Below are positions 1 through 56,950 of a stretch of DNA of 56,950 nucleotides, in pieces. This DNA is from Arenicellales bacterium (lineage in GTDB: Bacteria > Pseudomonadota > Gammaproteobacteria > BMS3Bbin11). Position numbers and translations under genes: made by a program. The DNA lies in assembly GCA_048550195.1 (NCBI GenBank), contig JBLYYR010000238.1:1-56950 (forward strand), in the 5' to 3' direction. Numbering within the stretch: the first letter of the stretch is position 1; each line of letters opens with the position of its first letter. The notes beneath the pieces were generated by a model, which saw only the letters and a program-made list of their open reading frames with translations, had not been told where the DNA came from and did no database searches.

Positions 1-924
1 TATTATACTCACCTAAAACATCTAAGCGATGAGTTGCAAAAAGAGAAGAAACCGGCCATCAACATCATAGAAGCGGATGAAAACCTTGTCAGCGAAGATT
101 TACTGCAGATGGTGAATGCCGGGATCTATCAATACACAATCATTGACAGTCACATCGCTGATATCTGGTCACACACGCTTAAAGATATCGTCCCGGAAGC
201 CAGTGCCGCAATCAGTACAGGCAGTCAGATCGCCTGGGCAGTCAGAAAGGACAATGATGATTTAGCCTATAAATTAAACCTGTTTCTAAAAAAATATAAA
301 CAAGGCACTAAGCAGGGCAATATTTTATTCAACCGCTACTACAAAAATACAAAATGGATCGAGAACCCGGTCAAAAATAGTGTAATGAAGCGACTCCATG
401 AATATCAGAAGTCATTCATGAAATATGGCAAGGAATACAATATCGACTGGGTCATGCTGACGGCCCTGGGTTACCAGGAGTCAAAGCTAAACCAGCACAG
501 AAAAAGTAATCATGGTGCTGTTGGCGTCATGCAGATAAAACCCTCTACGGCGGCGGACAAGAATATAAAAATTACCGGTGTAGCCAAGTCCTATGATAAG
601 AATATTCACGCTGCAACCAAGTACCTGGCTTTTCTGCGATCCAGATATTTCTCTGACCCCAGGATAGCACCAGTTGAGCAACTGGCCTTTACACTGGCCG
701 CCTATAACGCAGGCCCGGGGAAAATAACTAAGATGCGTAATAAGGCAAAAAAGCTGGGGAAAGACCCGAACAAGTGGTTTTTTAATGTGGAAGATGTAAC
801 ACGGCGTTACACCAGCAGCGAACCGGTAAACTACGTTGCTAACATTATGAAATATTACCTCGCCTTCAAATCAGTTATCGAAGCTGAAGAGGCAAGAATG
901 AAGGCGGCAGAAAAGGTTAAATAA
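1..924 (+). CDS. mltF: MltF-like lytic transglycosylase (solute-binding + SLT domain), 5' end outside the window
   Basis: Frame is open from base 1. SLT motifs YQESKL, GAVGVMQI and LAAYNAGPG follow an SBP-like region (YTIIDSHIA...IAWAVRK). Confidence 0.8.
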   Translation, partial: YYTHLKHLSDELQKEKKPAINIIEADENLVSEDLLQMVNAGIYQYTIIDSHIADIWSHTLKDIVPEASAAISTGSQIAWAVRKDNDDLAYKLNLFLKKYKQGTKQGNILFNRYYKNTKWIENPVKNSVMKRLHEYQKSFMKYGKEYNIDWVMLTALGYQESKLNQHRKSNHGAVGVMQIKPSTAADKNIKITGVAKSYDKNIHAATKYLAFLRSRYFSDPRIAPVEQLAFTLAAYNAGPGKITKMRNKAKKLGKDPNKWFFNVEDVTRRYTSSEPVNYVANIMKYYLAFKSVIEAEEARMKAAEKVK

Positions 925-985
925 TGTCTTATGTCTTATGTCTTATGTCTTATGTCTTATGTCTTATGTCTTATGTCTTATGTCT
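924..985. repeat. Heptamer tandem repeat (ATGTCTT) x8 plus a partial copy; left arm of an inverted heptamer element (924-1058)
   Basis: Read directly. A degenerate inverted arm GACATAC GACATAC GACTGAT GACCTAC GACATTT lies at 1024-1058. Confidence 0.95.
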
Positions 986-1058
986 CCAGACTGAAACCAA
1001 AATGTAAAAATTACAAGATTTTTGACATACGACATACGACTGATGACCTACGACATTT

Positions 1059-1625
1059 TTATTCCTTATTAAGAAGTATAAACTTCGATCCTTCTAGCGC
1101 GACATTAGCCATCAGCCCCTTGTTGCCGAATGCAAATCCAAGGATTGGATCCTTGGTATTCGTCGTATCAATATTCTCTGAGGTACCCCATTCAACAAAT
1201 GCGACTGAACCATCTATACCCGCGCGCCAGCCTTCGCTGTGACGAAATTTGACCAGTGCTTCTTCCTCAAGAAAAATCATTACTAGCGATTTGCTTTGAG
1301 CGCCGAAGGTAAAGCCGATCGAAGCCGATGCAGTACTCCAGTAATCGACCGTCTTGCCGTTTATTCGTAAAGCGCCTTCTCCGTATTCACCACCAATTCC
1401 TACCCCTGCTCTAAAAACACTGGGGAATACCAGTACACCCTTGGCAACACTAAGGTATTGCATTGCGCCCGGTACCTGGGCACGAAAAATTTTCAATGTT
1501 GCATCCACCTTGGCATCAATTTCCTGTGCTGTAGCAGCCATGGCATTGCCGCAAAATACAAAAGGCACAAGAAATAGCAGAAAAGTGATGCCTGTAATAT
1601 GTTGACGTGCTACAGACTTTCTCAT
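1059..1625 (-). CDS. YSC84/SYLF-domain exported protein
   Basis: Signal peptide plus AKGVLVFP..AGVGIGGEYGEGAL, SIGFTFGAQ and GLMANVALEGSK motifs. Confidence 0.85.
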   Translation of the reverse strand: MRKSVARQHITGITFLLFLVPFVFCGNAMAATAQEIDAKVDATLKIFRAQVPGAMQYLSVAKGVLVFPSVFRAGVGIGGEYGEGALRINGKTVDYWSTASASIGFTFGAQSKSLVMIFLEEEALVKFRHSEGWRAGIDGSVAFVEWGTSENIDTTNTKDPILGFAFGNKGLMANVALEGSKFILLNKE

Positions 1626-1695
1626 TATAAAAACTCCAGTTTGAGTGTTATTTTTTAAAAATCAAAATTTTCGTTATGCTGCTTCGAGATATCGA

Positions 1696-2079
1696 TTACA
1701 TCTCATCACAAACATGATGATTACTAAAATCTTTCGCTATTTTTTCAGCTGACATGTCCGGCACCAGTCCTTTCATGGCAGCAGGCATTTTCTCTGTGCA
1801 CTTGCGCATGGTTACCATAGCCGGTGACTTTAACACTTTCTGGCTAAACTCTATGGCTTTCTTCTGAGCTTCATCTCGCTTGCCACTCTTACAAAGACCT
1901 TTCACTTCCGCTTCAAATTTATCTGATTCTTTCTCCAGACCATTAATCTCGTTTTGATCGATTGTCGCCATACATGCCGACATCTCCTGAAGCTGCTGCA
2001 TCATCTCCGGATCCATTTGCTGCTGCGCGAAGACCGTCACAGGTGAAAGCAGAAAGATTGCCATTAGTAATTTTTTCAT
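1696..2079 (-). CDS. Hypothetical exported helical protein (4 Cys)
   Basis: Signal peptide MKKLLMAIFLLSPVTVFA and an AGGAG RBS upstream. Confidence 0.75.
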   Translation of the reverse strand: MKKLLMAIFLLSPVTVFAQQQMDPEMMQQLQEMSACMATIDQNEINGLEKESDKFEAEVKGLCKSGKRDEAQKKAIEFSQKVLKSPAMVTMRKCTEKMPAAMKGLVPDMSAEKIAKDFSNHHVCDEM

Positions 2080-2112
2080 TTTATTATCTCCTTCTTAAGG
2101 GTATATTATTTA

Positions 2113-2811
2113 TCAAAGATTCCCCAGCAGATCATTTAAGCCCGGTAAATTGAAGCTGGTGTCCGGAGCCACAAAGCGTGCAGGGTCGACAGCCTTACTG
2201 TGTGCAGAAACAAGCTGAATTTGACTTCCGAAACGAAGTATACCCAGCTTATCTTTTTTTATTCTCGTCATCAGTTCATCTCCTTTGATCTGAATTGACG
2301 GACTTGTTTTACTGATAACATCAATAGCATCGATCCAGGCAGCAGTATATTCCCACGCCAGTGGGGAACGGCTCAACACCAGCTCGTCCTGATGCTTAAC
2401 ATTGTTTCTCGACCAGGTAATTTTGTAAACCTCACCAGCCATCCCCGCAACTGTTTCCTCTTTTCCTGTCGCCTTCATGCTGATGACATGGACCAGCAGG
2501 GTTTCAGAATCAATTCCGAGCATTTTCATTACACCCACGCTCTGAGCCATCTGGTTCATGCTTGCCAGATCCATAACCAGGGTGTTCCCCTGATAGGAAC
2601 TAATTACCTGTGCCTGCTGTTTATTAAACAGCAGATAACCTGTCGCATCGTTTTTAGTATCCATATCGATTCGGGATGTCGTTTGATCGAGATACTCAAG
2701 GCTAAGGGTGTAAGGCTTTCCACCATCCATTCCTTTGAACTTAGCGATGCCGGATGCATTTGCACTCGCCGCAAACAGAATTAACAAGGAGAAAAAGAGA
2801 GGCTTTAGCAT
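2113..2811 (-). CDS. Exported protein, DUF4412-like
   Basis: Signal peptide, TGKEETVAG.GEVY motif and VDPARFVAP C-terminus. Confidence 0.6.
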   Translation of the reverse strand: MLKPLFFSLLILFAASANASGIAKFKGMDGGKPYTLSLEYLDQTTSRIDMDTKNDATGYLLFNKQQAQVISSYQGNTLVMDLASMNQMAQSVGVMKMLGIDSETLLVHVISMKATGKEETVAGMAGEVYKITWSRNNVKHQDELVLSRSPLAWEYTAAWIDAIDVISKTSPSIQIKGDELMTRIKKDKLGILRFGSQIQLVSAHSKAVDPARFVAPDTSFNLPGLNDLLGNL

Positions 2812-2828
2812 GGTTTATAACCGCAGAG

Positions 2829-3992
2829 TCAAGTTAGTAAGGCAATCATAACACCCGCGGCAACCGCAGAGCCAATGACACCTGCCACATTTGGTCCCAT
2901 TGCATGCATTAGCAGGAAGTTATGCGGGTTGGCCTCCAGCCCCATACGGTTGGAGACTCGAGCTGCCATCGGCACAGCCGAAACACCGGCTGAACCAATA
3001 AGCGGGTTAACTTTGTGCTTTGAAACTGTGTTCATCAATTTTGCCATCAGGATACCTGTAGCGGTACCGATGCCGAAGGCAACTATTCCCAACGCAAGTA
3101 TACCCAGTGTCTTGGTGTTAAGAAAATGTTCGGCGCTCATTTTTGAGCCAACAGCAATACCCAGGAAAATGGTAACGATATTTATTAATGAGTTCTGTGC
3201 TGTATCACTGAGCCGATCTACTACACCACTTTCCCGCATCAGATTGCCAAGCGCAAACATACCCAGTAAGGGTGCCGCAGTTGGCAACAGCAAAGCAACC
3301 AGCACCAGTATAAGCAATGGAAACATGATCTTCTCTGTTCGGGAAACATGTCGTAACTGCACCATTTCGATACAACGCTCTTCATGTGTTGTCAGCAAGC
3401 GGATTATGGGCGGCTGGATTATGGGCACCAGTGCCATATAGGAATATGCCGCAACGGCGATCGCTCCGAGCAGATCAGGGGCGAGTCTGCTGGCGACGAA
3501 AATGGCTGTAGGGCCGTCCGCTCCGCCAATAATACCGATTGCTGCTGCATCCGAGATGCTGAAATCAATCCAGCCCATGGAACTAACAGCGACCGCTCCA
3601 AGTACCGTAGCAAAGATACCGAACTGGGCCGCAGCACCAAGAAAAAGGGTTTTCGGGTTGGCCAGCAGGGGGCCAAAGTCAGTCATAGCCCCCACGCCCA
3701 TGAAAATTATCAAAGGAAAAGCGCCGGTAGAGATGCCAACATTGTAGATATAATAAAGAAAGCCACCGGGTGCGATAGTATGCCCTGCCTCAATCAGCGG
3801 GGCATCCATGAACCCGGCGCCCGGAATATTAACCAGTATAGCGCCAAAGCCTATCGGTAAAAGCAGCAGTGGCTCGAAGCCTTTGCGTATGGCCAGATAC
3901 AATAGAAAAAAACCGATGACCATCATGATCGGCTGCCCGAAATCCATCTGGAACATGCCAGTGCTCTGCCATAAACCGATTAGCTTCTCCAT
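2829..3992 (-). CDS. oadB: Oxaloacetate decarboxylase beta subunit (Na+ pump)
   Basis: [26 protein letters not shown] and [13 protein letters not shown] motifs. Confidence 0.95.
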
Positions 3993-3994
3993 CT

Positions 3995-4260
3995 AGTGCT
4001 CCATCAATGTGATCATTACGGGTTCAGCATTCCTGTGGTGTTCTGCAGCAAGGCGCAGTGTGAAGCTAATGGCCATTCCCTTGTCGAGCACTTGAACGCA
4101 GTTGCGTGACACCACAGGGATGCTTTCAGGGTAAGCTTGTCTACACCCACGGACTGCGTTCCGTCTCCTGGTAAGGTAATAACCATTACCAGCAAGACGC
4201 GCCTTGCCGTGAACGTAGACAAGCTTACTGAACTCGCAATTATCATGTTGATGGAGCACT
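3995..4260. mobile_element. 266-bp composite MITE-like palindromic element between oadA and oadB
   Basis: 13-bp perfect TIR AGTGCTCCATCAA, extending to ~33 bp imperfectly. Two internal hairpin modules each carry CAAGGCGC...AACGCAG. Confidence 0.75.
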
Positions 4261-4268
4261 TGTCTGCC

Positions 4269-6065
4269 TTATTTAATCAGCAGAAGGTTGTCGCCAACTG
4301 TGACTGAATCACCTTCGTGCACAAGTATTTCTGACACCACACCCGGCTGCGAACTGCGTATCTCTGTTTCCATTTTCATCGCTTCCAGAATGATCACAAC
4401 ATCGCCTTTCGCGACAGAATGGCCGGGGGTCACATGGATTTTGAATATAGTCCCCGCCAGTGGAGCCTGAATAATGGTGCCTGTTCCACTACCTGCTGCC
4501 GGAGATGGTGTTGAAGAGTCCGTCGCCGGCAGATTACCGGCAGCAGGCGTAATGGTAGAAATTTCCCCGCCATTGCGCACGGCCACAACATAGGGCTGAC
4601 CTTCGACAGTGACGGTGTAAACCTCGTCACCCTCCTCATTGGTGACAAGCTCATGCTCAACACCTGTTGGCACCGGCTCGAAGGCATCAGGATTGCCACG
4701 ATTTTCCAGGAATTTAAGGCCTACCTGTGGAAACAGTGCATAGGTCAGCACATCATCAATTTCATTTTCGCCATCAGCCAGCTGAATACCGTTCTCACCG
4801 GCAATTTGCTCAAGTTCAGATGCCAGCTTTTCCAGTTCATCATCGATCAGATCTGCGGGTCGACAGGTGATGGGCTCCCCGCCTTCAAGAACACGCTGCT
4901 GTAATTCTTTATTGACAGGCGCGGGTGTTGCGCCATATTCGCCTTTCAGTACCCCGGCTGTTTCCAGAGATATACTTTTATACCGTTCCCCGGTCAATAC
5001 ATTGAGGACCGCCTGGGTACCTACGATTTGTGACGTTGGCGTCACCAGCGCGATATAGCCGAGATCCTTACGCACTGCCGGTATTTCCGCCAGCACGTCA
5101 TCAAAGCGGTCTGCTGCCCCCTGCTCGCGCAGCTGTCCTTCCATATTCGTCAGCATGCCACCCGGCACCTGCGCCACAAGAATTCGTGAATCGATGCCTT
5201 TCAGCGACCCTTCGAAACAGGCATATTTCTTTCTGACCTCACGGAAATAAGCAGCAATTTCCTCTAGCAGACCAAGGTCCAGTCCGGTGTCTCTATCCGT
5301 ACCCTTCAGAATGGCAACCAGCGATTCTGTCGGTGAGTGACCATAAGTCATACTCATTGATGAGATTGATGTATCCACATTATCTATGCCGGCTTCGATA
5401 CATTTCAAAGCAGTAGCCGTAGACATCCCCGTCGTTGCATGAGACTGCATGTGTATCGGGACATCCACCGTCTGCTTAAGGCGCGTGACCAGTTCATAGC
5501 CGGCATAAGGCGTCAGCAGCCCGGCCATGTCTTTAATACAGATAGAATGTGAACCCATATCCTCAAGCTCGCGCGCCAGATCTAGCCAGGTGTCGATACT
5601 GTGCACCGGGCTTACTGTATAAGAGAGCGTGCCCTGGGCATGTTTACCGACGTTGACAACTGCTTTGATGGCAGTGGCAAGGTTTCGCGGGTCATTCATC
5701 GCGTCAAACACCCGGAACACATCCACACCATTAACGGCAGCACGCTCTACAAATTTGCAGACGACATCATCAGCATAATGCCGGTAACCAAGAATATTCT
5801 GACCACGAAACAGCATCTGCTGTGGAGTATTCGGCATTGCGGCTTTCAGCTCACGAATTCGTACCCATGGATCTTCACCCAGAAAACGTATACATGCATC
5901 AAAGGTAGCTCCGCCCCAGGATTCCAGCGACCAAAAGCCGACCTGGTCAAGCTTCTCCGCAATCGGCAACATATCATCCAGGCGCAATCGGGTAGCGAAC
6001 AATGACTGGTGTGCATCGCGTAGCACGACATCCGTTATACCCAAAGCTTGCTTGTTTTCAGTCAT
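4269..6065 (-). CDS. oadA: Oxaloacetate decarboxylase alpha subunit
   Basis: [12 protein letters not shown] carboxyltransferase motif, IKDMAG, and a C-terminal biotinyl domain EAMKM. Confidence 0.96.
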
Positions 6066-6092
6066 GAAAGGAGAGTTTCCTGGAGAATCTTG

Positions 6093-6356
6093 TTATTTCT
6101 GCCAACGGCAGCGGTGTTTGGCGAGTGCCGCCTGAATGATAGAAACGATGTGGTCATCCACATCTGCATGGCTTTTCACGGAAGATGGAACAGGGATTTC
6201 CTCGTCTGGTAGCCAGCGTTTAATGATCGTTGACATCGAGACAGTTGTAATGACAAGGACAGTTAGAAAAACAAAGACGGTACCCATGCCATACAGCATC
6301 AGATTCAGACCTTGTTCAATCAGTGTTGCTCCACCCAAACTCAAATCTCCGGACAA
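6093..6356 (-). CDS. oadG: Oxaloacetate decarboxylase gamma subunit (start uncertain, possibly TTG at 6338)
   Basis: GLNLMLYGMGTVFVFLTVL TM helix and IIQAALAKHR C-terminus, upstream of oadA. Confidence 0.9.
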   Translation of the reverse strand: MSGDLSLGGATLIEQGLNLMLYGMGTVFVFLTVLVITTVSMSTIIKRWLPDEEIPVPSSVKSHADVDDHIVSIIQAALAKHRCRWQK

Positions 6357-6633
6357 TGCGAAAGTGCGCGCTATTTTAGCCCAGCAGGGGCTGGCATACC
6401 ACTCTGGCTACCCTCAGGATGTGCCGAGCCATACTCATAAACATATTCTGTCAGCTAACCTGTGTCATCACGTGTGAAGAATATCGATATATTTGATTGT
6501 AATCAATGAGATAGGCCACCTCCTGGTGTGCAGCTATTACCAGGAAGCTAGTGACGAATCAATCTCCAGCTGATTGATTCTAACTATGGGATTGCCACGC
6601 TTCGTGCACAATGACGACTCGCTGGAAGCATCT

Positions 6634-7977
6634 TCAGGGTTTTAGTGATCTGAAATAAACACGGGACTGGCGGTGATAGTTGTATAAAGAGCGCCTTTTC
6701 ACCGGTAAGTCTGCCAGTTTCATGGTTTCGAAGCCTCTTTCGAGAAACCAGTGGGAGGCCTGTGTAGTCAGGACAAACAGGCCTTGCATAGTCAGTGCCT
6801 GCGCCTGACTTTCAGCAAATTTTAGCATCGCATCGCCACGGCCGGCTTTGCGGTAATCAGCATGCACGGCCAGACAGGCAAGCTCAGCCATGCCATTCTC
6901 AGGATACGGGATCACCGCCACGCAGGCTGTTATCAGGCCATCCCTCTCCATCACATAGAATTGCTCTATAGACATCTCCAGTTGCTCGCGTGAACGCTTG
7001 ACCAGCAACCCCTGTTGTTCCAGTGGCTGGATCAGTCCTATGATACCGCCAATATCATCAATACCTGCCTGACGAGTTACTTCATAATCACTGGCCATTA
7101 CCAGCGTCCCGGCTCCGTCACGGGTGTACAGTTCCTGAAGTAAGGCCCCTTTGCTCCATTCTGGGATCAGGTGTATTCTTTCAACGCCCTTCTGGCTGGC
7201 TTCAATCGCACTCCGTAAATGTATCTCTGCCTCCGTATCCAGCTTGCGCCGGGAACTAAGAAGCTTTTCTGCCTGCAGCCCTGTCAACTGGCGAATAATT
7301 TGCCGCCGTGCATCGCGCAGGCCTTTACCGTCAAGCAGAAAGATTAATTTGTCGGCATTTATGGCTGAAGCGGTATAGGTGGCTACCTGCTCAGATTTGA
7401 TGTTAAACACCTCGCCGGTGACTGAATAGGCCAGCGGTGACAACATGACGATAGAACGGTCGTCTAGATTACGCAATAATGCCTCGCTATCCAGCTTTCT
7501 AATCTTACCGGTATAGCCAAAATCGACACCGTCATGGATGCCGTAAGGGCAGGCAGAAATAAAATTACCCGACGCCACATGAATGCCGGCACCTGCCATC
7601 GGAGAATTAGCTATACCAACTGAAAACAGTGCCTCGATCTGTACTCGAATGCTCCCGACAGCATCCCGCGTACAGGCCATGGCAACCGCGTCCGTTACCC
7701 GTATGCCGTTGACATACTCACTTTTACTTTTCCTTTGCTGCAGGCATTGTTCAATCTGAGGACGGGCCCCATGAACAATAACCAGACGCACGCCCAGACT
7801 GTTGAGCAGTGCTATATCCTGAACAAGCACGGGAAAGTGCTCATCCGCTACCGCTTCACCACTAAATGCCAGCACAAAGGTCTTACCCCGGTGCGCATGG
7901 ATATATGGTGCCGACTGACGGAATGCCGCTACAAAGTCATACGGCTGGCTTGTCTGTTGTGCTTTCTTTTTAACCAT
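6634..7977 (-). CDS. argA: Amino-acid N-acetyltransferase (N-acetylglutamate synthase)
   Basis: FRQSAPYIHAHRGKTFV kinase-like domain plus a GNAT domain (AELACLAVH, WFLERGF). Confidence 0.95.
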   Translation of the reverse strand: MVKKKAQQTSQPYDFVAAFRQSAPYIHAHRGKTFVLAFSGEAVADEHFPVLVQDIALLNSLGVRLVIVHGARPQIEQCLQQRKSKSEYVNGIRVTDAVAMACTRDAVGSIRVQIEALFSVGIANSPMAGAGIHVASGNFISACPYGIHDGVDFGYTGKIRKLDSEALLRNLDDRSIVMLSPLAYSVTGEVFNIKSEQVATYTASAINADKLIFLLDGKGLRDARRQIIRQLTGLQAEKLLSSRRKLDTEAEIHLRSAIEASQKGVERIHLIPEWSKGALLQELYTRDGAGTLVMASDYEVTRQAGIDDIGGIIGLIQPLEQQGLLVKRSREQLEMSIEQFYVMERDGLITACVAVIPYPENGMAELACLAVHADYRKAGRGDAMLKFAESQAQALTMQGLFVLTTQASHWFLERGFETMKLADLPVKRRSLYNYHRQSRVYFRSLKP

Positions 7978-8016
7978 TTTTCTCTTTGAGTCTTTCAGCT
8001 ATGTACTTACTTATCA

Positions 8017-8174
8017 GGGCAGCCCACAGAATTCTGGATACGTCAGATTGTGATTCAAGGTATTCAGGAACAAGGTGCTAAGTGCTTGTAATAGTAGTTC
8101 TATTGCAAGCACTTAGCAACGAAGCTGCTGGAGATTTTGGGCTCAAAATGCTGCCCATAATTAATAAAGTGCCC
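8017..8174. mobile_element. 158-bp MITE-like element, copy 1, between argE and argA
   Basis: GGGCA...TGCCC ends and an internal 19-bp hairpin at 8076-8118. Same length as 42821-42978, with shared motifs. Confidence 0.65.
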
Positions 8175-9341
8175 TTAAGCAACACAAAATCGTTGAATCA
8201 GGCTTTCCAGTACATCTATCATCGGCTGTACCCTGTCCAGTGCCAGATATTCATCCGGTTGATGTGCCTGGGCAATGTCACCCGGCCCGAGTATGACGGC
8301 ATCAAGGCCGGCATCCTTGAAGAAAGGAGCTTCTGTCGAATAGGCTGCTGATTCAGCAGCGGTACCTGTTAGATGTTCAACGGCTGCAACAATCTCAGAA
8401 CCCTCTTTTGCCGCAAACGGCGGCACAGGTTTCATTAACGGGTTGAGAGTTAAATCAAGCGCCATATCTCTGACAGCATCATTCAAACGCGGCTTTAACT
8501 CTGCCAGTAATTCATCGGCCAGCATACCTGGCAGAGGACGCAGATCGAAATGCAGCTCACAATCGCCGCAAATACGATTCGGATTGTCACCGCCAAATAT
8601 CCGCCCCAGATTCAAGGTCGGTACGGGCACTTTAAATTGGGGATCCTGAAACCGCTGCTGCAGCTCGGTTCGCCAGTTAAGTATCTCAGTGATAACGTGG
8701 TGCATGCCCTCCATCGCATTGGCACCCAGTGCGGGATCGCTTGAATGGCCGGAACAGCCATGTACATGTAGCGACTCCATTATCATTCCCTTGTGCATGT
8801 TTACCGGCCGTAGCCCGGTCGGTTCACCGATCACCACTTGCCTGGCCTGCAGCCGACCGCTGGCTGCCAGCTCACGGGCACCGTCCATGGTCGATTCTTC
8901 ATCAGCTGTGGCAACGATGATGAGGGGTTCTTTCAGATCACTAACAGAAAACTTCTGTGCCGCTGTGATAGCCAGGGCAAAGAAGGCTTTCATATCTGAC
9001 ATACCCATGCCATATAAACGGTTATCTGCCTGGGTCAGTGCCAGTGGATCAGATTTCCACAGCTGTTCGTCAAACGGCACGGTATCAGTATGACCCGCCA
9101 GCACCAGGCCACCCTGCCCCTGCCCCAGTGTAGCCACCAGGTTGGCTTTCCCAGGAGAGGCTAGCAAAGGAATAACCTCTACTTCGAAGCCGAGGTCTTC
9201 AAGCCAGCCCGCCAGCTTCTCAATAACGGTGAGATTACTCATATCAATATCAGGACTGACACTACTGACTGACGGGCAGGCTATCAGCTCATGCATCATC
9301 GTCAGGGTGTCGGGAAAGGGAGAGGCTGGGGGCCTGGACAT
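8175..9341 (-). CDS. argE: Acetylornithine deacetylase
   Basis: M20 motifs GHTDTVP, DMK, ADEE, IGEPT and AHQPDEY; adjacent to argA. Confidence 0.95.
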   Translation of the reverse strand: MSRPPASPFPDTLTMMHELIACPSVSSVSPDIDMSNLTVIEKLAGWLEDLGFEVEVIPLLASPGKANLVATLGQGQGGLVLAGHTDTVPFDEQLWKSDPLALTQADNRLYGMGMSDMKAFFALAITAAQKFSVSDLKEPLIIVATADEESTMDGARELAASGRLQARQVVIGEPTGLRPVNMHKGMIMESLHVHGCSGHSSDPALGANAMEGMHHVITEILNWRTELQQRFQDPQFKVPVPTLNLGRIFGGDNPNRICGDCELHFDLRPLPGMLADELLAELKPRLNDAVRDMALDLTLNPLMKPVPPFAAKEGSEIVAAVEHLTGTAAESAAYSTEAPFFKDAGLDAVILGPGDIAQAHQPDEYLALDRVQPMIDVLESLIQRFCVA

Positions 9342-11042
9342 TTAAACCTGCAATTGTTTTTTGTGGTGAGCTGCAAGCCATATAACAAGTTCATCGTATG
9401 GCATAGGTTTTGCCACCCAGAAACCCTGGCCATAGTCACAGCCCATTTGTTTCAGCTTTAGCCACGTAGCTTCATTTTCTATACCTTCTGCCACAACTTC
9501 AAGCCCAAGCCCATGGGCCATCTGTATAGACGCGAATGTTATCGCTGCATCGTTTTCATTATGATTAATATCGGTGATAAAGGTTTTATCAATTTTCAAT
9601 TCCTTCAGTGTCATTTGTTTGAGCTTGGCGAGTGAAGAAGAACCGGTACCAAAATCATCAATAGAAAATGCCAGTCCAAGTTCATGCAGAGACAGAATTG
9701 TATCCTGTGCTACGGAGATACTGGACATAACGAATGACTCTGTTAATTCAAGAGTAATCGCACCCGGCCTGACTTTATACCGCTTTAAGTAAGCTTCAAT
9801 TTCAGCAGGAAGTTCTGTATTTGATAAACAATAAGGTGAAAGATTGATAGACAGGTTCTCGATCGTCTTGTCGTGTATTAATACTGAACACTCGTCAATT
9901 GCTGTTTGTATAATTTTAGATGTTAGCCTGTTAATTAAGCCGCTTTCTTCTGCAATATAGATAAATTTATCCGCTGCCATATAACCATGATCAGGGTGCT
10001 GCCACCGTGCTAGTGCTTCGACATGAATAGTGCCGGAATGCATATTCACTATAGGTTGATAAAAAGGCTGAACATCAATTGAAGCCAGTGCTTCACTCAG
10101 TTCGGCAACCAGTTGCAGATGATCAGACGATGTCAGAATGGTATCCGGGTTATAGATATTGACACCGAGTTTCTCCGACTTGGCTGTGTACATTGCAGCC
10201 TCAGCAAACTGAATAAGCTCATTTTTATCGCGGCTATGCACTGCTGAAGAGGCTATACCTATCGCACAATCAAGACTTATTTTTCCTGTCTCAACAATGA
10301 TGGGTTGTGAGATTAGTTGCCGGATCGTCTGCGCCATGGAACGCGCCTGTAAAAGATCAATATCCGGAATAACCAGTGCAAACATATCTCCACCAAACCT
10401 TGCAACAAACTCACCTGCAGCATCATCAGTTATATGCTGCAGACGGCGAGCTATTTCTCTCAGGATAAAATCGCCAGTCTGCTGACCCAGGCTTTCGTTT
10501 ATCATCTTAAAACGATCCATGTCCAGTATAAAAAGGACCGGTTTAATATTAAGGTCATGCAAATGTTTGATTAATGATAACCTGTTGGGCAAATCTGTCA
10601 GGGCATCATAGTGAGCCTGGTATTCAATAGTAGCCAGGTGTTTTTTTCGCTCTGATATATCACGCGCTATAGCGATAACCATATCACCACTTTCAACATC
10701 AACTTTTGTAAGACTAATTTCAGCCCAGCGTTCATCTCCCTGGTCTGGCCTGATTAACGATTCAAATGAAACAGAATGACCATTGAGCGCATTTTGAAAA
10801 AAGTTGCTGAACTTTTTTTCATCAAAATCCCTTCCCAGTAGCCGGATAATCGGCGTGCGCTGATTATGACGTGTCAGCTGCTGTTCTGAAACGCCAAGCC
10901 ATTGCTCTGTCATCTTGTTACAGGCAAGAAATTTCATCTCATCACAGAGAACAAAAATAGCATCATTCGCGCTGTCAAAATATGCGCGAAGCAGTTCTGA
11001 ATAAAACTGAGCCTCTTCTGCTGATGGTGTTTTTTCTGTCAT
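9342..11042 (-). CDS. PAS-GGDEF(degenerate GGDMF)-EAL protein, probable c-di-GMP phosphodiesterase
   Basis: PAS (DSANDAIF...RDISERK), YDALTDLPNR, ARFGGDMF, and EAL-domain motifs EALARW, DDFGTG, KIDK, VAEGIE, QG. Confidence 0.9.
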   Translation of the reverse strand: MTEKTPSAEEAQFYSELLRAYFDSANDAIFVLCDEMKFLACNKMTEQWLGVSEQQLTRHNQRTPIIRLLGRDFDEKKFSNFFQNALNGHSVSFESLIRPDQGDERWAEISLTKVDVESGDMVIAIARDISERKKHLATIEYQAHYDALTDLPNRLSLIKHLHDLNIKPVLFILDMDRFKMINESLGQQTGDFILREIARRLQHITDDAAGEFVARFGGDMFALVIPDIDLLQARSMAQTIRQLISQPIIVETGKISLDCAIGIASSAVHSRDKNELIQFAEAAMYTAKSEKLGVNIYNPDTILTSSDHLQLVAELSEALASIDVQPFYQPIVNMHSGTIHVEALARWQHPDHGYMAADKFIYIAEESGLINRLTSKIIQTAIDECSVLIHDKTIENLSINLSPYCLSNTELPAEIEAYLKRYKVRPGAITLELTESFVMSSISVAQDTILSLHELGLAFSIDDFGTGSSSLAKLKQMTLKELKIDKTFITDINHNENDAAITFASIQMAHGLGLEVVAEGIENEATWLKLKQMGCDYGQGFWVAKPMPYDELVIWLAAHHKKQLQV

Positions 11043-11404
11043 TGGAAAACCAATAAAAAAGTCCAGATAACTGCGGCATTAATCAGGGCAAGAAAAACCG
11101 CCGCAGAGCCAATATCTTTAGCCCGGCCAGAGATTTCATGCTGCTCGTAGCCGATGCGGTCGATAGCACTTTCAATTGCCGAATTAATCAGTTCTATTAT
11201 CAACACCAGCAACAAAGAAGAAATAAGTAAAGCCTTTTCTATACTGCCCTCACCAAACCAGAACGCCACAGGTACAAGAATGGCCACCAGCAACAGCTCC
11301 TGACGGAATGCTGCTTCATTCTTAAATGCAGCCATTAAGCCAGCATACGAATAGCCGGCAGCGTTGATAATTCGTTTGATGCCGGTAACACCCTGGTCTG
11401 CCAT
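11039..11404 (-). CDS. dgkA: Diacylglycerol kinase
   Basis: EAAFRQE, ELINSAIE and AKDIGSAAV motifs. Confidence 0.95.
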   Translation of the reverse strand: MADQGVTGIKRIINAAGYSYAGLMAAFKNEAAFRQELLLVAILVPVAFWFGEGSIEKALLISSLLLVLIIELINSAIESAIDRIGYEQHEISGRAKDIGSAAVFLALINAAVIWTFLLVFQ

Positions 11405-11574
11405 TATTTTTCTCGATTTGCCTGTATGCCTTCAAAGATAAAGGATATATGGTTATCTTTCCAGAAAAACCGTTACCACCCATGATTTTGATTTGTGCGT
11501 ATAATGGATAGAACGTTTCAAGTTTCAAATTCTCAGACAGAGAATGAAGACTGAAAACAACAGGAGGTCATAAC

Positions 11575-12090
11575 ATGATTCGTATTTTAAAAAAGATAAT
11601 TCCTGTCTTACTCTTTGCACTCCCAACTTCTCTTTTTGCTGAGAGCGCGACTTACACCGAGACTCCTTACAAAGAACCCCAGGTTGTATACGATTTTTAC
11701 TTTAATGAACCAGAGGATATTAACTCCGCCCTGTACTGGGTGAGGTCATTGATGAATAGCCTGATGGATGAGCCTTATGGTATCGACCCGGAGATGATGG
11801 ATATCGTAGTTGTTATCCATGGTATGGAAATTGTTACCGTCGCAAGTAAAAACTACGAACGATACAAAACTGCTGTAGACAGGATGCGATATTTCTCTCA
11901 GCTAGGCGTCAAGTTCAAGGTCTGTGGGCTTGCAGCGAATGACTATGGATATTCGATAAACGATTTTCAGGACTATATCGAAGTTGTGCCTTCAGCCATC
12001 AATGAACTTGCGCACTGGCAGCAGCAGGGGTATGCGCTGATCACACCAACCATCCTGTCGAAGAAATACAGTATTGAAGCTATCAGGTGA
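11575..12090 (+). CDS. Exported DsrE/DsrF-like family protein
   Basis: GGAGG RBS, signal peptide, VVVIHG, FKVCG and VVPSA...QQQGYA motifs. Confidence 0.75.
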   Translation: MIRILKKIIPVLLFALPTSLFAESATYTETPYKEPQVVYDFYFNEPEDINSALYWVRSLMNSLMDEPYGIDPEMMDIVVVIHGMEIVTVASKNYERYKTAVDRMRYFSQLGVKFKVCGLAANDYGYSINDFQDYIEVVPSAINELAHWQQQGYALITPTILSKKYSIEAIR

Positions 12091-12098
12091 AACGGAGT

Positions 12099-12203
12099 TT
12101 CAAGACAAAGGAACAGGGATTAAGGATTAAGGATTAAGGATTAAGGATTAAGGATTAAGGATTATCAAAATCGTAACTGGTTTTTCTAATCTTTCATCTT
12201 GAA
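12099..12203. repeat. 105-bp heptamer-arm palindromic element with (GGATTAA)x6 plus a partial copy at 12117-12164
   Basis: TTCAAGA/TCTTGAA ends. Spacer CAAAATCGTAACTGGTTTTT is shared with the 23663 and 41450 elements. Confidence 0.9.
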
Positions 12204-12251
12204 CTTTTTACTGCGGTGCAGGACTGTACAGGGTTGCTATGGTGAACCGCA

Positions 12252-14675
12252 TCAGGTTTTAGCGGGATCTGGGTACACAAACACCACCCCTGCATACAGC
12301 AATATCGCGATCAGGATCACGGCACTGAAACCAAAATGGATGGCCAGCAATGTCGCCAGGCTTGCACTAATGACTGAGGCGCAGCCATTGATCCCCCATG
12401 CCCATGGAATCAGGGTCTGCGCACGACCGGCAAGCGCCGACAGGGCGAGTGGAAATGGCATACCCATCAGTAATGCCAGTGGGGCAACAAGCAGTATAGT
12501 CAATAGAATCTTGAAGAATACGGGAATTACCGACAACCACATGAACAGATCATTCAGCAATAAAATATAGCTAAGGCTGAACAATGCAATACCTGTTATC
12601 GACCCTTTCAGAATAGTACGCCTGCTGTAATGATCACTCAGCTTTGCCGACAGATAGCTTCCCAGTCCAGCGAAGACCAGGAACGCGGCCAGAGTCACAG
12701 CAAAGGAATACAGGGGGTGGTGTAGAAACAGGATAAACTTTTGCATGAAGGCGATTTCCATAAACAGAAAAGCAATGCCAATCATCAGGAAATACAGGAT
12801 GACACGGGTTTTGCTGACCGCCTCTTTATCGGCTACCGACGAACGTGGCAGAACCAGCAGCGGCAGCGTAATCAGAACCACACTGAGCACTGCCGCAACC
12901 AGCAATGTCAGCACCAGTACTACATAGCCCCACTCGATCAACGGCATGCCACCACGATCACGCAGTCTGAATATCTCCGGTAATGATGACCATTTTGTAA
13001 AATGATGGAAATAGGGCTTGTCATCGGTAGCAGGCTCGAGATCAAACTTGTAGCCTTCAAGATACTGACTCCGCCCTTCTGACAACAGGGCCGCCGTGCC
13101 ACTCCGGAACCAGGGTTCTGTCAACTGGTTATAGCTGTCTTTCGCTGCTGGCATCCCTGCTGCAAAAGCGACATCAAATGAGCGTTCGTCACTGAATTTT
13201 CGAATCTTCTGTACGTCCTGTTCAGTAAATGTCCCGTTTCGGATCAATAAGGTACTCACCTGCCAGCTACGAATCAGAGCTAGCCTTTCAGCCGGCTTGT
13301 CCACACCCAGTAAGTTGAGCACATCAATTGCCGTAGCAAACAGTTTCAAGGTATCGCGCGGCGGCATCTTGATCCAGCGCGTCAGTGCCAGGTGGCCACC
13401 CGGGGAGAGGTGGTCCAGATACGTTTTCAGCGCCTCAATGGTATACAGATAGTCATCGTTCAGCGCATACAGGCCGGATGCCGAGGCATTGAAGGCATCC
13501 ATTAGTGACAGCTGTATCAGGTCGTACTTTTTCCTGTTCTGCGACAGGAAGCCGCGCACATCTCCGGCATGTACACTAACACCCTCACGCTGGTAGAGGG
13601 AGCCATTGAAATCACTGTAGCGAGTGCCGACGATGTCGATCAGCCGGGGATTCAGTTCGACTGCATCAATCACCAGTGCTGAGTGATACAGGGCCTGCAG
13701 GATATCTGTACCGCCACCGGCGCCCACAATCAGCACCGAAGCGGGATCAGCCAGGTGGTACGGCAATGCTGACGTCACCTGGTCAAGGTAGGCAAGTTCT
13801 GACATGTCTTCAGCTGCCTTCGTGATGACCGTCATATTATCGCCGTCGGTAAAAATACCCAGCTGTGGCAATGGCTCTTCAGCACTGCCAAGGCTGAGTC
13901 CGGGTGCATGTCTGAAAGGAACCGTTGCACTGTCGACGATGCTGATCATCCCAAAGGGACTGGAGTCCTGCTCAATAACTTCGGTTCCGCTGACACGCAG
14001 GGTCTGGGGCAGACTCTTGTATGGCGACATGTGCAAATCCAGACCCACCGCTGCCAGTACCAGCAGCATAGTCGACAGGCCCAGCACAACAAGCACCGGT
14101 TTAGGCTTCTTTATTCGAAGTTCTACACTGGCAACCAGCATGGACACCGGCCCCAGCATGCCGATGGCAAGTAGAGCATTTTGCGGGAAAACCACAAACA
14201 GCAGGCCGATCACAATGAGGCTACCGAGGCCGGCACCTGCCAGGTCCCAGGCATAGATGCGTGATACCTGTCCGCTATACTGCATAAATGCCAGGCAGAT
14301 TGCGGTGGCAGCAAAGAAGAAGGGCAGGCTCAGCAGCAGGAAGATAATCAGCAGATAGCCGACCTGGCGGTAGTCCCACAGGATCAATTCAGCATTGAAA
14401 GGCAATGTCTGGGCAAGCATAAAGCTGGCGACCGATGTCAGGCCAAACAGCAGCAGGCTGGTTAGATAAACGTGCCTGAATCGCACCCGCAACCAGTACT
14501 GAAAAATGGAAACAAAGGTCCCGCTGAAACCGTAGCCCAGCAGGGCAAGGCCAATGATCATATAGGAGAAATGATGCCACTGTATGATAGAAAACAGTCG
14601 CATCAACAGTATTTCGTACGCCAGTGCGGCTCCTGAGATCAGCGCAACTGAGAGATACGGTAGGCGCTGTGACAT
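12252..14675 (-). CDS. Membrane-fused spermidine-synthase-like SAM-dependent transferase
   Basis: N- and C-terminal TM bundles around VLIVGAGGG, DAVELN, YDLIQ and ATDDKPYF. Confidence 0.8.
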   Translation of the reverse strand: MSQRLPYLSVALISGAALAYEILLMRLFSIIQWHHFSYMIIGLALLGYGFSGTFVSIFQYWLRVRFRHVYLTSLLLFGLTSVASFMLAQTLPFNAELILWDYRQVGYLLIIFLLLSLPFFFAATAICLAFMQYSGQVSRIYAWDLAGAGLGSLIVIGLLFVVFPQNALLAIGMLGPVSMLVASVELRIKKPKPVLVVLGLSTMLLVLAAVGLDLHMSPYKSLPQTLRVSGTEVIEQDSSPFGMISIVDSATVPFRHAPGLSLGSAEEPLPQLGIFTDGDNMTVITKAAEDMSELAYLDQVTSALPYHLADPASVLIVGAGGGTDILQALYHSALVIDAVELNPRLIDIVGTRYSDFNGSLYQREGVSVHAGDVRGFLSQNRKKYDLIQLSLMDAFNASASGLYALNDDYLYTIEALKTYLDHLSPGGHLALTRWIKMPPRDTLKLFATAIDVLNLLGVDKPAERLALIRSWQVSTLLIRNGTFTEQDVQKIRKFSDERSFDVAFAAGMPAAKDSYNQLTEPWFRSGTAALLSEGRSQYLEGYKFDLEPATDDKPYFHHFTKWSSLPEIFRLRDRGGMPLIEWGYVVLVLTLLVAAVLSVVLITLPLLVLPRSSVADKEAVSKTRVILYFLMIGIAFLFMEIAFMQKFILFLHHPLYSFAVTLAAFLVFAGLGSYLSAKLSDHYSRRTILKGSITGIALFSLSYILLLNDLFMWLSVIPVFFKILLTILLVAPLALLMGMPFPLALSALAGRAQTLIPWAWGINGCASVISASLATLLAIHFGFSAVILIAILLYAGVVFVYPDPAKT

Positions 14676-14696
14676 TTTTCGATTTGTTAACAGGCC

Positions 14697-15446
14697 TTAA
14701 TGTTTGCCGGTTACTGGCACGAATACTACCGGTAAAACCTGTCTGCTGACCACCTTCTGGTCATCACGTTTATCTACCACCAGCAGCTGCTGCACCATGA
14801 AACGGCTTCCGACCGGTACAACCATGCGGCCTCCGGGTTTCAACTGCTTGATCAGGGGCGGAGGAATGTGGCTGGCTGCTGCTGTCACTATAATGGCATC
14901 AAACGGAGCATGCTCCTCCCAGCCATAATAGCCATCGCCTACCTTTGTCGTGACGTTATCGTAACCCAACCGCTGCAGACGCTCTTTTGCCAGCAGTCCG
15001 AGTGGCTCAACGATTTCGATCGTATAAACCTCAGCCGCCAGTCTACTCAATATGGCTGCCTGGTAGCCTGAGCCCGTGCCTAACTCCAGCACCTTGCTGT
15101 CCGGCTTCAGATTCAACATATCTGTCATTATTGCAACAATATATGGCTGTGAAATGGTTTGCCCATGGCCAATTGGCAACGGACGATTGTCATAGGCATG
15201 GGCTTCTGCTTCCGGCGGCACAAACTCGTGGCGAGGCACTGTTGCGATCACCTTCATCACTCGTGGATCCAGCTCGGTCTTCTCCAGTTCGCGACTGGTT
15301 TGCCTGACGTCTTCCTCAATGATTCTGATCAGTTGCATGCGTGCATTCTCTGTTGGATCATCGGCATAGGAGGTAAAACTGGCAGCACTGGCAATTGCAA
15401 TAAGCAATGAAGTAAGTATTCCCGTACGTACATGCAATACCTTCAT
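14697..15446 (-). CDS. pcm: Protein-L-isoaspartate O-methyltransferase with an N-terminal signal-like segment
   Basis: VPRHEFV, GQTISQPYIVA, VLELGTGSGYQAA and APFDAIIVTAA motifs. Confidence 0.93.
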   Translation of the reverse strand: MKVLHVRTGILTSLLIAIASAASFTSYADDPTENARMQLIRIIEEDVRQTSRELEKTELDPRVMKVIATVPRHEFVPPEAEAHAYDNRPLPIGHGQTISQPYIVAIMTDMLNLKPDSKVLELGTGSGYQAAILSRLAAEVYTIEIVEPLGLLAKERLQRLGYDNVTTKVGDGYYGWEEHAPFDAIIVTAAASHIPPPLIKQLKPGGRMVVPVGSRFMVQQLLVVDKRDDQKVVSRQVLPVVFVPVTGKH

Positions 15447-15663
15447 CGAGAGTCCTCCTGCAAAGTAATGTCAATGTAGTGCAACCTATACACTATATAT
15501 GCGACGAAGCACATATATTTCAAGACAACGAACCGACGATGAGGCATGAGCCAGGACCACAGGACATTTGTGATGGCGGGTATCACCTGCACAGGGTCGG
15601 TAAATGCCTGGTATGTAAAACCAGCGTCAGGAGATAGAAATTATGCCGTGGTAAAGCCGCTGA

Positions 15664-16413
15664 TTATTTTAGTACAAAAGCCATGGAAAAATTGATTGCA
15701 AGCGGTAAATCCAGTTCTTCCGGTGGACTGGGTACCGGTAATGATGCAACCACAGCATTGCGGCTTGCCTGCTGCAGCACACGCCTCTTTCCAGTTACTT
15801 TAAGCCCATCAATTTGTCCTTCAGGCAGCAACCTGAATGAGACCTGTACCACACCCTCAATATGCCGGCGACGCGCCGACCTGGGATAGTGTTTATGTGA
15901 CTCGATATGTGACAGCAATTCAGTAAGATAGGATTGCCGTGCCTGTGCACTCAGACGGGGATCAACAACAGGCTGCAATACTGGCAGTGCCTTCTCCACT
16001 TCCGCCGTGCTTACCGGGGGAGCCCGTGTCGGTGTCTGCCTGACCTCCCTCGAAGCTGTCACTTTCTCAACAGGTTTTGGCTTCGGCTTCAGCTTCGATT
16101 TTAGTTCTGGTTTTGGTTCTGGTTTTGGTTTTGGTTTTGGTTTTGGTTCAGGCTTCTCAATCACCGGCTGAGGTTCTGGCAGCTCAGGCATCATCTCTAC
16201 GGGCGTCACCATAGAGGGTGCAGGGACAAGAAAGCTGATGCGGGTTATGCTATTTTCAGGCCCCCTCTTCTCCGGGATCGTGGAGAGCTCGGTTGTCCGA
16301 TTGATAAAAAGAGCCCCATGAATCAGCAGTGAGATAACCAGCGCTGCACTCCAGACGATCCCGTCGTTCCTTCTCATCGTGTCCAGCCGAGCATGGGTGA
16401 GAGATGCTGTCAC
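15664..16413 (-). CDS. tonB: TonB energy transducer
   Basis: SLLIH TM helix, PE/PK-repeat linker and YPRSARRRHIEGVVQVSF C-terminal domain. Confidence 0.9.
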   Translation of the reverse strand: MTASLTHARLDTMRRNDGIVWSAALVISLLIHGALFINRTTELSTIPEKRGPENSITRISFLVPAPSMVTPVEMMPELPEPQPVIEKPEPKPKPKPKPEPKPELKSKLKPKPKPVEKVTASREVRQTPTRAPPVSTAEVEKALPVLQPVVDPRLSAQARQSYLTELLSHIESHKHYPRSARRRHIEGVVQVSFRLLPEGQIDGLKVTGKRRVLQQASRNAVVASLPVPSPPEELDLPLAINFSMAFVLK

Positions 16414-16811
16414 TTGCGTTCGGTAACTATATCCACAGCCTCGGCACCCGCTTTGCGCGAGGCATCAAGAACCAGCACAGCGTGCTCCAGGTCTGCGGTG
16501 CGATCGCCCCGTACCCGTATCACCTTTTCTTTCTTTGTGCTCAATGCCGTACGCAGTGTCGTCGCCAGTGATACGGCTTCGACAAATTGGTCATTAACAA
16601 TAATGCGTCCCTGTGCATCGATGACGACTTCAAGCTGCTCATCATCCTCAATCGAATCACCGCTATCCGCTACAGGCAGGTCTATATCAATGGTGTCCTC
16701 ACGCACAAAATGCGAAGTAAGCATGAAAAAGACCAGCAGCAGGAACACGATATCGATTAGCGGCGTCAGGTTTGGGACATGGCTAGTACGTCGACGTCCT
16801 TCAAACTGCAT
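16410..16811 (-). CDS. exbD: ExbD/TolR biopolymer transport protein
   Basis: NLTPLIDIVFLLLVFFML and RGD motifs; ATG at 16811 preferred. Confidence 0.92.
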   Translation of the reverse strand: MQFEGRRRTSHVPNLTPLIDIVFLLLVFFMLTSHFVREDTIDIDLPVADSGDSIEDDEQLEVVIDAQGRIIVNDQFVEAVSLATTLRTALSTKKEKVIRVRGDRTADLEHAVLVLDASRKAGAEAVDIVTERK

Positions 16812-17460
16812 GCAGCACTCCTTCACGGTGATGAACTACCTCTGAATCCTCGTCATTACAGCTGTGAGGAAGCTGCTCCAGCAGCAGTGAAGCATCACTG
16901 CGCATATTCTGGGCGTGGCGATCGGCCATCCCTTCCAGCACGTGGAGAAATAACAAAATGGGGATAGCCACTGCCAGCCCAACCCCTGTGGTGAGCATCG
17001 CTTCCCAGATACCACCGGCAAGGGCCTGTGCATCAACCCGACCACCCGCCTGCTCGATGACCATAAAGGCCCTGATCATACCGAGTATGGTTCCAAGCAG
17101 CCCCAGCAGCGGAGCGGTGTTGCCCAGGATAGCAAGCGTACGAAAACCCCGTTCCATGCGTTGCAGTTCGATGGAACCGATGCGTGAAGCGACACGAACC
17201 AGATCCTTAACCCCTTCCCTGCTGGCCTGTATCATGCCATTGAGAAGATTGGTCTCGGGACCGCGCATCCCTGCTATCAGTTGTTCAACATTATTATCGT
17301 GTACGGCTGTAACCAGCGCCTGCTCAAAGTTTTTTGAGTGGCCTCGAATCATAGAAAAGCGGATTAAACGCTCCAGAATAATGGCCATCGCCACTACCGA
17401 GTAACCCGCGAGCACCCACACAATCACGCCACCCTTATCGAAAATATCAGCAATTATCAT
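16801..17460 (-). CDS. exbB: ExbB/TolQ proton channel
   Basis: APLLGLLGTILGMI and LAGGIWEAMLTTGVGLAVAIP motifs. Confidence 0.92.
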   Translation of the reverse strand: MIIADIFDKGGVIVWVLAGYSVVAMAIILERLIRFSMIRGHSKNFEQALVTAVHDNNVEQLIAGMRGPETNLLNGMIQASREGVKDLVRVASRIGSIELQRMERGFRTLAILGNTAPLLGLLGTILGMIRAFMVIEQAGGRVDAQALAGGIWEAMLTTGVGLAVAIPILLFLHVLEGMADRHAQNMRSDASLLLEQLPHSCNDEDSEVVHHREGVLHAV

Positions 17461-17481
17461 GCTTGCAATCTTCCTCCATCT

Positions 17482-17994
17482 CTATTCAATCTTCCGCAGC
17501 CATAGCTCAACGACTTCCTGATTCAGTACTCCGCTCACGGCTTGACGGTTCTGCTGGCCATCAAAAAAGTAACTGCGAGGCAGTTCTCCGTACCAGATCC
17601 TGTCCACTTCATGTCGAAGGCGGGATGAGCTGGCCTGTGAAAAAACCCAGGTCTCTGCATTCGCTACTCCTTTGCCGTTGATGACACTAAGGAGCTCTTT
17701 TCTATCGCCAGGTGAATCCGTAGACACCAGTACAAGATTAAATTCGGGATACCTTTCTTTCAGCTTTCCCAGCATGGCCAGTTCATGAAAACAGGGCGGG
17801 CAGTCCAGTGACCAGAACACCAGTAAAAATGGCTTGCCCTGATAGCGGTTAATAATCGTCTGATAGCTGCCGGGCAGGAAAGTTGAGAGCTGTGGCTGGA
17901 CTGCAGCGCTGCTTGCCGCAGCCGGGATGATAAAACTAAGCAGCAGTATGCTGAGAATCAATTTTCCTATCAAATATTCTCGGCAGGATTGCAT
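17482..17994 (-). CDS. Exported TlpA-like thioredoxin (CPPC)
   Basis: GKPFLLVFWSLDCPPC and ELPRSYFF motifs; signal peptide. Confidence 0.85.
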   Translation of the reverse strand: MQSCREYLIGKLILSILLLSFIIPAAASSAAVQPQLSTFLPGSYQTIINRYQGKPFLLVFWSLDCPPCFHELAMLGKLKERYPEFNLVLVSTDSPGDRKELLSVINGKGVANAETWVFSQASSSRLRHEVDRIWYGELPRSYFFDGQQNRQAVSGVLNQEVVELWLRKIE

Positions 17995-19242
17995 TTATAC
18001 AGCCCCATCGACAGACAGCAGCCGGAAACCCTCATTCTGTGTCTGCCAATAGAGATAGACTGACTTTCCATCGGCCAGCAGGAAGGGGTAGTCGGATTCT
18101 CCATCCGTTTCTACCAGAAGGTCTGGTTTACCCCAGGAGAGCCCGCCATTTGACGATCGCATCAGATGGATAGTGCTGCGCTTACCATCAAATTCACGCC
18201 AGGTTACATAGACTTTCTGTCCAACACTCAGGACATGAGGGTGCGAAGCTGTTGATTCATAGTTTCCAAAACTGACTGGTTCTGAAAAGCTATGGCCCTG
18301 GTCTATGGACTGTGCATAAAATAGCCCGTGACGTTCAGGTGCATTATCAAACCAGACCATGTGATACACACCATTGTCGGGAATAGAAATTGCAGGTCCA
18401 TGATGTGGGCAGGCATCTATTTTCCAGTAATCATAACTGACCCTGACCGGACTGCCTGCCTGGTTTTTCTCAACAAACTTTACCAGTGCATGATCACGGA
18501 TATTTTTGCCATAGATATTGCGCCACATGACAACCGGAAGTTGATCAACATCCATATCCATAACAACGCGACAGCACTCGCAGGTATTATCCAGTATCTT
18601 CACGTTTGGGTGAAACGAGGCGCCATGGTCATCTGACAGGGCATAATAGAGTGCTGCCCCCGGGTAATCCTTACCCTCGCGTTTGGCCTGCAGGCGATCA
18701 CGTTTATCAAGCCAGGCCAGATAGATATCACCCCGTTCATTGATCCCCATCGCTTCAAAACGGTGTCCGGTAATCTCCAGGTTGTCATTTACCGTGACCG
18801 GGTCAGAAAAGTGTTCGCCACCATCCAGGGAGCGACTGAATCGCACGTGCCCCGTATACTTTTTGCTCAATGGCATGGTCCAGGAGATAAAGACTCTGCC
18901 GTCTCCATCTATTGCAATCTTGGGACGATTCTCACCGCGTGCTGAAATGGCCTCAGGTATTCGATTGACAACAACAGGCGAGCTGAAACTCTTCCCCCTG
19001 TCATCCGAGTGGTTGACATAGACGTGCCCGGCAAACGCCCAGGCTACCCACAGGCGTCCATTGTTGTCAAATGTGGCACCTGGCGCTAAACCACATTTAA
19101 GACTGGGAGGTTTAGCCGGGTCTGCGCAGGGGTTTGCAGGCGCCTGTCCACCGTGATCCATCTGCATGGCTGATGCCGAAAACAAACTGCTGGCCAGCAG
19201 CATTAGCAGCATGATGATCAGTTTTGAAAAATTTGTGTACAT
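17995..19242 (-). CDS. Exported BNR/Asp-box (sialidase-fold) protein with CECC and CPHH motifs
   Basis: Repeated SxDxGxSF/W boxes and a signal peptide; ATG at 19242 preferred. Confidence 0.8.
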   Translation of the reverse strand: MYTNFSKLIIMLLMLLASSLFSASAMQMDHGGQAPANPCADPAKPPSLKCGLAPGATFDNNGRLWVAWAFAGHVYVNHSDDRGKSFSSPVVVNRIPEAISARGENRPKIAIDGDGRVFISWTMPLSKKYTGHVRFSRSLDGGEHFSDPVTVNDNLEITGHRFEAMGINERGDIYLAWLDKRDRLQAKREGKDYPGAALYYALSDDHGASFHPNVKILDNTCECCRVVMDMDVDQLPVVMWRNIYGKNIRDHALVKFVEKNQAGSPVRVSYDYWKIDACPHHGPAISIPDNGVYHMVWFDNAPERHGLFYAQSIDQGHSFSEPVSFGNYESTASHPHVLSVGQKVYVTWREFDGKRSTIHLMRSSNGGLSWGKPDLLVETDGESDYPFLLADGKSVYLYWQTQNEGFRLLSVDGAV

Positions 19243-19300
19243 TACTTTTTCGCATTTACAAACCTGTGGCAGTCTTAAGCCTGCCACGGGCTGCTACTCG

Positions 19301-21424
19301 TTAAAATTTATAGTTGAAACCCGCGTAGACGGCACGGGGCATGCCTGGCGCATATTCGAATTTTTCAGGGCCCCAGCCGGAAGGCGTATATTTCGCTGCC
19401 GTCGCATAACGTTCATCCGTAACATTCATCAGACGTCCATACAGTTCCAGCCCGTTATCGAAGGGGTAATTGACACGGAAATTCAGCAGGTCATAACCAT
19501 CATATTTATGCGTATTGGCCGCATCCATCCAGTATTCGCCCAGATGAGCCCACTCCAGCTCAAATCGCCCGCCATTCATGAATAGCGGGTGATAGTTGAG
19601 GCGCGTATTAGCCATATCTTTTGGTGCAAACTCGATCTCGTTGCCACTAAAATCTGTTCCTTTTTCGACCCAGTCTTCATAAGTCTGTTTGGTATAGGAG
19701 TAACTCACCGCCAGGCCCCAGTCTTTTGCAAATTCGGCATCAGCACCAAGCTCGATACCCTGGTGAAGAGTTTTACCTGCATTAACCGTGTAGCGGTCAC
19801 CGGTGACCGGGTCTTCAAAAGTCACCAGGTCATCTTTCTTGGGCATATAGTAAACCGACGCCTCGTAGTTGAAACGTTTTCCAGCCCGGCCGCGAATACC
19901 GACTTCATAGCTATCGGCCTCAACAGGTTTGAGTGCAAGGGTCTCATCTGCATCATTGCTACCCGGGCGGAATAGCTGCCCCTCAGAAGGTGCTCGAAAG
20001 GCGTTGCGGTAAGAGACGAATCCATTCAGATCATCTGAAAAAAGGTAGGTGGCCCCTAATTTTGGACTCAGGTGGGTGAAGTCCACCGTGGTATCCGATG
20101 CATGATCATAGTTCTTGCCGCCGACATTAATTACACCGTCTGTCATATTGTTAGCGTAGTCATATTCCATAAGGTCATAACGAAGCCCGGCATTGAGGCG
20201 CAGTCGTTCAGTGGGTGATGTCTCAAAGTGTAGATAAGGCGAGATGGCCAGGTACTCTACATCATAGTCATACGTCATCCCCTCTATGGTATAGGATGTG
20301 TAGATCAGGCCTTCCTTAACGGCATTTATTCTATTCTCCAGACGACTGCCGGGTGTGTAATCCAGATCCGCACCCACCACCAATCGAGTACGCTTCGGCG
20401 CAAAATCCTTGCGGTATTTCATCAGCATGCCAAGAGAGTTACTTGATGTTTCGGTAATGCCGGGATCGTAGCTTAGCGACCAGTTCGCCAGATACTCCAT
20501 ATTATTTTTTCTGGCATAAGGCGTTACGGTGAAAAGAGAGTCACTGCCCTCCTGTTCATATTCTGTTGAAAGTCGTACTGCGTCTACTTCACGATAGGAA
20601 ATGGGCGTATAGTTTTTCGTCGGATTGTTTTCGAAATCATACTTTAGCAGACGCGAAGACCCTGCAGTCTCCTGATCAATATTGGACATTGCAAGCACGG
20701 TTTTTAAACTGGCTCCATTATTGAAAAAATTGTCCATTCGTACTGTAGCACTCTGGCGGTCATAAGCCGTCTTTTCACGCCAGCCATCTGTATGGGTCAG
20801 GTTTAAATCACCACGAACACCATTATCATTCCAGGAGTTGCCCCCCGTTAACAACATTCGATACCAGCCGTATTCCCCCGCCTCGAGATTTAACTCGCCC
20901 TCTGCCTCAAGGGGTGCCGGTCGGGTCAGAACATTGATCACACCACCAATGGCATCACTGCCATAGAGTGCTGTACCAGGCCCCTTGGTGACTTCCACAC
21001 CACCTGCCTGGGGAACATTTATCTCGTACAATGCATTGTGATTGAAGAAGCCGGTTGAACGGGTCGGGATTCCGTCTTCCAGATAGAGATACACGGGTTT
21101 AGTTGTAATCGGTTGACGTATTGCAGTCATATGCCCTTCACCACCGGTAACATTTACGTGTACACCGGGGATGCGATTCATCAACTCTGAGGGATGTGCG
21201 GGCCGGACTTCTTCGATGGTTTCCCGGGCAATAACACCGGTTGTTTCTGATGTTTCTGCCCTCAGCTGCTCTTCCCTGGTTCCGGTAACCGTCATTTCAC
21301 CGAGTGAAAGGGTTTCTTCAGCTGCGAACGATATTGCCTGCCATGATGAAAGAGTCCCTATGATGGCTATAGAAAGAAACGGCCTGGAAAATGTTCTGGT
21401 AATAAATCTTTTTGACATGGACAT
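19301..21424 (-). CDS. TonB-dependent outer membrane receptor
   Basis: Signal peptide, TonB box EMTVTGT, plug motif EVTKGPGTALYGSDAIGGVIN and C-terminal YKF. Confidence 0.95.
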   Translation of the reverse strand: MSMSKRFITRTFSRPFLSIAIIGTLSSWQAISFAAEETLSLGEMTVTGTREEQLRAETSETTGVIARETIEEVRPAHPSELMNRIPGVHVNVTGGEGHMTAIRQPITTKPVYLYLEDGIPTRSTGFFNHNALYEINVPQAGGVEVTKGPGTALYGSDAIGGVINVLTRPAPLEAEGELNLEAGEYGWYRMLLTGGNSWNDNGVRGDLNLTHTDGWREKTAYDRQSATVRMDNFFNNGASLKTVLAMSNIDQETAGSSRLLKYDFENNPTKNYTPISYREVDAVRLSTEYEQEGSDSLFTVTPYARKNNMEYLANWSLSYDPGITETSSNSLGMLMKYRKDFAPKRTRLVVGADLDYTPGSRLENRINAVKEGLIYTSYTIEGMTYDYDVEYLAISPYLHFETSPTERLRLNAGLRYDLMEYDYANNMTDGVINVGGKNYDHASDTTVDFTHLSPKLGATYLFSDDLNGFVSYRNAFRAPSEGQLFRPGSNDADETLALKPVEADSYEVGIRGRAGKRFNYEASVYYMPKKDDLVTFEDPVTGDRYTVNAGKTLHQGIELGADAEFAKDWGLAVSYSYTKQTYEDWVEKGTDFSGNEIEFAPKDMANTRLNYHPLFMNGGRFELEWAHLGEYWMDAANTHKYDGYDLLNFRVNYPFDNGLELYGRLMNVTDERYATAAKYTPSGWGPEKFEYAPGMPRAVYAGFNYKF

Positions 21425-21755
21425 CCCTCAAATCAGCAAGTTAATCTTGCTTTAATAATTTTAGTATCTGTTCAGCAGGCCTACGTTTTCGCTTGCCTGC
21501 TTATTTGTGGTCCTGTGACAATTCGGTCATCAGCTCTATCGAGAAAAAACGGGAGCCTGCACCCGTATATTGGGTACTTCGACATCCATTGCAGGAAACG
21601 TACTGGTTTCAGAAAAAACCTGCATACTTGCAATGAGCAGGACTCCCGGCAGGAGACTTTTTATGATGTACAAAATCTCATGGATAATGGACAAAATAAA
21701 TATCGAGTACAGATCGATGAAAAGCATTCTAACTAGTGATGGGATAACTGAAAAT

Positions 21756-21785
21756 GTGACACAGTGTCGCGCGACAAATTGCCGC
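21756..21785. promoter_or_regulatory. Two abutting RegA/PrrA-type boxes
   Basis: GTGAC-ACAGT-GTCGC and GCGAC-AAATT-GCCGC match the GCGNC-N5-GNCGC consensus, directly upstream of regB. Confidence 0.75.
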
Positions 21786-21820
21786 AGCATGCCGGACACT
21801 GTTGCGTTTATACTACGTAT

Positions 21821-23098
21821 ATGAAAGATCTCAGCCAGACCAGTACGGATGCCACTTCAGCACTGAATCTTCGAAGACTATTTATCCTCAGGAACATAGC
21901 AATAAGCTTCGAGGTAATCGTGATTGTCCTGGCCTATTGGGTGTTGAACATACCGCTGCCGCTTTTGCCGTTATCGGTGATTATTGCGGTGCATGGGATG
22001 ATTAACAGTTTCACCTGGCTGCGCATGAAAAGGCCCGGTTCTGTTAGTTCATGGGAGTTTTTTAGCCAGCTGGTCATGGATTCAATGGTATTGGCCGCCC
22101 TGCTTTACTATACAGGCGGCTATACCAACCCCTTTGTTTCGCTATTTTTGTTGCCGCTGGTTACCGCTTCAACCCTGCTCCCGCAAGGCTATGCCTGGGC
22201 TATGGCGGCCATCACTACCAGCAGTTATACGCTGTTGATGTTTTTCTACCGTCCATTGCCACATAACAACATGGACCATACGGCAGATTTCAACCTGCAT
22301 GTACTGGGCATGTGGTTCGGCTTCCTGTTGAGTGCCGGGCTGATTGTTTTTTTCCTGGTACGCATGGCCAACAGCCTTCGAGAACGTGATCGCATCCTGA
22401 CTGCAACAAGAGAGAAGGCATTACGTGATCAGCACCTGGTTGCGCTTGGCACGCTGGCGACCGGCGCGGCCCACGAGCTCGGAACACCACTCACAACGAT
22501 GGCGGTTTTAGCCAGTGAACTAAAGCGTGAACACGCCGAGAATACTGATGTCGTTGAAAAAATGGATATGCTGCGCAGCCAGCTTGATCGCTGCAAACAT
22601 ATACTGTCTGACATCACTGCCAGCACCGGACAGGCCCGAGCAGAAGGCGGTCACGGACTGGCTGTAGATGACTATATAGAAGATGTGGTGGATGGGCTAA
22701 AAACCTTACGACCAACAGCAAAACTATCCTGTAAGGTGCATGGCCCTAAGCCTGCACCGCATATCCTTGCTGACAAAACACTGACTCAGGCATTGATCAA
22801 TGTACTCAACAACGCCGCCGATGCCTCTATCGATAACATTGACCTCGAAGTTACATGGAACAATGAGACCCTGAGTATTATAGTCGGTGACCGGGGTGAT
22901 GAAATCAGCCCGTCCATTCAGGCAGCCGCCGGCACACCATACTTTACCACCAAGCCTGATGGTCATGGCTTAGGGCTCTATCTGGCACATGCGGTGATAG
23001 AAAGTTTTGATGGGTCACTAAGCCTCGCCACGCGTGAAGGAGGTGGAGCGCAGGCTATCATTAAACTACCACTGTCCACCATCAGGGTTCCATCATGA
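21821..23098 (+). CDS. regB: RegB/PrrB redox sensor histidine kinase
   Basis: Quinone-binding motif GGYTNPF, H-box AAHELGTPL, redox Cys (DRCKHIL) and GHGLGL; ATG at 21821 preferred. Confidence 0.9.
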   Translation: MKDLSQTSTDATSALNLRRLFILRNIAISFEVIVIVLAYWVLNIPLPLLPLSVIIAVHGMINSFTWLRMKRPGSVSSWEFFSQLVMDSMVLAALLYYTGGYTNPFVSLFLLPLVTASTLLPQGYAWAMAAITTSSYTLLMFFYRPLPHNNMDHTADFNLHVLGMWFGFLLSAGLIVFFLVRMANSLRERDRILTATREKALRDQHLVALGTLATGAAHELGTPLTTMAVLASELKREHAENTDVVEKMDMLRSQLDRCKHILSDITASTGQARAEGGHGLAVDDYIEDVVDGLKTLRPTAKLSCKVHGPKPAPHILADKTLTQALINVLNNAADASIDNIDLEVTWNNETLSIIVGDRGDEISPSIQAAAGTPYFTTKPDGHGLGLYLAHAVIESFDGSLSLATREGGGAQAIIKLPLSTIRVPS

Positions 23099-23655
23099 CG
23101 ACACAAAATGTTGACAACACCCGCGACTTAGCAGACCTGCTATTGGTAGATGATGATGCAATGTATTGTCAGGTAATGGGACAGGCACTGGAAAAACGCG
23201 GTTTCAACGTACAGATCGCCCACAGTGTCGATGAAGCGATTTTATTAAGCGAGGAACAGGCACCGGAATACGCAGTCGTTGACCTGAATATGCCCGGCCC
23301 ATCGGGTCTGGTACTGGTCAAACACCTTATTGCTATCGACCCGCATACCCGCATCGTCATCCTCACCGGTTTTTCCAGTATCGCAACGGCCGTCGAAGCA
23401 ATCAAACTGGGAGCAGTGCATTACCTGTCAAAACCTGCCGACGCCGATGAAGTCATCGCCGCTTTTAATCGGGAAGAAGGCAGTACCGATGTCGAAGTTT
23501 CAATACAGCCTCTCTCAGTCAACCGCCTTGAATGGGAACACATTCAAAAAATATTAAATGACCATGATGGCAATATCTCCGCCACCGCCCGTGCCCTGAA
23601 TATGCATCGCAGGACACTGCAGCGGAAGTTACAGAAGCGACCCAGGAAAGATTGA
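23095..23655 (+). CDS. regA: RegA/PrrA response regulator
   Basis: Receiver domain plus LEWEHIQ...NISATARALNMHRRTLQRKL. Confidence 0.93.
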   Translation: MTTQNVDNTRDLADLLLVDDDAMYCQVMGQALEKRGFNVQIAHSVDEAILLSEEQAPEYAVVDLNMPGPSGLVLVKHLIAIDPHTRIVILTGFSSIATAVEAIKLGAVHYLSKPADADEVIAAFNREEGSTDVEVSIQPLSVNRLEWEHIQKILNDHDGNISATARALNMHRRTLQRKLQKRPRKD

Positions 23656-23662
23656 TTCATGC

Positions 23663-23767
23663 TTCAAGATAAAAGACCAGGGACTGAGGGTTAGGGACTG
23701 AGGACTAAGGACAAACAAAATCATGGTTGTTTTCTTTCATCTTTCATCTTTCATCTTTCGTCCTGAA
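23663..23767. repeat. 105-bp heptamer-arm palindromic element
   Basis: TTCAAGA left end, GGACTRA-type arm, spacer CAAAATCATGGTTGTTTTC, (TTTCATC)x3 TTTCGTC arm, TCCTGAA right end. Confidence 0.85.
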
Positions 23768-23778
23768 TCTTAAATCAA

Positions 23779-24789
23779 CTACGGCTGAAGACTGTTCAAT
23801 CCAACAAATGTCCCATCATTATTTTCTGCCAGTTTACGCATCAATGCAGCAAAGCGTACGACGTTGTTGCCTTTTCCTCCAGCACTGAACAACACTGGAA
23901 AACCGATTGCATGGATACGTACACGATGCTTACCGCTGCTGTCGGCCCGATTAAGACGATCAACGGTATTGACGACGTTTTCAATCGAACCGGATGAGAA
24001 GTCATCACCAAAAATATACAGACTGATACGTTTGTCCCTGGCATAAAAACGCCGGATAGCCGCCTCTATACCTTCCACCGGGCTGGAATTGGAAAATGGC
24101 GTCCAGCGTGCCAGCCGCTGATTGATGGCACTGCGGCGGGCGGGTGTATCCGGGATCCATTTTCCCTTGTAGGTCTCAAACATATACATCCCCATGTCAT
24201 TCATCACCTGTATACCTTTAACGCGGGGATAAACTTTTAGTACTTCATTCATTTTCCTGCGTACCAGTGACCAGGCAAACTGGTTCATCGAACCGGAAGT
24301 ATCGATGATGAAAATAATGTACTCGCTGTCAACCGGTATGCCACCGATACGGCTGTTATTCACTGTCGGTTTAACACTGCTTGCCTGCAGGCGGCGCATT
24401 TCCTCTGTCAGGCTTTGCTGAGCAGTTTGCAGACGCCCGGCAATTATTGCCTGTGCTTCGCTGTCAGTTTGCGCCCGGGCAAACTGTCCTTCGATAGTAG
24501 ATAGACTGCCTTTTAGCCTGGCCAGTTTTTCCCTGTTGCTGGACAGCTGCTCCTGTTTTTCGGTCAATTCACGATTCAGTACAATGGTTTCTCCGCGTAT
24601 TTTGAAAATCTCCTTTTGCAGTTTCATTACCTGGCCGGACAGGTCAACCGTTAAACTTTCAATGACACGTGGTTCACCTATTTTCACGATGACCAGCAGC
24701 AGTATGATTGCACCAAAGCCACAGGACACGACATCCAGAAAGGACAGATTAAAGATATCGACATCCCGCCGCCGTCTGCCCCTGCTCAT
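23779..24789 (-). CDS. ExbD-like TM + coiled coil + VWA domain protein
   Basis: N-terminal FNLSFLDVVSCGFGAIILLL, a heptad-rich stalk and the MIDAS motif DTSGS. Confidence 0.8.
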   Translation of the reverse strand: MSRGRRRRDVDIFNLSFLDVVSCGFGAIILLLVIVKIGEPRVIESLTVDLSGQVMKLQKEIFKIRGETIVLNRELTEKQEQLSSNREKLARLKGSLSTIEGQFARAQTDSEAQAIIAGRLQTAQQSLTEEMRRLQASSVKPTVNNSRIGGIPVDSEYIIFIIDTSGSMNQFAWSLVRRKMNEVLKVYPRVKGIQVMNDMGMYMFETYKGKWIPDTPARRSAINQRLARWTPFSNSSPVEGIEAAIRRFYARDKRISLYIFGDDFSSGSIENVVNTVDRLNRADSSGKHRVRIHAIGFPVLFSAGGKGNNVVRFAALMRKLAENNDGTFVGLNSLQP

Positions 24790-25877
24790 GGCCAGTCCCT
24801 TGCCGGTGTTAGAAAGGAGCCCCGTGTTTCCACGGCCAGCTGCCAGAAAGCCGCCGCTGCATAGGCATCGCCTTCCATCGGTAATAGTATAGTATTGACA
24901 GGAATAGAGGATGGCAGGACTTTCACGGCACGATCAAAATGTACCAGCCTTCGTTCACTCGTCACGGTCGTACGTGTCGGCGTTTTCTGCCCCTGAGTTG
25001 GCAAACCATCTGTGACCAACAGGATGTTGTCAGGCTTAGGCGTTAACAGGCTGGCTGTCTGGAATGCATGGTATAGACTGGTACCGCCTTCAGGAATGGC
25101 CTGGCGCAAACTCCTGACGGCATCAGCAACATTCTGCGGATCTGATGCCGATAACCAACCACCACCGGAAGTTGCCACTGCCGCACGAGAGCGGGTGTTG
25201 AATAAATAGACCTGAAATTTTGATGTGGTTGGCAGGTTGCTGATTAGCCATTCCGCTGTGCCCTGTGCCCGTCGCCATTTCTTTGCTGACATTTTTTGCT
25301 TATCACCCATATTGCGCAGCCGAATGATGTTGACAATGGTTTCATCCAGCATGCTTGCTGAGGTATCGAGTAATATAAGTATCCGCTTGCCGCCCAGCTT
25401 AAGCCCGGTCAGGTACTGCCGGTTACCTTCACCGGTAAATTTATGTACCTTTTGCCCCTTCTTCTGTGCCGCCTTTTGTTCGGCGCTGAGTTGCTGTGTT
25501 TTTTTATCCAGCCCCTTCAGGTCAGCTTTAAGTTTGTTGACATGTTCACGACTAGCCGTCGTTGTTCTGCGTAAATCCGTCAGACCTTCCTCAATCTCCA
25601 GCTTGCTCTGCTGGACACGTCTTGCCTCCCCCTGCATCAGAACAATCTCTTTGTCAGTCGCATCGAGACTGTTAACTGCCGCCACCTGATTCTCACGCCC
25701 GACGATGACCTCATTCTCCAGGCGCACCACCTCGGAACGCAGATCAGCAAAGGCCTCATTCCGCTCCTGCACCATATTGACATTCAATATCAACACCAGC
25801 AGAACCACGGCTCCAAATCCGCAGAACATGATGTCGAGGAATGACAGGGAGAATGGGGATACGGGACGGCGTTTCAT
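24786..25877 (-). CDS. ExbD-like TM + coiled coil + VWA domain protein (paralog)
   Basis: FSLSFLDIMFCGFGAVVLL, coiled coil, DTSAS, GGT and LVTDGLP motifs. Confidence 0.82.
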   Translation of the reverse strand: MKRRPVSPFSLSFLDIMFCGFGAVVLLVLILNVNMVQERNEAFADLRSEVVRLENEVIVGRENQVAAVNSLDATDKEIVLMQGEARRVQQSKLEIEEGLTDLRRTTTASREHVNKLKADLKGLDKKTQQLSAEQKAAQKKGQKVHKFTGEGNRQYLTGLKLGGKRILILLDTSASMLDETIVNIIRLRNMGDKQKMSAKKWRRAQGTAEWLISNLPTTSKFQVYLFNTRSRAAVATSGGGWLSASDPQNVADAVRSLRQAIPEGGTSLYHAFQTASLLTPKPDNILLVTDGLPTQGQKTPTRTTVTSERRLVHFDRAVKVLPSSIPVNTILLPMEGDAYAAAAFWQLAVETRGSFLTPARDWP

Positions 25878-25887
25878 TACATATGGT

Positions 25888-25944
25888 ATTACGTCTTACG
25901 TGTTACGTATTACGTAAAACCTAAATCGTAAAACGTAAAACATT
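25888..25944. repeat. Heptamer-arm inverted element (TTACGTN x4 / AAACGTA-like x4)
   Basis: 7-bp periodicity read directly; closely similar to 26780-26826. Confidence 0.75.
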
Positions 25945-25946
25945 GC

Positions 25947-26741
25947 TTAAGACCTCAGCTTCCTAACCAGCCAGTGATCTACATAGCGCTCACTATCCAG
26001 TACCAGCCGCTCCTGCAGGAGTTGCAGCTGATGAATGAAAAACATCAGGATGATACTGATGACCAGTGCAACGAAGGTTGAGTTGAAAGCTACGCCGAGG
26101 TTTTCTGTAACACCGGTGATGTCGCCTTCCACGGCACGATAGGCCTGGCCGAGCGCATCACCAATTCCACGTACTGTACCGATAAATCCCACCGAAGGAA
26201 TGGCCCAGGCGATATAGCGGATGATAGACAGCTCGGATTCCTGTCGTTCGCCTTCTGATTCACAGATATCCCGCACAGCGGTCGATACATCCTGTACGTT
26301 AAGGGTAGCACTGAAACGTTCGATACCTGTCAGCAGTGCACGTGGCAACAGATACTGCTGCTCCACCGATGGCAGGGCATGCAGCCGCTCAGCCAGTAGT
26401 CGGGTATCTTCCGGTCCGATAGGCAGCCCCTCCGGTAGTTGCAACAGATCATGCTCCAGAAGTTTATCCTGCCTCCAGACTGCCTGCCCCTTGTAAACCA
26501 GTATCAACAGGGCCCATACCATAAGGATGAAGCAGGTTTCCTGTTCATAGTCTTTGATGACAACAAAAAATGAGCTCTCGGCAATATAGCCCGGGTCAGC
26601 CGCCAGTGCAGCCGCCTGCTGCTGCATATGACTGGCCGCCGACGGACGAACCAGTGTGACATAAACGGTATGAACGATGATGAAGGAGATCAACAGGGCG
26701 AAGACCTGGAAAATGAATTCATTCGGGAAGATTTTTTTCAT
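25947..26741 (-). CDS. MotA/TolQ/ExbB proton channel family protein
   Basis: AIPSVGFIGTVRGI and LGVAFNSTFVALVISI motifs; multiple TM helices. Confidence 0.88.
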   Translation of the reverse strand: MKKIFPNEFIFQVFALLISFIIVHTVYVTLVRPSAASHMQQQAAALAADPGYIAESSFFVVIKDYEQETCFILMVWALLILVYKGQAVWRQDKLLEHDLLQLPEGLPIGPEDTRLLAERLHALPSVEQQYLLPRALLTGIERFSATLNVQDVSTAVRDICESEGERQESELSIIRYIAWAIPSVGFIGTVRGIGDALGQAYRAVEGDITGVTENLGVAFNSTFVALVISIILMFFIHQLQLLQERLVLDSERYVDHWLVRKLRS

Positions 26742-26779
26742 AATTTAAATATCGTCGTATATTTATGATGGTATATATC

Positions 26780-26826
26780 TTTCGTCAGTTCTTACGTAAC
26801 CCCTAATACATAAAACGTAATACATT
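26780..26826. repeat. Degenerate heptamer-arm element
   Basis: TTACGTAACCCCTAATACATAAAACGTAATACATTG aligns with TTACGTAAAACCTAAATCGTAAAACGTAAAACATTG at 25910-25945. Confidence 0.65.
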
Positions 26827-26828
26827 GT

Positions 26829-27059
26829 TCAAATATCTACCGGAAATGGCACTGTATCATCAGCGCGCAGTTTTTCGCTAGGCGTAAACCGGGTTGCCGG
26901 TTCATATTTCTTTTTAACAACGTCAGCCGATTTTTCTTTAACCGGCTCAACGACTTCCACAGGGGTTTTAGCGCGTGTATCAGAAGGCTGTGCCATGCCA
27001 GGTACAGCGGCAGACACCAAAAGCAGAGACAAAGCCAGTTGTAATATTTTATTTTCCAT
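26829..27059 (-). CDS. Small exported hypothetical protein
   Basis: Signal peptide and C-terminal FTPSEKLRADDTVPFPVDI; overlaps the upstream gene. Confidence 0.7.
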   Translation of the reverse strand: MENKILQLALSLLLVSAAVPGMAQPSDTRAKTPVEVVEPVKEKSADVVKKKYEPATRFTPSEKLRADDTVPFPVDI

Positions 27060-29463
27060 AACGTGCAATTCTAAAACCAAGATCGTAACGCGGTTTACTG
27101 CTGTAGTCGCGGTAGCTTAGGCGCAGTTCGGTAATATTGCCGTGCCGCCAGCTGGATCCGCGCACGACATGATGCTCACCCGATGCAGGACCAGCAGGAT
27201 CGGTAACCTGTTTTGTAGACTCGCCCGGATACACCGCATAGTAATCATGCATCCATTCAGCAACGTTGCCACCCAGATCAAAAAATCCTTTCGGCCGGGC
27301 CGGGAAACTGGCTACCGGTGCACTGCCGCGGAAACTGTCATCATAGCCCGGGACAACATCGGCAAGCGTATCGGCTATGCGGGCATCAGCAAAGTTACCT
27401 ACTTTTCCTGTTGGTGGGAAACTGCCATTCCAGGGGTAACGTTGTGCACTCTTCTGGTCCTGCATACGGGCAACCCAGGCCCACTCGGCTTCAGTCGGCA
27501 ACCGATAGCCGTCATTCACAGGTCGGACCGCCACCATTTTTTTATCTTTCTCGACATACGCCGGTGACAAACCCTGCTGCTTACTGAGCCAGTTAGTATA
27601 ACGGGCGGCGTCATCCCAACTGATATTGACCACCGGCTGCTCATCACCATTCAATGCCGCAGCGTCAAAATTTCCGGAATCATGTGTTTTATCAAAACGG
27701 CGATAGTCTCCATTTGTTACTTCTTTGCTCGATAAATAGAAGGGTCGCTGCAATTGCACCAGCCTCTGGCTCTCGTTCGCCCGGCGTCCCGCTTCACGGC
27801 GCGATGCACCCATCACAAAACTTCTTTGCGGGTGTATCCGTATTAACTGGTGACCCGCTATTGACGTCGTGGCAGTATCTGTCGAACTCTTTTTCTTTGC
27901 AGCCTGCTGTTTTGCAGTCTTTAAGCTGATCTGGACATTCTGGCCAGTTCCCGGCCGCGGTCTGATAGTCAATTTTTCAGAGATATAACCTGCTTTACTC
28001 ACAGCCAGGGTGTGCGGACGTGCTGCAAGACGCAGGCGTCCCTGATTCGTCTCAAGCTTTTTTCCATCAAGCAGTGTTGTCGCATCGGCAGGGCGTATTG
28101 TCAGGAATATCGTACCCACCTCGGCGGTCAGCGCCACATCAATTGTGCGTTCTTCATCCGGTTTCAGGTGGACTGATTTTTTCGCGGGAGCATAGCCCGC
28201 CTTGCTTAATTCCAGGTTATGTTCTGCATTTGCGGACAGCGTTAACTTCTTCGGCGTCGTACCAGAAAACTTCCCATCAACAACAATGCTTGCAGCCGAC
28301 GGAACGCTGCTGAGAACTAGCACACCATCTACCGGTTCCAGTTTAATATTATTCAGCGTGATATTTTTTCCTGCCTCCACGATTTGTTTGATTGAAAGAG
28401 TTTTGAACCCATCCTTCTTCAGCTGAATTTCATGACTGCCCTGCAATAGTTCTGTTTTCAGGGGTGTCTGCCCGAGTAACTTTCCCTTCATATAAACACC
28501 GGCAGATTCAGGCTCTGTGGTGATAAGGAACTCTGCCCAGGCAGGTTTTAAAGCAACAGCAAGCTGCTGAGTTTTCCCATAACCCTGAATATCCAGCTCC
28601 TGCTCCTCCGGCAGGTAACGTGCAGTAGTGATATGCAGTTTGTGCCTGCCGCGCTCGATCTCTGCCACTCCCTGCTGTGATATTTCTGTCTTAACGCCGT
28701 CAACACGCAGCTGCAAAGGGACTGCCGGTGTGCTTGTAATCGTCAGCAGACCGGGTAATTCCGTTAGTTCATACGACAATTCGAGCATCTCACCAATTTC
28801 AATATCAACGGGCTCATGCAGTGGATAGTAACCAGTTTCTGTCATTTCTATGGTGTATTGTCCGGGTAAGGCCAGTCTGGAATTCCACAGCGACAGTACT
28901 GGAGGAAAGCCTTTCATCTTCACCGCCGCTGTTTGCGGGTCTGTTCGAATCACCACCGGGGTAGCTATCAGCAGATAGCCGACAAGCAGAATTAACAGGG
29001 AAATAAAAGCAATGAAATACCGGTGTCGCTTTTTTCCATCACCCTGACCATGATCCTGTCTGTGTACCGGCAAATCATGATTGCCTGAGTACTGGTTATC
29101 AACAGATGGCGCAGAGGGTGGACGAGGAAAATGGTCCTCTGACTGCCCCTGAACATCAATTAGAACTTTGTCGCCCTGTACTAGCCAGTTAATCACTGAG
29201 CCGCCTATCTGTACCCGGTCACCGGATTTAAGCCAGACTGAATCTGTCAGTCGTTCATCATTATGAAACAGGCTGCTGCTATCACCCGCCGGCTGGATGT
29301 AGGCATGCCCATCCGACAGAGCAATGAAAGCAAACAAACGTTCATCTGCAACACCGGGGATAACAATGCCACCCTGTTCTTTGCCCCCTATGCGTAAAGG
29401 CAGGTCTGCTTCAGTGACTTGCCGTTCAGCAAGCGCATCCGTGATGAAGTATTCACGTTTCAA
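27049..29463 (-). CDS. FHA-like + TM + PEGA repeats + SUMF1/FGE-sulfatase domain protein
   Basis: LKSGDRVQIG (FHA-like), TM helix, PEGA motifs (TEPESAGVY..GQTP, SVPSAASIVVDG..GTTP), and SUMF1 motifs EVTN, PVVNISWDDA, RLPTEAEW, DLGGNVAEW, LGFR. Confidence 0.85.
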   Translation of the reverse strand: MKREYFITDALAERQVTEADLPLRIGGKEQGGIVIPGVADERLFAFIALSDGHAYIQPAGDSSSLFHNDERLTDSVWLKSGDRVQIGGSVINWLVQGDKVLIDVQGQSEDHFPRPPSAPSVDNQYSGNHDLPVHRQDHGQGDGKKRHRYFIAFISLLILLVGYLLIATPVVIRTDPQTAAVKMKGFPPVLSLWNSRLALPGQYTIEMTETGYYPLHEPVDIEIGEMLELSYELTELPGLLTITSTPAVPLQLRVDGVKTEISQQGVAEIERGRHKLHITTARYLPEEQELDIQGYGKTQQLAVALKPAWAEFLITTEPESAGVYMKGKLLGQTPLKTELLQGSHEIQLKKDGFKTLSIKQIVEAGKNITLNNIKLEPVDGVLVLSSVPSAASIVVDGKFSGTTPKKLTLSANAEHNLELSKAGYAPAKKSVHLKPDEERTIDVALTAEVGTIFLTIRPADATTLLDGKKLETNQGRLRLAARPHTLAVSKAGYISEKLTIRPRPGTGQNVQISLKTAKQQAAKKKSSTDTATTSIAGHQLIRIHPQRSFVMGASRREAGRRANESQRLVQLQRPFYLSSKEVTNGDYRRFDKTHDSGNFDAAALNGDEQPVVNISWDDAARYTNWLSKQQGLSPAYVEKDKKMVAVRPVNDGYRLPTEAEWAWVARMQDQKSAQRYPWNGSFPPTGKVGNFADARIADTLADVVPGYDDSFRGSAPVASFPARPKGFFDLGGNVAEWMHDYYAVYPGESTKQVTDPAGPASGEHHVVRGSSWRHGNITELRLSYRDYSSKPRYDLGFRIARYGK

Positions 29464-30926
29464 ATTAATTCCTCACAGCGTAACGTTACTGTATAGGATC
29501 CGGTCTCAGGGCTCAGCGTAATGATTTTACGTACATCACGGTAACCGGCACAGGAGCCCGACAGGGTGTAACGACCCGCTCGCAGCGTTAACTGCTTCTG
29601 CTGAAAGCGGCCGAGCCGTCCGACATGATAGATGCTTATGTCTGTCTGGCCATCAGAACGTATAAGCAATTCGACCGGTACCATGGCAAGCCGTACAGCT
29701 TCCTTTAAGCGAGAAATTTTGGCTGCAAGCCGCGGTTCGTTGTCTGCAATCTGTTTGTTTGCCTGCAATAGCGTCTGCGCATTGGCCAGTGGCTCGTCTG
29801 ATGAAAGACGCGTTGTATCGGCCAGATAGTGGTCTATCCGTGCATTCAACTGGCTCTGCTTTTGCGCATAAGACAAACCCTCCCGGGCAGCAAGAGAGCG
29901 TCCATCGATGGCCAGAGCTTTGCGGTACAGTGCTGCTGCAGCCGACCAGTCTTCGCTGCCTGCTCTCTGCTCCGCCTGCCTGCGCAGACTGGCAAGCCTG
30001 TGCCGACGTTGGGCCCCAACTAGCCGGCGCTGGCCATCTTTGACAGCATCTGACCCAGGATGAATTGCAGCCGCCGCCTGCAGGGCTTTTTCGGCAACAC
30101 CGAGATTTCCTCGGTTGAGATTGTGCAGGGCCTCGCTCATAGCCTGTTTAAAGGCATTTTCAGTAAGCGAGATGTTGATTCTTTTTACTGCGTCCTGTGC
30201 CGGTTCATAAGAGGAATCAAGCCGCAGTGCAGCATTATAGGCTTCAGCGGCAGACATTGGCCTGTTCATTGCTTCAGCCTGACTGCCCGTCAGCATCAAC
30301 TGAAGAATTTCTTTTCGCACATTGGCACGCACCAGTCCCGTGCCGGCCTGTTCATGATCCGGCTGCATGGCAAGTGCACGCTGAAAGGCAGAAACAGCTG
30401 TCGCCACTTCATTCTGCTGCAGAGACTGCCAGCCTTCTGCAAGTGTTGCTGACAATCGATCAGGCCTGCCATCGAGTAAAGTCTGCAACTGTTGCGTGGC
30501 TTTTTTATAAGCGGCCAGGGCCTCGGTGAAATGGCCACGTCCATACAGCCCGTCTCCCTCTAAAGCTGTTTTCAAAGCAAGCTGCCAGTCTTCAGCTGCC
30601 CAGAATTCTGCATTGGCAAAATCTGGCTGCGCACGCAGGCGGAGGAAATCTTTAAGTGCCTGCTCGGCATCATTACGTACTACACCTACTGCCAGGGCCG
30701 GCGGTTGCACGCCCTGAACAGGTTTCGCTGCATGTGTGGTTTCCTCAGCCGAACGCTCAGAAACCAGGAAAGGTAACACCACAAGCACCACCAGCGTTAA
30801 AGCAGCAACGAAACCGAACAGTGCCCATACCATGTGATGAATATTATTTTGCCCGGTATCGACTGCATTTTTTTTCCCATTAGAAACAGGCGGCCGCAAA
30901 CCCGGCGGGCGAAGTTCATGCGGCAT
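29460..30926 (-). CDS. Membrane-anchored TPR protein with a C-terminal PEGA-like domain
   Basis: TM helix, TPR-like AYxxAL motifs and LRAGRYTL..CAGYRD. Confidence 0.75.
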   Translation of the reverse strand: MPHELRPPGLRPPVSNGKKNAVDTGQNNIHHMVWALFGFVAALTLVVLVVLPFLVSERSAEETTHAAKPVQGVQPPALAVGVVRNDAEQALKDFLRLRAQPDFANAEFWAAEDWQLALKTALEGDGLYGRGHFTEALAAYKKATQQLQTLLDGRPDRLSATLAEGWQSLQQNEVATAVSAFQRALAMQPDHEQAGTGLVRANVRKEILQLMLTGSQAEAMNRPMSAAEAYNAALRLDSSYEPAQDAVKRINISLTENAFKQAMSEALHNLNRGNLGVAEKALQAAAAIHPGSDAVKDGQRRLVGAQRRHRLASLRRQAEQRAGSEDWSAAAALYRKALAIDGRSLAAREGLSYAQKQSQLNARIDHYLADTTRLSSDEPLANAQTLLQANKQIADNEPRLAAKISRLKEAVRLAMVPVELLIRSDGQTDISIYHVGRLGRFQQKQLTLRAGRYTLSGSCAGYRDVRKIITLSPETGSYTVTLRCEELI

Positions 30927-32150
30927 TTATTCAGCCACGCCTGTACTGCTGGAAACGGGTGCGAGGCCGGTTTCCGAGGCATATATCTTTCGCATTATAT
31001 CCCGCCACTGCTCGTATTGTGCTTCGGCCGTACCGGTCAATTCACGCGCTTCTCCATCCACTTCAACAACCATCGGTTTCGCTTCGCTGCTGAATGACTC
31101 ACCCAGTTCTTCAATGGCTGCCTGATAGATCGTGCTTTGTGCATTGGTGTCCATACCCTTTTTAATCGAATACAGGCCGCCGATCACCATCACATCGCGT
31201 ACGGTACCGGTAGAAACGGTGGTATCGCTGCCCCCGAGGGCTTCAATGGCAATAGCGCCGAGTATTGCAGCAACACCCAGCGCCTTCTGGGTATTGGCCT
31301 TTCTTTTTATCTCCCGCAGGGCAGCGGCTTCTGTACTGCGAGCCTTGCGCCATTCCAGATAGGGCGGCGCCATTTCCCGATTGAAATTCTCAAAATGGCC
31401 GTTCAGGGTATCGACAAACAGGAAATCACGTTCCCGCACCAGCCGCACGCGCTGAATGGCAGGGTCATCTTCGGCCGGCAGTTTAAGCAGCGTATACCTG
31501 TCTTTATCATCCTTGCCAAGATAACCAGAAAAGGCATCTGGCACCATATCAATCGCAAAACGCATCTCAGCGATCTGCCGAATTTTGGTGCGTTCAGCAT
31601 CTGTCAGTGAATCACGAAACTTTGCCAGATCATTGGCTATAGCATGATACAGCGCGTCAAAGCTATCTGACGATGCCTGACTGCTGGTATAGTCAGCGGC
31701 TTCAACCTTTGCCTTATATATTTTCCCGAACCACTCTCGCCCACTGGCATCCAGTGCCGTCACCTCCAGCTTCAGTTCCTCGCCGGTGGAACTCACGATA
31801 GTGCCACGGACCAGTAACTCGGCACCTTCAGTATTTTTGGGTACTACCCGCACTGCCCCCCAATAACCGGTCTTTTCCATCACACCGCGTAAATAAAAAG
31901 GAATGTAATATGCCTCGGCTTTACGTATATCCAGTGACAAGCCACGCGCATCGTCTTTATCCTTCGGCAATTCACCCGGCTCAAACAGCTCAATCCAGAC
32001 ATCCAGCAGCTGATCTTCAGCCAGCTCCTGACTGACCTTTTGCAGCACTTCATCCTGTTTGGCAGTTCTCTGTCCGCCGGAAGTTGCACAGCCCGCGAGC
32101 AGGCCCAGCTGGAAAAACAACAGAATTATAATTTTAAATGCTTTATTCAT
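30927..32150 (-). CDS. Conserved-type hypothetical lipoprotein
   Basis: Lipobox LLAG-C after the ATG at 32150; internal hydrophobic Gly/Ala helix pair. Confidence 0.75.
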   Translation of the reverse strand: MNKAFKIIILLFFQLGLLAGCATSGGQRTAKQDEVLQKVSQELAEDQLLDVWIELFEPGELPKDKDDARGLSLDIRKAEAYYIPFYLRGVMEKTGYWGAVRVVPKNTEGAELLVRGTIVSSTGEELKLEVTALDASGREWFGKIYKAKVEAADYTSSQASSDSFDALYHAIANDLAKFRDSLTDAERTKIRQIAEMRFAIDMVPDAFSGYLGKDDKDRYTLLKLPAEDDPAIQRVRLVRERDFLFVDTLNGHFENFNREMAPPYLEWRKARSTEAAALREIKRKANTQKALGVAAILGAIAIEALGGSDTTVSTGTVRDVMVIGGLYSIKKGMDTNAQSTIYQAAIEELGESFSSEAKPMVVEVDGEARELTGTAEAQYEQWRDIMRKIYASETGLAPVSSSTGVAE

Positions 32151-32154
32151 CCTT

Positions 32155-32940
32155 TTAACGACTGCCTGATTTATACCGCCGGTATTCATCCCATAGCTTC
32201 TTCTTCAGTTCCGGGTCAGTTTCTTTTTCTGCCGCTTCGCGCAACTGCCGCGCTACAACATCATCATTCCTGCCATCAGGTATATCTTTTGGCGCTGTGC
32301 TTTTATGTTCAGAAGAGGATTTGGACGGTGCACCCGATTCACTGTCTGCGGGTTGCCTGTCCTGTTCTGTCTGTTTATCACCCGCTTTCTTCTGTCCACT
32401 ATCATCTGTAGCATTCCCTTCTTCAGCTTCATCGCCATCACTGCCGCCGCCGGCAGAGTCACCCGCAGCGCCAGTTTCAGCTGCAGGCCTTTTCGATTTA
32501 ACCCGATCCTGCTCTCTTAGCAGGCGCTCATCAAATTCGCCGAGAGAACCGTTAAGCTGCTCGATCATGCGGTCCGTTTTTTCCTGTCCGGTGCTTTCGC
32601 TTTTAATATCGATGTCAGCCGGCACGGAATAACCGGCTAAAATCTTTTCACAGGGAGGATCCACAGGCAGGCTTACTGTCGACCGGGCAGATACAGCCAG
32701 GCAATTTTCCGCCACTCGATCTTCCAGTTGTCTGATCCAGATTTTAAAATCAGCCTTCTCCCTATCAGAAAGGCCGCCACCTTTCAGCGCTTGATCAAAT
32801 TCTTTTTTTACCTGATTTAAACTTGAATAATCTTCTCGTAGCAATTGCAGTTCCTGTGTTACAGGCAATGCGGCACAGCCCTGTGCAGCAATTAATGCGG
32901 GTAACAGGAGAATTAGGTATTTTATTGAGGGTAAACGCAT
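32155..32940 (-). CDS. Hypothetical lipoprotein with a low-complexity linker and helical C-terminus
   Basis: AAQG-C lipobox after the ATG at 32940; C-terminal DDVVARQLREAAEKETDPELKKKLWDEYRRYK. Confidence 0.7.
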   Translation of the reverse strand: MRLPSIKYLILLLPALIAAQGCAALPVTQELQLLREDYSSLNQVKKEFDQALKGGGLSDREKADFKIWIRQLEDRVAENCLAVSARSTVSLPVDPPCEKILAGYSVPADIDIKSESTGQEKTDRMIEQLNGSLGEFDERLLREQDRVKSKRPAAETGAAGDSAGGGSDGDEAEEGNATDDSGQKKAGDKQTEQDRQPADSESGAPSKSSSEHKSTAPKDIPDGRNDDVVARQLREAAEKETDPELKKKLWDEYRRYKSGSR

Positions 32941-33090
32941 AATGGATAACTGTAACGCAATCAATCTGAATAGCAACTGAATCTATTGTATCAATGCGTC
33001 AATAGCGTCAATTGAATACAGGCTTGTTCCAGGTTCCGGCATGTGCCGAAATGACAACTATACGTAACAGCTGTGAACAAATCCGGTAAA

Positions 33091-33807
33091 TTAATCCGAT
33101 AAATAATACTCCACGGTCGATACTACTCGAAGCCTTTTTATATGCGGATTATTTTTATCCCTGGCGGCAATACTGAATTGGCCCTGTGATGCACGCCTGA
33201 TCTTGCCCAGTTTGCTTTTTGAATCTTTGGCAAATTTGAGCGCGACTTCTCGTGCCCTGGTGGTGGCCTGTTCAATCATTTCTGGTTTGATTTCATTCAA
33301 ACGGGTAAAGATATATTCCGGCCGCGTGTCGTAATTGCCGCCAGTGAACGCTATGCCCTGTTTGCCCAGTTGTGCCAGGCCGCTCAGTACCCGGTGTACC
33401 TGATCGATATTGCTGGAATAAACGGTTACCATCTGTACCGCCGTGTATCTGAATTCAGCCTGCCGGGTATTGCCGTAACTTTGTGCCGATTTATCGGTGA
33501 TCGCCGGTGTGGAAAGCGAAATTTCTGATGGCTTAATACCATTTTTTTCAAGATATTGCCTGATCTTATTAGTACTGACCTCAATGGCATCATAAAGTTC
33601 GCCGAGGTCATTTTTCGCAAGGGTAAATTGAATCGGCCAGATGACTATATCCGCCGGAAATTCCTGTTCAGCAAGCCCCTTTACTGCAACCGTGCGCTCA
33701 AGTCCTTTATAGCGGATAGCCGCATCACCCAACAAGTACCCCAATGCAGCCAGCCCAAGAAAAACAAAGATACCCAGGATCAGCGCTCCGGTTTTATCTT
33801 CCTTCAT
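33091..33807 (-). CDS. SIMPL/DUF541 domain protein
   Basis: TM helix, RTVAVKGLAE...ADIVIW and LGKIRRASQGQFSI motifs. Confidence 0.85.
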   Translation of the reverse strand: MKEDKTGALILGIFVFLGLAALGYLLGDAAIRYKGLERTVAVKGLAEQEFPADIVIWPIQFTLAKNDLGELYDAIEVSTNKIRQYLEKNGIKPSEISLSTPAITDKSAQSYGNTRQAEFRYTAVQMVTVYSSNIDQVHRVLSGLAQLGKQGIAFTGGNYDTRPEYIFTRLNEIKPEMIEQATTRAREVALKFAKDSKSKLGKIRRASQGQFSIAARDKNNPHIKRLRVVSTVEYYLSD

Positions 33808-33816
33808 GACCCAGTC

Positions 33817-36060
33817 CTACTGTTTGTCGCCCAGACCGATATATTCAAAAAATGGATCCAGTGAACGCTCACGCTCGAGAAAGGTGTTTATTGATTCATC
33901 GATTTCCCGAGAGCCGCCTTTTGCATAGATTTCATCGCGTAAGCGTATGCCGACTTCTTTGTCCATCAAACCTCCTGGACTTTTTTCGAACACCGAGGCC
34001 AGGTCTGCCGAGATGGCTTCTGCCCAGGCGTAGCCGTAGTACCCGGCATCATAGCCTCCGCCAAGATGACCGAAGGAGGCAACAAATGCGGTGTCTATTG
34101 GCGGGGCCAGATAGACTTCAGTCATGATGTCATTACTGACTTTGACAAAATCATCAAAATCTTTCTGGTCAGTGCTCATGTGCAACTTCAGATCCAGCAT
34201 ACCAAAGGAAAGCTGGCGCCGGTACCAGGTGCCGATGGTTGCCAACCTGGCTGCTTCCATCTTATCCAGCGTATCGGCAGGAATTTTCCTGTTCGGGTCA
34301 CGATAATCTACCGCAAAACGGTCTAGCACATCTTTATCCCAGACCCAGTTTTCCAGCATCTGTGACGGCGCCTCAACAAAATCCCGCGGCACCGAGGTGC
34401 CGGAAAATGAGGCGTACCTTGTCTGTGTTAGCACAGAATGCAAAGCATGGCCGAATTCATGAAAAAGCGTCTCCACGTCACTGTGCTTCAGCAATGAAGG
34501 CCTGTCTTCTGTTGCTGGTGGAAAATTACATATCAGGGCCACCACCGGGCGCTGGTAAACACCATCATTAAGAAGTTTGCCGGTAGTCACGCCAAACTGG
34601 GCAAAATGCCCGTATTTGTTCTCTCGCGGAAATAGATCCATGTAGATCAGACCCAGCGGATCACCGGTAACGGCATCTGTCACGGCATACAGCCGCAGGT
34701 CATCAACCCATTTATAACCAGGTTCGACTGCCGCAATCCTGAGGCTGAATATCTCTTCAAAAATACTGAACATGCCCTCTAATACACTGTCCAGTTCAAA
34801 AAAGACTTTTAATTTACTGGTATCGACCTGGTATTCGGTCTTCTTCAATATATTTTTGTAATAACGCATATCCCACAGCATTATCTTTGCATCAGGGTTT
34901 CCAGTCTCGTCAGCCTTCAACTTCTGCAACTGGGCCATTTCTTCATCGAACTTCGGCTGCAGCCCCTGCACCAGACGCTGTTCAAAATCAAAAGCCGTTT
35001 TTGCATTTTTTGCCATTTTTGGTTCGATGCGATAATCCGCCCAGCTGTCATAACCCAGCAGCTCGGCAATCTGCGCGCGGGTTTTCAGCATTTTTGTGAA
35101 CAGCGGAATATTTTTTTCCTTCGCCCGATTTGATCGTATCGTCACCAGTTTTTTGCGTGTCTCTTCGCTGCTGGCATTCTGCATCACAGCAATGTACTGC
35201 CAACTGACATTGGCTTTTACATTGTACGTCCCTTTAACCGTTTTCAATTCCTTGTTACTGAGAAAATCTTCCGGCATACCGGCCAGTTCATCCGCCGTAA
35301 ATTCAACGGTTACTTTGGCATCTGTGATATTAGTAGCGAATTCCAGACTCATATTGTTCAGCTCAGTTTTCAACTCTTTGAGCTGCTGGCGTTTTTCGTC
35401 TGGCAGGGCCATACCATTGCGACGATAGTCACGCAGGGTTTCCTTAAACAACATGGCATCTTCAGCTTCAAGCTCAGGCCGGGTTTCCGCATAAGCGGCT
35501 ACTGTCTTATAGACATCCTCCCTGAATCCTGCCGCCACATACCAGGCCTGAATCTTCTTACTGGCCTGCAGCGCCTTATCCCGCATCGCCGCGTCCTGAC
35601 TGGTTTCTCTGATGACATCAACACGATCACTGACATTGAGAACCTGGTAGAAGGCATCATCCAGAGCGGCAATGGTGTTAGCGAAGTCACTTGCCTCCAG
35701 CGACAGTGCAGCAATGGCATCCAGCTGTTTATCGCCTGCTGCAATCGCAGCAGTAACAGAAGCATCGATTTCAGCAGGCGTTTGCTCCCAAACCGGCAAC
35801 TCAAACAGCACCTTTGCCTTTTCTGCAGCTGGTTGAAAGGTAGATAGCGCAGAAAGTTCTGTACCGGAGCCCTCTTCATTCAGTTGGAGCTTACCGGTCG
35901 GCTGTGTGGCTAGACGAGCAGCATTCGATTCAACTTTAGACACAGAATCGTCTGTAGATCCCCCCTGGCCACAGGCAGGCAATATAGAAATCAGGAATAA
36001 GACTGACAAAACTGTCAGGAATCGATGATGTGTGTTACTGAAAGATTTAGTTCTGGTCAT
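33817..36060 (-). CDS. M3 family (thimet/oligopeptidase) metallopeptidase, probable lipoprotein
   Basis: FHEFGH, RDFVEAPSQMLE and YDAGYYGY motifs; ILPA-C lipobox after the ATG at 36060. Confidence 0.9.
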   Translation of the reverse strand: MTRTKSFSNTHHRFLTVLSVLFLISILPACGQGGSTDDSVSKVESNAARLATQPTGKLQLNEEGSGTELSALSTFQPAAEKAKVLFELPVWEQTPAEIDASVTAAIAAGDKQLDAIAALSLEASDFANTIAALDDAFYQVLNVSDRVDVIRETSQDAAMRDKALQASKKIQAWYVAAGFREDVYKTVAAYAETRPELEAEDAMLFKETLRDYRRNGMALPDEKRQQLKELKTELNNMSLEFATNITDAKVTVEFTADELAGMPEDFLSNKELKTVKGTYNVKANVSWQYIAVMQNASSEETRKKLVTIRSNRAKEKNIPLFTKMLKTRAQIAELLGYDSWADYRIEPKMAKNAKTAFDFEQRLVQGLQPKFDEEMAQLQKLKADETGNPDAKIMLWDMRYYKNILKKTEYQVDTSKLKVFFELDSVLEGMFSIFEEIFSLRIAAVEPGYKWVDDLRLYAVTDAVTGDPLGLIYMDLFPRENKYGHFAQFGVTTGKLLNDGVYQRPVVALICNFPPATEDRPSLLKHSDVETLFHEFGHALHSVLTQTRYASFSGTSVPRDFVEAPSQMLENWVWDKDVLDRFAVDYRDPNRKIPADTLDKMEAARLATIGTWYRRQLSFGMLDLKLHMSTDQKDFDDFVKVSNDIMTEVYLAPPIDTAFVASFGHLGGGYDAGYYGYAWAEAISADLASVFEKSPGGLMDKEVGIRLRDEIYAKGGSREIDESINTFLERERSLDPFFEYIGLGDKQ

Positions 36061-36072
36061 GAAGGATACCTG

Positions 36073-36156
36073 GGTCTTTGGTCTTTGGTCTTTGGTCTTT
36101 GGTCTTTGGTCTTTGGTCTTTGGTCTTTGGTCTTTGGTCTTTGGTCTTTGGTCTTT
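36073..36156. repeat. Perfect heptamer tandem repeat (GGTCTTT)x12
   Basis: Counted directly; ends 12 nt upstream of the peptidase ATG. Confidence 0.97.
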
Positions 36157-36177
36157 GGTTTTGAAATTGACCTCAAA

Positions 36178-36388
36178 ATCCCGTTCAGGCTTGCCGAGAA
36201 TCGCAGGATGACCTGGGGTAGTCGGGATGTGCTGTCTGAGCGCAGCGAGTTTCACATCCCGCCAGATCATTCGAGCATCGCAGGGAACCCATAATGATTT
36301 TTATTATGGGCAAGCATGCGGGGGTCCTTTCTTTTGGTTACTTTTATTTAGACAAGTAAAGAAAAGTCACTCGCCCATAAAGGGCGAA
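36178..36388. other. Multi-hairpin structured intergenic element (ncRNA or dispersed repeat)
   Basis: Nested stems GCTTGCC/GGCAAGC, CGGGATGTG/CACATCCCG, CCCATAAT/ATTATGGG, ACTTTT/AAAAGT and TCGCCC/GGGCGA. Confidence 0.6.
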
Positions 36389-36455
36389 ACAAAAAGCTGG
36401 AATCACCCACAAAAAAACAAAAAAGAACGTTAAAAAATGCTAGCCGCAAAGGCGC

Positions 36456-36917
36456 CTAAAACGGTACATCATCATCAAAATCATCACTCGGCGGGGTACT
36501 AGCCTGCGGCGCAGCCTGCTGTTGTGCCGGCGCAGCATTCTGCTGCGATGTATTCCAGGCGGCATCACCACCACCGCCCGGTCTCCCCCCCAGCATTTGC
36601 ATCTCGTTAGCCACAATTTCAGTTGTGTAGCGGTCCTGGCCATCCTGGCCCTGCCATTTGCGCGTTTGCAGGCGGCCTTCGATATAGACCTGGCTGCCCT
36701 TTTTCAGATATTCACCAACAATTTCAGCCAGCCTGTTAAAGAAAACAACCCTGTGCCATTCTGTTTTTTCCTGCTTCTCTCCGGTCTGCTTGTCTTTCCA
36801 TGATTCGGAGGTCGCGACGGTAATATTAGCCATTGCGCTGCCGCTGGGTGCAAAACGGACTTCCGGATCCTTGCCCAGATTACCAACCAGAATTACCTTA
36901 TTTACTCCTCGTGCCAT
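36456..36917 (-). CDS. ssb: Single-stranded DNA-binding protein
   Basis: [16 protein letters not shown]-terminus and DDDVPF tail. Confidence 0.98.
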
Positions 36918-37010
36918 TGCTATTGTCTCCTTTTAGATCTCATTTGCGGCTTCTGTCCCTGAAACCTGTTTTAATTAGACTATTGCTAAAGATAAGCTAT
37001 TAATAGTATC

Positions 37011-38402
37011 TCAAATACCCGCAGCTGTCTCATACTTGTCCAGTGCCTGAGGATCGATTAACTCTGAATCGACCTTTACGTATACCACGCCCTGCGGAGC
37101 CATCAGAATGACTTCTATCACACCCTCTATAGCCGATAATTCTACCGCCAGGGTTTTGCCCTGTGACTCAAGATCGGCCAAGCGCAACACACGGGTATCA
37201 AGCAATTTAGGTGGTTTTGCCGGCAGCATGATCAATAGCCAGATGAGTATCAAGCCTGCACACATAAGATATACTCCCTGAGTGCCGTAGGCACCCAGCA
37301 CCAGACCACCCAGCACGCCGCCGAGAAAGGCACCAAAGAATTCTGCACTGTTATAGACGCCAATTGCCGCCCCCTTATTCTGCACCGGGGCAAGACGTGA
37401 AACCAGCGAGGGCATCAGTGATTCCAGGAGATTAAAGCCGGTGAACCAGATAACCATTCCAGAAAGAAACCAGGTTGCCGACTGGACTCCAAAAGCAAAC
37501 ATCAGCTCACCCACCAGCAGCAGGGCGATTCCAACCAGAAAAATTTTCGGGATACGTTTTTTTCGGGTGGTCATCATGACCAGCGGTGCCATCAAAAAAA
37601 CAGACAGCAAGACCACGGGCAGGTAAACACTCCAGTGTGATTCACGCTGAATACCGAGAGATTCAACCAGGGTAAAGGGAACAGCTACAAAAAAAGCCAT
37701 CAGCACCAGGTGTAAATTGAATATCCCGTAATCCAGGCGCAGCAGATGTACATCTTTAAGAATGGCTGAAAATTGTTTTTTCAGGCTGGTCTCGCCACCC
37801 AACGGTACATGGCTGGCGACAGGTGTGGGAACGGCCTTGTAAACAATGAAGATGGCAACGATGGCAAGTACAGCGGTCAGCCAGAATATTCCGGGCACAC
37901 CGAGGCTTCGATCCAGCACCGGCCCTAGTATCAAGGCAACAAAGAAGGAAAAACCAATCGTCATGCCGATGATAGCCATTGCCTTGGTACGCTGTTCTTC
38001 ACGTGTGAGGTCAGAAGCGAGAGCGATAACCGCTGCTGCAATAGCACCGGTGCCCTGCAGCGCCCGACCAATAATGACGCCGGTGATGGAGTCTGCCATG
38101 GCCGCCACCACACTGCCGATGGCAAATATCAGCAGCCCGGCCGCGATCACCCGCTTGCGGCCGAATTTATCTGACATCAGACCAAAAGGAATCTGAAAGA
38201 CCGCCTGCGTAAGACCATACGCGCCAATCGCCACACCGGTCAGAAAGGCTGTATTGCCCTGCAGTTCCTCGGCATATAGCGCGAACACTGGCAGGATTAT
38301 GAACAGCCCTAGCATGCGCAGGCCGAAGACACCCGCCAGCGCACTGACTGCACGCCGCTCCAGTGATGTCATCGGGTACTTGATTCTGCCTTGTTTCTGC
38401 AT
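37011..38402 (-). CDS. yajR: MFS transporter, YajR-like (start 38402 or 38372)
   Basis: LRMLGLFIILPV, SDKFGRK, about 12 TM helices and a C-terminal ferredoxin-like domain; ssb-MFS-uvrA synteny. Confidence 0.85.
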   Translation of the reverse strand: MQKQGRIKYPMTSLERRAVSALAGVFGLRMLGLFIILPVFALYAEELQGNTAFLTGVAIGAYGLTQAVFQIPFGLMSDKFGRKRVIAAGLLIFAIGSVVAAMADSITGVIIGRALQGTGAIAAAVIALASDLTREEQRTKAMAIIGMTIGFSFFVALILGPVLDRSLGVPGIFWLTAVLAIVAIFIVYKAVPTPVASHVPLGGETSLKKQFSAILKDVHLLRLDYGIFNLHLVLMAFFVAVPFTLVESLGIQRESHWSVYLPVVLLSVFLMAPLVMMTTRKKRIPKIFLVGIALLLVGELMFAFGVQSATWFLSGMVIWFTGFNLLESLMPSLVSRLAPVQNKGAAIGVYNSAEFFGAFLGGVLGGLVLGAYGTQGVYLMCAGLILIWLLIMLPAKPPKLLDTRVLRLADLESQGKTLAVELSAIEGVIEVILMAPQGVVYVKVDSELIDPQALDKYETAAGI

Positions 38403-38505
38403 GACCTGCTTGAAATACTCGTGCTAACGTTTAATGAATTCAAAAGCGGATATTTTACTCTGATCACGTTACATATTCATCACGAAAAATAAATACCACA
38501 CTATC

Positions 38506-38596
38506 TGAACCGCAAAGGCGCTATAGCGCTAAAAAACCAATATAATCCATGTAATTGTTTTTTAACCCCTAACGGCCATTGCGTCTTTGCGGTTCA
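38506..38596. repeat. 91-bp inverted-repeat element upstream of uvrA
   Basis: TGAACCGCAAAGGCGCTAT ... ATTGCGTCTTTGCGGTTCA (19 bp, 2 mismatches). Confidence 0.75.
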
Positions 38597-38628
38597 ACAA
38601 TCAATCCCTAAAGAGCAATAATTCAAAA

Positions 38629-41449
<2,821 letters not shown>

Positions 41450-41463
<14 letters not shown>

Positions 41464-41520
41464 AGACTAAAGACTGTCAGAATCATAATCGGTTTTTCAT
41501 CTTTCGTCTTTCGTCTAGAA
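41450..41520. repeat. Heptamer-arm palindromic element overlapping the uvrA stop
   Basis: AAACTAA GGACTGA AGACTAA AGACTGT arm, spacer CAGAATCATAATCGGTTTT, then TCATCTT TCGTCTT TCGTCTA arm. Confidence 0.85.
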
Positions 41521-41530
41521 AATCAAAACT

Positions 41531-42253
41531 TCAGGCCAGGGTAAATAAATCACCTAATTCTAGTCCCAGAACATCTCTGGCGCTCCCCTGATTGGCTGCT
41601 ATCTCAAGCAGGCCATTAGCATTCTCATACCAGAAACAGCCCCCCTGCTCGACTTCTGAAAATGTCCGCGCCCAGGGCACAGACTGGCCCTTAATTTGAA
41701 TATTTGCTTTCATTGATAAACTTGAGTATCGACAACCGGTTATGGCATTGCCAAAGTGATCTATATAGATGATTTCATTTAAATCAGGTTTGAACCTGAG
41801 TGTTTTAGTCTCTAAGCGATGTGCCTGCAGAACTTCCACTTCACTGGATTCTGCAAGCAGGCAGGCGGCAGGGGTATAGACATCACGGGCATGAAAACTG
41901 GAACTTACCTCACCCGGCCACTGAAAATGATATTTTCTGAATCTACGCGTATGTTGCTCGAGTACATCAAAAAGACCATTATCCGGGCCTATATACCAAT
42001 GACCATTGGCTTCGCAGGCTGCATGGGGCCTTTCACTGCCGACACCAGGGTCGACAACACAGACGATGATACTTGCCGGTGGTAAAAAAGCTGAATAGGC
42101 AGGAAGAAGATAAGCGCCCGCACGAATATCATGCGAGGGTAGCGTATGGCAAAGGTCAACAACCTTTGTTTCAGGCAAGGCAGCAGCGATAACCGCATGT
42201 AACTGCCCTACGTACAGTCCGTCGTGGCCAAAATCAGTAAGCAGGGCAATCAA
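41531..42253 (-). CDS. SAM hydrolase / SAM-dependent halogenase family (DUF62)
   Basis: IALLTDFG, VVDPGVGSER, GPDNG, FHARD and YIDHFGNAIT motifs. Confidence 0.9.
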   Translation of the reverse strand: MIALLTDFGHDGLYVGQLHAVIAAALPETKVVDLCHTLPSHDIRAGAYLLPAYSAFLPPASIIVCVVDPGVGSERPHAACEANGHWYIGPDNGLFDVLEQHTRRFRKYHFQWPGEVSSSFHARDVYTPAACLLAESSEVEVLQAHRLETKTLRFKPDLNEIIYIDHFGNAITGCRYSSLSMKANIQIKGQSVPWARTFSEVEQGGCFWYENANGLLEIAANQGSARDVLGLELGDLFTLA

Positions 42254-42324
42254 GCCATTGAGCCCGGAAATTAAGTAACCGTGAAAATGTAACTATCACC
42301 AATGTTTGGTGCTTTTCATTATTT

Positions 42325-42774
42325 TCAGGCCGCTGTTTCCAGGTCTCCACTTGTTTTTCTGATCAGTGGGTAGAGTTTCTCGGTTTCATCCTGAATACGC
42401 TGCAGTACCATATTGAACATATCTTCAGTTTCCCTCAGAAAACGCTCATGATCACCTATCAGCAGTTCATCAGGGCGTTTGTGCGGACACCACTGCCTTG
42501 TATAGCTACGAATAATCTTCTTAATCTCCTGAGAACCTGACATAAAATTTTTCACCAGGTTACGCACGTCTGCGTCATGGTCATTCAGTAAATCGCTATA
42601 CAGGTTCTTGTCCACCAGGTCGATATGTTCATGTACCTTGTCCACATAACGGTGGAAAAGTTCACAGCAGGCCCCTGTATCGCACATAGAGCGCTCTTTG
42701 AACAGATACAGCAACACGTTGGAGAGTTCTGTGATTGAATCATTCTGAGTATTCAGATCGTCATATGTGATCAT
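42325..42774 (-). CDS. Hemerythrin-like four-helix protein (degenerate metal ligands)
   Basis: HEHIDLVDKNLY and RIQDETEKLYP resemble hemerythrin HxxxE..LY repeats; AAGGAG RBS. Confidence 0.55.
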   Translation of the reverse strand: MITYDDLNTQNDSITELSNVLLYLFKERSMCDTGACCELFHRYVDKVHEHIDLVDKNLYSDLLNDHDADVRNLVKNFMSGSQEIKKIIRSYTRQWCPHKRPDELLIGDHERFLRETEDMFNMVLQRIQDETEKLYPLIRKTSGDLETAA

Positions 42775-42820
42775 CTATTTTCTCCTTTCTACCTTTTAGG
42801 TATATCCAGTATATCCATAT

Positions 42821-42978
42821 GGGCACCTCTACTACCCTGGGCATGTCAGATTGTAAATCCAGATTCTTTCACACCAGGGCAAAAAACGTACAGTATAGCT
42901 AGCTATTACATAGATTCTTAACGTAGTGCAGTATTAATTCATTACATTTTGTTCTTCACGCAACAAATAGAGGTGCCC
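42821..42978. mobile_element. 158-bp MITE-like element, copy 2
   Basis: Perfect 11-bp TIR GGGCACCTCTA/TAGAGGTGCCC with TA-N flanks; GTCAGATTGT is shared with copy 1. Confidence 0.7.
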
Positions 42979-43081
42979 GTACATTTTATAGTGCTATTGG
43001 TTGAGAGTATTCACATCCGATGCAACTGTCAACAAGAAGAATTATATTTTCGATTGTTATGCATAATTTCTTACGATGGCC

Positions 43082-43113
43082 AAAAAAAAGACCATGCATA
43101 ATGCACGGCCTTT
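43082..43113 (-). terminator. Rho-independent terminator after rplQ
   Basis: Minus strand reads AAAGGCCGTGCA-TTA-TGCATGGTC-TTTTTTTT. Confidence 0.85.
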
Positions 43114-43136
43114 CCAGGTAATACTGTAAATAGCGG

Positions 43137-43532
43137 CTAATCTTCTGATGCTTCATTACTCTCTGTATCAGCTTTTTCGCGCGTGATCATCTGTACAATA
43201 GCCATAGGGGCTTTATCACCTGGACGGTAACCGCATTTCAGGATACGCAGATAGCCACCTGGACGATCTTTATAATGTACCCCAAGGTCGTCGAACAACT
43301 TGCTTACCATCTGACGATCACGCAGGCGTGAGAATGCCAGCCTACGGTTAGCTACGGTTGAAGTCTTGCCGAGTGTAATCAAAGGCTCTGCATGGCGGCG
43401 CAGCTCTTTTGCTTTAGGCAAGGTGGTGCGGATTTCTTCATGACGAAGAAGAGAAACTGTCATATTTTTGAACATGGCCTTGCGATGAGCGCTGGTCATA
43501 TTCAACTTTCTTCCACTTTTACGATGTCGCAT
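43137..43532 (-). CDS. rplQ: 50S ribosomal protein L17
   Basis: [10 protein letters not shown] and [10 protein letters not shown] motifs. Confidence 0.98.
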
Positions 43533-43543
43533 TTGTGTAACCT

Positions 43544-44554
43544 CTACAATCCTGTAGCCGTTTCTTCATCACTGCTTTGAATCAGCGAAGCGGGTGGCCA
43601 TACTTCAAGTTTGGTACCAAGAGAAAGCCCATTCTGTGCCAGAACATCCTTTATCTCTGTTAATGATTTTTTACCTAAATTCGGCGTCTTCAGAAGTTCA
43701 CTTTCATCTCGCTGAACCAGATCACCAATGTAAAATATATTTTCGGCCTTCAGGCAATTTGCAGATCGGACAGTCAGTTCCAGGTCATCGACCGGGCGCA
43801 GCAAGATCGGATCTATCGGTGGCTCTTCCGGCTCTTCTGGCTCTGGTTCTTTGACTTTCAGATCAACAAACACTGAAATCTGTTCATAAAGAATGGTTGC
43901 GGCCATGCGAATTGATTGTTCAGGATCAATCGTACCGTTTGTTTCAAGTGTAAAGATTAGCTTATCCAGATCTGTACGCTGCTCTACACGAGCGGATTCT
44001 ACATCGTATGATACCTGGCGCACTGGACTGTATGATGCATCAAGCTTGATTACACCAATACTGGTAGTATCTTCATCATTCTTGCGTGAAACGGCCGTGT
44101 GATAGCCTCTGCCCTGGGTAACATCAAGTTCCATCTCCAATTCAACTTTTTTGTTGATATGGGCAATAACAAGTTCAGGGTTGGCGATCATTACATCATG
44201 CTCTGCAGCAAGATCACCTGCCGTTAATTCACCGGGGCCTTTTTTCTTTATGTGGAGTTTTGCACTCTCTCTACCTTCGAGCGAAAGCGCTACACTCTTG
44301 AGATTCATCAGTATTTCCAGTACATCTTCCTGCACACCTTCGATGCTGTCATATTCATGATCAACGCCGGTAATTTTTACTTCTGAGATTGCATAACCGG
44401 TAATGGATGACAGCAGGATGCGACGCACGGCTGTACCCAGTGTAAAGCCGAACCCGCGTTCCAGCGGTTCGATAGTTACGCGTGCGTGATTGTCATCAAT
44501 TTTTGTGACATCAACAAAACGTGGTTTCAGAAAATCTATTACTGAATCTGACAT
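43544..44554 (-). CDS. rpoA: RNA polymerase alpha subunit
   Basis: EPLERGFG and [12 protein letters not shown] motifs. Confidence 0.98.
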
Positions 44555-44598
44555 TCCTTTCCCTCTTGTATGGGCTGATACTTGTGTTACTACTCTGA

Positions 44599-45225
44599 TT
44601 ACTTCGAGTACAGTGCGATAACGAGAGACTCGTCAATCTCACCTGGTAGGTCACTGCGGTCCGGGGTAACTCGATAAACACCTTTCATTGCCTTAAAGTC
44701 AACATCAAGCCAGTCGGCAACACCGCGCTGCTCAGCTGCTTCAAGTGCTGCTGTGACACGAATCTGCTGTTTAGCTGATTCAGTAACAGTGATTTCGTCA
44801 CTCGGGCGTACCTGGTAAGAAGGGATATTAAGACGCCTGCCATTTACCAGTATGCAGTTATGACGCAGCAGTTGGCGTGATTCCGCTCTAGATGCGCCAA
44901 ATCCCATGCGATATATTACATTATCAAGACGGCCTTCCAGCAGTTTCAGAAGATTATCACCAGTAGAACCTTTTATACGGTCGGCTTCTTTATAGTAATC
45001 AAGAAACTGCTTTTCCATCACACCATAAATGCGGCGCAACTTCTGCTTTTCCCTTAATTGGAGACCATAATCCGAGACACGCGTACGTCGCTGTCCATGT
45101 TGTCCTGGCGGGTATGCACGTTTCTCAACCGCACATTTGTCTGTAAAGCATCGCTCGCCTTTGAGATAAAGTTTGCCACCTTCACGACGGCACAAACGAC
45201 AGACTGATCCTATATATCTTGCCAC
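44599..45225 (-). CDS. rpsD: 30S ribosomal protein S4
   Basis: [13 protein letters not shown] and QLREKQK motifs; GTG start. Confidence 0.98.
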
Positions 45226-45243
45226 AGTTAAATCTCCGGATGA

Positions 45244-45639
45244 TTAGACGCGGCGCCGTTTTGACGGGCGGCAACCATTATGAGGGATAGGTGTAACATC
45301 CGAAATATTACTGATCTCGAATCCTACAGAATTGAGTGCACGTATGGCCGAGTCACGGCCGGGCCCAGGGCCTTTGACACGAACTTCCAGGTGCCTGACA
45401 CCCATGTCTCTAGCATCTTTTCCAGCATGCTCAGCTGCGACCTGTGCAGCAAAAGGAGTACTCTTTCTTGAACCTCTAAAACCTGAACCACCTGCAGTTT
45501 TCCAGCACAGGGCATTACCCTGCCTGTCTGTAATGGTGATTATTGTGTTGTTAAAGGTTGCATGAATGTGAGCAATGCCTTCTGAGACATTCTTTTTTAC
45601 ACGCTTTTTGCCTTTTGAACTTGATGCTGGTTTAGCCAT
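45244..45639 (-). CDS. rpsK: 30S ribosomal protein S11
   Basis: RKSTPFAAQ and [12 protein letters not shown] motifs. Confidence 0.98.
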
Positions 45640-45673
45640 AATTTAACTCTGTGTGCTGTATTTATAGATGTTC

Positions 45674-46030
45674 TTATCTACGAATTGCCCTGGTTGGGCC
45701 TTTACGTGTGCGTGCATTAGTTTTGGTACGCTGACCCCGCACAGGAAGTCCGCGACGGTGCCGTATACCACGGTATGAACCCATATCCATAAGACGTTTG
45801 ATGTTCATTGTCGTTTCACGGCGAAGGTCACCTTCCACATCAAATTTTCCGACCTCAATACGCAACTGCTCTGCATCAGCATCACTTAAATCACTGCACT
45901 TTGTATCCGGTTTCACACCTGCCGCCTCGCAAATCTTGCGTGAACGTGTGTTGCCTATGCCGTAAATGGAAGTCAATCCAATCACAACATGCTTGTAATT
46001 TGGTAAATTTATACCTGCTATACGTGCCAT
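45674..46030 (-). CDS. rpsM: 30S ribosomal protein S13
   Basis: [10 protein letters not shown] and [18 protein letters not shown] motifs. Confidence 0.98.
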
Positions 46031-46181
46031 CGAAGGCTCTCCGCTATGGAATTAGTGCAAAATTGAAAAGCGCGTAAGGATACTGTTCTTTACGCACAAA
46101 ATCAATCAATTGTTTACTATACAAACGTCTGACTGGGCCATTAACAATAATGTTGATAGCTTTTTCGGCTTTTGTATAACT

Positions 46182-46295
46182 TTAACCCTGGCGCTGTTTA
46201 TGGCGCGGGTCTTTACAGATTACGCGTACAACTCTTTTACGAATAACGATTTTGCAATCTCTGCAACGCTTCTTTACTGATGCCTGTACTTTCAT
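46182..46295 (-). CDS. rpmJ: 50S ribosomal protein L36 (not in the ORF track)
   Basis: Manual translation [37 protein letters not shown]. Confidence 0.97.
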
Positions 46296-46306
46296 TTTCC
46301 TTTACC

Positions 46307-47650
46307 TCAACTTCCTAAACCCAATCCGCTACCGGACAGGTTTGTCTTTTTCAGCAGACTTTCATACTGACGTGACATCAGATGAGACTGAATCTGCGAG
46401 ATGAAATCCATAATTACTACTACGATAATCAGCAATGATGTACCACCAAAATAAAATGGCACATTCCATTTAACAATCAGAAACTCAGGCACCAGACAAA
46501 CAAAGGTAATATAGGCGGCACCAACCAGAGTTAGTCTGGATACTACCCCATCAATATAATTTGCTGTTTGTTCACCAGGACGAATCCCGGGTACAAATGC
46601 ACCTGATTTCTTCAGGTTATCCGCTGTTTCCTTCGGATTAAAAATCATCGCCGTATAGAAGAAGCAGAAGAATATAATTAACGCAGCATATAGCATTACA
46701 TACAAAGGCTGACCCGGTGACAATGCAGTCGACAGGTCTCTTAACCAACGCATTCCTTCAGCCTGCCCGAACCAGCTACCAAGACTGGCTGGAAAAAGTA
46801 TGATACTTGAAGCGAAAATAGGTGGAATGACGCCTGCCATATTTACCTTCAAGGGCAAATAACTGCTTTGCCCGGCATACATTTTTCTACCACGCTGACG
46901 TTGTGCGTAGTTAATCGTAACCCTTCTCTGGCCACGTTCCATAAAGACAACAAAGCCGGTTATTGCTAATGCGCCAACCAGCAGTAATAACACGCCAATT
47001 GGTGAAAATGTTCCTGTCCGTGCCAGTTCCATGGTTCCACCCAGTGCTGATGGCAGTCCTGCTACGATACCGGCAAATATTATTAAGGAGATACCGTTAC
47101 CGATCCCTCTTTCAGTCATCTGTTCACCCAGCCAAACCAGAAACATAGTTCCAGCGACCAGTGTAACCACCGTTGTTATCTTGAAACCCAGCCCTGCTGC
47201 AATAACAATGTTCAAACCGCCCGCTGTCTGGCTTTCCATTGCGATGGCGATACCCAGTGCCTGGAACGTAGCCAGTACTACTGTGCCATAACGGGTGTAT
47301 TGCGTAATCTTGCGACGACCACTTTCGCCTTCCTTCTTTAGCTGTTCCAGTGTCGGAATAACCGAAGTCATCATCTGCATAATAATAGAGGATGAGATAT
47401 ATGGCATCACACCCAGGGCAAACAATGACAGGCGACTCAATGCGCCACCTGAAAACATATTAAACACATCAACAATTGAGCCCTTTGTTTGAGCAAACAA
47501 TGTTGCCAGTGCTTCGGCATTAATGCCGGGAACTGGTATGTGAGCGCCCAGACGAAATATTATCAGCGCACCAATAACAAAGAAAATTCGCTGTTTAAGC
47601 TCGGTCAGCCCACCGGTACTGCTGGCTGCTGGTGTACCACGCTTTGCCAT
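46307..47650 (-). CDS. secY: Preprotein translocase SecY
   Basis: [24 protein letters not shown] and FGGTSLLI motifs. Confidence 0.98.
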
Positions 47651-48081
47651 TACTCTACTTTACCACCAGCTTTCTCAATCGCTTCTCTTGCACCTTTAGT
47701 CACAGCAATGCCTTTTAGCGTCACGGCTTTTTCGATGGGCCCTGAAAGCATGACTTTGGCGCGAAGGATACGAGTATGTATCAAGCCTGCATTACGTAAT
47801 GCGGCGAGGTCAATTATATCTTCGTTAACTTTGGCCAGTTCATGGGTACGGATTTCGGCCGTCGTCAGCTGCATAGCAGAGCGAAAACCCCGTTTTGGCA
47901 GACGACGTTGCAATGGCATCTGGCCTCCCTCAAAACCAACCTTGTGATAGCCGCCGGATCTTGCCTTCTGACCTTTATGGCCGCGTGCAGATGTTTTGCC
48001 CCATCCGGAACCAATGCCGCGACCGACACGTTTCGGTGCCTTATTTGAACCGGCAGCCGGCTTGATAGTATTCAAATACAT
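47650..48081 (-). CDS. rplO: 50S ribosomal protein L15
   Basis: RVGRGIGSG and GFEGGQMPL motifs; ATG at 48081. Confidence 0.98.
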
Positions 48082-48083
48082 GA

Positions 48084-48272
48084 TTACACCTGTTCCCATT
48101 CAAGCAGATAATTGACTTTGTTGATCATGCCGCGAACAGCCGGGGTATCTTCTACCTCAACGGAATGGTGCATGCGACGCAGACCAAGACCTTTTACACA
48201 GGCCATGTGTTTCTTACCACGACCGTACATACTCTTGACGAGCTTAACTTTTAGCATTTTCTTGTCAGCCAT
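48084..48272 (-). CDS. rpmD: 50S ribosomal protein L30
   Basis: GLGLRR and DTPAVRGMI motifs. Confidence 0.97.
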
Positions 48273-48291
48273 AATGATGCTCCAGTATCAA

Positions 48292-48801
48292 TCAGTCGCG
48301 CAATTCTTCAACTTTCAGGCCACGCTTGGCAGCAATCTGTGCCGGGCTACTGATATTCTGCAGTCCCTTCATGGTTGCTCTTACAACGTTTACCGGGTTT
48401 GTTGAGCCGATACATTTAGCCAGCACATTTCTTACGCCAGCTGCTTCAAAGACTGCGCGCATACTACCACCAGCAATGATGCCTGTACCCTCTGAACCCG
48501 GACGCATAACCACTTTAGAAGCTGCATGTATGGATTCAACCTTATAGAAAAGAGTGCCATCATCAAGAGCAATGTTTACCATTGATTTTCGTGCTTCTTC
48601 CAGTGCTTTCTGTACAGCAACCGGTACTTCACGGGCCTTGCCACGTCCCATACCCACTTTGCCATTTCCATCACCGACAACAACCAGTGCCGAGAAACCG
48701 AAAATACGGCCACCTTTTACTACTTTTGCTACGCGACGGACACTTACCAGCTTCTCTATGAAATTATCGCGCTTATCGTTTTGCATACGGCGTGCAGCCA
48801 T
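48292..48801 (-). CDS. rpsE: 30S ribosomal protein S5
   Basis: [14 protein letters not shown] motif. Confidence 0.98.
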
Positions 48802-48810
48802 AATCGACTC

Positions 48811-49164
48811 CTAAAATTCCAATCCATTTTCACGAGCTGCGTCGGCCAGTGCCTTTACGCGTCCGTGGTATCTGAAACCGGAGCGATCAAATGCTACGCT
48901 CTTGATTCCTGCTTCTACAGCTTTTTCAGCGATTCGTTTGCCAACAGCTGAAGCCGCTTCTATATTTCCACCATTTCCTAGCTCTTTACGCAGTTCAGCT
49001 TCAACAGTTGAAGCACTCGCAAGTATCTTGCCTGTCTCCGCCTGTACTACCTGTGCGTAGATATGCTGTGAGGTACGGTGAATACTCAATCTGTCTGCAC
49101 CCAGTCGGTCGATCTTTGATCGACTTTTCGTGGCTCGACGCATACGTGCTGATTTTTTACTCAT
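48811..49164 (-). CDS. rplR: 50S ribosomal protein L18
   Basis: [20 protein letters not shown] motif. Confidence 0.98.
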
Positions 49165-49179
49165 TTCTATGACCTATCT

Positions 49180-49713
49180 TTATTTCTTTTTCGCCTGTTT
49201 ACGAACGACGTACTCATCGGTATAGCGAACACCTTTGCCTTTGTATGGCTCGGGTGGCCGATAATGGCGAATTTCTGCTGCCACCTGGCCTACCTTCTGT
49301 TTATCAGCACCCTTTATGACAAGCTCTGTCTGGCTGGGCGCTTCAATAGTAATTCCATCCGGTATCGCATACACAACCGGGTGTGAAAAACCCAGGCTCA
49401 GATTCAGGTTCTTTCCCTGCACCTGTGCACGATAACCCACACCAATGATGGTTAGCTTCTTTTCAAAACCTTTGCTGACTCCGGTAACCAGGTTTGATAG
49501 CAACGCACGGGTAGTGCCTGACATCGCAATGGCTGTTGTGGAATCATCATTTGCGGCAACTTTCAGCACGCCATCTTCCTGGTTTACCGTTACCAGAGGA
49601 TGTTTATACATGGACAACTCACCATTTGGACCTTTCGCAACAATCGTTGTATCGCTGATTGCTACTTCAATACCACCTGGCAATGAAACGGGATTTTTAG
49701 CTATTCGTGACAT
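49180..49713 (-). CDS. rplF: 50S ribosomal protein L6
   Basis: MSRIAK and [10 protein letters not shown] motifs. Confidence 0.98.
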
Positions 49714-49725
49714 GATGCACCTATG

Positions 49726-50124
49726 TTAAGCGACGTAACAGATCACTTCGCCACCAACGCCTGCTTTGCGGGCGCTGCGATCGGTCATGATACCTTTCGA
49801 TGTTGATACAATGGTGATACCCAGCCCTTTTTTGACGGTAGGAATATCATCTTTACCTGTGTACACACGGCACCCGGGTTTGCTAACACGTTTAATCATT
49901 TCTATTACAGGACTGCCCTGATAATATTTAAGTGTCAACTTTAACGACGGGAAGCCATTATCGTCTTTCCCTTCAGAAATTGACTTTATATAGCCTTCTG
50001 CCTTTAATACTTCAGCAATTGCCTTTTTGGTACCGGATGTCGGCATGGAAACTGTCGTCATCTCGGCATGATGGGCATTGCGAATACGTGTCAACATATC
50101 GGCAATTGGGTCACTCATACTCAT
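49726..50124 (-). CDS. rpsH: 30S ribosomal protein S8
   Basis: [13 protein letters not shown] motif. Confidence 0.98.
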
Positions 50125-50171
50125 GTTCGTATCTTCTCAGTGTCGTTTGATTCTGAAATGTCTTGTGTAAA

Positions 50172-50477
50172 TCACCAACTGGCTCTGACTACACCTGGGG
50201 CTTCGCCACGGTTTACAACTTCACGCAGCTTATTGCGTGAAAGTCCAAACTTGCGATAGAAACCGTGTGGTCTACCGGTCATACCACAACGATTACGCTG
50301 GCGTGACCTGCTTGAATCACGCGGTAATTTCTGCAGAGCATACATTGCAGCCATTGCATCTTCAGCTGAAACTTCCGGGTCTACAATCGTCGCCTTTAAC
50401 GCGGTACGCTTTGCGTGCAGCCTGTTTGCTGCGTCCTTGCGACGTTTCTCGCGTGCAATCATTGATTTCTTAGCCAT
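50172..50477 (-). CDS. rpsN: 30S ribosomal protein S14 (long, non-Zn form)
   Basis: [10 protein letters not shown] and [10 protein letters not shown] motifs. Confidence 0.98.
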
Positions 50478-50479
50478 AG

Positions 50480-51037
50480 TTAACTTTTAACCTGTGTATT
50501 AGCCTTAATCGGGAAATTAAATCCTTTCAACAAAGCGCGCGCCTGGTCATCATTGGCCGCACTGGTAGTAATTGTAATATCCAGTCCGCGAACAGTATCA
50601 ACTTTTTCATAGTCAATTTCCGGAAATACAATTTGTTCTTTCAGACCCATTGAGTAGTTGCCGCGTCCGTCGAATGATTTTGCAGGCATGCCGCGAAAAT
50701 CACGAATACGGGGGATGGCGATGTTCACCAGCCTGTCCAGGAACTCATACATACGCTCCCTGCGCAAGGTTACTTTACAGCCTATCGGCCAACCATCACG
50801 TATCTTGAATCCGGCGATTGACTTACGTGCATAAGTCACAACTGGCTTCTGACCGCTGATCAGCTCCATGTCTTTGACAGCAAACTCCATTACTTTCTTG
50901 TTTGCTACCGCTTCACCAACACCCATATTAAGTGTGATCTTGGTGATCCTTGGGATCTGCATGGCATTATCAAGGGCTAGTTCTTCCTTTAATGCCGGAG
51001 CAATTGTTTCTTTATAGTATTTTTCCAAACGTACCAT
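50480..51037 (-). CDS. rplE: 50S ribosomal protein L5
   Basis: KITLNMGVG and FDGRGNY motifs. Confidence 0.98.
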
Positions 51038-51053
51038 GTCGGTATCCTGCTAT

Positions 51054-51371
51054 TTATACGTCGACCATTTCGCCAGATGTTTTATAAACTCTGACTTTCT
51101 TGCCATCTTCAAGAACCTTGATGCCAACCCGTGAGGCCTTGCCCGAAGCAGCGTCATACAATGAGATATTAGAAATATCCAGTGCCGCTTCCTGCTCTAC
51201 TATGCCGCCAGTTTCACCTGCCTGTGGATTTGGGCGCACATGTTTCTTTACGATGTTAATTCCATCTACCATGACCCGTCCATTATCCTGCACACGCAAA
51301 ACATTGCCGCGCTTGCCCTTGTCCTTACCTGTGATAACGATAACATCGTCACCTTTTTTGATCTTATTCAT
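51054..51371 (-). CDS. rplX: 50S ribosomal protein L24
   Basis: KOW motif [16 protein letters not shown]. Confidence 0.98.
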
Positions 51372-51384
51372 TAGTCCCTAACCT

Positions 51385-51753
51385 TTAAAGAACTTCAGGT
51401 GCCAGTGAAATAATCTTCATGAACTGCGTGGTGCGCAATTCACGAGTCACCGGACCAAAGATACGTGTGCCAACCGGCTGCAGCTGGGTATTCAATAAAA
51501 CAGCCGCATTGCCATCAAAACGGATCGATGAGCCATCATTTCTACGCACACCTTTTTTGGTACGAACGATGACAGCATTATAAACATCACCTTTTTTCAC
51601 TCGACCATTTGGAATTGCTTCCTTGATGCTGATCTTTATGACATCACCAATACCGGCGTAACGACGCTTGGACCCGCCAAGTACCTTGATGCACATAACC
51701 TTCCTTGCACCGCTGTTATCAGCGACATCAAGTACACTTTGCATCTGGATCAT
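51385..51753 (-). CDS. rplN: 50S ribosomal protein L14
   Basis: [11 protein letters not shown] and SLAPEVL motifs. Confidence 0.98.
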
Positions 51754-51823
51754 TGCCCTGAACTCCTAGTAATTTTATTCCGTTTCATTGTGTATATTTC
51801 TGTCATAAACCCGTTTAGTCAGC

Positions 51824-52084
51824 TCAACTTGCCCGACTAACTACTTCGATTACACGCCAGCTTTTGCTTTTAGACAGTGGACGACATTCTTCAATCTGTA
51901 CCGTATCCCCTTCATTGCATTCGTTTGACTCATCGTGTGCATGAAGCTTGGTGGATTTACGAATGTACTTTTTGTACAGGGCATGTTTCTCCAGGCGCTC
52001 TACAAGTACCGTAACGGTTTTATCCATTTTGTTGCTGATAACTACACCACTGATTGAACGTGCAACTTTTTCCTGTTCGCTCAT
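51824..52084 (-). CDS. rpsQ: 30S ribosomal protein S17
   Basis: KMDKTVTV and ECRPLSK motifs. Confidence 0.98.
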
Positions 52085-52290
52085 GCCTTGCCTCTTGCTT
52101 TTTCATTCACTTGTTCATTCATGATCGTTTTTACACGTGCGATAGAACGCTTTGCATCACGAAGCGCAGCATGGTTACCCTGCTGACCCGTCGCAATCTG
52201 CATACGTAATGTAAACTTCTGCTCAAGTAGCTCGTCGAGCTTTGACTGCAGCCCTTTGCTGTCAAGTGCCCTTATATCATTTACTTTCAT
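52081..52290 (-). CDS. rpmC: 50S ribosomal protein L29
   Basis: LRMQIATGQ and IARVKT motifs; position between rplP and rpsQ. Confidence 0.96.
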
Positions 52291-52703
52291 TAGCCCACCT
52301 GCCTTGAAACAAATACAGTTTTCACCGGCAACTTGGCCCCTGCCAGACGAAATGCTTCGCGTGCTATCTCTTCAGTTACGCCTTCCATTTCGTACAGGAC
52401 ATGGCCAGGTTTAACTAGAGAAACCCAGTATTCCGGATTACCTTTACCCTTTCCCATTCTGACTTCAAGTGGCTTCTTGGATATAGGCTTGTCTGGAAAC
52501 ACGCGTATCCATACTCGACCACCACGCTTGATATGACGCGTCAATGCACGACGTGCGGATTCGATCTGCCTTGCTGTGATACGACCACGTTCAACTGTTT
52601 TAAGGCCGTATTCACCAAAACTTACCTTGTTGCCACGAGATGCCAGACCGCGGTTACGGCCTTTGTGCATCTTGCGAAATTTTGTTCTCTTGGGTTGCAG
52701 CAT
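52290..52703 (-). CDS. rplP: 50S ribosomal protein L16
   Basis: [11 protein letters not shown] and RMGKGKG motifs. Confidence 0.98.
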
Positions 52704-52718
52704 AATTCTATCTCTCCA

Positions 52719-53390
52719 TCAAGCCCCGGTCGCAGCCTTGACATTGCTGTCACCTTCATCAGCATCACGGACTTCACCCTTGAAGATCCATACCTTGATA
52801 CCAATAATCCCGTATGTCGTTAACGCTTCAGCCGTTCCATAATCAATATCCGCACGCAGTGTGTGCAATGGAACCCTGCCATCTCTGACCCATTCAGTAC
52901 GCGCTATCTCGGCGCCATTCAAACGACCAGCAATCATAATCTTGACGCCTTCAGCACCGAGACGCATCGTATTCTGCATAGATCGTTTCATTGCTCGCCT
53001 GAACATAACGCGTTTTTCCAGTTGCTGAGCAATATTTTCAGCCACCAGTTTTGCGTCCATTTCCGGCTTGCGAATTTCTTCTACAGCAATCTGTACCGGC
53101 ATGCCGACCATTTTGCCCAGATCCTTACGCAGGCGGTCAATATCTTCACCCTTCTTTCCGATGACAATCCCGGGACGAGCTGTATGCAAGGTAATATTCA
53201 TATTTTGAGAAGGACGCTCTATGACCACTTTGCTGATTGCAGCATTGGCCAGGCGCTTATCAAGAAATGCACGAACCTTCATATCGGTAGTCAGATATTC
53301 CGCGTACTGCCGTTTGTTGCCGTACCATTTCGCTGTCCAGTCCTTGACAATGCCAAGCCTGAAACCAATTGGTTGGACTTTCTGGCCCAT
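52719..53390 (-). CDS. rpsC: 30S ribosomal protein S3
   Basis: MGQKV.PIGFRLG and [11 protein letters not shown] motifs. Confidence 0.98.
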
Positions 53391-53734
53391 TACTTACTCC
53401 CCTGCTTTTCACCCACCTTAATGGTGATGTGACTGGTTCGTTTGAGAATTTTCGCAGCACGGCCCTTGGCACGTGCGCGTATACGTTTCAAAGTTGGACC
53501 GCCATCAATAAAGGCAGTAGTAACAACCAGCTCATCAATATCGGCGCCATCATTATGCTCTGCATTGGCTATTGCAGAATTAAGGACCTTCTTGATTGTG
53601 ACAGCACCGGACTTGGTACTGTACTCAAGAATTTCCAGCGCACGCTCAACCCGCATACCACGGATCTGATCAGCGACCAGACGCAGTTTCTGCGGTGAGG
53701 TTCTTACATATTTCAATACAGCTTGCGTTTCCAT
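53390..53734 (-). CDS. rplV: 50S ribosomal protein L22
   Basis: [14 protein letters not shown] and RAKGRA motifs. Confidence 0.98.
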
Positions 53735-53762
53735 TACTGTGACACCGTGTTTCGGTTAACTT

Positions 53763-54038
53763 TCATCGTTTAACTTTCTTGTCTGCCATGTGGCCACGAT
53801 AGGTGCGCGTTGCCGCAAACTCACCCAGCTTATGCCCCACCATATTTTCTGAAACAAGGACGGGCACGTGTTGACGTCCGTTATGGACAGCAATTGTCAA
53901 ACCAACAAATTCAGGCATAATCATTGAACGCCTGGACCAGGTCTTGATCGGTTTGCGGCTCTTTTCGCTGATCGCCTTATCGGCCTTGGCCATCAGGTGA
54001 TGATCAACGAATGGACCTTTCTTAATTGAACGCGGCAT
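53763..54038 (-). CDS. rpsS: 30S ribosomal protein S19
   Basis: [10 protein letters not shown] and MVGHKLGEF motifs. Confidence 0.98.
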
Positions 54039-54053
54039 AAAACTTACTCCTGC

Positions 54054-54878
54054 TTACTTCTTACGTCGACGGATAATCATATTATCTGTACGCTTGTTAT
54101 TACGTGTACGGTAACCCTTGGTAGGCACACCCCAGGGTGAAACCGGGTGACGGCCACCAGAGGTACGCCCTTCACCACCACCATGTGGATGATCAACCGG
54201 GTTCATCGCTACACCACGGACCGTAGGACGAATACCGCGCCAGCGTGTTGCACCGGCTTTACCAAGTTTACGTAATGAATGTTCTGAGTTACCCACTTCA
54301 CCAATCGTAGCGCGGCATTCCAGATGCACCTTGCGCATCTCGCCTGAACGCAGACGAAGCTGGGCATAATCTCCATCACGACCTACATACTGGATAACAC
54401 TGCCTGCAGCACGACCGATCTGAGCACCTTTCAACGGTTTCAGCTCAACACAATGCACACTGGTACCAACCGGAATATCACGTAAGGTCAGTGCGTTGCC
54501 GGCTGCTATCGGTGCTTCTGCACCAGACAGAATGCTGTCACCCGCCTTCAGGCCTTTTGGTGCAATGATGTAACGCCGCTCACCATCTGCATATAAAGCC
54601 AGTGCAATATGTGAACTACGGTTCGGGTCATACTCAATGCGCTCAATCTTGGCAGGTATGCCATCTTTGTTACGCTTGAAATCAATTACACGATAATGAC
54701 GTTTGTGTCCGCCACCGCGATGCCTTACGGTGATACGCCCAGCATTATTGCGACCATTGATCGAATTCTTTTTTTCTACCAGTCCGGCAAATGGTTTGCC
54801 TTTGTGCAGTCCTTCAGTTTTTACTCTGACCTGCCCACGGCGTCCAGGTGACGTTGGTTTTGATTTGATAAGTGCCAT
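54054..54878 (-). CDS. rplB: 50S ribosomal protein L2
   Basis: [17 protein letters not shown] motif. Confidence 0.98.
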
Positions 54879-54900
54879 TTCTATTTATCCTAAGCCGGTC

Positions 54901-55200
54901 TTATCCAGCATCCGCCAGAAAGTCAATATCCTGGCCTTCTTTCAATCTGATATAGGCCTTTTTCCAGTCCTTACGTTTTCCGGGGATACGACCAAAATTC
55001 TTCTTCTTCCCTTTCTGACGCACTACCTTGACTGATTCCACTTCAACAGAAAACAGCTTTTCTATTGCGCGACGAATCTGTGGTTTGGAAGCATCAATAG
55101 ATACTTTAAAAACTATCTGTCTGGCACTCTCGGCCAGCTTAGTACTCTTTTCCGACACATGAGGCGCCAGAATCACGTTATACAGTGCGGAATCACTCAT
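54901..55200 (-). CDS. rplW: 50S ribosomal protein L23
   Basis: APHVSEKS and WKKAYIRL motifs. Confidence 0.98.
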   Translation of the reverse strand: MSDSALYNVILAPHVSEKSTKLAESARQIVFKVSIDASKPQIRRAIEKLFSVEVESVKVVRQKGKKKNFGRIPGKRKDWKKAYIRLKEGQDIDFLADAG

Positions 55201-55817
55201 ACCAGCAGCTCCTCGAGTTTGCTAGCTGCATCAGCAGTAATAATGATGTCTGTATGCTGAAGCAGACTGTACGGGTTCAAACCGGTCAGATCAGTAATTT
55301 CAACATTACGGATATTACGCGCACTAAGAATCAGGGCTTCTGATGGTGTTTCGCTTACAATCAGCACGTCGGCCTTGCCTAATGCTTTTAGTTGCGCAGC
55401 AAATGCTTTGGTTTTGATTTCAGCTACATCCATCGAATCAACAATGGTCATTCTTTCTGTACGCAGTAATTCAGATACGATAGACCGCATACCTGCTTTG
55501 TACATCTTCTTGTTTAATTTCTGTGAGAAGTCAGCATTGCAGGCTGGAAAAATCTTTCCGCCACCGCGCCATAAAGGGCTGCGTATGGTGCCAGCACGCG
55601 CACGACCGGTTCCTTTCTGATTGAAAGGTTTTGCTCCACCACCAGCTACTGCTGAGCGATTCTTCTGTGCACGAGTACCACTACGTGCACCTGCCAAATA
55701 GGCCGTCACCACCTGATGAACCAATGCTTGATTATAGCCTGCATCGAATGTGGCATCTGCCAGATCCAGCTTCTTACCGCTATCTGCACCATCGCTTTTC
55801 AATACTGAAACTTGCAC
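55197..55817 (-). CDS. rplD: 50S ribosomal protein L4
   Basis: QKGTGRARAG..RSPLWRGGG motif; GTG start. Confidence 0.98.
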   Translation of the reverse strand: MQVSVLKSDGADSGKKLDLADATFDAGYNQALVHQVVTAYLAGARSGTRAQKNRSAVAGGGAKPFNQKGTGRARAGTIRSPLWRGGGKIFPACNADFSQKLNKKMYKAGMRSIVSELLRTERMTIVDSMDVAEIKTKAFAAQLKALGKADVLIVSETPSEALILSARNIRNVEITDLTGLNPYSLLQHTDIIITADAASKLEELLV

Positions 55818-55849
55818 CGTTATTTCCTCTAAGCCTGCTTAATGTTTAC

Positions 55850-56491
55850 TTATGACTTCTTAGTAGCAGGACGTATCATTACGTCGCCACCTTTAGAGCC
55901 AGGCACTGAACCTTTTACCAGAATCACATTTCGCTCTTCATCAACACGAACAACTTCAAGATTCTGCTGGGTTTTTGTTACATTACCCATGTGGCCTGCC
56001 ATCTTCTTACCTTTGAAAACTTTACCTGGTGACTGGTTTTGGCCAGTAGAACCGTGTGCACGATGTGAGATAGAACAACCATGAGTGGCTCGACCACCTT
56101 TAAATCCGTGGCGCTTCATGCCACCAGCAAATCCTTTACCCTTGCTGGTAGCGGTTACATCAACATATTTAACTTCATTAAATATTGCCACACCCACTTC
56201 AGAACCAGCTGCCAATTCACCTATCTGCTCATCTGTTGCAGCGAATTCTGCACTCCTACGGCCTGGCTCAACACCCGCTTTGGCAAAATGACCCGCCATA
56301 GCTTTACTTACCCGGCCGGGACGACGACTGCCCACTGTCATTTGCACCGCCGTATATCCATCTGTTTCGTTATTTCTGACCTGAGTTATACGATTTGGCG
56401 TAACTTCCAGCACAGTAACAGGGCTAGATTCACCACCGCTACCAAATACACGGGTCATACCAACTTTTCGCCCTACTAGTCCAATTGCCAT
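55850..56491 (-). CDS. rplC: 50S ribosomal protein L3
   Basis: [15 protein letters not shown] and [10 protein letters not shown] motifs. Confidence 0.98.
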
Positions 56492-56520
56492 TTCATTAAC
56501 TCCCTACGTACGCTTCAAAC

Positions 56521-56832
56521 TTAGCTAAGCTTGATTTCGACATCAACGCCCGCTGCAAGATCCAGCTTCATCAATGCATCGACAGTTTTTTCAGTCGGGT
56601 CAACAATATCCATAATGCGCTTGTGCGTACGGATTTCATATTGGTCCCGTGCTTTTTTGTTAACATGGGGTGAGCTCAACAATGTAAAACGCTCAATCCT
56701 TGTTGGCAGTGGTATAGGGCCTTTTACAATGGCGCCGGTACGTTTTGCCGTATCAACAATTTCAGATGCGGAGCGATCGATCATACGATGATCGAAAGCC
56801 TTGAGCTTGATTCTGATTTTCTGGTTTTCCAT
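56521..56832 (-). CDS. rpsJ: 30S ribosomal protein S10
   Basis: [11 protein letters not shown] and [13 protein letters not shown] motifs; ATG at 56832. Confidence 0.98.
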
Positions 56833-56834
56833 GA

Positions 56835-56950
56835 TCACTCAATAATCTTTGAGACAACACCGGCGCCAACAGTACGGCCACCTTCTCGAACTGCAAATCG
56901 CAGACCTTCATCCATCGCAATCGGGGCAATCAGGCTGACAATAAACTTCA
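56835..56950 (-). CDS. tuf: Elongation factor Tu, 3' end (partial)
   Basis: Manual translation ...[32 protein letters not shown]. Confidence 0.97.

Follow-up and report, generated by a model that had tools for sequence, protein, structure and literature searches.

Motors in which TolQ-like pentamers are paired with heterologous ‘trans-pore-helix vWA’ (TPH-vWA) proteins have been predicted (PMC12204202; Mol Biol Evol 2025;42:msaf138, section 8, Fig. 4c-d). In this purely computational account, seeded from Idiomarina, a tolQ-like gene occurs without tolR/exbD, and AF3 models of 5:2 stoichiometry place an Asp inside a Thr ring. Section 8 and the legend of Fig. 4 treat the three motor genes only. 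Modules of two other machineries are also relevant here. In Pseudomonas, the TagQ/TagR complex forms upon membrane damage; an AF3 model places the FGE-fold protein TagR on the PpkA periplasmic domain, and loop mutants abolish T6SS dueling, but the TagR-PpkA complex itself could not be conclusively detected by the authors (PMC13713981). This PpkA domain is described as a single vWA domain (PMC3224232). PorLM motors, in turn, are accompanied by PorK, an FGE-fold protein that forms rings (PorKN ‘cogwheel’; PMC12365241).

The window analyzed here is a stretch of 56,950 nucleotides from an Arenicellales bacterium (GCA_048550195.1, contig JBLYYR010000238.1). A preliminary description had presented one of its operons as an undescribed system. 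This does not hold for the motor core, which is already described as a computational prediction in PMC12204202; the match to a known system is partial, and the other five genes are unmentioned in the section and legend cited above. New here are the short form of the operon, a near-universal small secreted protein (gS) with a fixed tail, a conserved C-terminal motif in lipoprotein g1, and a PelC/FlgT/TolB-N-like domain on lipoprotein g2. We consider it reasonably probable that the locus is a minimal form of a conserved trans-envelope machine with a proton-driven g5/g6/g7 motor, vWA heads, and outer-membrane-proximal partners, as modeled below.

Gene content of the operon

According to the ORF listing, eight co-oriented genes on the minus strand (23779-32940), seven large and one small, form a cell-envelope operon (Table 1). 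Several overlap or abut, as originally stated: the coordinates give an overlap of 4 nt each for g6/g7 and g3/g4, abutting ends for g2 and g3, and 11 nt shared by the start of gS and the end of g4, with spacers of 87 nt from gS to g5 and 69 nt from g5 to g6. The eighth gene of the preliminary description is the one encoding gS. An in-frame ATG at 32940, the end chosen in that description, starts the g1 sequence MRLPSIKY...AAQGC, and the likely start of g2 is the ATG at 32150, corresponding to the first residue of the Atlas record. The operon was also correctly read as having one MotA/TolQ/ExbB subunit and no normal ExbD, TolR, or MotB: g5 matches the Pfam family, and Pfam and NCBIfam searches (E<=0.1) gave no ExbD, TolR, or MotB match for any of the eight proteins. 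Genes for an outer-membrane beta-barrel, an ATPase, a kinase, or an obvious cargo are absent from the operon. It is flanked by housekeeping genes (M3 peptidase, SSB, UvrA), and four Hanks-type kinases of the host genome are all encoded outside it.

Table 1. Genes of the envelope operon, with positions in the window.
Gene	Position	Strand	Product	Basis
g1	32155-32940 (open frame up to 32976)	-	lipoprotein	translation
g2	30927-32150 (open frame up to 32189)	-	lipoprotein	translation + AlphaFold2
g3	29460-30926	-	inner-membrane-anchored TM-TPR protein	Pfam, hydropathy
g4	27049-29463	-	FHA-like/TM/PEGA/FGE-sulfatase protein (FGE non-catalytic)	Pfam
gS	26829-27059	-	76-aa secreted protein	translation
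g5	25947-26741	-	MotA/TolQ/ExbB-family channel subunit	PF01618
g6	24786-25877	-	trans-pore helix (TM Asp) + coiled coil + vWA	VWA_2
g7	23779-24789	-	g6 paralog: trans-pore helix (TM Asp) + coiled coil + vWA	AlphaFold2/Foldseek

Predicted motor proteins and candidate envelope partners

The channel protein g5 matches MotA_ExbB (PF01618) with 2.4e-14 and 53.6 bits (cut-off 22.9), and a hydropathy scan revealed four hydrophobic segments, a topology like that of MotA; against the TolQ equivalog of NCBIfam it reaches 20.9 bits, far under the cut-off of 221. Within the set, its conservation is highest (mean column identity 66%). In an alignment of 37 orthologs T189, T222, and the motifs WAIPSxGFxGTVRGIG and GVAFNST are invariant, and both threonines align with those of the window's own ExbB. 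From its sequence, g5 is presumed to form the pentamer of the motor.

The paralogs g6 and g7 (30% identity over residues 2-186, E 5.4e-11) share one architecture: an Asp-bearing trans-pore helix, about 95-110 residues of periplasmic coiled coil, and, at the end, a vWA head whose MIDAS is complete. In g6, Asp15 (SFLDIM) is followed by ~110 coiled-coil residues and a VWA_2 domain (Pfam 1.9e-8, above cut-off) with the full set of D171, S173, S175, T266, and D290. In g7, the helix with Asp19 (SFLDVV) precedes a head with D163, S165, and S167, the coiled coil between them spanning helices 44-106 and 110-138 of the model. Here Pfam VWA stays under its cut-off (0.003); the AlphaFold2 model (residues 157-330 at pLDDT about 90) has 274 PDB matches at E<=1e-3 in Foldseek, with vWA/integrin I-domains on top. 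The preliminary description had likewise seen two paralogs with an Asp-bearing TM helix, comparable to PLIDIV of an ExbD, a long coiled coil, and a VWA domain with intact DxSxS. The translations do contain SFLDIM, SFLDVV, DTSAS, and DTSGS, the ExbD is real (16410-16826, LTPLIDIV), and both the TM Asp, whose conservation had been left in question, and the MIDAS DxSxS are invariant in 52/52 orthologs of each paralog. Among 23 diverse family representatives the trans-pore-helix Asp is invariant as well (23/23), and the MIDAS Asp is absent from the five most distant ones; thus, binding via a metal is not common to all of the wider family. Invariant Asp, pore Thr, and MIDAS, together with gene co-occurrence, fit the ion-driven MotA/ExbB-type motor with vWA-tipped Asp partners and an envelope-spanning scaffold that had been proposed.

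Protein g3 is anchored in the inner membrane by a TM segment at residues 37-55 (hydropathy scan) and contains TPRs (Pfam TPR_1 1.4e-8, TPR_2 1.9e-8) and a small, weakly PEGA-like C-terminal beta domain; in the last 89 aa, PEGA was found in three and CarboxypepD_reg in five of 10 orthologs, always sub-threshold. In g4, a cytoplasmic FHA-like domain is followed by one TM helix (150-168), about five PEGA repeats (Pfam 1.2e-31), and an FGE-sulfatase domain (548-801; 5.4e-37). Of the initial FHA-PEGA-SUMF1 assignment the latter two parts stand, but the N-terminal domain is FHA-like at most: the Pfam FHA score is 19.4 bits (cut-off 20.7), sub-threshold matches occur in 4/11 g4 N-terminal regions, and the Arg of the GR dyad is missing from the alignment. 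Phosphothreonine binding by this domain is therefore doubtful. In the PDB, the FGE profile matches human FGE (5.7e-29) and PorK (7e-26), but the columns of the two catalytic Cys of human FGE are occupied by R and I/T, and the domain is non-catalytic. To this extent the earlier likening to GldK/GldJ is sustained. A GldK/PorK equivalog, however, was ruled out, as the match of g4 to NCBIfam GldK (3e-26) scores 92.7 bits against a cut-off of 350.

Lipoprotein g1 (lipobox AAQGC) is helical in its N-terminal part, continues into a long, acidic linker of low complexity, and carries the conserved C-terminal motif DDVVARQLREAAEKETDPELKKKLWDEYRRYK. Its sole Pfam match, DUF6381 at 0.0028, is sub-threshold; BLAST found g1 in 51/80 loci, and the motif is kept in tails from 52 loci. 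Lipoprotein g2 (lipobox LLAGC in the translation) belongs to no Pfam family. It comprises an alpha/beta domain of the PelC/FlgT/TolB-N/CsgG/LptE type and a long helical hairpin, the tip of which is a Gly/Ala-rich hydrophobic segment (residues 303-321, hydropathy scan). When its AlphaFold2 model (pLDDT 84.8, pTM 0.80) was compared by VIA-align, residues about 40-200 matched 8z5n (LPHT ring, Z 10.3) and DUF330 (Z 9.7), followed by PelC (Z 9.4, rmsd 2.5, 112 residues), TolB (Z 8.9), and the curli complex 6lqh (Z 8.8); FlgT (3w1e, 2.6e-4) was among the Foldseek matches. As modeled, the N-terminal domain resembles outer-membrane lipoprotein folds, several of which were solved as rings (PelC dodecamer, TraT decamer, flagellar LPHT ring). 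In the translation of gS, a signal peptide with its cleavage site at about GMA/QP is followed by a low-complexity linker, and the protein ends with the motif RFTPSEKLRADDTVPFPVDI-COOH. The family tail reads [FY]xP[ST]E...FPVDI-COOH, also given as [FY]xP[ST]E..D...FPVDI-COOH. Of 7863 candidates, 4065 proteins matched the family profile at E<=1e-3, and among the 120 matches listed all given names are ‘hypothetical/uncharacterized protein’, with no Pfam domain.

Distribution, predicted mechanism, and alternatives

A synteny survey, as called for in the preliminary description, covered 80 loci, with the counts of g4 and of g1-g4 together limited to those having enough upstream sequence. It revealed g6 and g7 together in 80/80 and g5 and g6 in 78/80 loci, g4 in 59 of the 60 with at least 2.8 kb upstream, and all of g1-g4 beside the motor genes in 47 of the 49 loci from other species with at least 7.3 kb. 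Between g4 and g5, 72/77 loci have an ORF that ends in PxDI-stop, and variable cargo genes beside the operon were found in none of the 80. Gene order is fixed across phyla, the hosts being Gammaproteobacteria of many orders, Desulfuromonadales, Myxococcales, Vicinamibacteria, and Rhodothermales. The distribution is patchy (11/401 sampled genomes of the phylum, 7/10 other species of the window's own genus), and the system is thus dispensable for many relatives. The window operon is a minimal ‘short’ form (9/77 loci) without the Hsp70-like/FHA gene of the common form; instead, the FHA-like domain sits on the FGE protein. This extension of g4 is present in all six short-form loci with a full g4, compared to 3/54 long-form loci, where a separate gene has an FHA C-terminus (Pfam FHA in 7/38 members, best 4.8e-13; FHA matches in the PDB). 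At the sequence level, the distribution of the FHA module is a Rosetta-stone pattern. Short-form loci share nothing beyond these eight genes.

Most likely, as far as sequences can tell, the operon encodes a pmf-driven, Tol/Ton-like trans-envelope force transducer. Five g5 subunits would surround one g6 and one g7, whose N-terminal helices would bear the proton-binding Asp and replace TolR/ExbD/MotB, and proton flow would turn or cycle the heterodimeric axle. Given the architecture of g6 and g7, the inner subunits of the stator would therefore be the force transducer themselves, uniting TolR and TolA in one chain. The vWA heads could reach an outer-membrane-proximal assembly of putative partners, namely g3, g1, g2, and the tip of g4, where the PEGA stalk would be capped by the non-catalytic FGE fold. 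By analogy, what the heads hold through the MIDAS metal is probably a short linear motif of acidic character. Their best candidate ligands, proposed from tail conservation and analogy, are the C-terminal tails of gS and g1 (DDVVARQLREAA...KLWDEYRKYK in the latter), and such a grip would parallel that of TonB and TolA on ‘box’ peptides. In the cytoplasm, the FHA-like domain of g4 would act as a gate or as a reporter of the machine's state; in the long form, the FHA would be supplied by the separate Hsp70-like/FHA protein. The machine likely uses proton power to pull on the outer membrane or to probe it, so that the envelope is maintained or damage is sensed; it is less likely to be dedicated to secretion or defense.

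Alternatively, the proteins could form an envelope-damage sensor and not a force machine, similar to TagQ/TagR/PpkA/Fha1 of the Pseudomonas aeruginosa H1-T6SS. Upon outer-membrane perturbation, g1 and g2 would make the FGE-fold head of g4 available to the g6 and g7 vWA heads, the signal would reach the cytoplasm via the FHA-like module, and the MotA-like protein would be a scaffold or gate performing no mechanical work. All four module types are present here (outer-membrane lipoprotein, FGE fold, periplasmic vWA, FHA), TagQ/TagR complexes on membrane damage and the AF3-plus-mutant TagR-PpkA model (PMC13713981) and the single periplasmic vWA domain of PpkA (PMC3224232) offer a precedent, and the host has its Hanks-type kinases elsewhere in the genome. 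We nevertheless regard such a sensor as unlikely: g6 and g7 lack a kinase domain, the operon contains no kinase or phosphatase, the FHA-like domain misses the canonical Arg, and the invariant proton-relay residues of the stator (Asp, both Thr) are hard to square with a passive scaffold.

Less probable still is a type-IX-like secretion or surface-transport machine, in which a ring in the periplasm, formed by the FGE-fold protein g4 together with g2, would be driven by the motor as PorKN/GldKN are by PorLM/GldLM, and gS would be a cargo or cargo adaptor recognized by its C-terminal tail, the only conserved part of gS. The similarity of the g4 FGE domain to PorK/GldK structures and NCBIfam GldK points in this direction, but the GldK score remains far under the equivalog cut-off and g4 is TM-anchored and no lipoprotein. 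The presumed 5:2-type motor with a long periplasmic axle, the g2 fold common to outer-membrane lipoproteins, several of them solved as rings, and the fixed C-terminal tag on gS would also suit such a machine; however, GldL/M/N, SprA/Sov, or any outer-membrane barrel are missing from the operon, and the 80 loci have no variable cargo genes beside it.

It is very improbable that the locus encodes a Bat-like (BatA-D) membrane complex of vWA and TPR proteins, or some other static scaffold for adhesion, with the MotA-like gene as an unrelated passenger. A faint BatC match of g3 (2.6e-4, 20.5 bits vs. cut-off 175), the resemblance of the g7 head to BatB (3ibs, E 9.8e-6), and the TM-anchored vWA paralogs adjoining a TPR protein would agree with it, but MoxR ATPase and DUF58 genes are absent from the operon, the TM Asp is invariant, and g5, the best conserved gene, accompanies g6 almost throughout. 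A Zorya-like anti-phage defense, with a MotA/MotB-like motor sensing envelope breach, is the most improbable reading despite the presumed 5:2-type stator with an unusual partner, the patchy distribution, and a weak ZorA2 match (PADLOC, E 0.0044), as PADLOC gave nothing else for the seven large proteins scanned, nuclease, helicase, or other effector genes are absent, the coiled coil is periplasmic and not cytoplasmic, and housekeeping flanks go along with a gene order fixed across phyla.

Comparison with described systems

The proposed force transducer shares with the TPH-vWA motors (PMC12204202) a TolQ/MotA-family gene without tolR/exbD, a heterologous TM-tethered vWA pair, the conserved trans-pore-helix Asp and channel Thr, and an occurrence in Proteobacteria and beyond. 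Compared by the description in the parts cited, those motors differ in comprising three genes, presented as AF3 models, without FGE/PEGA, TPR, lipoproteins, a small secreted protein, or FHA. Like TagQ/TagR/PpkA/Fha1, the operon combines an outer-membrane lipoprotein, FGE and vWA domains in the periplasm, the latter on an inner-membrane protein, and FHA; it has, however, no kinase domain, TagST ABC transporter, or T6SS genes, and its vWA proteins bear a stator-type Asp helix and adjoin a MotA-like channel. The type IX/gliding core (PorLM/GldLM, PorKN/GldKN) resembles the proposed machine in the 5:2-type motor, the periplasm-spanning inner subunit, and an FGE-sulfatase-fold partner without catalysis, whereas here g4 is TM-anchored with PEGA repeats and a cytoplasmic FHA-like domain, homologs of GldL, GldM, GldN, and the translocon are lacking, and the hosts are not Bacteroidota-specific. 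With Tol-Pal (TolQRA, TolB, Pal, CpoB) and Ton (ExbBD-TonB), finally, it has in common the superfamily of the pmf-driven stator, a periplasmic transducer of elongated shape that ends in a globular head, both a TPR protein and an outer-membrane lipoprotein, a TolB-N-like fold (g2), and candidate ‘box’-like peptide ligands. It differs from them in the four hydrophobic segments of g5 instead of three, the low TolQ equivalog score, and vWA heads in place of TonB_C/TolA-III; as the Asp-bearing subunit would double as the transducer, TolR/ExbD and TolA/TonB are not present as separate proteins.

Gene content and conservation of the operon

An eight-gene envelope cluster with a MotA/ExbB-type subunit had been claimed in the preliminary description, and this was confirmed: the ORF listing of the window contains eight genes with a common orientation on the minus strand, designated g1 to g4, gS and g5 to g7 in the order of their transcription, and the channel protein g5 matches PF01618 at 2.4e-14 (53.6 bits, cut-off 22.9). 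Among the domain calls on the operon proteins, only those of the vWA domain in g7 and the FHA domain in g4 lie below the curated Pfam cut-off. A scan for promoters and terminators returned 14 promoter-like sites against 16.0 expected and, being near expectation, this count does not help in setting the limits of the operon.

Location and description of the operon genes, of neighboring features in the window and of features in related loci (L073, L086)
Feature	Position	Strand	Description
Ton cluster	15664-21424	-	Separate ordinary cluster: TonB-dependent receptor, BNR-repeat protein, thioredoxin-like protein, ExbB, ExbD, TonB
exbD	16410-16826	-	ExbD of the Ton cluster
ORF opposite exbD	16393-16845	+	150 aa; antisense shadow of exbD; no Pfam family
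Two-component genes	21764-23655	+	PilS-like histidine kinase and Fis-type response regulator, converging on the g7 end
Operon	23779-32940	-	g1, g2, g3, g4, gS, g5, g6, g7
g1		-	Lipoprotein; lipobox AAQGC, helical N-terminal part, long acidic low-complexity linker, compact C-terminal motif
g2		-	Lipoprotein; lipobox LLAGC; no Pfam family
g3		-	One TM helix, TPR repeats, small beta domain
g4		-	FHA-like cytoplasmic domain, one TM helix, PEGA repeats, FGE-sulfatase domain
gS		-	Secreted, 76 aa; start overlaps the g4 end
g5		-	MotA/TolQ/ExbB family
g6, g7		-	Paralogs; N-terminal Asp-bearing TM helix (SFLDIM, SFLDVV), long helical stretch, vWA domain
M3 peptidase ORF	33817-36270	-	
Repeat in M3 peptidase ORF	about 36060-36200	-	N-terminal part; KTKDQRP four times in frame (21-nt tandem repeat)
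Gene X (L073)	8678-9976		Cytoplasmic protein; faint Hsp70-like N-terminus, C-terminal FHA domain
Operon genes (L086)	1047-9409		MAG labelled uncultured delta proteobacterium; g1, g2, g5, g6 and g7 each in two ORF pieces

A scan of one genome per species revealed relatives in at least 600 species-level genomes. The window proteins were compared by BLAST with all ORFs of the best 80 of these loci, and here the co-occurrence of the genes in other genomes, proposed earlier as a check on the cluster, was borne out. The vWA paralogs g6 and g7 occur together in 80 of 80 loci, g5 stands alongside g6 in 78 of 80, and g4 was found in 59 of the 60 loci having at least 2.8 kb of upstream sequence. Of the 49 loci with 7.3 kb or more of upstream sequence, 47 have the complete set g1–g4; the exceptions are L023, with g3 and g4 only, and L096, with none of the four. 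Gene order is nearly constant across the 80 loci. In a Myxococcales MAG (L025) the operon is split, with g5, gene X (see below), g6 and g7 on one strand and g4-g3-g2-g1 directly downstream on the opposite strand. The fragmented genes of L086 reflect either a decaying operon or frameshift errors in the assembly.

The carriers belong to many orders of the Gammaproteobacteria and to the Desulfuromonadales, Myxococcales, Vicinamibacteria and Rhodothermales, and cultured representatives include Congregibacter, Microbulbifer, Kineobactrum and Pseudoalteromonas denitrificans. Two operon-bearing MAG records are labelled Klebsiella pneumoniae (L038) and Enterobacteriaceae (L069); these labels look like binning or naming errors, because the operon proteins most resemble those of marine Gammaproteobacteria. 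The distribution is patchy: 7 of 10 other species of the window's own genus carry the system, as do 3 of 30 further genomes of its class and 11 of 401 sampled genomes of its phylum.

When the flanking genes of the window (SIMPL, M3 peptidase, histidine kinase and response regulator) were searched for in the 80 loci, a single match was obtained, with an upstream-flank query in L054 and far from the operon. As this sole match is unlinked, the flanking genes were ruled out as members of the system; neither the PilS-like kinase nor the Fis-type regulator is conserved beside the operon in the 80 loci. In the M3 peptidase ORF, the KTKDQRP repeats precede a lipoprotein-like signal (...ILPACGQ). The annotated start of this ORF is probably too far upstream, and the repeat would then sit in the 5' leader.

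The predicted motor core

The channel gene g5 lies 69 nt upstream of g6 and shows the highest conservation in the operon (mean column identity 66%). In an alignment of 37 orthologues the motifs WAIPSxGFxGTVRGIG and GVAFNST are invariant, as are T189 and T222; by alignment, these positions correspond to the GT and TT motifs in the ExbB of the window. According to the passages cited here of PMC12204202, pentamers of MotA, ExbB and TolQ surround two Asp-bearing helices and contain a ring of threonines, and proton flow drives the motor; the assignment of pore-lining threonines in the channel was taken from the same source.

The partner subunits g6 and g7 share 30% identity over residues 2–186 and run directly from the Asp helix into the stalk and then the head. 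Their preliminary reading as two Asp-helix paralogs with a coiled coil and a vWA domain with intact MIDAS held up well: the transmembrane Asp, the D-x-S-x-S motif and a later Asp are all invariant in 52 orthologues of g6 and in 52 of g7, and the MIDAS Thr of g6 is at least 90% conserved among its 52 orthologues. In Pfam, g6 matches VWA_2 at 1.9e-8. The model of g7, calculated from 52 orthologues, comprises a transmembrane helix (residues 17–37), two further helices (44–106 and 110–138) and an alpha/beta domain (157–330) with a pLDDT of about 90. Foldseek returned 274 PDB matches to this model at E ≤ 1e-3, headed by integrin I-domains, a bacterial vWA protein, ITIH1 and BatB, and therefore the vWA call on g7 stands. 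The g6 family gave 6476 matches at E ≤ 1e-3 among 8000 candidates scored; in a library clustered at 50% identity, 1383, 772 and 296 clusters matched at E ≤ 1e-3, 1e-10 and 1e-30, respectively. Conservation of the transmembrane Asp, likewise suggested as a check, extends to 23 of 23 diverse family members, both window paralogs included; of these 23, the five most distant lack the MIDAS Asp.

A normal ExbD, TolR or MotB is missing from the cluster, as had been stated before, with no match of the corresponding Pfam and NCBIfam models to any of the eight proteins at E ≤ 0.1. An identification of g6 and g7 themselves as ExbD/TolR (PF02472) was rejected at the same threshold, and in both proteins the helix is followed by a coiled coil and a vWA domain. 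The nearest ExbD is part of the ExbB-ExbD-TonB set located 7 kb from the operon. As far as alignments can tell, every residue needed for a proton motor of the MotA/ExbB/TolQ kind is shown to be invariant.

A class of motors with trans-pore-helix vWA (TPH-vWA) proteins has been predicted in PMC12204202 (Mol Biol Evol 2025). In the text of that paper, these proteins are described as co-occurring tightly with tolQ homologues without tolR or exbD, as forming heterologous pairs with a conserved Asp, and as lying inside the threonine ring in AF3 models; their hosts are mainly Proteobacteria and Verrucomicrobia, and no function was assigned. The operon shares every sequence-level feature of this class, namely the MotA/TolQ/ExbB gene, the lack of tolR, exbD and motB, the vWA pair, the Asp and the Thr, and by these features it is a member of a motor class so far known from computation alone. 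The ion-powered motor put forward in the preliminary description is sound as a mechanism, but the label of an undescribed system does not hold for the motor core, which is already contained in PMC12204202. The other five operon genes are not mentioned in the passages cited here from that paper, and literature searches also gave no mention of them; a study of MotAB evolution (PMC12505986) does not mention vWA.

Operon forms and accessory proteins

Two forms of the operon can be distinguished. In the long form, seen in 68 of 77 loci, g5 and g6 are separated by gene X, which is about 1.3 kb in length, whereas in the short form (9 of 77 loci, and likewise the window) g5 directly adjoins g6. Pfam detects FHA in 7 of 38 members of gene X (best 4.8e-13), and the gene X profile matches the FHA domains of EssC, KIF13B, TB39.8 and Ki-67. 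The long form usually adds an upstream TPR gene (TPR0), two small downstream genes of 228 and 235 aa without a Pfam domain, and a gene for an M48-type peptidase; with queries from L073, these were detected in 39, 59 and 49, and 44 of 80 loci, respectively. No tblastn match at E ≤ 1e-3 to TPR0, X, Y1 or Y2 was obtained in the window's genome, which is 95.7% complete, and a separate search of this genome also found no gene X; homologues of the M48-type peptidase are present elsewhere in it. The short-form loci have only the eight genes in common, and therefore the window holds a self-contained minimal version.

The FHA-like N-terminal extension of g4 occurs in 6 of 6 short-form loci with a complete g4, compared with 3 of 54 long-form loci. 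This Rosetta-stone pattern suggests that the machine includes a cytoplasmic FHA module, acting at the cytoplasmic end of g4. The FHA link between g4 and gene X comes from profiles only, as the g4 N-terminus and gene X showed no similarity in a pairwise BLAST comparison (E 0.53). With PF00498 the g4 N-terminus scores 19.4–20.3 bits (cut-off 20.7), and FHA was detected in 4 of 11 orthologous g4 N-termini, every time below the cut-off. In the N-terminal alignment, the conserved Gly, which in canonical FHA domains precedes the phosphothreonine-binding Arg, is followed by varied residues in place of an Arg. The FHA assignment of the g4 N-terminus is thus weak, and of the FHA-PEGA-SUMF1 architecture originally described, the PEGA repeats and the FGE-sulfatase domain were retained but the FHA domain, below its cut-off, is FHA-like only. 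The FGE-sulfatase domain matches PF03781 at 5.4e-37 and, in a profile search, human FGE (5.7e-29) and PorK (7e-26). In the columns of the two catalytic Cys of human FGE, g4 holds R and I/T, respectively; this cysteine pair is the copper site of the FGE active site, as stated in the passages cited from PMC5324649. We therefore rejected g4 as a catalytic FGE, since the fold is present but the active-site pair is absent, in agreement with the non-catalytic SUMF1 fold assumed at the outset.

For the lipoprotein g2 a confident model was obtained (pLDDT 84.8, pTM 0.80). Its residues from about 40 to 200 resemble the folds of outer-membrane lipoproteins, several of which have been determined as rings: the LPHT ring (8z5n, Z 10.3; Foldseek also lists FlgT, 3w1e), a DUF330 lipoprotein (Z 9.7), PelC (Z 9.4, rmsd 2.5 over 112 residues), the TolB N-domain (Z 8.9), the curli complex (6lqh, Z 8.8) and, at lower Z, PqiC, LptE and TraT. 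Because Z values of 7–8 are common for unmatched models, this similarity is a fold-level lead and not a family assignment. The remainder of g2 forms a long helical hairpin with a hydrophobic, Gly/Ala-rich tip (residues 303–321), and in the ESM Atlas the protein has matches to unnamed clusters only. The C-terminal 89 residues of g3 gave PEGA and CarboxypepD_reg matches, all sub-threshold.

The small gene gS turned out to be real: 72 of 77 loci have an ORF that ends in P-x-D-I-stop in the interval from g4 to g5. Of the remaining five loci, four contain no sequence upstream of g5, and the fifth has an ORF reading ...SFPVDIQDP. Its body consists of a signal peptide and a linker variable in length and composition, and only the tail is fixed. 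In the 72 loci this tail reads [FY] (71/72), x, [PAS], [ST] (67), E (67), x, [ILV], S (59), x, D (69), x, x, V (59), x, F (65), P, V, D, I-COOH; the P, D and I that close it had been prescribed by the search. The tail motif is specific: ends of the type [FYL]PxDI occur in 74 of 13,028 ORF segments across the 80 loci, and in the genome of the window, counting ORFs of 40 aa or more, a [FY]P[VIST]DI end is confined to gS and a single further ORF that is probably spurious. The family profile of gS matches 4065 proteins at E ≤ 1e-3 among 7863 candidates, and the best 120 of these 4065 are called, where a name is given, "hypothetical" or "uncharacterized protein" and have no Pfam domains. The lipoprotein g1 shares this design: it is anchored by a lipid, its disordered linker varies, and its tail is strongly conserved, reading in 52 loci P-x-D-I-P-x-G-x-D-D-D-V-V-A-R-Q-L-R-E-A-A...D-P-E-L-R-x-K-L-W-x-E-Y-R-K-Y-K. 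A search for natural fusions of g4 and gS found none.

Proposed mechanism and alternatives

We propose that the operon probably encodes a pmf-driven trans-envelope force transducer. A pentamer of g5 would enclose one g6 and one g7. Both vWA heads would be carried across the periplasm by the coiled coil, for which the g7 model has about 95 helical residues, and close to the outer membrane they would come into contact with the g4 tip, with g3 and with the lipoproteins. The FHA-like module would link the machine to the cytoplasm. MIDAS sites of vWA domains bind an acidic side chain of their ligand, and the heads of TonB and TolA grip short "box" peptides. The vWA heads of g6 and g7 might capture an acidic linear motif, for which the gS and g1 tails are the obvious candidates because they are the sole conserved parts of these proteins; that they are indeed the ligands is possible but less likely than not. 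A complex prediction with the vWA domains of g6 (150–363) and g7 (140–336), the FGE domain of g4 (530–804) and the gS tail (42–76) as partner is uninformative on any pair, neither supporting nor contradicting it, since a control with an unrelated protein replacing the FGE domain scored equally high.

The two main rivals follow from two published cases in which a vWA domain or a motor axle can act on an FGE-fold protein. The FGE domain of TagR has been modelled on the periplasmic domain of PpkA (PMC13713981, in the part cited), a vWA domain according to the cited part of PMC3224232, and the operon could by analogy be a damage sensor, which we regard as unlikely. A T9SS-like transport machine, for which it speaks that PorLM motors work with a PorKN ring (cited passage of PMC12365241), is quite improbable: as PorK/GldK, g4 was rejected with 92.7 bits against a TIGR03525 cut-off of 350, it has an internal transmembrane helix and no lipobox for a lipoprotein anchor, and GldL, GldM and GldN gave no matches. 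A Bat-like scaffold fits poorly and is very improbable, with BatC at 20.5 bits (cut-off 175) and no AAA/MoxR or DUF58 matches in the operon, and a Zorya-like defence system, also a poor fit, is hardly credible, as the seven large proteins (gS left out) yielded only ZorA2 (E 0.0044, 14.1 bits) and otherwise coiled-coil noise in PADLOC.

Being widespread, compact and known from sequence and models alone, the putative force transducer is a good experimental target, and the self-contained eight-gene form of the window together with the two conserved tail motifs offers concrete handles for a first experiment. [quoted passage not shown] It is a genuine, if tentative, possibility that it represents, next to TonB and TolA, a third type of force transducer spanning the periplasm, in which Asp-bearing stator subunits themselves would reach the outer membrane and grip their target by metal-dependent vWA heads, with gS (...FPVDI-COOH) and a tethered lipoprotein tail as "box" ligands, and which would drive, in hundreds of marine and soil species, a new process at the outer membrane.
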